Both the position numbers and the translations under genes were made by a program. Source: Fimbriosthenelais zetlandica (Eukaryota). From it: a stretch of DNA of 64,000 bases. The stretch lies in the NCBI GenBank assembly GCA_977030845.1, contig OZ365113.1, positions 17,298,001-17,362,000 on the forward strand, in the 5' to 3' direction. A model generated the notes under the pieces. That model was not told where the DNA came from. It searched no databases and was given only the letters and a program-made list of their open reading frames with translations. The stretch's first letter is position 1. Every line of letters starts with the position of its first letter. Of the stretch, positions 1 to 64,000 are shown piece by piece.

Positions 1-3000
1 AATGTGCTATGATGAGGGCAGCATTGTTATTTCTTCACAATAATACAATGTAGTCTCACTCAAAGCAAATTTTATGATGCAAGCGTCTGGAATCGTCTTC
101 AAGTGGCCCTGTTCGGACGATTCATTCAACATTAGCTCACATTTTGATTTGATTGCGCCGTAAAGTCGAAAAATATTTAATATTTTGAGTCAAATAATCA
201 TCATATCTCAACGTGAACATTGCCAATCAATTTCAAAGCCTGATTACAATTAGGAAAACCGGTAACAGGAAGTCCTAGATGATACTAATGTGATTGACTC
301 CAGTTTGCTGAAAACAATGGAAAATACGGCGATTGAAAACTTTTATATTATGCATTCATTAAAAGACTTCTTCGTGCACCGAGGCTGTTACATCAAGAAA
401 ATTAGTTCTTGCACAATGCCCGTTTGACATTAAGCTTATTGCGAGGCAAGTAGGAATCCATTTACTTGGTATAGACTAGCCACTACTTTCCAAAAGGTCA
501 AGGGATTGGCCTTTTAAGAGCCTGCAGAGAAAAAATGAGTATCATTTCAAGGGAAAGAAGAGAGCTGCAATAGGAGAAGACGGTGATGTTAATTATGCTG
601 CTTTACTATATGGCAGCTGTGGGACCTTCGTGACTTCAGCCTTCAGCTCTATACTGCAAGTTGTCTATCTGTATTGTACCCATTTTCCAAGAGTTGGATA
701 CTTGAAACTATATATCCAAACTTGTACAATTTGTATTGCCTTATTCAATGCTTAAAACTTTCATCAAAAATCTGCATTTGTATTGGCCTCATTCTATGCT
801 TAAAAGTCTTATCCATCGCTCTCAGTTTAGGGCATAAAATGCAAATGATATATGATTTCTTTGTATTATTTTCATGTTGCCTATAAGCATTTTGAGGATT
901 TAAAAGAGTATTTTTTGTCAACATACCAGAGTGTGAAAGGTAGTTCTCTACTTGGAAGGTCGCTGCATGGGTTAGATTACAAGATCCGAAATCTAAAACC
1001 AAACTTTTGTATGGTACAATGTGTGGTGGGACTGGGGAGTTGGTGGGATGGGGAAAAGTTCATACCATCGATGCTGAAAACTAACATTTTAGTTTGAACT
1101 CCCGCTTAAACATCTCTCCGATGTATTTGTATTCCCAGGAGGCATGGTAGTTGTTTGCTAGAAGCCAAGAAAAGAGTTATGGCTTGTATATTATGTGATT
1201 TCTCGTGGAGTAATCTACGGTATTTGCAGAACCTGGCATGCGGGCTCACATTTGAGTGCTGGCAGTGTTGCCGCTGGGACATCCAACACCAACCCAGTAG
1301 TGCATAGAGATTAGTGGCACTTGTGGAGGGCAAACAGTTCAGGAATAATCTATCACAGAGTTGTCAGTACCTTCTTTTATAACTCTCAATTATTCATTAC
1401 CAAGTCACTTTTTTGTCCCCATTTCAATAGTGCATGCAGAAAGAATCATAGACTCACCGGCATGAATAGATTTTTAAAAAGAAAAATCGACTTGTCTGTA
1501 ATCAAGAGTGATATATTACCATCAGGTTTAGATAAGTTAGAAAATCCATATTTTAATATGCCTTGTGTTCAAACAGATCACGAATTCACCCAATGGGTAT
1601 TCTCCAAGGGAATTGATCAAAGGCCTTTTAGCTGGTTGTACAAGATAATATCTTTTACTGTCAATGAGGGAAGAGAAAGAACAAGAGCTGAGTTGGCTCA
1701 GGACATGCCTTCTTTTTGGCAACACACTTCTGGTCAGTGCATGAACATTAGGACAATAGGAATCAGTGGCTGCTATAAGCAGTAACCTTTGGGTATGTAC
1801 TAAATAGGAAAGACCTGTGTAATGGGGATTACAGTTTATGTCCTACTATCCCCAAGAAATTTGATTGCTTATGAAAATCTATATTTATCTTGTAAGGCTC
1901 ATTTATTGGAATTATAGTCAATCAGTATTCTAGCTTTGAATAACCACTGACAGCCACTTGCCTTGCAACTGTGGGAAAATTGACCAGTTAGAGGCAGTCA
2001 AACTGCTCGGTTTAAGTGAGCTGGGCATGAGATACCAAGAGATGTCCTAAGTACAGGACTCTAGTTATAGGTACAAGGCCTTCTCCGTTTGGCGGCAGTC
2101 CAAGGACGTATCGAGGATGATCTATAGATGCAACATTTCCTTCACTGTAACATATATCAAACGTTAAGCGTGAGATCCACTGAAACATGGTCTAGGTGTG
2201 CCATGACGGCGGGACAGCAGGTGGTAGAATTCCATAGTAACTCTACATGTATCCATGTATTGCCACTAATGTATATAGTTACCAGATATAGTGACTGTGC
2301 TAGATTGTCTTAAAAGTTAAGCCATCATTAAGTAACCCCATGACATGTCTCATGCATTATGTGAAAATGCCATCCGATAAAACTGAAATAAAACTGAAAT
2401 ATAAAATTAATCTTTCGTTGAATTCACCAAAACGTTCCATCAAGTGGCAACAAACTAGGTAAACATGGCCATATATTTTCAAAGTGCATTTTTATGGAGT
2501 TTGACAATCCATCTTTATTTTGTTTATCGTGAGTGAAGGCATGTAAACCGGGCAGTTTTTCATCAAGCCGTCTGGCAGTTCGCCATGCACTCTCCCCATT
2601 ATTGTATACTACACTAATTCAAACCTCATGTCTCAAGGTCACATTTTTGTTCAGTTTCCCCAATTATTTCCCGGGATAAACTGACGGAGTATGCAATGTT
2701 CTTTGTCACAGGCGCCCTATTACTCACATATATTTTTATAATGAACACTGCATCCACAAAAAGGGGTATTCAGCTGGTCAACATAATACTTTCCTCAATG
2801 GGAATGCCATCTTTCCGAATCTTAGCTTTCAGTTTTTCGCAAGCTGTCAATATATAATATATAAGCTTTCAATGTCAAGCATTGACGCTTGTAGAAAAGG
2901 ATGGTAAACAGATCTGGGGCATTTTCAGGTCATCAGACAAATCCTCCCAACTCAATCTTTTGGAATCACGAAGGCCAGTACAGACCATAGGTGCCCATCC

Positions 3001-6000
3001 CTGACTGATGCCCGCCTCCATATTGAGTTAGCCCTGAGAGTAAATGGCCCGAAACATGAAGCAACTATAGGCCCGTCTTTATGGGGGGTCTGCCCTGTGC
3101 TGGAGGGGTGTATAATCCAATACCATTAAGACTGAAGGGTGCAGCTGCTCTTCCCTGAATCTCTTGCCCCATCAGAGCAGAGTTCAGGTTGCTTGTGCAG
3201 CCCACTGTGGACATTGTTAAAACGTAAAGCAATGACAGACAGACGGATGTTACCAAGTGGGAAAGACTGTGCACCCCAACAACATATCTCTCTTGGCTAG
3301 ACTATCAAAAAGTTGTGTCGAATTATATTGCACTGTTATGGTCATGATTGTGTCTCGCTAACAGTGATCTATATCATCCTGTCTGAGGTTATTTGATCTT
3401 CCTGTCTGTTCAGGTTATATTTTTTCACTTTTTATACATCAAATACTGGGAAATATAAGATGCTCAGCTGACACTTTAGAATAAAACATGTGTTCATGCA
3501 TAATACCACATGAAATATTTCCCGTAAATTAAATATCCTCCATCATTTATTTCACACAGGTGTAAAAACTTGAGGAAAAATGTAAAGACCTTTTTGTCAT
3601 TAACTGTCACAAATGGATCAGTGATTATGTTACATTCATCGGGCTGCATGCAACATGGCTACTTTCCTGCACATGTGAATGCTTCTGCGTGATGATTCAA
3701 CACCCAGGTAAACTCAAATGCCTGTATGACTTACATTTTTAAACAGAGAAAATGAAAATATATGGGTTGGCATATGAATAGGTACATTACGTGATAGCCA
3801 GGACTATAAGATGGATGCATACTGATAGAGTTTACCTCATGCACCTGGTAGGAATATCATGATAGACAACAGGTCTTGCTGATATCAGAAGCATATTGCC
3901 AACACAGTACACTATTTATGATTATATAATAAGGAAAACATCACGAAAATTCATTATATTATTTATCCTGCTATTCATCCGATTAAAGTTATGTTACAAT
4001 ATTGGACATTTATTGCTCTTCACAGCCTGTCTTGAATATGTCGTTGTAGTTCATATGTCTCACTTTAAACAGACAGATCTTTCCCAAGGGACATGACCTT
4101 TCCATATTTTACATTTACCATCAAAGAAACTGAATGCACCACACAACTGCACCTCTTTGGGACCCTTCAAACCCTGAAATTCCAATATGCACTTTTTGTT
4201 CCAACTAATCTTTAGCGAGAGTGGACATTTGAGAGGCTGCCACACTATTTATACATCAAATATAAAGCAATTTAATCAGGTGAATAGCTGGTAAACTATT
4301 TGAAACAGATTTAATTGGGGGTAGGCCTAATAAATGTTGATTGACCAGGAGATGTTTTTGTGACGTCAACAACTACTATTGATGAGTCATCCGCCACAAT
4401 TTCTGGAGGTGTCCAAAAGGGAAAGCCCAGTAACATAGTTCCTTCCAGATCCTAGCCTCCTAATATTTTCAGCACATTTCTCCGAGTTCAGATGGACAAA
4501 AAACCAGTATGGTTAATGGGGCTCCACATTGCATTGCAGCCATGGTCCGAAACATAATTAGGAGATAGCTCTGCTTCAATCACCCAAGGCATGTTGCGCT
4601 GAGAAGGAGAGTGAGGGATTGAGAGGGGAATGTCTAGACATCATTATGTATATAATGCACCAGCTCAGGTGCGTGATGGGTGTTTTTGCCACTAAGTAGC
4701 CTCTCTTATATTATATTATATGCATTCCGCCTCCTTCAGGAATTAAAACCTATCCACTATGACACTGGTGTGTTATGCCAATGGCAGATCCTGCAGGAAA
4801 GTGTGCATTTCCGAGGACACTAAGATCAAGGCACCTTTGATCTTATACGAATATAAATATATACGTACGGATATGTTCGTTCCAAAGAGTGGTGTCTGAA
4901 CCCAAACATCTCTACAATAACCTGAGGCAACAGGAGCAAGAGCTGCTCGCACCATGTATCATCAGGGCTATTTATAGCCTCCTCTGCTGAGAGAGTGTCT
5001 CTCCCAAGCACCCAGGTGAACTGGTGTCGGCGACCATTTCAAAGCATTGCCACCGGGTGCACCAAAAGACATCCTCTCTGATCATTCACGATGCTCACTC
5101 TCACCCGTGCTCTCCCACTGCTTTCCCCATCACTGTCTATTCTTTACCATTCTCTCCCTCTCAGATTCCAATATGTTTGTGAATACTTGGAGGGAGCAAC
5201 ACAATGCTTTTAGATCGACAGTCAGGTTGAATCCAGGTGAAATAGGGACTGTTTAAATCCTAAAATAAAATACCTGCATCAGCAATAATGAGGGAATGAT
5301 ACAATATTTTCGGTATCGCTTCGGGAAATTTTAGTTTATAAGTAAATTTTTACTCCAAAAGACCTTTGAATCCATGAAGGACAAACTTTGCACATTAACA
5401 TGTGTTGACCTTCTATTTGACTGCACTGATATTAGATGATATTGATTGAAGTATCCATACAGTCAGACTTGAGTCAATTTGCCCAAATCAGTGTCATTGT
5501 TGTAGGACTATATGTATGTTTAGCCTTGCATTGATTTCCCACCTAGCAAGTGTGTGACAGTATGCCAAGGGAATTCTGCCCGTGGTTCAATCTGCTCTTG
5601 CCTGAGCAGCTCTTGCCTTAGTCCTCTTAACTCACATTTGCAGGTGACTCCAGGTCAAGGTTACATAAGTCTCTATTTATCAATGACTACGGTGGATGTG
5701 TCCTATAAAAACTATAAACTATGCATGAGTAGCCTACATGAACAGGCCTCTTCTTTGCTCTTAATTGAGATTAATAAGATTACATTTTGGGGTTTGGTGT
5801 TAAATACAATGTCACTGGCTTCAGACACACCTAGAGCTTTAATCTCTGTAGGTTCTCAAATCATTTTCAAAACAGTGTAATAATTTTCTTTGATTTGCAC
5901 TGTTTGCAAAATTGAGTTGACATCACAGCTTATGACGTTGTCCATATGGACCTGTACTTTCATGACAGACCATTTTGGTTTCCTATATGCTATCTATAAT

Positions 6001-6198
6001 TTTAAGGCCAAGGTGTATAAAATGGGGGCAGGCAATAAGTAGAACGTCTCGATAAAATAGTCCTAACCAGAGGAATGCATCTTTAATGACGCTCTTGACA
6101 CGAATTAACATTCATGCCTGGCAGTATGAGTCGCCATGATGGCCAAATGATTTATATGCCATGTAGGTATTGACACAAGTTTCTGTGGGAAAGGTAGT

Positions 6199-6345
6199 GG
6201 ATCTGGATGTGGTGGTGGTGGTGCTGCTGCCTCTCAATTCAGTGGTGGTGGGAGGTGGTGGAGGAAGGCCCCTGGTCGCACCACATAGACGCCACCACTG
6301 CATTGACGTCACAGTATCTCCAGCACCACTGTGGTGGTGGTGTTC
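6199..6345. repeat. Low-complexity GTG/CAC-rich tract
   Basis: (GTG)n runs interleaved with CACCAC; this accounts for the overlapping Val-, Trp- and Thr-rich ORFs in several frames. Confidence 0.7.
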
Positions 6346-7103
6346 TGTATAAGCATCCCCCACGTTGCCTTGACACCAGCATCATGGGACTTAAGCAGGG
6401 GACCCATCGTCATCATCTGCACCCACCTTTGGTGCAGTGGTGCCTTGCAAAATGCAGCCATCAAATGCAATGCATTCTCTCCTATACCCATAGCGTCATC
6501 ATCTCCTGCTTATCAGGAGTGGGGAAATCAAATTACCCACACAACTCTTACATCATCAAGATAACTGAGGGCTAAGAGATAGGCTGGAGATCAATCCAGG
6601 GTCCTTGATATTGGATTAAGGTGTTATGCCCTCCTTTCCTTCACGATATGTATCTTTGTTCATATATGCAGCCAGTATTGCATTTGCCCCCATTCAGACC
6701 ATCTTAGATCCATGTCCTCCTAGAAATGTTCCAGTAAAGCAGGGTCATTCCTAATGCAATGATTAGTAAAATAGAGGTCAATTTACCTTTTAATACATAC
6801 TGGCATTCAGGACAAATATGCATGTTTCATATCTTAACGCCATGCCTATTTCCCACATAAGTGTGGAGATATTTTATTCAGGTATAGGCATCAAGGTAGA
6901 TTTTATGAGACCTGCGACATAAATTTTGATTTAATTCCACGTTGCCAGGGGAGTCTTATATTCCAGCTGTCTGCCCCAGCAAAACTAAGCAGATAGAAGC
7001 AGCTGCATGATATTAGAGGTCAGTAGAAATAATCCCCACTGAACGAAGATGGGTGATGATCATAGACGACTTAGTAAACAGTCAACTTGATGGCGCTGTC
7101 AAA

Positions 7104-7383
7104 TGACGTGCGACTATGACTAGAACAAGAAGGATGACGTGCCATACTCATTTTCCTTCCTTCCTCTGGCCATGTCTCTGCTTCCCTAGCGTGCTATGAG
7201 GGAACAAATAGACAACATCAAGCATTAAGAAAGGCCTCTTGTGAAGCGTTTCATGGCCCGTCCTTCCAACAAGCCCTAAGTGGCGTCAGTGTTGCGGGTT
7301 TAGGTGTATGTACTTGGGACGGCGTCATAATCAGTTACGCCATTGATATATAATGTAGATCAATGACGTATAGTTGTGAGTCA
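7104..7383. promoter_or_regulatory. CRE/AP-1 motif cluster (candidate enhancer or alternative promoter)
   Basis: TGACG or CGTCA at 7104, 7135, 7284, 7323 and 7364; TGAGTCA at 7377. Confidence 0.35.
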
Positions 7384-7717
7384 TGTGAATAGTGGGGTTA
7401 TGGGTGAATGATAAATACTGGTGGTCAAGATTAGTGTGGAGGTCAATGTTTGGTCCATTGCCATCACATTACTCATCAATCATCCTTCAGTCTGTGTACA
7501 CTGGCTTATAATATGGTAGGTGTGATGATGGACTTGATTATCATCAGTATATGCCAGGTATTATCTTTGATCTGATTTCAATGACAATATTTGTGTTGGG
7601 AAATTAATTTGTACCTTCGGCTAGAGTTCACCTGCTGCTTATTAATACGGTGGATTTTGTTCCTCCGTCATATCTGTATACTGTATTTCTCAGCTTGTTA
7701 TTCTGTATAATTAATAG

Positions 7718-7742
7718 TTTTTCTTTTCCATTGTAGGTAAGT
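7718..7742 (+). other. Candidate recursive splice site (ratchet point): tttttcttttccattgtAG|GTAAGT
   Basis: Polypyrimidine tract plus TAG (AG at 7735-7736) directly followed by a perfect donor GTAAGT (7737-7742), on the sense strand of a >33 kb intron. Branch-like ttaat at 7711-7715. Confidence 0.65.
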
Positions 7743-10700
7743 TTTCTATGGTTGAGCTTGGAGGTTTGTAAGTAAACTTTACATTTATCATCTGGACTGA
7801 AGGTAGATATAAGGTATTATGAGAGACGAGGCATAAACAAGTCCACACTCACTACCTTTCCCTATTACTATGACCCCCAACTGCAAGAGTGAGTAAATAT
7901 AATTGCGAAACTCACTATAGATATTAGGTTAAGTTATTGTTCCTGATGCAGAAATAAACAGGTCTCGTAAAATCCGTCGGGTTTCAGTCAAAATAATAAT
8001 ATACAATTGATGAAGAAAAGAATCCGGTTTAATTCATTAGAAAATATACGTTTATGCTATAATGAAACAGGGATATTTTTCTTTAATGCTTTCTCGAACA
8101 AATCAGTATCGCCTGTTGAAAACATGGCCAACAGAGGGGAGTCATTGTACAAGTATTTATGTAAGGAGGAAATTACTTGGGAATTTCTGTTACTGCAGTT
8201 TGAAAAACTGCCTCCTCTCTGCTAGCTGCCCAGTCGAACCCTCACAAATACCAACTTTGACAGTGGCTGACACAACCAAGTATAAACATTGCAATAGATC
8301 AAAGTGGGCGTTTAGAGGGCCCTTAGCCCAAGCTGCAGGTCCCAAAGGGGTCCCGCCCATACATTTCTATATTACTTTCTGTCAGAAGCCGACTGTGCAC
8401 ATTGGATTGAGTGCAACGTAGCAAGCAGTGCAGTAATTGTTCAGGTCCGGCCACGGCCATTGCTCTTTGGATTTTTAGGTGATTTGATAGCAACAAGGGA
8501 CAGGGAAAGAAAACACAATGGATCGACTCGTGCTTTGATTTAAAATCCTTCTAGTATATTGTCAGAGAATCAAAGCAAGATTTATCCGCTTTCAAACAAA
8601 TCTATCTCTCTATATAAAAAAACATAGCTAAAGACTTTAATTTTGATCGTGATTTCTATTCGTGAACTAGCCAACAAAAGTTTTGGACAAATCACAAGAA
8701 AATCACCTTAAATCTGTTCTCCTAAAAGGTCGAGGCTAAATCTTTGTAGGTTTGGCCTTAGTTCTCCAAGACAAATTGGTTACTACTTCACTTTCAGAAA
8801 TATTTTATTTCTTCCCAAAAGAGCAGTCCATGACTGCTCCCATGGATTAGAAATTGCCAAATGAATGCATTATGAACTAATTGTCATAGATATGATGAGA
8901 AAATCACCATAAACACACAACACAGTATCCTGATCCGACATACTTGATCGCCGTATGTTGATAGAAATTCCACATCCGAGTCTCCCTTTGAACAAAGTGG
9001 AGAGGGCTGATTCAATTTAATGATCTAAATGACTGAAAAAGACCATGTCATCCATACCTCACAAGCCCTATCTCCCTTCAACTGCCTTTTCAAGCACTGT
9101 CCCTCCAATGACACTTTGAATTTGTTCAGCATCAATTGAATTACTAGCTCAGAAACAGGCTGGCAGTCTGAGCTGCTATGCTTCTCTATATTGTATGATA
9201 GATTTCACTGCGAGTACATGGGAATCAGTGGGCTGAGTTGATTAGTGTGTCTATAGGGAGCAGCTCATTGCAGGCATGTCAATAGTCGCCATATCTTCTC
9301 CACCCTTATGTCAATCTAAGGCGCTCTTCACAAGCAAGCAGTTATCTTTGATGCTAATGGCTTGATGGTAGCGGTCCTATCGCCTGTCTGCTTAATCAAA
9401 TCTAAGCCTTGCGCCCGCACCCATTTGAAATAGCATTGTTGGTGGATGAAGAGGCAAAGTTGCAGCGGCTCTACCAATATGTCGGTCCATTTCCATGAAG
9501 GATCTGTGAATTATTCATTCTGCCTCTATCAAGACAGATATCTTGTTTAAAGTAGTGCAGTCAGATATGATATTTATCAACGATTCCTCTGGTTATATTT
9601 CATCACTGTCAACACATTCTATTCTTGTCAATGCTGAATAAAAACAGAGACTTGGAAAATTGAATGCGGATTGCACAAGCAGATGGGTATATAAAGTTGG
9701 GCAGACTGGCAAAAACTCTGATATGCCATAGTTCCTGTGTATTTTATGGAAAACTTTTTTTTAACTCAGGACTATGTCCAATTTTCGGCTGTATCTGGTC
9801 TGCCGAAATCTGATGGCATGGGGGGAATGGTTATAGGAAATGGATTGCCTGATCATATCGGACACGTAAATGTTTGCTTATTCATATTGCTCAATGTGCT
9901 TGGCCATCAAAGGTTACACGAGGCCTATACATACCAGATTTCTCTTGGGTTGACAAAAATGCCTACCAAGAATGCATGTTTTGTCTCGTTCTTATTTTCA
10001 TAACAAGATTATAAAGCATAAAATCATGAAATCCTTTTGACAGTAATTTCGAGAGGAATCCATCCTTTTGTCCCCATAAAATCTCATTAGGGGTGTTTTA
10101 AACGTCAGTGTTTTGGGGAGGGTTGGTCCATGATCAAGCTGCTTGGGACATCTTCCGGCAGTCATGTTACACCTTGCAACAACAGAATTTATCAATTATT
10201 ATCTTATTCGGGATATGCCCTCACATCATCAGTCATTTACCACATCTTGTCTGCGCCAAAAGTGAACAGTCGTCACTCAATAAGAACAGAACCTGCTTTA
10301 TCATTCTTGCTTATTCATCTCTAACTTAAATCTTCACCATAAAGCCTACTTTAGACCCGCTCCACGTAAAGCCAAGCGGAGTAAGAGTTCCACTCCGACA
10401 GTTGTGAGGCGAGGGTAACAAGTTTATAGGGGTGCCATGTGTAAATTATTTATCATTTTACACCCTAACTTGCATGGCTTCCTACTGTAAAAGTGTTGTT
10501 CCTATTGGTTCTGTCATTCCGCGTTTGGCAATGTTAACCATGTAAATGGCAATTCCAGGGCAAGGCCTGATGCAAATGAAATGTAAAGTCATGTCAATAC
10601 TGCCATCACCTACTTGTGGTAATGACTGACTGGCCAGGCCATCCCAAGTCTCTCCGTCCAGTCAAGACCATTTCCCAAATGATTATGTGAAAGGGCAGCG

Positions 10701-13700
10701 CTTTACGACACCCTTGAGGTTATGACTGTGCCTATGGACAATTGGTAACAAATGACGCTTTTTGTAACTGCCAATGCATGTGGGTATATGGGTTCCTTTT
10801 AAGCACTAAATTATAAGCACTGTACTAATATAGTTGTCAGCTGTAAATTATATATATAACCCATACAACTCAATGTCAATGTAAATAGTTTCCTCCTAAA
10901 ATAGAAGTGCTGTTTAAAATTAATTGCACGTTGGAGATTTTATGATGTTAGAGATGGAAATGTTTCTATTATTGCATCTATGAATTCAGGGCCCGCCTCG
11001 CTCACAGATTAACGCATTTTCCACTTAAATTCCAATCGCCACTATCCATTTAGTCCACCATCCTTCCCCGGAATCAGGTCCCAACATGAAGCGATGCGGG
11101 CAGAACGTCTTTAACAGTATTGACAAGGCCTTCCCCCTCGCTAAGAGCCTTATAGAAGGAATTACAAGCATCGATTTGCCAAAAGTAGATGTAAAATATC
11201 AAGCAACCCAATTCCACGAAGCTGAAGAGGAGATTAGAAAGATGCATTGATCAATGGGAAATAAGAGGGGCATCCATTCTGCAGATTGGCGACAGAATCT
11301 GCTCATGTGTAAACCAATAGGCATTGCATGAGGATATTAAGCCAATTACAAAGGACATGAGAAACTCTCAATTTTTTAGCTAGACTCTAGAGCACCCCCT
11401 CCCCACCCCATTTCACCGCTATAAAATATCCGAATCCCTACGGGATCTATTAAGTACCAGGGGAAGCCGTATATACGTGGAGTGCATTCCATCGCTGTCA
11501 TTCCTTCTACAAGTTTAATGTTGCCTCTGTTATAAACTCCGATAAATGCGTATGTATGAGAGGGAAAGCCGCCATCTTTATAATGCATGGGCTAAAATAA
11601 TGGCTGCCGTGGGGAATATTATACAGGTCTTTGGATGTTTTTCCCAACACATTATCTTGATTGTATACAGTATAAGCTTAAGGGTTGGACTTGATTCCTA
11701 GAATCATATAACTGAAGATAGACACGGAAGGGTATGATATCGATTCTTCATAATGACATTGCCAGAACTTTTGTATTGGTCCTCTATATTGGACCGAGAC
11801 CATCAATACTAGATAAGACCTTCTGAAAGTACCATCTACAAAAGATAATCGTTAAGTTGTTAATAAGCTCGTGGCATACGAATTATGGACTACTCATGGA
11901 CCTTGCAATGCATTTTATATGAAAAGCTGTGATTTGTATTGTTTTCCCCGCAAGACTGAGGATAAAGAATTCATACTGGGCGATGGTCATAGTCAAGTGA
12001 CATAATGCCTTGTGGTGACCTGCCGTGCTGTCAACTGTTTATCTTGATAAACAGAGAGCCATCAAGCTATACATTTCATTCTTCCCAAACATGTATCTCT
12101 CTCATAAGCAATGCTCTGGAAATAACCTCTGGTGCTCCGGCCTCGTATCATCCGCAACAGATGGAGGCAGACTGTGTGGCTATGAGGTCCCTGTCAGAGC
12201 AAAAATCAGTCAAAACTCCAACAGTTGTATATCAAGTTTAAAGCATTCTTGACAAAAAATGCCACCTCTAAGCAGTGGACCCTGCAGTGACTTAACATCT
12301 GGCGGGGAATTATAACCATATTGTTGCAAAGAATAACTATCATCTTTTGTTACATATCCACCAAAGCCATGGCTAAGTCTATTAACCTCTCAGTTACAAG
12401 CAGTGCTTCCAACAGCTGCCTCCAACTTCAATCTCAAATTCAATTATCTCTCACATTGGCAAAACAAATCTTTTAAAACTAAAATTGATATGTGTGAAGT
12501 ACCTTTACAATTGTACTTTCCATTGCAACTTAAAAACCAGTTGCATATGAGGAATAGTATTTCTATAGTGAGGAAAAAGTGATGGGGATGCTTTGCACCA
12601 TGGCGATGGTGACAACCACTGCTTGAGGAACAATACTAATTATTAAGCTGATGAGAGGAAGGCTTTCGACCTAATGGTATGGCCGACATGATGGATGGTC
12701 CAAAGACATGGAGAATCACCCTCCTGGGTCATGGCAATGCTCTGATGGACCATCTCCATTGATGTATGTCTACAAATATATGTCTACAAATAAGAAACTG
12801 CAGAAAATGCAGGTAATAAAATTGCTTTTGTATTGGCAAAATACTGGAGATATATTCCAGATATTTTTCATATATTTTAATGGACTTTAGTCTTCTCTTG
12901 TGGATTTTAAAGTCCAATCTGTGTGCAGATGAGTCACCATAATAATTATTACTCGTAGGCAGACACCTACTGCTCGAAGAGAAAGATCCCAAAATAAACA
13001 TGGTGTAACTTATTATCTTACTGTTTCAAAGACCAGGTAAAAAAGCCTGGCAGAGAGCAGTCATTTTATCACCCAAGTTTTCATCATCCGGGGGACTCCT
13101 TTTATACTCACTACCGGGTTCAAATTTCTTAATTTCTTCGCAGTGACAGCCATGCTTCAAAAATGACCCCAAGTCCTGCAAGTGACCCATTTGATGTGAG
13201 GGTTTCAGGTTAATGAAACTCCAGATCAGTTGCAACCTGACCTCCCTCTTGTTTGGAAAAGTGAACTCGTCCTTTGATGAGTGACAAAGGAAGAGGACAT
13301 TTCTTGGTCACGTGACTATGAGGTCCAGATCAGAGAAAAAGTTGGGTTGAAACTTGATCAGGCGGATCAAGACCTCAGGTGGAAAATGTTAGGCAAAAAC
13401 AATTAAAACCAGTCCCATGTTCATTATTGAACAAACATTTTAGTTTTTACCAAAAATTTCCAGGTTTTTCTTCCACTTGATAGAACATTCACCGAGGTTG
13501 CCTTGGAGATGTTGTCAGGCATAACATGTCCTGTTATGTTCTACTCACCAATAAAAGATGACCACATTGAGGAGCTTAAGCAGCTACAAGGGGAACACAG
13601 GTGGCCAACCTATGCCCATATCCATCCTGGTCTTAAACCCAGCATTCGCTTGTGTATATTATTGGCTGTCAGTCTTTTCCTGCTTGTCAGGCTTGTCACA

Positions 13701-15247
13701 AGTGGTCATCAATTTCCCTCGCCATGAGCAGTTGTTCATGAGCTTAAACGATAACTGGCTATGGAATAAGTATGTGTGTGTTTTATTCTACATTAATATT
13801 AAGCCAGTAGAGTAGGTTTTAGTGGTGCCATGAACCTATCCATGCAATGTACTATGCATGCCCTCATCACATGAAATGTGCCATATATCTCCATTACTGA
13901 AGTGCCCACAGTGTGGCGTACATTTATGGTCCCCGGGGGTACTATACTCCCTATGTTCTACACAATTACCATGGTATTTACATCAAAGAATACATTATTG
14001 TATTAACATGACCCTTTCAGCAAAGCATTCGCTCAAGTATCAAGAATAGTTAATGGATGCTGATGAATTAAAGATTCAAGACACAGAAAGCGAATAACAC
14101 TATTTTAAAGATAAAGATGAAAATAGAGGAAAAAGTGCTGAATTTGTGGTGCCTCAATTACTAATTAACGAAGGGTATGTATGATGACTGCTGTTTGGGT
14201 ATTATGTTAATATCAGTGCGTTGAGCTACAGACAGGGGTCGTTGAGCTCAGCTGTCATCAGTCCTTGCATCGCCTGCTCCATGATAGGATCTGAGGGCGT
14301 GTAATGGTTAGTGGTATATATATACTCACATGTGAATACCTAGATGTATGTCTAAGAGATCCTAACGGCTTAGCCTCCAGGCATGGAGATCCTCTCCTCA
14401 GGCCTGTCATCGCCAGATAACACCTATACAAGTATATAGCTGCTCATCTCCTCACAACTAAGAGCAACTCATGAGGGGAGGAAGATAACAGTTCAGGATC
14501 TCTCAGAGCTAAGCCCTCCTCCCACATTTTTTCACACAATTATAATGTCATTTATTCACAAGGTTTTGGAATTATTTTACATCCCACCAAAGTGCTATAA
14601 ATGCGTCGAAATCATCAGAAATATGAGCCTATCTATTTTGAGAGGCTTGGAGTTGAATGAATTTATAATTTGTTTTTACGATGCAACACCACATTTTATG
14701 GTGAAGATATCTAAATGAGATGACTTAACTTTTCATTGATAACAAGTTGAATGATATTTTGGTCTATGACCTGAGTAGGTGCAACATGTGTACTATGAGT
14801 ATACTAGATGAGGTTGTACACGGCAGGAGACCTGCTCTTTTTGTCTGAAGCAGTACAAAGCTCTTGCAGTGCAAGTAAATATCACTTGTGGACATATGAT
14901 ATTGATGATACAGGATCACAGGTGAGTGCTGTATGATGAGCTAGTACTAGATGAAGGATAGGAGAATTGTCAAAGGCTGCTTCAACTGCCTGTACAGACA
15001 TCATTAGTGTCGCTAATTGTAGGGTGTTCAACACTCAGTGTCTGAACAAACTTATGTCATGCTTCTGCATGTATGTGCAGTGACAACCATGCGTAGCTGC
15101 ATGGTGAAAATAATGGCCACTTAGCTATGTTAAAACATACATGTATTATAATACATCTGAGTTCAAGAGTTCATTTCCATTGCGACATTTCTGCAGATTG
15201 GTTATTATGTTGGATGAAATTCCCATGGCCATGAACTTCATTTCATG

Positions 15248-15528
15248 TTTTTTAGTTAGAATTTTTATAGAGCCATATTATTGGTGAAGCCAGCTCAAAC
15301 TCTTGATGATTCGAGTTTTCAGCTGGTAACTCTTTATCTACATGCTCATCTATATTGCCTTCTATGCAATATATATTTCTAGGTGCATGTACTCTAGAAC
15401 GTATGTACAACACCCCTGAGGAGGGAGGCATTGGAAATGCATTGGGCAGCTCGGGGATTGAACCGCCGACCCATCGATCATTGGTCAATCACCCTGCGTG
15501 AGCTGAGGCTCTAACCAACCAACTTCCC
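15248..15528 (-). mobile_element. tRNA-derived SINE family 1, copy A
   Basis: On the minus strand: GGTTAGAG (A-box side) and GGTTCAATCC (B box), a body of about 190 bp and an A-rich tail. Clearly alignable to 19738-20015 (roughly 80% identity by eye). Confidence 0.8.
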
Positions 15529-18390
15529 TCATGACTCGTGAAAGGGGTAACATTGTGATAGATTAAGATTCTGATCAAAAATCATCTTGGTTTTCGATGT
15601 GTGATTAAGATGCCTGTTGTACAGTTTGAGAGCCTACAAGAACAATGGGGGTTCCTTGCCTCATTCCCTATGAAAGTGAACTGGGCAACATGTGCATCAG
15701 CATTGGTGGGTCCATTGTTCTAGGACCACATAGTAATCCTACGACCTGACTACATGGTCTTTGGAGGAGTACCTATGAGTGATAGTGCTTGTCAGAGTAT
15801 GATGCTAAGCATCTATAACTCATGCCCACAAATATGGTAATCACACAGATTGCCGTGTTTCATTACCATAATTGATTAATTGGGCTACAAGCTTGTGAGA
15901 GAGTGGAAAGGGTGGTGCTCTAGGAGTGAATCTCATGATATGATCGACTTGATCATGGGTAATGAGTGTAGGCTCTGAGCATATATACAGTGTGAGGAGA
16001 GAAGAACCCATGTTAGCATGCCGCCATCCTTTAACAGATTCCTTTTGCAGAAATCACTATATGGGTTTAGTATCGTGAGAAGTATTTCATAATTTTGCAG
16101 AAGATACTCTTTATAGTATACCTATAAAACCAATTTAGTGTTTTGGGAATAAGGCATGGTTGGAGAGAGGTAGACACTACATAGAAGCACTAGTTTGCTC
16201 CATGTTGTCTGTGAGGAGCTAACATCAGATGGTTTACAGAATTATTTCTGGGTCACTCATTGATATTTGATGTCTGCCCCCCTGCCCATTTGGTCATAGG
16301 AGGTTGTGGGAACAGCAAGCATGTACTTAACCACTTGGTACCACAAGCATCCCTTTATAAATATCTATTTAATATGCATCTTTAAAATCGGTGGGTGGAA
16401 ATAACATAGGATTAGAATGATGCAGTATTGCTTTCTTTGATAATAGGTAGTAATCTGGTGGTCAATACGGGATTGCTCATGACAGGATATGGTTATGTCT
16501 ATTTATAATCTTAAGGTTTTTAAGATTAACTACTGGGAGTAGGAACAGAACAGAGCATGCATTTATTATGAGTGAAGATCGATATAGTCTTTGATACGTT
16601 AACGTTTTCGATGTCCCAGAAAGGCCAGATACCCAAGGTATATGTGGGTCAATTATTTGAGTACAGAGATGTGGGGAAATTGGCAGCTTTCATGGATTTG
16701 ACTTTACAGCCTTTTGGCAGTCTTCACAAAAGTATGCACTCTCCTTGACCTTGGTGATTTGTTCTTTGGCATTTGATATAGACCTCAGGGTCAGAACCTA
16801 ATACTATTATGACAATAGTTTGAGATCCAAAGATATCACAGATTATTACGAGCTAAACGATTCTAATTCATTTCTGCGGAGAAAATCCCATCGGATTATT
16901 GGTAGTATACATGTAATTGATAGATAATTAATAGTCATCTAATTAGATTTAATTCCCCTAGTGCCTAGGGTAGTGATCTAGCTATAGCCTGAATATAATT
17001 CCGGGCATTGTTGAAATGTATCAAATTAGTTAAGGAATCAGCATATTTAAAGGAAATTCCTGCTTGTTTATAAATCAAACATCCTGAAAATAAGGAATTC
17101 CAGGCAAAATTGAATATAGAATTATTGCTATCAAGCATATGTTGTTAAAAGTGTTCATTTGTCCATGCCTCCATTCCAAGTCTGGAAATCTACCACACCC
17201 GAAAATAAGTGAAATGAGGTTCCCAAGCCTCAGACAAAACCTACGCCTGTTTGTGGGAAACAAACAGGCCTGATGGATGGAGTCTCTCTGCATCCTTCCC
17301 TGCCTTTGGATCAACAGAAGCTCATGTTTGTGGGGACCCCTGTGCATTTTTACTGAAAGTCTTTTTGTGAAATTTTCTTCCACAAGAGGGAAGTTCTCTC
17401 CTCAGTCACAGGTCTTTTATTTCCAACAGGACCGTTCATCACTGGGACGGCAAAGTCAAGTAGAAAGATAAAGTATTCCCCATTTGTATCTCTAATTCAC
17501 CCTCTAACTTTTCAATGCTTCCATGAACATGTTAAACCTAATAACTGGGCTTTCAAAGCTTAGTACATCTTTCCAGATGGTTATTTTTCATGAAAAACAT
17601 ATTTGCTTCATCAGGCCCTATAGCATTACTCCAGGTGGAGTACTTGGCCAGGGTATCCAATATATTATAAATACTGAAAACCATTATATGCAGGCGTGTA
17701 GTTGAAGCCTTTGCTTTTCATACTGAGAGGATAAACACCTTCATTTTTATTGCCAACACAATATATATGTGTTATTGGTGACCCAGGAAGCCCCCTGCTT
17801 GCTCTCAACCCATCAAATGTAACACTATTTTAGGCCCTGGAAAAGGTGCTCCTCAGTTATATAGCCAGAAAGTGATGGGAAGCGACTCAGTAGTCTCAGT
17901 ATCATAATTCCTTGAATAAGAAAAATGATGGAACGTGATGTCAGGATCCCAGACAAAAGGTTATCAGAGCATGGCATACCATTGTGATTGCAAGGATGAC
18001 CCTCCAGCTAAATGGGAAGGAGACAAGGAAATGCCAGAGTTGATATAATATTTTTCTCATGGGATAAAGGATTGGCCCGTTCTGCTAACTAAAAATTCAG
18101 AGATGCATTGGTGTAATAACCGGGCAATACCTCTTTGCCACCTGTGACTGTTGCTGGTTGGAAACATTGAATTGGTTATAACAATTCCCGACAGAAAAAA
18201 TCTGTCTATACAAGCGAGGAGAAAATGAAATATGATGGTCCACACTCACGGCGTTTATGCATTATAGAGACTAAAGCTAAGTATAGATGTCAAGAGGAAG
18301 GCAAGTTGAGAATATGAAGTAATTTTTTCATTTGCGACCAAGCTTTTATATGGTACCTAAGTAAAGTTTCCACACCGGGTTCCCACACAA

Positions 18391-20138
18391 ATCAAATTAT
18401 ATCAAACTATATCAAATAAACTGAAATAGAAGTTTAAAAAACACATATATTTTTCCAAATCAAATTACAATGTATTCGATTCTGGAATAACACTTAAAAA
18501 GTATTTGTTAATTGCTTACCTTAGTCCTAGATTAGTCCTTAGTCTTAGATTACTTACTTGGTACAAGTTGTTGGGTAACAACTACAGTCAGGGATGGGTT
18601 GTAAAGACGGTGTCTGTACTTTTATATATGGTGTCTGTTTCCAAAGATTTTCCTCCATGTTTCGGGCCATCCATCTTATGTGATCTCGGAAAACTATCTG
18701 CTCACTCCGACACGTGTCCTGGTCATCATTGTTGGGGTAAGAATCCTGATGCTAGCCTATTTCCACGTCTGGTCAGGTGGGTTGTCGCCCACAGGACCAA
18801 GGGTCATACCTGTGGAAAAGACACCAAACTTACTATCAATTTAAATAATGAAACAGGTAAATAAATGTGTCAAGTTAGCAACATTATAATCTCTAATATT
18901 TATTTCCACAAAAAGTGTCCGAATGTTGACCGAAGCGTATACCTCTTGGAAGGAAAAGATATCATCCCAACAGTATACCAAACATAGTCAGTGTAACCCC
19001 ATGTATATACCCAGGATTGTGTGGGAGAGGGGGTATAGGGGGTTACGTCGTCGACCCCAGATGGAATTTTATAAGGGGTTAAGGGTATAACAGAGGGTCG
19101 AAAAAGGCTATTCTAAAGGGCGGCACATCCCCAGTGATCAAATTATATCAAACTATATTAAATAAACTGAAGTAGAAGTTTAAAAAAACACATCAGGTTA
19201 GATATGATTCACATGATAGCTGCTGACATTAATTTTATCCAAATCAAATTACAATGTATTCGCTTCGGGAATAAGACTTAAAAAGTATTTGTTAATTGCT
19301 TACCTTAGTCCTAGATTAGTCCTTAGTCCTAGATTACTTACTTGGTACAAGTTGTTGGGTAACAACTACAGTCAGGGATGGGTTGTAAAGACGGTGTCTG
19401 TACTTTTATATATGGTGTCTGTTTCCAAAGATTTTCCTCCATGATTCGGCGGTCATCATTGGTGGGGTTGGTGTCCTGATGCTAGCCTAGTTTCGGGCCA
19501 TCCATCTGCACACTCCGACACTATTTCCACGTCTGGTCATGTGGGTTGTCGCCCACAGGACCAAGGACCATACCTGTGGAAAAGACACCAAACTTACTAT
19601 TAATGTAAATAATGAAACAGGTAAATTAATGTGTCAAGTTAGCAACATTATAATCTCTAATATTTATTTCCACAAAAAGTGTCCGAATGTTGACAGAAGC
19701 GTATACCTCTTGGAAGGAAAGAATATCATCCCAACAGTTTTTTTTTAGTTAGAATTTGTATAGAGCCTGTTATGGGTGACTACCAGCTCACTCAAGTTTC
19801 TCGTATGATTTTCAGCTGGGGGCTCTTTCTATGTGCATTACCTTCTGTGCGATGGATATTTCTATAGGTGCATGTGCTCGAGAACATATGTACAACTGTG
19901 AGGAGGGAGACATTGGAAATGCCTTGGACAGCTCGGGGGATTGAACCGCCGACCCTTCGATCATTGGTCAACTACCCTGTGTGAGCTGGCGCTCTAACCA
20001 ACTGAGTTAACTCCCCTCCTTGTGTGGGACAGGGGGTATAGGGGATTACCTCGTCCACCCTAGATGGAATTTTATAAGGGGTTAAGGGTCGAGGTTCGCA
20101 AAAGGCTATCCTAAAGGGCGGCACATCCCTAGTGACCA
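18391..20138. repeat. Two-unit tandem duplication (unit about 746 bp), second unit interrupted by a SINE
   Basis: 18391-18973 matches 19137-19737 and 19017-19136 matches about 20019-20138, with high identity, small indels and an internal block swap. Confidence 0.95.
19738..20015 (-). mobile_element. tRNA-derived SINE family 1, copy B
   Basis: Minus strand head gagtTAACTCAGTTGGTTAGAGCG...GGTTCAATCCC, the same body as 15248-15528, and a poly-A tail (T run at 19738-19746 on +). Confidence 0.85.
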
Positions 20139-20569
20139 TAGAGGGAGAGCTCCCCCCACGGTGTACATTGAATTTAATATTAGGCCTTAGCATACTACTG
20201 GGTCAGCATAGAATTGTTGGAACTAGGCCTACTAAAAGTCAATCTCCTAACCTGGCTTTTATTTTGAAGGGGGGTGTTTGGGTGATCCCAAGTCAAATTC
20301 CCGACTTTCATGGCCGTCAGCCACAATACCAGCTCACTAGCCTATTTAATTCTTCCCCTATTTGTCTCAGCCTATTTAAAAGTTAACAGTGTTTAGCTGA
20401 AATAGTCTAACTCTTATCCTACACAGGTTTTCATTCCCCAACGCAAGTTAATACCCTACTATGGCATTTTGCACCTTTTATCGCTCACTGGTTAGAACCT
20501 GACAATGCCCAGGTTGACAAGTTTGATTGGCTGTTTGTGCCAATTTCAAGTGACTTTGATGGGATAATT

Positions 20570-20759
20570 TTCCTGTGCGCCAGTCACAAACAGCGATAAC
20601 CAAGCCGGCCAGTCACAAACAGCGATAACGAAGGTCCTGTGACCGGCTGAAAAGTATAGTTGTAGCAAGTTGTAGACGAAAGCGTGCTGCCATACCGGGA
20701 ATCGAGCCCAGGACCTCTCACAATAGAAGCGAGTGTTCTAACCACTATACCATCCTGAC
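20570..20759 (-). mobile_element. tRNA-derived SINE-like element, family 2 (tRNA-Pro-like head), with an internal 29-bp tandem repeat
   Basis: Minus strand TGGTATAGTGGTTAG ... CTCGCTTCTATTGTGAGAGGTCCTGGGCTCGATTCCCGG at 20688-20759 with a broken acceptor stem. GCCAGTCACAAACAGCGATAACnAAG occurs twice at 20579-20633. Confidence 0.65.
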
Positions 20760-20872
20760 TCACACTTTCTCATTGCTACCCAGATCACCACACAAGTAAG
20801 AGCATAGATGTGAAGGCACTCAAACTAGGGAGGTGGGTCGGGGTGCGAGGTCAGGATAAAACTAGGCTATGT

Positions 20873-20896
20873 GGGCGGGTGGGTAGGTGGGTGGGG
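20873..20896 (+). other. Potential G-quadruplex GGGCGGGTGGGTAGGTGGGTGGGG
   Basis: Five runs of three or more G with short loops. Confidence 0.55.
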
Positions 20897-21024
20897 AAGC
20901 TTAGTATGGCCACCAAAGGAAATGTACATGGTCGAGTATAACACCGATTAAAGTGAACTCTGCAGGGAGACAAAAATAGTACTTTCTTACCATTTTTGAT
21001 TGGTAAACAGTGTCGGGTATTAAC

Positions 21025-21151
21025 GGGATCAATGACCTCGCCTGGATTGGCTCGGCAGGTTAGAGAAAAGCTATTGACTTCGGGCCTGACGGCCCTCAGT
21101 CATAGCTTTTCTCTAACCTGCCTCGCCAATCCAGGCTCGGTCATTAATCCC
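21025..21151. repeat. Long imperfect palindrome (62/61-nt arms, 4-nt loop), probably a MITE-like hairpin element
   Basis: Arms 21025-21086 and 21091-21151 are reverse complements apart from three TC/TC doublets, one C/A mismatch and one bulge. Confidence 0.92.
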
Positions 21152-24100
21152 TAATTAGTAAGCCTTATAGTCTACATAATCTACCAGTTAGACTATGTAC
21201 AGTGAGACAGCAGCAAACCGCGGCAGTGCGGTTCTACTTTCCCCAGCAAAAACTGATCATTCTAGGTATGTCAAACCTATAAACTTCAAGAAAGTCATCA
21301 AAAGAGATACACAACATCACACTCTGTAAGCTTACCTGGTTTTAGTGTCATGTAATTTCGCATGCAATGTAGAAATATGGAAAATATCAGCCGGACGCTT
21401 CGGCGGAGAGGCGAGGCACGTGTTCTGTGCACATAAATGATCGTGATGTCACAGGTTTGTGCGTACAGGTCTACACGTGATCAGCGATGTCGCTGGCCTG
21501 GGGCCTGCCAGGGCGCCACTGGTGGAACGGGGGGGGACTGCCTTGCACACATGCATGTAGGCCTTCATAGGGCCTAGGCTACAATTCCTGTCTTTTTTCT
21601 AAACCTTCCCTAACCCCCTACTGACTATAGGCTCTAATGGTTCTGAAGTGAATGGAAAACACCAAAATAATGCCCCTTTTTTCCATTCCTCCCCTAAAGT
21701 TTTGTGGAAGAACCTCCGGGGAAATCACAGCTCTTGAGTTTTTGGACCTAAATTTATTGTCTGTTAGCTGAGGTATTAATTGTCAAATCCCACAGGTTCT
21801 AACTGACCTATCTCCACAGACCAATGTTGAGAGATTGTAGGCCTACCAGATTGTGATAACATGATCGAAGACATCTATTTTTTACTGCTGACATGCCTCT
21901 TTATGCATGGAAAAAAAACTTTAGTGAAATAACGAAAGGTCTTACGGTACCATTAAGATTTCTATTTAACTTTCACTACACAAGGAGACAGGGTAGACCC
22001 TAGGCCTATGGTCGCTTTAGCCTATGGTTGTACAATGGGGGGTACAACCATAGGCTCCTCAAATGAATTTTGTAGGCCCTATGGTATATCAGCTCGCCGT
22101 TTCAGTGAAAATGGGTCAATAAAATCGGGTAGGCTACCTGACTTTGCATTAAAGCTGTCTTAGATAATTGAGACCTAGAAGAGAAACCCAGACATATAAA
22201 AAATATTTGGCAGGGTCGATCTTATGGAGACGTTTGTAGGCAATCTAGTGGAAGGCTTTGCCTTATCAACTGCCAAATATAGTGCAACTACAAAGGCTCC
22301 ATTCCCTGCCTCGTTCCACTCACATGGGCGAGTAATAGGGCCGTGTTGATTACTCCATATGCCTCATACAGAAATAGCTCCGTCCCCAAATATTGGGCCA
22401 CTCGGCATAATAAATTGTCATTAATTCATGGACCCCCCTGGCCAAAGGACAATTTACATTCCTTCAGATATTATACCTTTTGTGGTGAGGCCATAAAGTG
22501 TTCACTGTCGATGATTGCCATAAGTGGGTTGAGGTTATGGTGTTAGATATTTTAAAGCCTTAGAAGTTTATAGGCCTACCTTTACTTTTGCTGGAAAGTC
22601 ATACTCCAAGCATTATTCCATAATTTATGAACCTCACAAAAAATCACTTATGTTTCAATGAAAGGGTCCTATTTTACCTGGGTCCTACATATACCTGCTA
22701 TTCTATCGAGCTTTTCATGGCTGCATTTTACATCTCTGTATAAAACAGAATGGTTTGATATGGCAGGGAATGGATTTCAAGACACGCAGACTTCACTCGC
22801 CCAGGCATACCTGCCACCTCAGTCGCCACAATTGATTCTCCCAGCTCAATTCTCCCCCATGCATCACTGTCATCACAGTCAAAGCAGAATTTCCTTTGGT
22901 ACATAAAAATCCCCAATGTCATAATGGTCTTTGGAATAAGATGGAAATGAAAGGGATCCGGAAAATACTTGGCTAAATAACCATGATTAGTAATAGTATT
23001 GCCATTTTGATATTTGATTCTTTATCAGCTTTGGAGCTTTGTGATGCCCCAACCTTTGTATCCATCAAGGAAAAGGGACTAGTAATATAAGATAATAATA
23101 TCTTTGCCGACTGAGTGCATAAATTTGCTCTAGAGTGCACTCTCTTTGTGGTATAAAATATACATTCGTTTTCTCGACATGTAATAGCTACAATTACGAT
23201 GATTTAATCAGGTGAATAGGCAGATATTGACCAGTTATAAATGGCAATGCAATGCTATGTTACCTCAGTTGATTTTGAAGAGAAAAACGTTAAGAGAATT
23301 TATACAGGAATATTTATAGGCACGGCATTCCACGGCTAGCAAGTTTTATATAGAAGTAAATTCGTCCTTGGTGACAGTGTTGTGGAATCTTGTGGACCCA
23401 TTTACTGAACAAAGACACGATGAGTTTCACCATTAATGATTATGTCCTTGAATGTCCTTTTTCCTGCTCTGGAGAAATACCTGCTCCAGGATGATAAATA
23501 ATTACCTTGGATTTAATTAAAGTTAATATACTTTTTAAATATAATTCATTACATCCACATTTCCAAAGTTTGTTTTCGCATATATGGCTATGGATAGAAC
23601 GAGTAAAGCAACTAATATTTACAAACATTTAGAGATACAGCCCTAAAAGGAATCTTAAATACGCAATATATCAAAAGCATTTTGATCATCTCCTTTTTCA
23701 CAGTGAGAGGGTCATGCGCCCCTCTTCTGCGAGGCCAAAGTCTGCAGGAGCACTCTTCAAATGTGATCCTCTCGAGTGGGCCATCTCTCACCCCTGCCAT
23801 GTCCGGCCAGCACAACTGGCTAGCCTCTCCTGACAGATGTTAATCTCACTGGTCACAATGGCCCACATGCCTTCATGCATCGTGTACCTATTGATCGGCA
23901 AAATCTATCGAACAAATAGTATCCATACACTTGAGAGGTCTGTCACACGGCGCTTTGACCTTGAGTTTACCACAGTCCCCTGTGACCAGTGGTCAAATGG
24001 GGACAATTGTTGTTAACACTATAGACATATCGCCTTCAATATTCTCCCCCTCCCACTCCTCTCTCCTTCAACAGAGGGGAAATAAATATGCAGTGACTGT

Positions 24101-24673
24101 GATTTCCCTCTTCGCCTCTATATCGGATAGCGAGGATGACACTGTGGGGAGTGGCCATCAATAGTAGCAGCGATCTAATTTATTTTATCGGTCTCAATTC
24201 TACTGCATGTGGCTTTCTGATAGAGTAGGACCTTTTTTTGTGAAGAATGGCCTCGGCAAACAAAGCTTCTGGAATATAGGCAGGTCAGGGGAGATGTCAT
24301 CTGATAGCGGCACTTCTGGAAGTAGGCCGATTACCCCCCTGTCCAACCAGGTTCAATGCCCGTGATAACCTTGTCAGAGGATTGGGTTTGCCAAAAAGGG
24401 TAATCATATCCATCAGGAGAAAATGCACTGGGCTCCTTTTTATCAACGGGGCAGTATGCAATATTCCTTTCAGGAATATGAAAGGGTGACATGTTCAATT
24501 ACTCCTGGACAAAAGTACAACCGCAGATCATGATGTTTTTCTTTCAGGGTTGACATATGTATTGCTGGATTCTTAAAACAATGTCCCAAGTGGCGTTTAC
24601 TAAGATAGTGTATCATAGATATTTATCTTAAATACATGTATCTAACCAGAATTAAAAGATAATAACCAGTGGT

Positions 24674-24769
24674 CAGTGGGGCGTAGCTAAGGGGGGTTCG
24701 GGGGGTAGGTTTTTGACCCCCCCCCCCCCCCACTAATGAGGTCCAGCAAAAATTCTAGCTACGCCCCTG
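24674..24769. mobile_element. Short MITE / non-autonomous DNA transposon with GGGGCGTAGCTA terminal inverted repeats
   Basis: cagtGGGGCGTAGCTA (24674-24689) and TAGCTACGCCCCtg (24756-24769), with internal G and C runs. No clear target-site duplication. Confidence 0.7.
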
Positions 24770-25489
24770 AAAAACGATAATTTTCTGAACTTTTATAAAC
24801 TGATTGCAGGATGATTGAACAAAATGAAACAAGCCTGCTCCTGTCAGAAAACACCCTGGTGTTATAAGTCATCTCCGTACAGGATATTTCATCCGTACGT
24901 CACGGCCGCTTCATGTTTAATCATTCAGCAATTACATTACTTTTCCCTTGAGCCTTTCCATCCAGAAGCTCCCCCATTCTTCTCCTAAACTTTCATCTTT
25001 CCTTGATGTGCCTCTGTTGTAGACTTATTAAAGCTCGATTTCCATCAATTATCACACAATCCACAGAAGATCGTTCATTGAAATTAATGATTGACAGCTC
25101 TGGGATTTGTCATCAGCCGACGTAGAAATGGCCATGTGAGGGAATGATATAGGGGACTTTACATAGGGGACTTTAATACTGCTGGACCCATGTTGTTTAA
25201 GCTCCATTACTTTGACAATTAGCTCATGGGACAGTAAGGTGTCTGAGTCTTATCCATGATGTCAATATAGGACTCTATAAATATGACCATTGGAGAGGCC
25301 ACAGAAAAAAATATCCACCTAAAGGAAAAACAAGAAAATCATCGGAAAAAACAGATCGTTTGCAAATCTCGTCTCCTTTCGACAGTCCATTTCTGAATGT
25401 AGAGTCTGGAAAATATAACAATTGACCAGAATTGATAAGCTCGGAGGCAGCATGCTGCATCAGAGGCCGATAATGAGCCATAGAGAAGG

Positions 25490-25850
25490 ATGTCGGTCAG
25501 CTTCTGACATCAAACCAATGACAGATTGACATCTTGCTGTTTGTAGGGGACTTCATCTTCCTTCTATAATCCATCCCTTTACACACACACATAATGATCC
25601 ACGCCCAACCTGCCTTCATCAAACCCCTGCTGCAATCGATCTGGACACCAGAGCTTCATGTCCTTCCACACCCTGTGCCTCACTAAACCCCTTATACCCT
25701 TCTCCCTCCTGCATTCATTCTCTCTGGCCCTCTTGCCTCTCACTCTCTCCACTCTCCTCATGGTCTCAGGCCCTGCCAGCTTGACACTCTGTATAGCAGG
25801 CAATCTGAAGGTTCTCCTTATCTCCGCCATCTTCTCCTCGCACAGATTCT
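25490..25850 (-). mobile_element. Decayed non-LTR retrotransposon (LINE) reverse transcriptase fragment
   Basis: Minus-strand translation gives KLAGPET, KGIRGL and QQGFDEGRLGVDH in the order of the LINE RT motifs KAxGPDG, RGISL and QxGFRxGRSxxD, followed by a frameshifted FDVRK/A-like segment. Motif spacing is shorter than normal. Confidence 0.45.
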
Positions 25851-28800
25851 GATTTATTTCACCCCCGATGCCATGATATCCAAGAGCAGTCATCAGTAGG
25901 CACTCATAGCCTCTCTCAAGTGGAAACTAACAGTAGTCCTTAAGGCTGATGATCTGACAAACCACAGCTGGCGTTAGCGAGGACCCGCAGATATCAGGAC
26001 AGTCAGGGGCTTTCCTACATTCAATAAACGATCAATCACTGCCTTTAGAGAAAGGATTTTCGCCATGTTATTTCCATACAAAGGCGGAAGGCAGCTAGTG
26101 GAAATATTTCCCTTCTATGGGTAGATTGCCACGCTCGAAAAAGGCTGTAACATTGGTGGTTGGTTGCCATCCAAGCATAGCCAGCCTGGCAAAGGGAAAT
26201 GATTGTATATTCATAATTGATTATGATATATGATGACGAGCATGGGCAGGTTGCCAGAGATAAATATAGCTTATTAAAATGCATCGTGATTGCAGTGTAT
26301 TTTTCCCCCCGAGGAGGGAAAAGGCACACTATGCTTTCGTTCTCTCACTTCCCATCCACATAATGCAATCCCTGAATCGACGACTGATTTTTTAAGCACT
26401 ATGTCTCTTTAGGGTTTTCATACCCATGTCCTTAAAATAATTTGTCTTTTTATGCATAATAAATACATCGATGCTATAAACAATTTCTTGCAGTGGTGGA
26501 AACCTTCGCGTTTCCCCCTAAAACCCGTCCCTATCTTTCCTTTACAACTTCCACTTGCCCCTTATAACTGCTTCTTTTCACCTCCCCTCTATCCCCTACC
26601 CCATACACAATGCTATGACGGGTTTGCTATCAGCTGAATAATACTTGGCATTCACTGGTATGGAGGTAGTTACTGGAGATCCTAGGGATGGCATTATCAG
26701 AAGCCCCAGTCCCTCGGTCCTTTACAAGGAGGCCATTCGCTCAACCTGCGGTAATATCCCGTTAGGCAGAACGACTGACTTCCCCAAACAATCGGCCACA
26801 ATAAGGCAGGGCTTTCCACGACCATCTACCAGAGGATCTAGAGGGTCCGATTTACGGTTAGATCTTATCCTCAGACTTATTATGGCTCTGGGAAAAGGTC
26901 ACCGTCCTGGCAAGATGGGATTTGAGGCTTGGGGCCAGAAAGGATATAGCATGCTGAGCTGACCCTTGTCATTAGTTGCCTGTAACTTTTTTATATTGAG
27001 AATAGCTGCTCTTTTACATCCTTTCACTTTAACCATCTATGTTGTGAGTATATTTATGCGTTCTATCTTTACGGATCATCCTCTAAAACCTTAAGGCTCT
27101 ATTAAGTCTTGTTTCAGCGGCTGAGCATATATATGGTTAGAACCAACCGAGCCAGAAACGAAATAGAGTTGTGAGGCCAGAGCTTATAGTTCATCGCAAA
27201 CGAGATTATGCAATGTATTTATCTCTAACAATTGAGTCAATCTTTGAATAGTTCCTACTTCATCACGGCAGAGACATCCACAATATTGAAGTGGCCTTGA
27301 CTGGCTATGCGGACCCAGCCTTATTATCTTATTGTGAGATCTCCTTGTTCCATTGGCAATTGCCTTGTAGACACAGATGGGTAAACCAGCTCCAAATTCA
27401 ATTGGGATTTTGTTCTGTCATTTTGCACTGCAGTTGCCTGGGGCACTACTCTTTGCATTCCAAGTGGTACAATATGAAGTGCTCAAGTAGAACGTTCGGA
27501 ACAAATGTAGGGACGAGGATGGCGCATTGCATTGATATAAGTGGCGAAGTATCGGGCCAAGATTGATGACAATTGTTTGCAAAGAAGACATTTTCTTTTC
27601 CCCGTCTCTTATCGAGCCCGTCCAATGCCTTAATAGTGTTCATAATCATTTTGCATCAATAATAACTATGACTGTATGAATGGGGATTTTTGGTGAGCAC
27701 TATTTTACCCGTGCCATAGTTTACTGCAGCTACAACAGAAGGCCAAGGAAAAGTGCCAAGAGAACCGCCAATTAGTGCATCTTTACTTATGTTTGTTAAC
27801 CATCAACTTTGGCTCTGGGCAATATACATTCTGCAGCTGCCAGTGTTTTCAAGTAACATAGGGTTTCCACTTATAACATTGTAGCCTTACTCACAGAGGC
27901 AGTTATCTTCCTTCCACCTTCTCTCCCTCGGGACCCTATCCCCTGTCCTCCCACTTCCCCATCTTCTGCCAGGCTTGCAGAATTCTTCTCTCAATTTTGT
28001 GAATTTTCTGATGAAGCACACTTTTCTATCCTGTGTAATAGCTTTGCACCTGGCACTGAGCCCAGAATCATAGGAGGTTTTTATGTGATGGAATGGGGAA
28101 CTGTTTGGGATTGGCATACGCTGTTGACGGAAGTCTGCCAAGGTCTTTCACCTGTCACTGAGGAAACATTTCTTCATTAGCAGGGAGTATAAGAAAAACA
28201 CATTGGTATAAAATTGTGTGAAACAAATATAGACCCATGGCGAATTTTAGTGGGACCCTTTTCTTCAGAAGAAATTGGTGCCACATTATACTATAGATTT
28301 GATCACAATACTTGATATCCAGGGTGGTGATCATGTCACTAACCATTATGACTCATTATATATATGTTCAAGCATGCACATGTACCTTAGCATGTGTTTT
28401 GGGTGTTATTATAGTATGCCCCAATGTCCGGGTGTTATCTGGGAATAATACACCCTGCATGACCTGCGCGGACTGTGCCCAATCAGTAGGCTAGAGTTGG
28501 CGAACATTACGCTGCAATCAGGCAATCCAGCCGTCCCCAGGCAAGCATGATCAACTCACCAGCTATGTCTGAATATGATGTCCTCCTACTGATATAGTGC
28601 TCACTGAAACGCAATACTGAAATAAACGTTATAAAAACCTTAGTCTAAATGTTCTAATCCCACCCTTTTGCATTGAGGGACGTGCGAGCAGGGGAAGCGA
28701 GTTGAGCCTGATTCACAGTATTGTTAGATTAATTGAATCGCTTCCCTCTCTTGCGTAGTGAACATAATATCCCATTTTTAGCCCATACTATATCCGCCTA

Positions 28801-29649
28801 CATGCAATTCATTCATTTAATCAATTTGTAAAGTTAATTAACTGCTGATATGTATAGACTTTTTCTGTTAGACACAAACTACAAAGCTCTTCAGAATGAT
28901 TTGCCCCAGGAACATGAGAAATGAACGTATGCCACATTGAAGCCCGTGTTAAACGCTTTTTCCTTTTCCACTATAATGGTGAGGGCCACGTACTCGATCT
29001 GACTCTCAATAGGAATCTGTTAGGAATATGGCTTTCTGGAGCCCATTTCAAAACAAAAATTATAGCCATATACTTAGCATTGCTAATTTTTCTATTGAAA
29101 TAGGCCCCTTGTTGTCAATTCCAATAATTTATTAAAGCTTTTCTTCGTTATAACTTTCTTTCGAAAATGCATGGGCATGTATGACAATGACTGGAACCAG
29201 TATTGTAACCCTGTTCCATTTATTCCTCCTTTCCATATTATATATATTTTAAGACCATAGACCATGTATATAAGCATGTTTTGGTGCAGCTGCTTTTTAT
29301 TCCCCATCTGTTTTGTGTGACACCTTGCCCTGACCAACATGCACCGTCAGTAAATCTTTGTGAGAATATTGATGTAAAGCATAAGTTAGCAGGATGAGTA
29401 CTGACATTTAGCCGTGCCCTATCTCTCCTGAGGCTACAATGCTGCAACATACTGCCTCACCAACACCTTTCTACCCACCCTAACCCTACTTCCTCTTTTC
29501 ACAGACCGACCTCCCCCATCCCCTTTACCTTCCTCACCACCCCATGAACCTCCTCCTCCCCTATAGCCCTTCAGCTCCCCACTTGCTGAGGATACACACA
29601 CACCTGGCTCCCTACTCCATGAAACAAAATTAGATTCCCAGGTAGACTC

Positions 29650-29741
29650 TGACGTAAATCGCTGCTAATCTATGACGTGTAGGTCACTATCACCACGTCG
29701 TCTTCATCACAGGTCAGCAAAAAAAAAGAGGTCAAAGGTCA
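29650..29741 (+). promoter_or_regulatory. Cluster of four AGGTCA nuclear-receptor half-sites including a perfect DR1, plus two CRE half-sites
   Basis: AGGTCA at 29681, 29711, 29729 and 29736 (AGGTCA-A-AGGTCA at 29729-29741); TGACGT at 29650 and 29673. Confidence 0.5.
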
Positions 29742-32700
29742 TTAGGTGCAGCTGCTTGAGCCTTCTGCTTCACCCCCTAGTCTCATTTCCGGGTGTCTAC
29801 TCTCATCTTTGGAGATAAATTGGAATCAATAAACTTACATGCATGATTAATTGATATGGGTTAGGTAAAATAATTGTCTTAAAGATTCCCATAGTTTCGA
29901 GATGGATCTCTAGGTCTTGTTCCAGTCAAATCTGTCGACGCAAAACCACTTGTAAGATGTATCTGCAAATGATTCACGATGACATGAAACATAGATCTTT
30001 ATGTACATCACGAAACATTTTATACAGGACAGGATTTGGTTGTGATTCCATCCATTTATAAAGCCCTAAGGCTTAGACTATAATATTTATATTGGTAGTT
30101 GGATATATTGAACTGACCTTTCCAAATGAACTCCAGTTGTGATCCAAAGTCTATTTCTAAAGAGCAATGGCCCACACGACCTTTTCAAATCTCACTTTAG
30201 ACGTTAATAATAACATACAATTTTGCACTATGACTGAATGTTTATGAGATTATATGCACAATCACATTCTTAGTTCATTTTTAAATACCACACTCTTCCC
30301 ACTTTACTTCCATAAATCTGCTACAGTCTGTGTTTACATATCATACAGCTGCTCTATTTTAACATTTTTTTCCATTCCTGTTTTTCACTCCCCTTAAAGA
30401 AAATTTAAAAAAACTACTTCTCTTTTTCACATCTTAATGTCTGTGATGCTTTATGGCATCACTCTCTTACAGATAGCTGGAGCTTTTAAAATGAACTAGC
30501 TAGTGCTGTATTCCTATCAGACCATGATGGCTTCAAAGGAAGAGTGTAAAATATACTGCTAATTGCATAAAGCCACTCTGTGCTGGCGACTAGAATGTAG
30601 ACAGTGAAAAACTACACACGTTTGTCATTTGCTTTGTATCTTGACAGTGTTCCCCTTCAAGTGGACAAATTGTAATTGTCAGACTGAGATTCTTATTGGA
30701 AGGCAGATGAAAGCAAAACATTTATGCTTGCATGCAAGGGACCTCGGTGTCTACTAAATTATATTCTAGACAGGGACTGATCTAATTGGTCAGTTTTTCA
30801 ATACCTGCACTGGCTGTCATCTTTTCTAGTGTCTGTTCAATGTCTCAGCCAACATATATATGCAGATATCTGGTGCCGGTATGTCGTATAGAGAGGAAAA
30901 TATGGAATTGGATATTCCCATTCAATGATTGACTTTAATATTCTCATTCCTAATAAATAATGCAATTAATTATTCTGATTTCATGATCAATAACTCGCAA
31001 AATATTGGGAGGCAGATGTGAAAGCAATTATAAATGATTTCTTGATTTTTCCTTCACCACTCTCCGCAAGTTGGATATAGCCTCCAGCAACCATTGGCCT
31101 AGATATTTACAGCATCTATAGTGATCGACTAAGCAAGCATTTTAGTGAATCTGAATGGACCCTTTTGGGTGTGTGTGGTTCTGAAATAACATATTGTCAG
31201 AGGGAAACTGGCCAGCTGAGGCAATGTTGGCTGGAGAGGGGAGGGGAACTTTTTTCGCCTTTGGATCAGACCAGAGTAGAGCAGTATATTGTATCTTAGG
31301 GGTATTCCCGAATGGTTCCCTCGACAATATTGGCGATGTTGTGAGGACAAGCTGGTGAAGTGGTCATTCCATCGCCAGAACTGGCAGGCTGGGTTTTTCC
31401 AATAAACATGCCTGGGGCAATGCGATGGCCGTTTTTGGGGGTAGTGCTTGTCAAACGGGGCCCTGAGCAGACCTCGGAGAGTGAAGGCACTGGGCGTTTG
31501 GCCATCAACACAATGTCTGTTTGCCACACTCTGTATGTGGTAGCCGCAGACATTCACAGAGTTCCATCCACTCACGGTTACTCGACATTGTTGCGAGTGA
31601 GATGGAAATATCTGACCGGCAGCTTTAGTTCTGGGTTTGCAGTAAGGTCATTTGATTCATGCCTTTTTCATTGGGAGTTACTCCTTTAAATTTGAACTGC
31701 CTTAGCTGCTGTCTTCAATATACCTTGGACCCCTCTACTTTTCACCCGAAAATTCCCACTCTATACCCCTCCATCTCCCAATCATGGCTTAGATCACCCA
31801 TTCCATGAACCCATTTTCTAAACTTTTATCTTCTTGAAATCGAAAATCCGTCCCTGGCTGCCTCGTATGTGGTCTATGCATCTCACTTATTTCCTCTGCA
31901 GCATTGTTACGCTTGCATAGGATCATTAATTCACCTCCTTTCCTTCTCCTCTCTTCTTTCTCTGCTCCTCCACCTCATCCAGCACCCATCCCTCCTCTCG
32001 ACCTTCTTCTCATTTACTTTCACTTCCACGCTAGTGAATCCTTCCAGGATTGTGTCTCAGAAGTGCCTGCTGGGCAGGAGCTAGTGTGGAAGAGGATTAG
32101 GGTTTAGCCGTCGGTCTACATTCCTCATAATTAGTAAATGGGAATGACTGTCACTGCTTGGGACGTAAGGGATTTGGCACACAGGGGGCATATTGGATTA
32201 GAGTAATCAATTAAGGGAAGACATATAATGGCCTTATGCCATTGTTCCATCCTCCCCAAGATACAAAAGAGCTTTTGCTTCCCAAGAAGTTATCACAGAC
32301 ACAGTCCATGCAATAAAAGACATTGTACGGCACTCCGTGCACATATTCATATAATATTATGTCATTTTATTGCATGGATGGGATAAATCAACATTTATTG
32401 ATGGCTGACATAGGCTCTACACAAAAACCTTTTGTGCTAAGTCTTTTAGCACACTGCATAAAACAATCATGATCTAATACTGTAAGGAACATATCTCACA
32501 GGTTAGAATAATGAACATCAATTAATCCCTTCTAATTTAAAACCTCTAATCCAAATAATTGATATAGAATGTAATTCTCCACAGATGCATTACCTGTCTT
32601 TATGCGTACATGGGGAAACATTCCTTCTGAAATGAGTCATATGAATTCCTATCAGTTGCATTGAATGAAAACAAAAAAAGAATATAGAAGCCCGAAGATA

Positions 32701-33111
32701 ATGATCATAATTTGTCAATCCTATTGGAAACAATGACGAAAATGTGAAATGTTCAGGGGCAGTCAGAATCCAAAATGGTGCAATATATATCACAACCTGA
32801 GGCACAATAGCGAGGTAGTAATTTATTAGACCCTAGGGGAAGAGTAGCGTATTCAAAGAGGCTTGAAATAGGGGAGGTAGCTCTCCTTTTTAGACTGGAT
32901 GAGCTCGACTAAAGACGGATAGAGACGGATAGGGTAATAGTGACTGGTAACAGTGGTGCACTCACCTATCGTTTCCAGTCTGCTAGGCCTCAGGGCAAGA
33001 TTTGGAACACACGCAGGAGAATTAACTTATTTGTTCACTTAGACTGGAATAACAGTAATATTAGTAATAGATAAATAAATCTATATATTGTATTTTTACA
33101 TCATATTATAA

Positions 33112-33570
<459 letters not shown>

Positions 33571-36500
33571 TAACATAGGCAGAATTCTAAAACTTCCCTT
33601 GAGATTTTGGCCACGTTTCATACTGGCCAGAGCAATTACAATTACATGCAGGAACTGTGACACGGCAAGTGTGACATTCACCAAGTATCCGATTCCTGGT
33701 TCCTACCTCATTATTAAGCTGAGGATAAATCATAGGATAGGAAAGTTATAGTTTTAGACGGCTCACACATTGGAAGAAGGTCTTACAGTTAGTACTGCAT
33801 GGTATCGTGCAGGGAGGTCAATCTATCTAGACATACCAACACCCTCACTGCTCTAGCCATTGTCACCTTGTGATGGGGACACAAAGGCATGGACTTGTTC
33901 ATCTCCGCCACTTTCTTGGACAGAATGTCAGATTTTTCTGTCCTGACGCCATATTGCATCCGGAGAAAAGCGGGCATATTGTCAGACACCTCAGGAAATT
34001 GGAAAATGGTCAAAAGCTAGGTAAAAAAGGTCCATAGCTCATAATATTGCTCCTGCATTTTGGCTGCAATAAGCAACATGATCAGCAAGTGGGGAACTTG
34101 ATGAAAACTTTAAATTAAGCTTTTACTCAAAAGGTGCCAGTACTGGGAATAGGGCCAGGTCTTTTATTTATGTCTGCCTATCATTGCCCTTCAGTCATTT
34201 TGTTTGCCTACCAAACCCCCATCTGAACCGGTCCTATAGGGATTTCTCCTTTCCGCTTTTTCACTTCTTCATGGTGCTCCTCCTCTCCTCTTTCTCTTCA
34301 TCCCCCTCCATAGCCCATCTCCCCTCCTCCACTTCATCCCCGACCATCCTCGTGATTCATTGTTTCCTCCGTCTTGTTAGCAAGCCAATGTCTAGGTCAG
34401 TTCCTGCCCCTTCAACTTACATGCCCATAGATCAGATATCCACATTCCACCATCTCTTTTTGTACCACAATTTAATATTTGTGTTTCCATATTTCTACTT
34501 TCATTCTGTTTGTTTTTCTCAGGGTTTAAGAAAAAAACACTTGCAAATAAAAACCTCGATTCCTAGTATCAAGAGGCAAGGAGAGTATTTTAATGATTGG
34601 GGAGAATAGTGCAATTCTCCTTGGGTCCCTCAGGATCGTGACCTTCAGACCTAAAGCTCTTTCATTGGCCTTCATTCCATACGTTTGCAAGGACCATTTT
34701 CCTAGGGTTCCTACAGCTTCTATATTTAAGCTGTATTGGGCTGACCTTCCTTTCGAGCCGTGTCTCAGATCATGTTCTATGCCAAGCATTCAGGGTTTGC
34801 TGTTCACTGCAAAGCAGTTGCCATGTTTTGGAAATGAGCTGTCAGCCTCGGGCATTGTGCATAGCCCTTCTATTTCTCCTTGACTTGCGCCATGGCTGGT
34901 TGCAACTCCATCCCTGATGTCACAGCAGGCTAGAGCAGTATTCAGTATTCAGGAACCACGGAAAGAGGTGTTTACTATTAGGCAAGACAGAAGAAGTCAA
35001 GACGATACGAAAGACTTCAGCATCCTTAATGTAACTTTGCTCGAGCTTATCCACCTCAATTTGATTTGGATGGCTAATGACCTCTGAGATGTTATCAGAA
35101 CATGTTAGGCCATACAACTGAACACTTGTGTAAGGCTTATATAACATTGTGAGTATGTTAATAATATTTGATGTTGAGCTATATAAATGTGGATAATGGA
35201 TCAGTCTTGACCTCACTATACCAGAGCAAGCCATTTGATATTGTGACGTACTATTCACTGATCTTGGCCTCTTATTTATGTCTATGCTATTTAATCCGAG
35301 AACTAAGTCCTAGTTAGCAGTTACTTTTAAAATGTCACGATATTTCCTTGCTCTATTTCTGTGGTTACAGTTAATCAAATTGAAGCTTTGAAATTAATAT
35401 AAGAAAAAGCCAACAAGGGGAGACGAGTCAAGGCGTTGAAATCTATTGGCAAGGTTTGGGCGAAGGGGATAAATATCGGACTAGCTGTTAAAATTAAGCT
35501 TGTTTGAGCTATTATTGCCTGGCATGGGTCACGTCCCAACGCTGAAAGCTATGAATTAAAATTGTCATTTGCCTTCAGCACCGACCTTGACTTGTCCTTT
35601 TTCATAGGGGAATGTTGCTATTAATGAGGCCCCGAAATAGAATCATCAAGCATGGTCTTAAGGAAGAAATAATCAAGTAATACTTCATTAGAAATTATTA
35701 ACGCTTCAGTTGCAGATTGGAAGATTTGATTGGTCTCAAATTGGTTTCACCATCAAGTAAATTAAAACTCCATTGTTTAATATTGTCGGTGTACAAGCAG
35801 TAAGTAAATTGAGTTTGGTTCAGACAAACTCTAGATCATTACATATAATGGCATTGATGGAGGTGAGGCCAAACAGGCCACATACATATACATCAAACCT
35901 CTACATTAGGGGCCAGAGCAGAGGGAGGAAGGCCTCTTGGGGACCTGTTCAAAAGCTTGGTAAGTAGTATATAAAAAGTGAAGGTGCCACGGGGACTGTA
36001 TGTAAGCGCAAAAAGGACCTGTGCAAAGTGGAATTTTCATCGAAAGCCTCCACATTTTCGGAAGCAGGCCGGGGTAGCCATCATGACCAAGTCCATCACC
36101 TTGATTGGGAGCACATTATAATGGCATGCCTCGAGTACCCCTCACAGAGGTGTACAAACATACCCCGTGTATGTTAGCCCTGGCCGCCCCTCAGCTGGAC
36201 CAGGGTATAGTGGCTTTATTTAGTGGTGACGTAGGGCAGGCCTGCCTTCCCTGGGCTAAAATTTGTAATCCGTTTAGATTGTCAGTGGTAATGGGACGTG
36301 TACCATGCGAAATCCATTACTGTCAGAACAGGATTAGATTACTTAAAAGGTGAGCTGAATTTTTAAGGTTGATAAATTTCTTAAAGCTGAAGCACGAGAG
36401 TGGTGGTGAGGGTAAGTCAAAACCAAACAGTTTTATGGGCAGCAGCTATTTTTAGATCTTAATTTGAGAGCATGAAAAGAGCTGTCTAAACCTGGGATTT

Positions 36501-39500
36501 GATTAGTTCGATAGAACTTGGTAATATATTTTTTAACTTAACACATCATCTAGAGTGGATGTAAGGGACCTTTGTCATAGACACAGAAGCGTAGAGCAGA
36601 GGGTGTGATTTTATATAGAGGTAATTCACCAGGGGGGATACAAGACCATCCTTGAATGCACTGTCTGGTAGGGAGAGATAAGAAGTGTTAGTTTGTAGAC
36701 CTGCCTGAGACAGCCCTAAGGCATTACTGGCGGATTAGAATACTTGAGAACAAATCGAGGAATCACTGTCATTCCCATGGGCTGTAAATGCTGATATATA
36801 CCCCTACATTATTCAGACAGGGATAGCGATATGAGCCAAGACAACTGGTATTCATTCAATTGGACTGAAAAGCACATCAATATTTATATTTCTTGTGGTG
36901 TCCTACTCAGCCGGCTATATGTATTATAATATTACTTTTACATATATGATTTATTGTATATGGAATCTGCACTGTCCTTTTTGTAACATCACGTTTTGCA
37001 ATAAGGAATTTTCTACTTAATAAAAAAGAATTGCATGTTGGACGATTTTTTATAATATTTCACCTTTTTCCAATTTCTTGTTCACATGTTTCATGTTTGT
37101 TCTCTGGCGAGTCATGGTGTCACTATCAGACTTGTATTGTATTTTGAATTGGTGTACATACATATATCCTCATGCCATTGACAGTTTTAATCTTGACTAT
37201 GTATGATATGGATTGCATTGCCGTGATGATTTTAAGAGCCTTGTATTCTTTCTATCACGTTTTAATTTACATTATAAGTTCTGGTTATTCTGCAGTTGCT
37301 ATCACCTAGTGAACAAAGTCATCACACATGCACACATTCATTTATGATTTTCGTGCTGCATTCCACTTATTCATTCATGACACTGGTGTATCTTCTATGG
37401 TATAAGTGGCTGCTGTATAACTGAAACAAACTCAAAAAGAGTCTCGGACTAATGATCAAAAATGAATAATCAGTAAATACCCGAAAACAGCCATTTATAT
37501 GACAGGAAGACTAGAATAGTTGACAGAAAAAAAACTCATATTATTTTGGTTACAAACACCATCCTCACTGAATTCATACGAATGACGTCAAACATTTTAC
37601 TTGTTTTTCTTCAATGTTATGTTCACGTACTAGGCATATATCATTTTACAATATTTCCCTGAGTACCTTATATGTCATTCGTCTTTCTTTTTTCTATAAT
37701 TTCGCTAAACATTCCTTTGACATGACTAGCACAATTTATCAATTCTTTAGTACAAGCAACATCTGACATACCTCATTTCATCTGCTATTGAGTTTAATTC
37801 TGTATTCTTCAAAGACTTGTTTTATGATTGCATTTATGTTCTTTGTTGGCTCATGGTGGCTTACGAGGTGGCAGTTATTTTAGCAAAAGAAGATTATGTG
37901 AATCTTCATCGATGTTTTTATCTTATATTAAAGTTATCGAGGAGAATCGTAAGTTTGTCTGTGATAGAAAATGTTGCTGTGACGCAAGAAAATATCCATC
38001 CGATCTTTGTGGTTGTGCGTTGATGTCTCCCTATTATATATATATGAGGCCCAAGAAGTTTTCTGTTGAGATGTTTCACACCCTTCCCTTACCAATCCCT
38101 GGTATGGTCTGGCATTGTAGGGGCTGGATAGCCCATATATATACACACATGCGTGTTATTATTTAGCATATAAAATCAAGGATATATAATCTCATCCAAG
38201 GGAAGAGTATCTGGCAATGATCATACCAGTTCCTTACCCAAAACCCTGATTCCTACTTAGAAAAGAGCCTTCAGTGTTCCACTGACATCAATTATTCATG
38301 GCAATGTATGATTCAAAACAGGTCTTGTGTTTTGTATTTTTATACACTGAGGCACATGAGAGTATAATGTATATATCTAGTTGATCCTGATTAATTATGA
38401 GTAGCGGCTAATTTATGTGTACGATATTGTCTGCTTTATCGGGAGGGGTCCCCATATATATATATATCTAGCTCCTGCTGTATTCTCGCTCTGTCTCTAT
38501 CCCTCCCGCCCTGGTATGTTGATGTGGTCACTATATGTGTGCACTGACGAGAAGAACCTCTTTCCTGTGACTCAGATACCCTTCTCTATAGCAGGAAATG
38601 GAATTGATGAATGAAGCTTATAAGATAGGCGTGGTGATAGATACCATTTGCTTCATCCCTTGCCATAGCAACCCAACCGCCATTGTGCTCTCACCCAATC
38701 CATTCTCGGCTGGGAACTAACAAAACTCACTGAAATAATCATATTGTAGTCAAACATGAACCATATACTACGGGAATAATATTCCACTTTATCTTCATCG
38801 ATTAAAACTTTGAGAAATTTGCAGTAAAAATCATTGGGTTGAAAGACTGTACATAATTGCATTGATCGTCCTATATTTATCATGTAACTCCTTTGTATTC
38901 TTTTTTGTGGAAATCAAACCGTATATGACTGTTGTTGTGTATACCACTGCAGTAAATGTATAATATTATTATTGTTTTAACACTAATGCAACAGCACACC
39001 TCTCAAATATGTACATGAAAATACACATCCATGTGTACAAATGTTTGCAACTGTTAGATTTCGCATTCAACCCCATCTTAGCATCGAACTATCTTTCCTT
39101 TGAACTTATATTCAAAATAGTTCATGTCCAAGAAATATTCCTAAAAATATCAGATTTATAGTCACTTCTATTGATTTATTCATTTTCACCTCGAATATCA
39201 AACATTATATGAAGATATAGAATATTATGTTGAAAAAATATTTACATCATTTTATTATTTTTCTGTCTGTACTTGCAACTTGTGTCTGTTACTGAATTAA
39301 TCTGTCCTATTCCAGGCTCATCCTTGAACTATCGCACGGTGGGAATTATTTCTATGCCTTCTATTTATAAATGTCTTTTCTTGAATTCATCATTCAAGTT
39401 ATATTTATCAAGAGTTCCTTTCCAGGGTATTTATTCGCATTCCACTGGATCTTTTTTTCCAGACTGTCCATGATTTAGCCATGATTCAACTTCACTTCCT

Positions 39501-39689
39501 AAATTGAAATCACTCTGCAAATGTTTAATCTATAATACTTAATGCAGTATATGGTATGATTATAGTCAGCCATATATACATTCCTGCTGTAACCAAGAGC
39601 CCCACCCATCACACACACCCTTCACAATACATTCCAGACACTGCCTCAGAGTTGGGATTGGGAACTATCCATTACCTGTAGTGACAGGT

Positions 39690-40150
39690 TGCGGTTATCG
39701 GAAATTACCACAGTCAGATGTAGAGCGTCTCAGTGGATGTGTATTGAGCCCCCAATGTCCTCTGCTGTCTTCACGTTCACCATACGCCCCACTTGTATAT
39801 GGGCAGTAGGCATAAATTCTTCTTAAGGGGAATAGGGATCTAGATATGCATTTAGCTTGTAATAACTATATTCTGAACCAGTTAAGACCCTCTCTGAGAG
39901 TTATCCTCGTGTGACGGTATTAGGGAGCATGTCACCATCATCAGTTAGGGTTCTTGTCACTTCCTCAGTACACTTGTGTATCTTTCCACACCACACACCC
40001 CATTTACCTCGTCCTTCATGCACCTTTCCTATCCCTTTCATTACCCTACTCATTCCTCAACAACATACAATCTTCCCTTCCTATTATCCTCTTCCCTTCT
40101 CATGTCTCCAGACTTTCAGCCCTCGGTTCATACCCAAACCCCACCCCACA
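39690..40150 (-). mobile_element. Possible decayed LINE (RTE-like) endonuclease remnant
   Basis: Minus frame YAYCP...GEREDSRGHW...DCGNF loosely resembles AYAP...EKExFW...GDFN with similar spacing; the minus strand is purine-rich. Weak. Confidence 0.25.
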
Positions 40151-43100
40151 CTATATGTAATACATAGCGTACACTCAGTCCCTTTCTCCACTTAGGTGGC
40201 CTGCATCCTTTAATCCTTCAAACCCTTTCCTTTCCCTTTCCACTTCCTATCCCCATCAGCCTTTCTCAGTCGCCAGTCTCTCTAGATAAGCATGCTCTTC
40301 ACTGTACAACCGCCATTCTGAATTGCCAACGCCCCTTGACTTTTGATAAGTCTTTTAAATGCAGACATGTAACTTGTAAGATTGGACGTGCAGAAAATAT
40401 TCATTAGCAAGTGATGAATCAGCTTTCCACTTTACTCCTTCATCACTCTCTCCCCTTCTCTCTCCCCTCGCATCTTCCCTCTCGCCTGGCGCTATTCGGC
40501 GCTTCTACTAGCGTCAACACCCCAGTCCCTGGAGGCACGAGGCAGCAGGCCCTCCAGGGTAGAGATAAGCCACGGGTAGCAGGAGGAGCCGGGTGGCGAG
40601 GTGTTTAAAGACCCGCAGGGACAATCCATTGCCAGCACACAAGCCTGGGGCCCCAACATGTGGATTTTTGATCATATATAACCTTCCTTTCAGTCCTCTC
40701 CTCTCCGGTCAGAAGATAGTGTTGGAGGAGGTAGTTTGTGGTACAGCCACTCAGAGAGATAGCGCTTATCTCTCATGTAAATTGGGCATATTTTGTATTC
40801 TCCTAATTGATAAACCAAATTAGATTAGACTAGTTTAATTTGACTATCATGCTGCACAGAGGTATTCTTAATATGGCATTAATTGGGAGGTGGGTATGCT
40901 GAAGGCAGTAGTGAGATTTATGCATTTTTCCTCCCATGTTCACGCATCTCCACATCCATGAATAATTCCAGCCATGGTGAGTTCACATCAGCATGCCCTC
41001 TCCCCATCTTCAACCTACTTCATTAATGCTTCAGAAGAGAGTTATAGAATATCCTTTTTCCATCCAATCACTTTTTAAAATTTATAATCCGGGGTATTGA
41101 ATGGTGTGAAGGGTATCATTTTACTGCAGGATTTTAAAAAGAATGTTTTAATAATTGATTGAATTGCTGCAGCCAGGACATTTTACTTATGGGTGAATGA
41201 TTCCTTGGAGGGAGTGCTGATGCATTTTCCAAAGTCACTGTGGAAAGGGAGACCAATTTTTGTAGTAAAGGGGAAATGGTGCATTGACGTCCCAACATGA
41301 GCGTTGCTTTGCTGGCTTGTTATCGACGCCTTGTCGTACAAACAGACATCTGTGCAATAAAGACACCCTAGAGTCTTAATAAATGTCATTTTGTATTGGA
41401 AAATATTAACGGGTCGGCAGATACGGTCATACAATGACTGGGCAATCTGGCTAGAGGTCTGGGGGAAACAATGAAGATAGGCGAAAGCGAAATTAGGTGT
41501 TGAGAAGGCTGCCGAATCAGTTTGGTCCATATCAGTATTCCCCAAGGGAAATCCTGTCAGGCGTTTTAGCCATGCGAAGATCTATTGACGCCCAGATCTT
41601 TAGGTGGTGGATCACTCTCACCTTCTTTCACCCCTCACCCCACTCGCCCCCTGCCCCCTTTCCCTCTCCCTGGTGCCCCCTTATAGAGAAACTTCCCCCT
41701 CTTTCCTAAGTACCCATCCAACCTTCATTGTACATACACACATAAAATATGCACATCAAAGCTCCCAAAGCTTCCTATTTATAGCCCAAACGCCATACAA
41801 AAGATATGATGATCGTGTCGACGCCTGGTTTCATGACCCTGGCGGTAAGTAGTGGTGGCCGGTGAGGGAGGTGTGGAGGGACCTCCGTCTCCTTTGTGAT
41901 GTTGGCTTTATCGCCCGGCCAACAGGGGCTGAGTAGTATATGGAAATGGTTGTATGCAGCAGGAGGGCCCCTGTTCTATAGCTTTAATATCAGAAATCCT
42001 GTCAAGTGAATGATGATTATTGTATAGAGCCCTTTGTGGATACTTCGATCAGAGATTCTGGCTGAAACTGATCCGAACTCCTTGCACTTGCCGCCATTCT
42101 TTGTTCGAAATGAAGGTCTTAAACAGATGACTGCCAGTTTTCAGTCTCTGGATGTCTCCAAATGGATGTTTTCAAAGGGTCCAGGCTATTTGCAATGGCT
42201 AAGCCTATGTGTACGGTAGGTTGCATTATACTGTACATCCATGTACTATATATTATAGATCCATGTCAGGTTGTAGAAATAACTGGATTCATATAGGAGG
42301 ATTTAGCTGACAAAATACACATCACAAGTTCTACACATCTATATATAGATGATACAACAGAATTAGGATGCACTTCAAGAAAAAAAAGTCACGTCAGCAC
42401 AAAAAGCTAAATGGACATTTAAATGGTACTTCTCTTAGTACCAACAGCAGAAACAGCATTGAATGCTTCCAAGTCAATGAATGTGTTAAGAAGTGCACAT
42501 TAGTTTCCAGTGAACGCCCTGGGGGAAGAACATTGTTTGCATTTCCTAAACTGGTGGTGATTACATCCCATCAGATATTCATGGCATCTCATAGTCTTCC
42601 TATCCTGGAGGATATATTACCCACTGGAATTGAATCAAAGCTGCTTCCAATGACATGTATTCATTACAGTCAGCTTTTTCTCATGCCATCTCCCCCCTTG
42701 GAGCGAATATCTGGAAATGATGATCTGTAATAATTGATGTAATGTGCTAGTATTTATAAATTTACTATAAATTTCATGGACTGTCATATTCGTATACATG
42801 AGTCAAATTTATTGGAAGAGGGAAGATTATTTCGAATTGTATGAAGGCGGCATGAGGCTGTAGTTTGGGATATGGTTTCTCTCTATTCTAGAGGACTGTA
42901 CACGGACTATCGTGGACTGTTTTGTGGAACATACACAGCTCTATGCCTTGCAATCATATGGATGTGTCACGCCCCTGGAAGGCAGACAAATTCATTCTTT
43001 CCTTACCATTGGTAGGGCTATAACTGAGACGTGCTCGTTAAAAAGAGGACAGCTGTCAAAATCCCAGATACTACACCTCACCAGCCACCCAGAGAAGCAT

Positions 43101-43402
43101 GGCTAAGAAAGATAAACATTTGGCCAATCAGCACGGAGTTCATGCTTCTTGTGTCATCACTCCAACCTCAACATCTCATTCATGAGCACATCCCCGCTGA
43201 TTTACGACTGTCTTCTCTTTCATTATGTATTTAATACATGTCCATCTGTTCACAGCACTCCTCTATCATACCCCTTATATTGCTTTACGGGGACTGTAAT
43301 GAAAGCCTAGGCATAATGGAGGTTTTCATTTATACATGCACATTTATGCATTATCCATGGAGAAGGGAAATCTAAAAATATCTCCAAAGTCATATCATGT
43401 TA

Positions 43403-43416
43403 GTTTCCATGGCAAC
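43403..43416. promoter_or_regulatory. RFX X-box GTTTCCATGGCAAC
   Basis: Matches the X-box consensus; an identical copy lies at 44529 with unrelated flanks. Confidence 0.5.
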
Positions 43417-44528
43417 CGAAGGTGGTGATTGTACGTTGAGGGACCTGGTTGCAATGTACCATGAGGATAGGCCTATATTCCCGGGCACTCCTCCAAAACC
43501 GTCAAACCCATGGACACGAGCCCCTCAATAAGTAAGGCTCCACTTTACCTACCCATTTACTGTCACCCCTGCCTACCCTTCAACAGCACTGTCACTTCCT
43601 GATTAAATCTGATGCTGTGCTCACAGATGAGTGACAGTTCCCGTATGAATATATAAGCACGGAAAGAAAAAACAATGGCAGTATATCGAACAAATTTGCA
43701 TGAAAATAAATCATTCTATATGATAGGTTAAAAGAAAAGAGGTAATAAGACACTGGGATTTATTTTCAGTGAGAAACCCAAGACCTATCGATTGCAGATG
43801 ACATTTTAGCCCTAATCTAAACGTTTGCATGCAAGAAGGTAGCTAAATGATGCTACATGAGATACCCATCATTGGCTTACAAATCCCCTATCTGAAGCTA
43901 AATCGTATATTTCTGTGATTATGTAAGGCAACATGCTTTCTATGTAGTCCTTAGGTCATAGTATTGTGAGATAGGGATGTGATGACATAGAGAAAGGGAA
44001 AGACGGTGGAGGATAGGAGGAGGGAGTGGCCTTGAATCAGGCACCACCATACACAGCCATGGCAGTGTGATAACAAAACTGTCTCCCAAGCAGCAGCAGC
44101 TTTCTTATAACAATTCTGTTAATTCATGGCTAATGTATCTGTGCCTTTATATGCAATTGGCACATGCAAGGCATGAAGTCCGTTTTGTCGCATACAGTAT
44201 GATATATGCTTATGACTAATATAGCTTCAAATTCACGGTCGCTGAAACCTGGACGATGCAATGGCTCCCTCTATCTAGGTGAAGACATGCAGGCGATGGA
44301 GAGGCACTGCAGATAAACAGAGGATTACGTTTCTCTGCATTTTCTCCAAGACAGTTGACAAAAGGCTCTATGATATATGGACATGAAGTACATGGCGGAC
44401 TGGGAAGGCCGGCCACTGACGGGGAGATCCACAGCAGTATGTTAGGAAAACGAGCTGCCTGTTCAAACATGAGGCAAACCCTTCCTCACATCCCTATACA
44501 CGGATGTATGCATACCGACTGCTAATAC

Positions 44529-44542
44529 GTTTCCATGGCAAC
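44529..44542. promoter_or_regulatory. RFX X-box GTTTCCATGGCAAC
   Basis: Identical to 43403-43416. Confidence 0.5.
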
Positions 44543-47500
44543 ATGTCCATCCACTGCTCTGCAGCATTCATTCCTATCATTTGATTTTCCATTGACTTGT
44601 TACCCTTATTTTCTAACCAAATTATTAACCAGAACTGCATGATAATTTGTTGTCCCTGAGAAACACGTGTACTCCATGGCTCACTATAATGGCTAAAAGT
44701 TCAGGTTGCAGTTATTAACAAAATGGGTCAATGATCCTCAATCTGAAGTAGGGCAGCTGCTGTTCCTATCTTGCTTAATATGAGTCATGTGATGATAGTA
44801 GAAACCCCCCACTTTATGAAACATGGCCTATTTTTAGCAACTGAATGTGTTGCTGACATCAAAGTGCCTTTGCATCCATGGGGACTTAGATTCATTCCAC
44901 CTTTCACTGCCCACATCCGATTAAAACTAATCTATTCAAGATTGATCATCTAGTTGGCTGCCATGGACCTCACAATCCGGTGACATGCCACAAATTAAAA
45001 TAAGCATGAATGGCATGCAAGAGCGAGCATTATCAATTAGTTTCCTGCTACGGACGATTGTGATATTAAGCTCTCCAGTCATAGTTCATATAAATGAAGC
45101 AAGCATGCTATTTTGTAATTGAGCTATCTTTTTTAAGATGGCATTGTTATTTTCATTATAATGCATTTGACAATGACTGATTTACCCCCCAAGCATACGA
45201 AGGATGTTTCTGGTGATTTTGTACACGGGGGAGCAGTGTACCTCTCTCTTACTGAAAGGATTCACCTATAAGAAAACACCATTGCTAAGTAGATAACCGG
45301 AGAATGCCTTTTACCAGTTACTTTTTCTGGAATGGTGACAAAATAAAACAGCAACTGACAAAACATCAAAGGGATGAGGTGGTAATGCACGGACAGTAAA
45401 TATTTGACGGCAGAAACAAGGCAGAATGAGGTACTGCCTTTCAAAGCGTTCCTCTATCGACCATGCCTTTGTTCTGCATTCTGCAAAAGGACTCCTAGCT
45501 GCAAGCATTCAAATATGGTATGAAGACACAGTAGCTGTTCTAAAAATACCTTCACAAACGATTGTCATACAATCCTTTTTCCAGGCATCATGTGTGTTGA
45601 ATGAATTGGATTCTCTAACAGACGTTTGAATGCCAGGCCTTTCTAATTCCAGAAGCATTGGAGTGTCAAAAGCAATAATTATGAATCGCTAACTCAAATG
45701 TCTTGAAGAATCTATATGAATTTATAGCTTCAATGTCATCTTCAGTATTCAAACATTCGAGTTTGGATTGACAGCTCATTGGTTTTCTACAAGGGCGACA
45801 GCCCCTTGTAAATCCCATTGTGTGAGATACCCAATTATAGTTGGGGATGCACCACATCTACACCTAGCTATCTGCCGGTGTTGTTGCTGTGCCATGGTAA
45901 CAGAGGAGGAGAGGAAGAGCAATGATATTTGTTCTTTTGACAGAGACTATGGACTTTTGAGGATTCCATTGCATTCCAGTGCTTGCTGAAAAGAAATCCT
46001 GCCTGTCTGCAATGACGGCAAGCTGCCACTATGGGGCTCTCGGAATGCAGGTTGCTGCTCAGCTCTGCTCACAAGGAAATAGGCCCTACAGAATGAGCTG
46101 CTCAATTGGACGTACACAAAAATCTCATTTGAGGAGTGCTAAGACTGTTTACATGTCATAGCCGAGCACACAGACAAGCTAATCTCTCCATAGTTTGCGT
46201 CGATGCATTCGCTTTTCCTGCCATCATGGCCCTGACGATCCAGGATATAGAGGCAGGCTTTCCAATACTAAATCCAAAGACCTTCAGGGCCATCTGGATA
46301 CAAGCAATAAACGACCATATTTCGAGGCAACCTAGTTTATCTGTTAACACTTCATTTATGAGAATAGATGTAAAACAAAATCATGGGCATAAATAAATAT
46401 CAACTCCCGTGCATTAAAAATGCAATATCTTCAGCTGACTACACATTGTGTCAGCCAAGGCTATCCTTATGAAAACTGTGCTTTTGCCAGTTGGAGAAAG
46501 GAATGGTGGAGTTTTTGGTGCGCCCCTTTACTCCTCTTTCATGATGGGGGTTTGGGGTGTTGGTAATGGCAGTGGTCTACATCAATCAGCTAGTCCTGGC
46601 CTCCAGCACTGTCTGATGGGGTCTTCCACGAGGTGACGATCAACCTTGAACCAAACGATGAAGCAGCAACGCACCATACGGTTCTATTCACTCAGTCCTG
46701 CCTGCAGGTGACTGTCACATCATGATAAAATATGGACGTGTGTAAAAATATCAGGTTCTTACTGGGTCAACCATTAGCTAGGCATGGCTGCTGCCTCCCT
46801 TCACAAAGGTGCACATTTTAGCGCCATTCCTAGTGATTGGCGACCAGGCGCACAGCACCGTGAGCAGCCTTGTCAGTCGGTGCAAACCGATGTAAGAAAT
46901 CCTTCTCTGTTGAACCTCGTGTTGGCACCACAGTGGAAATAATTTGCTCACAGATCTGGCATCAACAATAGATATGAAAGCAATGGCAGATTAAACACCA
47001 GCAGCGAATTTCAATAGCAAGCGCATCTTGGTCTGGGTCGTACCAGTCTTCTCTAGTCGCTTCTAAAAATAGGTACATCAAATTAACCGCACATATTGCA
47101 GGTCAAAATTTGCACAGAAAATCACCAAACCTTTCTGCATTTGCCAAGAAGAAGCCATTTCAAACTATTCAACAGCTCAAATGGCTTGTCCAAAAAGGGA
47201 CCTTTGGATGATTAACTGGAAGATGGGGACGACCAGAAATAGGGTCTTAGACAAGGACAGTGACGAAGGGTTACCTCTACAGGCCCTCCGATTGTATCAA
47301 ATGTCCTGACGCTTCCAGGGCGCAGGAGAGGCATAATTGGCCCCCAGTCACTGCTGCATAGCTGCTGAGGGGCCATCCATAACCTGACTGTCAGAGCATG
47401 AGCTACCTGCTGGAAAGACTGTGTTTTGTGAAGGCGAGTGATGTGTGAGCTGGGTGTAGTACTACATAACTTCAAAGGCACACACCCCTTAAGCCAAAAT

Positions 47501-50500
47501 ATAGGGATTTGGTTCGTCCTTTCATCATCCATTGCCCTATTAGTGGGCCTTCGGACACGTTGCTTTGTAAAGGCTCGTCCTCATTTGGGTCTACCTCGAC
47601 GACCTTCCCAAAAATCAGAGGCGGAAAACATGCACCGGCAGATGCGGGTTCTGTGTTGGGCAAGTGGTTAGTTAACCTGCCTATAAACTTAATCCTGCCA
47701 TTTCTCTTCCTGTCTGTTTTTCTATATATGGCAGATAGGTATATATAGAGAAGAACCTTGAACCTTTGTACCAAGTTCTTCTCTGCAATGAAAAGGGGAT
47801 GTGAACCAATGAGAGTCCATAGAGACCTGTCAATGTTGACCACCCCCAATTATTAGGAGCCGACTTATAATGAGCTCCTAATTTACTTAGCTCCTTGACA
47901 TATTGATTCACGTTGTGTTCTCTTGATGTCTGTGTGTTAGGAATCTGTGCCAGGTGAGGCAATCTCAGAAGGTAGTCAGGCTTCTGTGTGCCTGAATTGG
48001 ACAATGAATGGTATTTCTTTCTGAACTATCTCTAAAGTGACTGACACACATTCTCTTGTGAAAATTGTTCAGGTTTCCTGTAGTTCACTTTCATATATAA
48101 GTCTGCCTTTCAGCTCTCAATTATGTCTTGCATTTTGAGTACATGTAGGCCTACCTGAATTCTTTGGAAAAACACCCTATTCAAAGAATATAAAAACCCT
48201 TCGTGGACTATTTGACAATGGCTCTAAACATGATGGATATAGTGCCGTCAAGTGAAAAAATGGCGTCAACGCCCACGTTCCGTATTGGTGAAGGAGAATG
48301 GCAGCTTAGAGAAAGCTCGTGCAAGCTCCAGATCCTATCATCCATTCACCAGCTCGGAAGGTGGCCTCGACTGTTTTAATATTAAAACCATTATTACATC
48401 TGGAAGGTTGCCGCGTGCGGCCCCAGAATTCTGCTTCATGCCCCCATCAGTGCCACCAGCCAGGATGGCCGTCTCTGCATCACTACAGAGTTTCTAGAGG
48501 GATGAAGCGAGGAGGCTGTTCTATTTTTAGAACAAAACCTGTTGAGTCAGCAAGTGTAGTGATCAGCTCGGATGAGCGACAATGGTTGACAATAGCAATG
48601 TGTTGAGCGTGGTCGTCTAGAATGGCTCTTTCTACTTCTCAGTCTGATTCTACAACCCTTTACCACTTACACTTCTCCCCCTCCTCCTCTACCTCCACAT
48701 TTGCTCGTCCCTGCACTGCTCTCTTTGTTTGCTGCCACATTATCGACACCTGAATCACATTTTCTGTCTATTCTCCACCTCTCTTGGAGAGACTCTTGGT
48801 TACCCAAATTCTTGATAATTCGTTGTTGGATCCCAAACGTTGTTCCCAACTCTTATATCCATGCAGCGAATCGCATGATCATTTGATAGGCAGGCCAATA
48901 AATTGTCATCATGACCAATCATTTCTTTCGAGAAATTTGAAACCTGCCTCTCCCATCCAGCCTCGTTTTATGAATGTTTCTTGGAGGGTTGCTTGTCTCA
49001 CCTGAACAAATAAAAAGTGAACTTGCAAGACTTGAGGTTAAAATGCAGTTAATCATCACTGCATTCACCAGCATTGTGCCTTTAACATTTTCTTTGATCA
49101 GCTTGACCTGAAGGTTATGTTAGAGGTCACAGATGGTTTCACTCGCATATGAATACTTAATGAGTGATGACAATGGCCTGCTGGCATGGCAAGGGCCTTC
49201 CTGAGTGGAATGCGCCAGTTGAAAATGGGCTCGGTCTACAGTAGTTATAAACTTAATAATGGCCTGGTCAGCAAAGGACCATAAATGGAAGTACATATGG
49301 ACTGGGTAGGCGCAGTCTCACAATACCAAATTAACCCCGAGAGGATTGGAAGTGCATCCGAATGCAGACGGGTCCATGCAAACCTTGCAGAAATTGAAGT
49401 CCTCTAACGATGGGAAAACGAAGGTCGTAATGCATTGTTGTGTGACCGTTGAGAATGCTTAATTGACAAAAACTGTTAGCAGTTGATTAATTATCAAGTT
49501 GGCCTTTTGTCTAAAATGTCTCCATCTGTAATGTTACCACGATGGAGAGGTACGGGGGCCATAATAGACAGAAATAGCTGGTCATGCGGGATGTAATTAC
49601 ACGCTATTCATCTGATTAAATTTCTACTCTTTTCCGCCAAATTCCACTGGCGACCGAGCATTCAGTGGCCAACACTTTATCATCTTTCATCTTGTTCACA
49701 AGGGTCGGAGACAAGCATCTTCTTCATAAGCCATCATCCCATATGCTTAGATGGATTTCTTGTTTCGAATCTCCAATGCCCTGAAAATAGTAACTGTGAA
49801 TACGGGATGATACCTGGTCTTTTTGTATCATTTAAAATGGGAGTCAGCAAGAATATTATCAGGCTGGATGATGGATGGGTTGCTGTCATCATGCCATCAG
49901 TATGTAGTCCACGATGTGGTCCGCATTAATTGTAATTAGAAATCAGTGGCTGATAATCGCACCACGGCTGTTGCATGTTGATAACCACATCAAACGCAAC
50001 CTTATTACTTGTGCAAGGAAGAGCACAGAAATAAATTAACGAAAATAATGGTATGATCATGGAATGGCAGAGTTGGCCGTTTCCTTCTGCTCGCAGTCCA
50101 GCCATGGCCTGCCATTACACAAGTTTAATTCCTCGTCCGTGAATGGCCTTGGGCCCCACTTTTATTAGCACAAATGGGCTAAATACACATCAGAAAACTG
50201 CTGAAAATAGACTATAGATAGTTTATGAGCAGTTAGTACGTGGTCCATAGTTTTCACCATATTGATTTCTCCCCTGCTGCAAGATGAGGTTTCTCCCAGC
50301 GTCCTCTGGCCCCAGAAGGGGCTCACAAATGACATGGGCGAGAAGTGCTCGTTCTCAAAAAAGGGAACTGTTGTTCGATGCGAAAAACTAAAGGATTGAG
50401 ACGTTGGCCCCCGGTCTCAAGTGAACCAGCTCCTGGTCCCCCTGTGATTGTACATGCTGGCCCGCCAACAAAAGTTGGATGAATCGTTTCTTTGGAAGGC

Positions 50501-50514
50501 CATGAATATTTGAG

Positions 50515-50528
50515 GTTGTCATGGAAAC
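50515..50528. promoter_or_regulatory. RFX X-box GTTGTCATGGAAAC
   Basis: Its reverse complement differs by one base from the two copies above. Confidence 0.45.
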
Positions 50529-52041
50529 GCTTTTCGCGGGGGAGTGGCAGTTGGTTTGTGCAAGACATCCGTGACACAAATAAAGATGAAGAAAGTCTTG
50601 TTGGAGAGTCTTAGGATCTCTCCTTCTATTGTACCAGTCATGTACTTGAAGCACTCGAGTTTTAGTGAAGTGATGGGCTGAAGGGGTGGGGGGTTGGGGA
50701 CAGTTTGTGTGATGCCACTGAATGACCATGAAAGAAACCCATTGAATCACAATACTGCTGCTTTAAGTGGTTTATGATACCGACCATATCTGATCATAAA
50801 GAAATTACGAAAAAGACTTTCGCTGGGAGAGTATGCTGGTATACTTTGGTTTGCACAATATGAAATTGGCACCACCCATATTTCCCATCCATATCACGTA
50901 TAACCCTTATGATACATCACTTACTCAGAGTCCCTCTTCTATTTCACCACCAATGCCATACATTCTCCTTTCTATTGTGAGCAATATTCCCTATGGTTGC
51001 TGTACAGAATTGACCAAATTCACACCAATAAATTGCAATCTGTCTGTGCATGATCTTATATCTGCCTTATCAGACTCCTCATATCCTCCGGCACCCAGGA
51101 GTCCGTTTCAAAACGAATATTAGCCATAGAATTAGCATTGCTAATTCTCCTTTTGAAACAGGCTCCAGTTTGGTATAGTAGTATACTTTGTCTCCCATTC
51201 CCCCCTGATTAATGCATCAACTGTATGTACATGAATGTTAATGTAAGTGAATGTTCTATTACTTATCACCGATTAGGCCGGATCAACGGACGGCTCAGTG
51301 AAGGCCTAGCTTTAAATTGATCACTAGTATAGGAATGGTTTCACCGCCTTGAATAGCCTCCTTGTTGTTGTGTATTAGGAGGGAAGGAAGGGATCTACAC
51401 AATTAAATGAACTTTCCGGTTCCCTTCCTTACATGTAATTACCGGCCTGAAAGGGTTAAGGGGCTCGTTATTAGAGAAGGTCATTGGGACAATTCCACTC
51501 GACTGGTTGTGAATTGGGGACACGAAGCTATCTTAAGAAAGAAGGCCTGCATTGTGATAATTGGCTACGTCGCCAAATCCTCCCCATTTTCACCCAGCAT
51601 CCTGGGGCTAGTCTGCTGGCTACAGGGGCCTGGTAATGCCCCTCCCTGTCTTCGACACACCGCCCTTCCCATTCCTTATCCTTCCCCCTAGCTTAAACCG
51701 CACTGCTTCAAATGTAGTCTAAGGGATGGGTGTTTTATCCAGTCCTCCCTTCTATGAAGTTAGAGGAGGAGGACTGAGGGAATCCTTTCCCCTGAAATAT
51801 GGACCGCAGGGAAGAATTGGATTTAGAGGGTAACGATCGTTAGCTGAGGAGCAAGGTCAAAATCCTGCCCGGAATGAGTTCATGACATTCATGAAGATCG
51901 GACGGGGCTCTATGTACACCTTCAAGGCATCCTTTCCATGCCATAAACTTTGGGAGCTTTCTACGTCGCGGTGCCACTAATCTACTGTTGAACATTTCAA
52001 GGGATCACTCAGGTTCCAAAGGATATGACTATCAAAGTCCC

Positions 52042-52230
52042 TCAACACCAAGCACCGGGGTTTCTACTACAGAAAACCTCTTGTATATGAATGAAATGTT
52101 CCTTGGGGGTGGAGCCCTGACTTACCAGAATAACCCTCATAAAGGCTAATTTGACTTGCAGGATATTTTCGGCAAGGGATTCATAAAGTTCAGACTGAAT
52201 ATCAGGCTGAATATTTGACTGGAAATACAA
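52042..52230 (-). mobile_element. Possible decayed Ty3/Gypsy RT remnant
   Basis: ESLAENILQ...VILVSQGSTPKEHFIHIQEVF resembles QxxMENILQ...YxDDILVxGxTxEEHLxHLxEVF, but the catalytic DD is absent. Confidence 0.3.
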
Positions 52231-53984
52231 GCAGCTCCCACGTGATATAGATCCTTAAAATCATCTCCTTTTATTTGATACCACATGAATGTGGCTACCA
52301 TTACCCTTATAGTATAGACTACTCAATGGGTTATTAATTACTTCCATCCTAACTAGCTCACAATTCAGCTTTATATAGAATGGATATCATAAAATAGCAC
52401 ATTGTGGTTCACACATAGTGCCTTACGGCCAGTGTTTACTCAAGGCTTTGATATGGTCTAAACATTAATTGGTAGCACTAGATGTGATGCATTATGCATG
52501 GGCGAGGTGGTGAGATCAAATGTTAGCTGGTCAGACGCACTATGATGATGTGAGCAGAGTGGATGCTGGACTATACACGTTCACTGCGGCTCACATTGAC
52601 AGATGACCATTTGTATTATGTCCACAAAATGAACCCAACCTGGCCAGAATATTCACACATTCTACACTCCACACTTATACACCCTTAAAACACCATCCAA
52701 ATATGGCCTGGTCATCATTTAGACCCACATTATGTAAAGCACTGAACTTCTAAACTTGTTCATTGCTTTGTATAGGGGAATTCATCCCTCCATTATATTC
52801 TTATTCCAGGGTTTTTTTGTCTCCAATTTTGATACAGTGGTTCATTTCTATTTTATTTCCATGTTCGCATGCCTTTTTTTAATCACATCCTGATATTTAT
52901 TTCTAGTCCCTAAATTTATACTCGCAATGGTCCTTGCAGATTACTCAGCCTTCCTTCAACAATGTACAGCGCAGGAAAACAAGTTCCATTGCCTTTCTCC
53001 GGTGCATGCTCACGTATTATTACGCCCAAAGCAATTATGGTCACATTGCACAAGTGTTATTTTAATCAGGACTTCCAAAACAAAAATTCTCAAAGCCTTC
53101 TATTCATGCCAGGGACAGTGGACAGAATTACTGTGGTACGACATGGTAAAGGAACATGAATGCAGGGGCTGTTACGTATTCAGTTATATAACCAGTTGAT
53201 ATATTGAGATTATGTTTGAATATTGCTGCTGCCATTCATCACTGCACAAAGCCCAGGACCAGTGAACCATCATCCAGCCATCGCATTGCAGAAGCAATTC
53301 TCCTCAGCATATGAATGCAACATATTCTATATACACAATGAAAAACCGGTATCTCTAGTACTCTGTGCCAACTCAGTTTCATTTCAGGAAAAGCATTCAA
53401 CCAGTCTTCTGCACAATTAGCATGCATAGTTGAATCGATCTGATTTCAGATTTATGGCACGAAAATGATGCAGTTTACAAAGGTTCTTATAATCGTTTAT
53501 CTTTGCTCTCATGCAGGAAGTTATTGCTTCGGAGAAAAAACCCCCATTGAAATAGGAGTTTCGTTCCATCATCCTGGACTGAGAAAGGCTATTCATTTTT
53601 ATGGTGCTATAGGTTATGCTCTTATTTGTTTCAGATCTCTTGAGGTAAACCTGTTTCATTCACTCTCCATGGCAGGCCAAAAATTATTGCAATTCATCAT
53701 AATCATGTACATTGATTCTTGCCTTAAGACAATGATTGGATTTCTCAGATACCATCCAAGTGCAAAATTACTTATTCGGCATCAATGAAATTATTGATCC
53801 GAAATTTGTTCACACTTGAACCTACAGTCTTCCACTCGCACCCATCACATCATAGAATATCAAACAATTTATATTTTGTTCTTTGAGATATAGTCTTATT
53901 TCCATTCATTATAGTAATGATCTCAATGCATACTTGATTTGAGAGAGAGCACTATTTGATGCCTGGTGATTTTGTATCTTGCAG

Positions 53985-54173
53985 AAAGCCCGATTGACAC
54001 GCATCCGGATGGCCAAAAACTCGGCTGGAGCAGCGTTCCTCAACAGCAAGAAGAAGCTTGAAGAGAGACTTGCTGCTCGGGAGTCTGGGCTAGAAGTAGA
54101 TGCGGAGTTAAAAGACAACGACGTCTTCGGGTTGCAGCATCATCATCTGTTAACCTGTCTCGAGAAAACTACG
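53985..54173 (+). CDS. Shal: Shal/Kv4 exon: post-S6 region and di-leucine motif (KARLTRIRMAKNSAGAAFLNSKKKLEERLAARESGLEVDAELKDNDVFGLQHHHLLTCLEKTT)
   Basis: KARLxRIRxAK and QHHHLLxCLEKTT are Kv4 signatures. Acceptor tatcttgcag ends at 53984; donor ACG|gtgggt at 54174. 189 nt, phase 0-0. Confidence 0.97.
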
Positions 54174-54504
54174 GTGGGTTCTACACCCGGGGTTCTATAT
54201 TATAATAATTATACCTCCCATGCTTAACCTTACCAAGGTGCTTTGAAAGATTTAACATTCCTTTAAATTAGTAAGCCAATTAGACTTAGAGGGAACAATT
54301 CAACCGTCTAACAATCAATGGGTAATATGATTATGATTTGCCTGCATGACACATTCATACATTTCTGCAGGGAACACAGAAATAACCCATTGGCATTTTC
54401 TTGTATGAGGTGTATGGGACTAGGTTTGGATATTTGGTATATTTGGTATATAATACACGTACAAAGTCCCTGCTCTATATTATACCATATATCCTCTATA
54501 ACAG
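54174..54504 (+). other. Shal: Shal intron, 331 bp, phase 0
   Basis: GT..AG ends; EKTT|DREF joins in frame. Confidence 0.92.
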
Positions 54505-54660
54505 GACCGTGAGTTTGTCGAGATGGACATGCCGTACAACGGAGCAGCCAACAAGCCTTCGAACACCCCTCCCCTCACACCAAGTCCCTCCATCGTGTCA
54601 ATGGGTGATAGTCGGAGGACTGGTTGCTGTGCTAGGCGGCCTTCCCATAGGAAATACCAG
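54505..54660 (+). CDS. Shal: Shal/Kv4 exon: DREFVEMDMPYNGAANKPSNTPPLTPSPSIVSMGDSRRTGCCARRPSHRKYQ
   Basis: EKTT|DREFVE continuation as in invertebrate Shal, with a CC-x-RR motif. Acceptor ctataacag ends at 54504; donor CAG|gtgggt at 54661. 156 nt, phase 0-0. Confidence 0.93.
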
Positions 54661-57600
54661 GTGGGTATACAAGACCTATCTCAGCATGTTATCATTCACC
54701 ATACTGAAACTGATGAAAGGTGGCAGACGCCAACCACGATCTATAGATATGTGTCAGGTTGTTTATGACTCAGTTAGCAGGGCAAGGGTATCGTTATCAG
54801 CTATAACGCAGACGTATCAATTGACGGCTGGATTATTTTAGAAGAAATCAAAAACTCTAAGAGAGACATATTATATAGCATAATGATAAATACTTCCCCA
54901 AACCTGATCCATGAGAAAATCTTAATATAACATAAAATCAATGAACGCTTAAAAACGAATTTCTGTACTAAATAAACTGAAATCGAAGGTTACACACTAC
55001 AGGATGGGCTGCTTTCTTGGGGAAATATAAATTCAAAAAGACAGTGGACATTCGTTCAAGTTTCTATGAGATTATCAAGGTAAATCCAAGGAGCACTATT
55101 AGGTGTCTATATCCCAAGAGGACTATGGCCGGGCCCATCACAGTACAAGAGTAGGTTAGCCCAGTATTGGACTGGTAACAACCCCGAAACTCAAGTATAC
55201 ACCTTACCCACTACAGACGGAATGAAATCCTCTTGTTTAAACCACCCTTCTCTTCACTTCAATTTATATTATTTTCTTTTAAGATTCCACTAAAATATGA
55301 GTCCCCAATTGAATATAGAATAATTTTAGATTTAAAAAAAATGAAGACTTCGCACCATAAAATCCGACAACTCTAAAATAGGACATTTTCAGATGTACAG
55401 TAACTATTAGATTTATGTTCGATTCCTTACGTCCTAGTTAATTGTTAATGTAACATCGGTAGCTAAAGTTCACTGACATTGAAATTAGTACTGCATAATT
55501 TTCTTTTTGAGTGTCATTGTCCTTCTCTGTTTTACATGCATAGAAATGATTTATGTACATAGATCATGAATTATAAATGTATTGCATTATTGCAATTATA
55601 CCAATTTCTCCAAAATATTTTAACCCGAGATTATTAGTAGATGAACTGGTTTATGTTGCTAGTAATATTATTCTGCTATTGTGCCTAATGTGACTTTAAG
55701 CTTTTCCATGTTGACTTGTGCTTTTCCTTTTACCTTTTCCTTTCCACCTATCAATCTCTTATTGTTGTACCAATAAATGTCACAGCCCATCCTCAAAAAA
55801 CCTTCCCCAACTCCCCAAGCAATGTTCTTCCCGGTGAAGTGAAAGATCAGTGTAGCAGTACCATATTATAGGGCTACCTCTTCATGTGGATGCCTTAATA
55901 ATGAATTTAAAAATATAACCCAGATATTTCCTCCCTCCCACTTGTCTGTGCATTCCCATTGTTCCTCATCCCCTAACCCAATTCCATTCTTTTCCTGTAA
56001 ACTTTGACTCCACCCATGATACACCCTTTGTCAACCAATCCTATATACCTATACCTACATCTTCTGACTACGTCCAACTTTCATGATGTTACACAGAAAG
56101 TATATTTGTGTACTCTGTTATCTTTACACCATCCATCGACAAATCAACATACTAAAGGCTGATGAGGTTAGAATCAATATCTGCTTAACATTTCAGCAGA
56201 TATGAACACACATTTTACATCATTATCATACGTATCCATTCATACTTCATCCATGCCGACACCTTCTAATGACATTTTGAAAAGTTTTCGGAAGAAACAA
56301 TTACAAATCCTTATTAAGCGTGTAGAAAAAATCTTTTAAGAAGCTGAAGGTGAACATGAAATCGATACGTATTGATATGTGAATGTATCTGTTCAAACAT
56401 TCTAGCTGCATGTGGATTTTTGAGCATATGTTTATTTGGCAGTAGGCTAGTTATTAGGCAATTTTTTATTCTAAGAGTATTTTGATATACTGTTTCATTC
56501 ATAGTTTTTTCTCGTGAATATATGTTATCATCCATTATGAAATTTAGGTTTGAGGTGTGGGGAAGATATTCAAATTCAATCAAAGGATGTGTAGATGAAT
56601 AACACCTTTCTTTCTTTTCCACTTTTCTCGCTTGCTATTTCTAAATTAAGCTCTTATATAATACTGCGCAAATTCATGATTTAATAGCCACCTTTTCACG
56701 CAAGAGCTTTTGGTGCTTTTCACTTAAATACCTTTTGCCTTTTTTGGCCGGGCAATCATTGCCACACGAGAAATTAATTTCCCTTGACCCCAATAAGCCC
56801 CTGCATCATTTGCTTGCCTCATTACCTTCAGTGCATCAGTGTCTTCTTCTGATATCACTCATACCTATTACCTTAAACCTATCGCTCATGAGGTAGGGAA
56901 GTATTTTTGACATAGCTCTTTTATTACAAGAGCTCAATAATTATTGAGAAAACCAATGACACGCCACTGTTGTCTGATGTTCCAAATAAGAATATAATAT
57001 CATATAGATATTTCTTCTTTCCGGTTAGCTTTTTTCTCTTAAACTGTTTTCATGTGTCAGTTTCATCACAAAAATCAGAACTATAGTTTTTGTCACGTCT
57101 GAAATATTGCTGTGTGATGCATTTTTGTACTCTTCCATGAAACAGGCATTTCAGGAACAATATTGTGGTTTCAGTTCACTACATCTGAGCAGAAATCCCA
57201 ATATTGGACCTTTGGCACCTTCGCCTGCATTTCTACTAGGGATAATTAACTTCTTGAAAAATGTCCTTGACTATGTACGGAAAATCACAAAAATATACCC
57301 CTGAACTCCAAATAACATACGTAAACAAATATCATCCACTATAGAACCTTAATTCTAGAAAACCTCATCCGAAACATCATTCGATTCAATTCTTTTGCTT
57401 TTATTTAGAGTACTTAGAAGACTCGTTTTGTCTAAAGACCATGCTAGCTAGACCTCAACTCCTTTTTCAAACTTTGTCTAAAGCCTAAACGGTATCATCT
57501 GATTTCAGACCTGTTTTCGTTCAGTGACGTTCTGCTAGATTCGGTCCATGCCAACCACTTTATGATTGAGCATTTTCATAATTTCTCTAGAAACAAATGA

Positions 57601-60431
57601 AGTAAGGGAAAAAGACCTGTGACACAATTCGTTTCCCAATGGTGAAGGAATTTCGCCATAGCCTGAAATCTGCCATATTGAAATGCAGGGACAGAGGTGC
57701 CACCTGTTAGGTGTTATGTGGGAATGCCATTTCTTGTAACTGTCATTGGTGAATGCCCCCCGGAAATGCTATAGTTTATTTGCTACCTTTCATATCAAAT
57801 AAATGAAGAAAGCGATATTTTAAATAAAGAGGATAACTAAATGGTTTAAATAATACATCGTGCTAGAGTGAGATCTTAACGGCAGTAATGTATTGGAAAA
57901 GTGGCTATAATTTTAGGGTAGGATGTTGAATCATCTGCTGAATAGGACCCGCGAGTAGGCTCCCTATTTTTTTTTGATGGAAGGTAGAAAAATACAGGAG
58001 ATTATGTTAAGGGTGAAATTAGGGGAAACAAATTTCTGTAGGTTTTTGGAGTATGCATCTCGTTGCTTTGTTAACTCCAGTAATCGGTATAAGTTTCTAT
58101 TTTAGGCGCCACATCACACCACTTCCCAAGATCAGGAACAGTCCAAAGAGAAGGAGGTCACAGCCTTTTTCCCTTAAACAGCCTCATAGGTACTGGCTGA
58201 ATTGTGCTCACTATGTGTTGGGTAATGTGTATTCTATATGAGGGCCTTGTGGTGGATTACTATTATATTCCCGTGTGGATATCTCTATCTCTCTCTCCAT
58301 TTCTCTCTGTACTCGCCAAACCTGCTCCTCCTGTTCATCTCTGCCAACCAGTTAATCTATAGTCTGTATCACCCGACCCAATGACACAGAGAAAGATGTG
58401 AAATTTCCATGGTTACCCATCCACCCATACCCGCATTGACGAGCCTTTGTAGGCTGCGCCCTGGCGCTATACATCTAGTACATTTGTTATGACAGTATCT
58501 ATAGCGCCTGCTATATAGAACCCCATAGATCTCATCCTCACTAACCAATGGAGACCCATTAGCTTTCATACAATAACGCCTCTACCTATCTTGCTAAGGT
58601 TATTTTGTCATAACCCCTGGTCCACCCTTAGTTAATTATATATTAAAACCTGCAGTGCGCCGCCATTTCCTCAGAGTTTGGTTATTTTGCCACCAACCAT
58701 GCATTAAATTTACAGCAGTAGGGTTGATGTTAGGTACCAGGCTGACGAGAAAGAAACACTTTCTCCTGTGGCTTGGATTTTGTGGCCAGACTTTGAGCGT
58801 TTTCTGTGTTTTATGTTGTGATTTTTTTGAGTTTCATATAGGTTTTTTAAGGATGCGATGGGAAAGACAAAACTGAAAAGCAAATCCCTTCTCCAGTTAC
58901 CTTTTTCCAACACCTTCTCGAGTCCAATATTCAATCTAATCACAACATTGACCTATGATTTTTTACTTGATCTTCCAAAAATCCATGCAGCTTTAACTAC
59001 ATGTACATGATGTACATCTCTCTTAGAAACTGGAGTTGGGATTTTCATTTTGTCTTGTAATCGCTGGCTATAAGCCCTAGTGAGGGACTAATATATTAAT
59101 ACCCACTTTGGTATTTGGTATTTCCGGGATGTTTCTTTCATTGTCTCTCTATTAGCATGCGCCTTGGTCATCAACAATTTAGATACCCTCTATCACCCGG
59201 CTATCAATGTGAAAGCCACGTTGTCTCAAGGAAACGAATTTATATATGTCATGGCAAGGTGTGACTATATCGTATACATGTATATGTATACTATATTTAG
59301 CCTATGCATAGATACCTCCACATATATATGACATGCAGTTTTGATATACGTGTCCAACATCATTTGTTCCATCCCCCAACATTAACCAGTTATATATACA
59401 TGTATCTGTGTTTGCATCTGTGCAATGTGGTTTGGCATGGTTATGTTGCGTGGAATTGGTTCGTTTCATTTGTGTTCAGAAATAATGGCGCGATTCATCA
59501 GCATCAATGAAGATCAAGAATGTTCTTCACTTCTGCAGTGGCACACATAAATTGCTCTATTGGAATCCCCAAAGGGTTTGGCAATATTAGGAACCATATA
59601 TGAATATGTATGCACATTTTCCAATTCTAACAGCCTTGCACATGCGGGGTTCGACTCAAGCATGTGCAAGCAACTCTCCCCTAGAGAGAGATGTTTTCAA
59701 ATGGAACTTTCTGAAGATTTTGGGGTGTATGAAACGATTTTAAACATTTCAATTCTTAGTTAAGAAATAATTTCTCTTTATGTGCATTTTCGCTCCATAT
59801 AATAGAAGGAGACCCCACACTCTGCATGGATTTTAAGGGATGATAATTTTAGGCATGGTAACTTAAGACAGATTACACAGCATGTTCTTGGAATTGCTAA
59901 AGTGCATCGTTCGTGAATTCTGATTATTAAAAGTTTGATTGCTATGCCTAGTGTGCTACTGCAGACATTAACACAATAAGCATAAGACTAAAGAGAGGTG
60001 ATGGTTGAACTAACTCGGATAAGACATGTAGGCCTAGCTAATATTAGATCCTTTCTTCATTAACTCCAATGACCTTTTACTGATTTAGGTGCAAATAGTT
60101 AGTAGTTCCAATTAATATACTAGCTTAATGTATACTTTACCTTTTTAAATTCTGGATGTTCGACCTGAAATTATAGAAAGGAAAATATTAGAAATATATT
60201 TGAATATCACGTTAAGGATGGTAATTTTTGTTTCTAAGTACCTAAATCTCTTCAGGTTTGATAGAACAGTAGAATACATACGGCTGATTTTAATGACTAA
60301 ATGTTCAACTCAAAATGGGAAAAAAATGAAAAAACCAGCATGAATACAACCATTGGGGGTACCCGAGGGTATACCTTTTTACACATCATTTGTGCTACTT
60401 TTTGACATTTTTTCTTTTTGTTCTACTTTAG
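54661..60431 (+). other. Shal: Shal intron, 5.8 kb, phase 0 (may contain an alternative exon)
   Basis: GT..AG ends; KYQ|ATR joins in frame. Confidence 0.85.
55786..55833 (+). CDS. Candidate alternative Shal exon (PILKKPSPTPQAMFFP), either a cassette or terminal (...FPVK* ending at 55842)
   Basis: Acceptor cacag ends at 55785 after an AG-free, pyrimidine-rich zone from 55701; 48 nt, phase 0-0, open. The donor CCG|gtgaag is weak. Confidence 0.35.
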
Positions 60432-60725
60432 GCAACAAGGACCACGTCCGATGTTGGGCAGGAGGAATTAAACGACATGCAAATACGTCTCCCTGCCTAT
60501 AATCGGACATCTCGGTCAAGTTTAAACATCGTCACTGCTAATCCAAACGTATCAACCCCACTCAACGCCACATCTCGGCCCAACAATGCAACTAATGTTA
60601 CTACAGCAATTGTGTCGATGCCCCCATCACACAGTACAGCATCGGAATTTGATTCCATCATTGGCAGCTGTGGAACGGAAAATGTAACACAAAACCCAAG
60701 TGTAGTGAGAATCTCAACTTTATAA
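60432..60725 (+). CDS. Shal: Shal/Kv4 terminal coding exon (ATRTTSDVGQEELNDMQIR...SRSSLN...PSVVRISTL*)
   Basis: Long T-rich tract and acceptor ctactttag ending at 60431; in frame (phase 0). QEELNDMQI, SRSSLN and VVRISTL parallel the vertebrate Kv4 segments QELSTIQI, SRSSLN and VRVSAL (class I PDZ ligand). Stop TAA at 60723-60725. Confidence 0.9.
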   Translation, partial: ATRTTSDVGQEELNDMQIRLPAYNRTSRSSLNIVTANPNVSTPLNATSRPNNATNVTTAIVSMPPSHSTASEFDSIIGSCGTENVTQNPSVVRISTL

Positions 60726-63700
60726 CGAGAAATGTAGCTCACATTATGGACAACCAAACCAAAGGAACATATGATTATAATGTCACTAAACTATATATAT
60801 TTAAAGCAGGGACATACTATGAGGCATTTCATTGATAGCGTTTCAAACCATTGTCGTTAATAGAACGAGGTACATTAAATGATAAATATACATACTTATA
60901 AACTAACACTAATAATAATGGCAGTGAATACTGATGTTTAATTAATCTTATAATCTGTCTGTACTGGTGGTAATAATTATAACGCAATTGGTATAAATCA
61001 TAATTCTTCTCAAGGTGATGATGGTGATGATGATTAGCACGTATTTTGTGCCATGTTATGCTCTGTTCTGAATTAGGTGGAAATATTCAGTAACAAAAAA
61101 AAACCATGCTACTAAATATCAATGATATAACTAATGAAGCTCAATGTTCTGTGACGGACCATGCACGAAGCAAATGATGTCCTGATGTTAAGTCCAAACT
61201 GGATTGGTCTTTTTCATTCTACGCTGCTGCTTTACTCGCTGCTGCAGGTGGACTTTCATAGGATCATCTGTGGGTCCAAAAGTGCATTACGAGAACAAAT
61301 GCTCGCTGTTCAGATGGCGACCGCTTTGTTGGATGGATCCTTTTCTTTATTTTTGGTAGAAACACTGGCTTGCTAGGCCTTTGTTGAGAACCAAGTTATG
61401 ATAAGACAAAAATACGGAAGAATCTCTGTCTATGACCTTCAAGTGAACACATTCTGGTGTTCCCAAAAGAAGAAATCTCATCAAACCGTGACGTTCTCAA
61501 AGACAGGAAGTAGCCTTTTTCTGGGTTGATAGGAACGCCACGTCCCGACCTCCATTCCAGAATGAACAATTATGGCTGTGTCGGCCTCTCTAATCGCCAA
61601 ACTGGCTGATGATGAGAGACAACATAGGTGGCGTGGGGACCAATGCAGGGCGAAATGCAAAACCCCTGCTTGGCCCCAGTGAGATGAATTCATCTGTCTG
61701 GCAGAATTGTATAGTTCATCGCATAGGAACGGGTAGCCATTTCAGCCCAAACAGTAACCCTTTTAGATCATATCCCAAGTTCATTACTGATCTGGTATTT
61801 AACGAGGAAAGGACTGTGAAAACCAGTACTTATAGAGGAATGCAGAAAAAATGTCCTCAAAATGGATAAGTTCTCCTATTTGTAATGCGGCATTGGGTCA
61901 TTGTTTAAAAACCATGTTATACATTACTCATAGGGTGATTCAGGTGAAAAGTAGGGATTGAGAGGGTGTTACCTTGGGCTGTTATGTGTTGCCAGCTTCT
62001 TGGGTTTTTTTTCTATTTTAGTTGATCTTAGTGTCATTACATGTACCATGATACCAAACTGTAAATATTGGAGAAATCTATCATTCGGCTTACGCCAATT
62101 CATAATGGCTTATTGTTGCGCCATATACATACTACATTATTCACAGCATATGGTTAGCGAAAGACACTCGCAATCAATACAAATTGGTTCTTCGACATTA
62201 TACTCAGTACCAAAGTACACAAAACATGCATGTAAACTAAATAACTGAGCGTGGAACACTTGTACAATAAGATAGTACAGTATCTGTAATTTACGATGTA
62301 TAAACTCCCTCTATTATGATATATATATTATATATATTACTCTGTATGAGTATGGACCGATTACTCGCGTAACATCCTGTACATGTAAATTTATGAATAT
62401 ATTGCAATCCGATACTGAAGGGTGGCATTACAAACTTACGTCTTGACTACGTAAAGAAAGTATAGAACATGACTATTATATTTAAGTATAATGTACACTA
62501 GTATGGGGATTTCCTTTTGCGAACTTTCCCTTAATGTCATGTTACTTTCAGTTTGGTGGAGAAAAAAAACTTTTCATCCAGAGTGTTGTACACTTTGACT
62601 CATCCAAGGCTCAAGTTAAACTGCCTGCCCACCTTTTAAGCAGTTCTGTGGGATTTTTTTTGTCGTGTATGCTTAATACCAGTAACATTATCGCCTGTGC
62701 ATCGTTCTAATGGGCCCTTATATTAAGAAGTCCTGCAGTCAGACTATTTTGTCGTGGAAGTGCTTGTATCAAGTTCAAATGAAAAATATACATGAATTAA
62801 CTACTTTGGTATTTTCAATCACTGAAGATCCCTTTGGGCAATTTGAAAAGGTTTTACGACTGGTTAAAGACACTATGGCGTGGTTCTTCTTATAATTCCA
62901 TTGTTCTATAATTTGGGATCACGCTTGATACCAATAATTAACTTACTTTGTTTTATAATTTATGTCATTGTGTTTTACATTTATTGATATTTTGTCAATT
63001 TGAAGGGAAGTATGAATGCACCCTGGATATTTAGTGGATAAATGCACAGGTTTGTTTGGACGATTATTTAAAATGTTGATGCACCATGGTTTTAATTTAT
63101 TGATAACATACTTATTGTCAAATCACTTTAAGATGCAATGTTTATGCAAAGCAAATTTAAAGCGATGGAAAATAGTACGATATATGTATACATACGAGTA
63201 GTGTAAAGTTTAAGCTATGTGATGTTTGACAAAAATACTTTTATGTCAGATTTTTGTTTCATTTTCGAGAATCAAGAAAGTGACAACAAATTACGTGATT
63301 TCCATTCTATTATTTTGCCATTAACATAAGTGTACAACCAAAATATAGAGTGGATCATATTTCCTTATTGTTTTATTACTCGTTCTCAGTGGCCAGCTTG
63401 GTTGGCCCTGGGAGGATTGATATTATCATGGTTGTTACTAGTAATTTAGTGTACATGGACATCAGCTTCCATCCTATGTCTCATCGTGAACGTGTTAACA
63501 GTTGTGTGAGTTGTGAAGGGGAGGTGGTCCTAATTTTAACAGGAGTCACCCCTCCCATAGACATTTGACGTGTGACGGCAGGAGTCAAGTGAGGTGTCTG
63601 GAAGCGTTTCATTTTTTTCCCTATTCTTTCTTAAATATATGCATACAAATTACGCTTAACGCTTTGTTAAAAGTTGCCATCATTTGTTCTTTGCTTCATG

Positions 63701-64000
63701 TTTGACATTAATCAAGAATGGGGTATATTTAATAAGCCAAGGGAAGCTGTTATAGTGTAGCATTATTACCATTTATATCCCGAAGCACCGGGGTTTATTT
63801 GACGTTCCACACTGTAAACATTCATGGATTATCTTTCTTACATATGTTTATATCACATAGAAATCCACATTTGGATAGGAATCATTCACACCTGATTATA
63901 CAATGATAAATGGCTCAATGCTAACCATCTAAGAATATGCAAAAAGAAAATCCAAGTGATTTAAGACTTCCATTGCATCCAAAAAAATACATAGGAACTT
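60726..64000 (+). other. Shal: Probable Shal 3' UTR or downstream region; 3' end not determined
   Basis: AT-rich non-coding sequence after the stop. ATTAAA at 60874-60879; I did not spot AATAAA. Confidence 0.5.

What the first reader, a model, noticed from the sequence alone, without database searches (positions are those of the whole stretch)
7718..7773. Recursive-splicing ratchet point with a poison cryptic exon in the giant Shal intron
Seen: on the sense strand a strong 3' splice site (tttttcttttccattgtAG, branch-like ttaat about 22 nt upstream) abuts a perfect 5' site GTAAGT. In my by-eye scan it was the only AG|GT junction with both elements strong. A second GTAAGT at 7768 would define a 31-nt cryptic exon (7737-7767). 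Because the intron is phase 2 (GG|), inclusion reads GGG-TAA, an immediate stop. Established: this architecture matches Drosophila ratchet points and vertebrate RS-exons in long neuronal introns. Inference: this Kv4 intron is removed in steps, with the site 25.4 kb from the pore exon. I know of little description of recursive splicing in non-arthropod invertebrates.
Basis: partly seen in the sequence, partly recalled or inferred. Interest (0 to 1): 0.75.

Follow-up and report, generated by a model that had tools for sequence, protein, structure and literature searches.

The report
Probable recursive splice site, Shal intron
Midway through the 58-kb first intron of a Kv4/Shal potassium-channel gene of a non-arthropod invertebrate, an intron end is fused to a perfect intron start; this is the known fly-style signal for removing a long intron in two steps, and it is probably (about 60%) real here, but there is no RNA or conservation evidence.

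Summary
T-rich tract, TAG|GTAAGT at window 7736|7737 and a second GTAAGT at 7768 all lie on the sense strand of a Kv4/Shal gene. The site is 56% of the way through a 57,766-nt phase-2 intron, and inclusion of the 31-nt piece would read GGG-TAA.

One such motif per window is close to chance. However, this genome carries a clear population of fly-type ratchet points. Of 249 Y6N4YAG|GTAAGT sites, 42 have a second GTRAGT donor 20-81 nt downstream, against about 7 expected. Thirty-four of these define 37-58-nt cryptic exons, against 2.5 expected. They also form same-strand pairs 15-30 kb apart (P about 1e-7). The Shal site is one of the 42.

It is a borderline member: it has two purines in the last part of its tract, and its 31-nt exon lies outside the enriched length peak. 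No sequencing run was listed. Contigs of close relatives were too short or came without DNA. Three distant lophotrochozoan Shal introns have no equivalent site.

Verdict: probable recursive splice site (about 0.6), with chance at about 0.3; the poison-exon detail is weaker. It is a new member of a known kind. This scan has already noted similar candidates in other genes of the same genome.

The parts
1..33131 (+). Downstream 33.1 kb of Shal intron 1. The whole intron is G000:C19:17273366-17331131, 57,766 nt, phase 2. Its first 24.6 kb and the T1-S5 exon lie upstream of the window.
   Evidence: Exon 1 ORF and donor CTAGG|GTGAGT; acceptor of the pore exon; intron assembled and measured.
7711..7715 (+). 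Putative branch point TTAAT (A at 7714, 22 nt before the acceptor G). The only AG between it and the acceptor is 2 nt after the A, which is too close to be used.
   Evidence: Read from the sequence. The branch-point role is inferred from the yUnAy consensus, not tested.
7718..7734 (+). Polypyrimidine tract: a 12-nt T-rich run (7718-7729) followed by ATTGT, which has two purines at positions -7 and -4.
   Evidence: The 3' splice-site PWM score of 12.5 bits is the best on the sense strand. The site is one of 32 Y12N4YAG|GTAAGT sites in the genome.
7735..7742 (+). Candidate ratchet point TAG|GTAAGT: acceptor AG at 7735-7736 fused to donor GTAAGT at 7737-7742.
   Evidence: After ligation to exon 1 the donor reads AGG|GTAAGT and scores 10.3 bits, against 10.7 for the natural exon-1 donor.
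7737..7767 (+). Possible 31-nt cryptic RS-exon. If included after exon 1 it reads GGG TAA.
   Evidence: Its length lies outside the genome's enriched 37-58-nt range.
7768..7773 (+). Second donor, TTT|GTAAGT. It is weaker than the ratchet-point donor (4.3 against 10.3 bits by an approximate PWM).
33132..33296 (+). Shal pore/S6 exon ((G)YGDMVPKT...KAQK), the 3' partner for the second splicing step.
   Evidence: tblastn with Shal proteins.
53982..60725 (+). Remaining Shal coding exons (about 53982-54173, 54505-54663 and 60435-60725). They show that the + strand is the sense strand through most of the window.
   Evidence: tblastn.

Best explanation
The site at window 7736|7737 is a recursive splice site (ratchet point) in intron 1 of a Kv4/Shal gene.

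Proposed mechanism (inferred, not shown):
1. Once the first 32.4 kb of the intron is transcribed, the T-rich tract and TAG are recognised as a 3' splice site. Recognition is probably helped by exon definition against a downstream donor: the GTAAGT at 7768, or weaker GT sites 66 or 77 nt downstream.
2. Exon 1 (...CTAGG) is ligated to position 7737. This rebuilds a strong donor, AGG|GTAAGT.
3. That donor out-competes the weaker TTT|GTAAGT and is spliced to the pore exon 25.4 kb further on. Nothing from the site remains in the mRNA.
4. If the downstream donor is used instead, a 31-nt piece is included that reads GGG-TAA, and the transcript would be an NMD target.
For: **Anatomy.** All elements are present on the sense strand. 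It is the best-scoring AG|GT junction in the 57.8-kb intron: sum 23.1 bits against 18.8 for the next.

**Local chance level.** Dinucleotide shuffles give 0.03 sites this strong per intron strand. There were none in 400 kb-strand of random genome, and none on either strand of three other species' Shal introns, 253 kb-strand in all.

**Genome-wide class.**
- 249 Y6N4YAG|GTAAGT sites, against 107 with a scrambled donor of the same composition.
- 27 have GTRAGT at a gap of 14-44 nt and 15 at a gap of 45-75 nt, against about 3.5 expected for each.
- Controls give 1 of 107 (first donor scrambled) and 4 (second donor scrambled).
- Cryptic-exon lengths peak at 37-58 nt: 34 observed, 2.5 expected, P about 1e-26. 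This matches the roughly 50-nt fly RS-exon (PMC8605326).
- There are 4 independent same-strand pairs within 30 kb, against 0.08 expected.
- The candidate is in these lists, and it is one of only 32 sites with a 12-nt tract, of which 14 carry a second donor.

**Context.** It lies in the first coding intron at 56% of its length. Fly sites favour midpoints and first introns, and 63% of fly introns over 40 kb have one (PMC6110457). The ratchet-point donor is stronger than the cryptic-exon donor, 10.3 against 4.3 bits.
Against: - No RNA evidence: no sequencing run was listed for the intron or for exon 1.
- Conservation could not be tested. The closest relative (99% aa in exon 1) has only a 9.5-kb contig whose intron part does not align. 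The two ENA relatives came without DNA. Protein-level searches with the ORF spanning the site were blank.
- It is a borderline class member. Two purines sit in positions -7 to -4. Among about 24 such sites in the first 100 listed, none has a second donor in the 37-58-nt peak (counted by eye). Genome-wide only two do.
- Its 31-nt exon lies in a length bin that is not significantly enriched: 4 observed, 1.9 expected.
- An equally scoring junction lies on the antisense strand at window 49001.
- The orthologous phase-2 Shal introns of Lottia (38 kb), Lingula (26.5 kb) and a scallop (61.9 kb) have no comparable site. A ratchet point is therefore not a general requirement of this intron.
- The splice-site PWMs are approximations from general knowledge, not trained on this genome.
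Confidence: 0.6

Rival explanations
1. Chance juxtaposition. A T-rich run, a TAG and two GTAAGT hexamers happen to lie together in AT-rich intronic DNA, and the spliceosome ignores them or uses them only as noise.
For: - AGGTAAGT occurs once in the window against 1.77 expected. With a tract it occurs once against 0.29 expected, and 25% of shuffles have at least one.
- An antisense site at 49001 has an equal PWM sum.
- About 107-140 of the 249 genome-wide juxtaposed sites are expected without selection.
- The candidate has two purines in the tract and a 31-nt exon, which are the features of the non-enriched fraction.
- Lottia, Lingula and scallop Shal introns have no such site.
Against: - A chance site would fall on the sense strand of a giant intron only a few percent of the time, and near its midpoint less often still.
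- The 12-nt T-rich tract class has only 32 members in 447 Mb, and most T-rich members carry the RS-exon signature.
- Shuffles give 0.03 such sites per intron, and 0.005 with a second donor.
Confidence: 0.3
2. A conventional regulated poison cassette exon. The acceptor at 7736 and a downstream donor (7768, or the GT at 7803 or 7814) define a small exon. It is included in a fraction of transcripts to lower Shal output through NMD, and the GTAAGT at 7737 is not used as a donor.
For: A 3' splice site and a downstream donor are present. Inclusion gives an immediate stop.
Against: - The exon would begin with a perfect donor that scores 6 bits above the downstream one. Fly experiments show the stronger ratchet-point donor wins (PMC8605326).
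- A 31-nt exon is short for exon definition and lies outside this genome's enriched range.
Confidence: 0.05
3. An ordinary donor of an unannotated upstream exon. The candidates are an alternative first exon from an internal promoter, or an exon of a nested non-coding transcript ending ...TTGTAG|GTAAGT. In this case the AG is exonic and is not an acceptor.
For: AG|GTAAGT is also the consensus exon end. Real donors preceded by pyrimidine-rich exon sequence probably make up part of the 249 sites (inference).
Against: - A T-rich 12-mer plus a branch-point-like TTAAT directly upstream looks like a 3' splice site, not exon sequence.
- No conserved ORF, no Rfam family and no homologue of flanking ORFs was found.
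- A transcript starting here would encode only S6 and the C-terminus of the channel.
Confidence: 0.04

Closest known systems
Drosophila intronic ratchet points with cryptic RS-exons (Hatton 1998; Burnette 2005; Duff 2015; Joseph 2018; Pai 2018; Joseph and Lai 2021, PMC8605326; PMC6110457)
   Same: - Juxtaposed (Y)nNYAG|GTAAGT on the sense strand of an intron over 40 kb, near its midpoint, in a first intron of a neuronal gene.
- A short out-of-frame, stop-containing cryptic exon with a weaker downstream donor.
- Genome-wide, this animal's class has a median cryptic exon of 48 nt, like the roughly 50 nt in flies, and has several sites per giant intron on one strand.
   Different: - The host is not an arthropod. 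The best named exon-1 matches are an annelid and a nemertean at 86%.
- There is no RNA or conservation evidence here.
- This site's tract is interrupted by two purines and its cryptic exon is only 31 nt.
- Segments of 32 and 25 kb are longer than the typical fly 9-15 kb.
Vertebrate RS-exons in long neuronal genes (Sibley 2015; Blazquez 2018, PMC6224609)
   Same: Exon definition comes first. The RS donor is then rebuilt and competes with the exon's own donor. Inclusion gives a premature stop. The host genes are long and brain-expressed.
   Different: - Vertebrate cases sit in introns over 100 kb.
- They are few, and their motif is not enriched over the antisense strand (ratio 1-1.5, PMC2773006).
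- In this genome the motif class is clearly enriched.
Computational RP-site enrichment in large introns of invertebrates, including sea urchin (Shepard et al. 2009, PMC2773006)
   Same: It is motif-based inference of recursive splicing outside arthropods: sea urchin has 0.54 RP-sites per 100 kb of sense strand against 0.066 on the antisense strand. The background of about 0.1 per 100 kb agrees with my estimate.
   Different: That study had gene annotation and compared sense with antisense. I had none, and used second-donor spacing and same-strand clustering instead. It named no individual genes such as Shal.

Membership tests
Fly-type intronic ratchet point / cryptic RS-exon | A 3' splice site (pyrimidine tract, YAG) fused directly to a consensus 5' splice site (GTAAGT) on the sense strand | tested here: met
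   It is the only AGGTAAGT in the window and the top AG|GT junction on the sense strand. The tract has two purines near the AG, so it is weaker than most class members.
Fly-type intronic ratchet point / cryptic RS-exon | Lies inside a very long intron and divides it into large segments, often near the midpoint | tested here: met
   The intron is 57,766 nt. The site is at 32,371 nt, or 56%. Compare PMC6110457.
Fly-type intronic ratchet point / cryptic RS-exon | A downstream donor defines a short cryptic exon of about 50 nt | tested here: inconclusive
   GTAAGT lies 31 nt downstream. The genome's enriched range is 37-58 nt. The 20-36-nt bin has 4 observed against 1.9 expected. Weaker GT sites lie at 66 and 77 nt.
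Fly-type intronic ratchet point / cryptic RS-exon | The regenerated ratchet-point donor is stronger than the cryptic-exon donor | tested here: met
   AGG|GTAAGT scores 10.3 bits against 4.3 for TTT|GTAAGT with an approximate PWM. By contiguous U1 base pairs the two are about equal (my count).
Fly-type intronic ratchet point / cryptic RS-exon | The cryptic exon is frame-breaking or contains a stop | tested here: met
   It is 31 nt long and reads GG+G TAA. This follows automatically from GTAAGT after a phase-2 exon end.
Fly-type intronic ratchet point / cryptic RS-exon | The SA|SD core is strongly conserved in related species | not testable with these tools
   The relative's contig holds only 3.1 kb of the intron. 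The ENA assemblies came without DNA. ORF-level searches were blank. Three distant phyla or classes lack an equivalent site, which says little.
Fly-type intronic ratchet point / cryptic RS-exon | RNA intermediates: exon-to-RP junction reads, lariats with a 5' end at the RP, saw-tooth nascent coverage | not testable with these tools
   No run was listed for the intron or for exon 1, so read laying could not be used.
Fly-type intronic ratchet point / cryptic RS-exon | The motif class is over-represented in the host genome beyond chance | tested here: met
   42 sites with a second donor against about 7 expected; 34 against 2.5 in the 37-58-nt bin; same-strand pairs with P about 1e-7.

The most novel reading that the evidence does not exclude
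Fly-style zero-nucleotide recursive splicing with roughly 48-nt cryptic exons is a genome-wide mechanism in this lophotrochozoan-like animal. On this reading it involves on the order of 100 sites, often several per giant intron, and is therefore probably ancestral to protostomes or bilaterians rather than an insect speciality. The Kv4/Shal intron would be one of its substrates, with an unusually short 31-nt poison exon acting as a fail-safe.
Probability: 0.5. Interest if true: 0.6.

Novelty: new member of a known kind. Interest (0 to 1): 0.45.

Why it matters
Recursive splicing is documented by RNA evidence only in insects and vertebrates. In vertebrates it is rare and its motif is not enriched.

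A genome in which the fly-type signature is strongly over-represented would move the origin of the mechanism deeper into animal evolution. That signature is a fused acceptor and donor, a cryptic exon of about 48 nt, and several sites on one strand of a giant intron. It would also provide a second, distant system for asking whether long-intron genes need stepwise removal.

The Shal site itself is only one borderline example. The class-level signal is the more useful result, and one total-RNA library would test it. This scan has already noted similar candidates in other genes of this genome, so this finding adds a member and an independent statistical test rather than a first discovery.

Tried and rejected
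**RNA evidence.** The look-up of sequencing runs on window 6500-9000 (kind rna) and on exon 1 (kind any) listed no run.

**Conservation.**
- The closest relative is a Logan contig, L007. Its exon 1 is 99% identical in amino acids and 90.6% in nucleotides. It carries only 3.1 kb of the intron, and that part does not align to any of my intron even with sensitive blastn.
- The relatives at 95% and 89% sit in ENA assemblies that were returned without DNA.
- I searched both protein collections with the 45-aa antisense ORF that spans the site, hoping to catch an orthologous called ORF. No candidate and no hit came back. These blanks say little.
- The Lineus and Pomacea proteins were not on record for a DNA look-up.

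**Genome sampling.** I planned 800 kb of random regions. I therefore could not check the host genes or orientation of the other class members.

**Reversed-pattern control.** The control supplied by the pattern search gave high counts (for example 17 against 27, and 271 against 249). I suspect it is inflated by repeats containing TGAATGGA, but I did not verify this. I relied instead on scrambled-hexamer controls and on the measured GTRAGT frequency.

**Other checks.**
- The strict motif Y8NYAG|GTAAGT gave 215 sites against 90 for the control, but about half are one repeat family, so that count alone is uninformative.
- Rfam found nothing at 6500-9000.
- Complex prediction, structure tools and phage/plasmid searches are irrelevant here and were not used.
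Full report
**1. The observation**

The + strand at 7711-7773 reads TTAAT-AG-TTTTTCTTTTCC-ATTGT-AG|GTAAGT, then 25 nt, then GTAAGT.

The host gene is a Kv4/Shal channel on the + strand:
- The Pfam Shal-type N-terminal motif matches once in the genome, 25.7 kb upstream of the window (54.5 bits). It sits at the head of a 369-aa exon running from the N-terminus through T1 and S1-S5 to ...TMTTLG.
- That exon ends CTAGG|GTGAGT.
- The next coding exon, (G)YGDMVPKT...KAQK, starts at window 33132 behind ttccttccAG.
- The remaining exons lie at about 53982-54173, 54505-54663 and 60435-60725.

Intron 1 is therefore 57,766 nt and phase 2. The candidate junction lies 32,371 nt from its 5' end, or 56%, and 25,395 nt from the pore exon. 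Joining exon 1 to 7737 reads GG+G TAA. This stop follows automatically from GTAAGT after a phase-2 exon end.

**2. Chance at the level of the locus**

- AGGTAAGT occurs once in the window on both strands, against 1.77 expected.
- With a pyrimidine tract and one mismatch it occurs once against 0.29 expected, and 25% of shuffles have at least one.
- Using approximate metazoan splice-site matrices (general knowledge, not trained on this genome), the site is the best AG|GT junction on the sense strand of the 88.7-kb locus: 12.5 + 10.6 bits. The antisense strand has one of equal sum at window 49001, cag|GTGAGA.
- Dinucleotide shuffles of the intron give 0.03 sites of this sum per strand, and 0.005 when a GTRAGT must follow within 20-120 nt.
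- None reached the candidate's score in 400 kb-strand of evenly spaced random genome, or on either strand of the orthologous introns of three other animals.

My empirical background is therefore about 0.03-0.1 such sites per intron of this size. This agrees with the roughly 0.1 per 100 kb reported for antisense strands in many animals (PMC2773006). The site is unique in the genome; only a short fragment at 7811-7867 has copies elsewhere. Rfam finds nothing nearby.

**3. Does this genome use ratchet points at all?**

This question turned out to be decisive for the prior. All counts below come from whole-genome pattern searches (447 Mb).

- Y6N4YAG|GTAAGT occurs 249 times. The same acceptor followed by a scrambled hexamer of equal composition (GATGTA) occurs 107 times.
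- Of the 249, 27 have a second strong donor (GTRAGT) after a gap of 14-44 nt, and 15 after a gap of 45-75 nt (full list of 42).
- The GTRAGT frequency measured in 577 kb-strand of this genome is 4.6e-4 per nt. That predicts about 3.5 per gap class (binomial P = 6e-16 and 3e-6).
- Scrambling the second donor leaves 4 hits, two of which are overlaps with GTGAGTG. Scrambling the first donor leaves 1 of 107 (Fisher P = 8e-4).
- The implied cryptic-exon lengths are not uniform. The median is 48 nt, and 34 of 42 lie at 37-58 nt, where 2.5 are expected (P about 1e-26). This matches the "short, about 50 nt" cryptic RS-exon of Drosophila (PMC8605326).
- The sites cluster on one strand at intron-like spacings: four at C10:24.14-24.21 Mb, and pairs at C10:22.71/22.73, C19:20.83/20.85, C21:25.41/25.44 and C21:26.09/26.12 Mb.
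- After dropping possible duplications, 4 same-strand pairs within 30 kb remain among 35 sites, against 0.08 expected (P about 1e-7).

I conclude that a population of fly-type ratchet points with cryptic exons exists in this genome. There are at least 35 of the most perfect kind, and probably around 100 in all. This is a statistical inference.

After I had these results, the scan's notebook showed that other readers had flagged ratchet-point candidates in cadherin, Kv2, EXT1, PRDM3/16, TPST, liprin-alpha, KIF13 and prickle introns of the same genome. Those notes agree with my reading, but I did not test them.

**4. Where the Shal site stands within that class**

It is listed among the 27 and the 42 (C19:17305724-17305773). 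It is also one of only 32 sites genome-wide with a 12-nt pyrimidine run before N4YAG|GTAAGT. The reversed control for that pattern gives 15. Fourteen of the 32 have a second donor within 20-81 nt, against 0.8-0.9 expected. I tailored that pattern to the candidate, so it gives the optimistic view.

The pessimistic view rests on two atypical features:
- **Interrupted tract.** Purines sit at positions -7 and -4 (ccATTGtag). Among roughly two dozen non-repeat sites with two or more purines in that stretch in the first 100 listed, none has a second donor in the 37-58-nt peak (by eye). Genome-wide I see only two that do (TTTTTTGTTGTAG and TTTTCTGTTGCAG).
- **Short cryptic exon.** At 31 nt it falls in the 20-36-nt bin, which holds 4 sites against 1.9 expected (P = 0.13). 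The second GTAAGT may be coincidence.

Taken genome-wide, perhaps 5% of sites of this quality are functional. Several factors push the other way:
- A chance site would lie on the sense strand of an intron over 40 kb only a few percent of the time (my estimate; no annotation was available).
- Fly sites favour midpoints and first introns (PMC6110457).
- The regenerated donor AGG|GTAAGT (10.3 bits) clearly beats TTT|GTAAGT (4.3 bits), as the donor-competition rule requires.

Different reference classes give posteriors from about 0.4 to 0.9. I settle on 0.6 for "functional recursive splice site", and about 0.4 for the specific 31-nt exon.

**5. Attempts at direct tests**

- No sequencing run was listed for the site or for exon 1, so no reads could be laid.
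- The nearest relative's exon 1 is 99% identical in amino acids and 90.6% in nucleotides. Its introns do not align, which would make it an ideal distance for footprinting. However, it is available only as a 9.5-kb contig.
- Two further relatives came without DNA. ORF-based searches across the site were blank.
- The same phase-2 intron in Lottia gigantea (38.1 kb), Lingula anatina (26.5 kb) and the scallop Ylistrum balloti (61.9 kb) has no junction above 19.6 bits on the sense strand. A ratchet point is therefore not a conserved feature of Shal intron 1 across lophotrochozoan phyla. This is weak evidence against, because fly sites are conserved within a genus rather than across phyla.

**6. Comparison with what is known, and novelty**

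In mechanism and anatomy this is the Drosophila ratchet point / RS-exon system. It shares the exon-definition and donor-competition logic of vertebrate RS-exons.

Full-text searches found no paper describing recursive splicing in annelids or molluscs, and none linking it to KCND2. The nearest precedent is the motif enrichment reported for sea-urchin large introns (PMC2773006).

The host is a non-arthropod invertebrate. The best named matches to exon 1 are an annelid and a nemertean at 86%, with unnamed relatives at 89-99%.

I class the finding as a new member of a known kind. The Shal site is a plausible but borderline instance, and the class-level signal in this genome is the part worth following up with one total-RNA library.

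Noticed in passing
G000 genome-wide (for example C10:24137718, 24163320, 24190487, 24209077, all on the - strand; C19:20827271/20851584 -; C21:25412741/25436309 +; C21:26094806/26124234 +; C10:22709901/22725077 -): 42 sites have a T-rich tract, YAG|GTAAGT and a second GTRAGT 20-81 nt downstream. The median cryptic exon is 48 nt. The sites cluster in same-strand groups 15-30 kb apart, which is the signature of multi-step recursive splicing of giant introns. Their host genes were not identified.
   Followed up: partly
G000 genome-wide; none in the window: A dispersed repeat family carries the exact 18-mer CTTTCCTCACAGGTAAGT and accounts for about half of the 215 strict ratchet-motif matches. It would inflate any naive motif count.
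   Followed up: no
window 49001, - strand: On the antisense strand of Shal intron 2 lies a ratchet-like junction, ...cactttttatttgttcag|GTGAGA. Its PWM sum equals that of the candidate. I used it as a chance control; no gene is known on that strand.
   Followed up: partly
window 7811-7867: A 40-50-nt fragment just downstream of the candidate has 86-93% copies on C37, C21 and C13. It is probably a small repeat remnant. The candidate itself is unique.
   Followed up: no
G000:C35:145243-317215 and C29:13774051: Several class members on the small contig C35 are near-identical to each other (179997, 225080 and 275468; 251281 and 287832), and one (317159) matches C29:13773995. This suggests tandem segmental duplication or an uncollapsed haplotype.
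   Followed up: no
L032 28610-28796 and 29207-29368 (Lingula anatina Shal): Two tandem copies of the pore exon lie about 600 nt apart. Both follow good acceptors and both begin TTATGG. They look like mutually exclusive alternative pore exons. The window has only one pore exon.
   Followed up: no
window 21025-21151: The scan's notebook lists a separate first-reader note on a palindrome here, inside the same Shal intron. I did not examine it.
   Followed up: no
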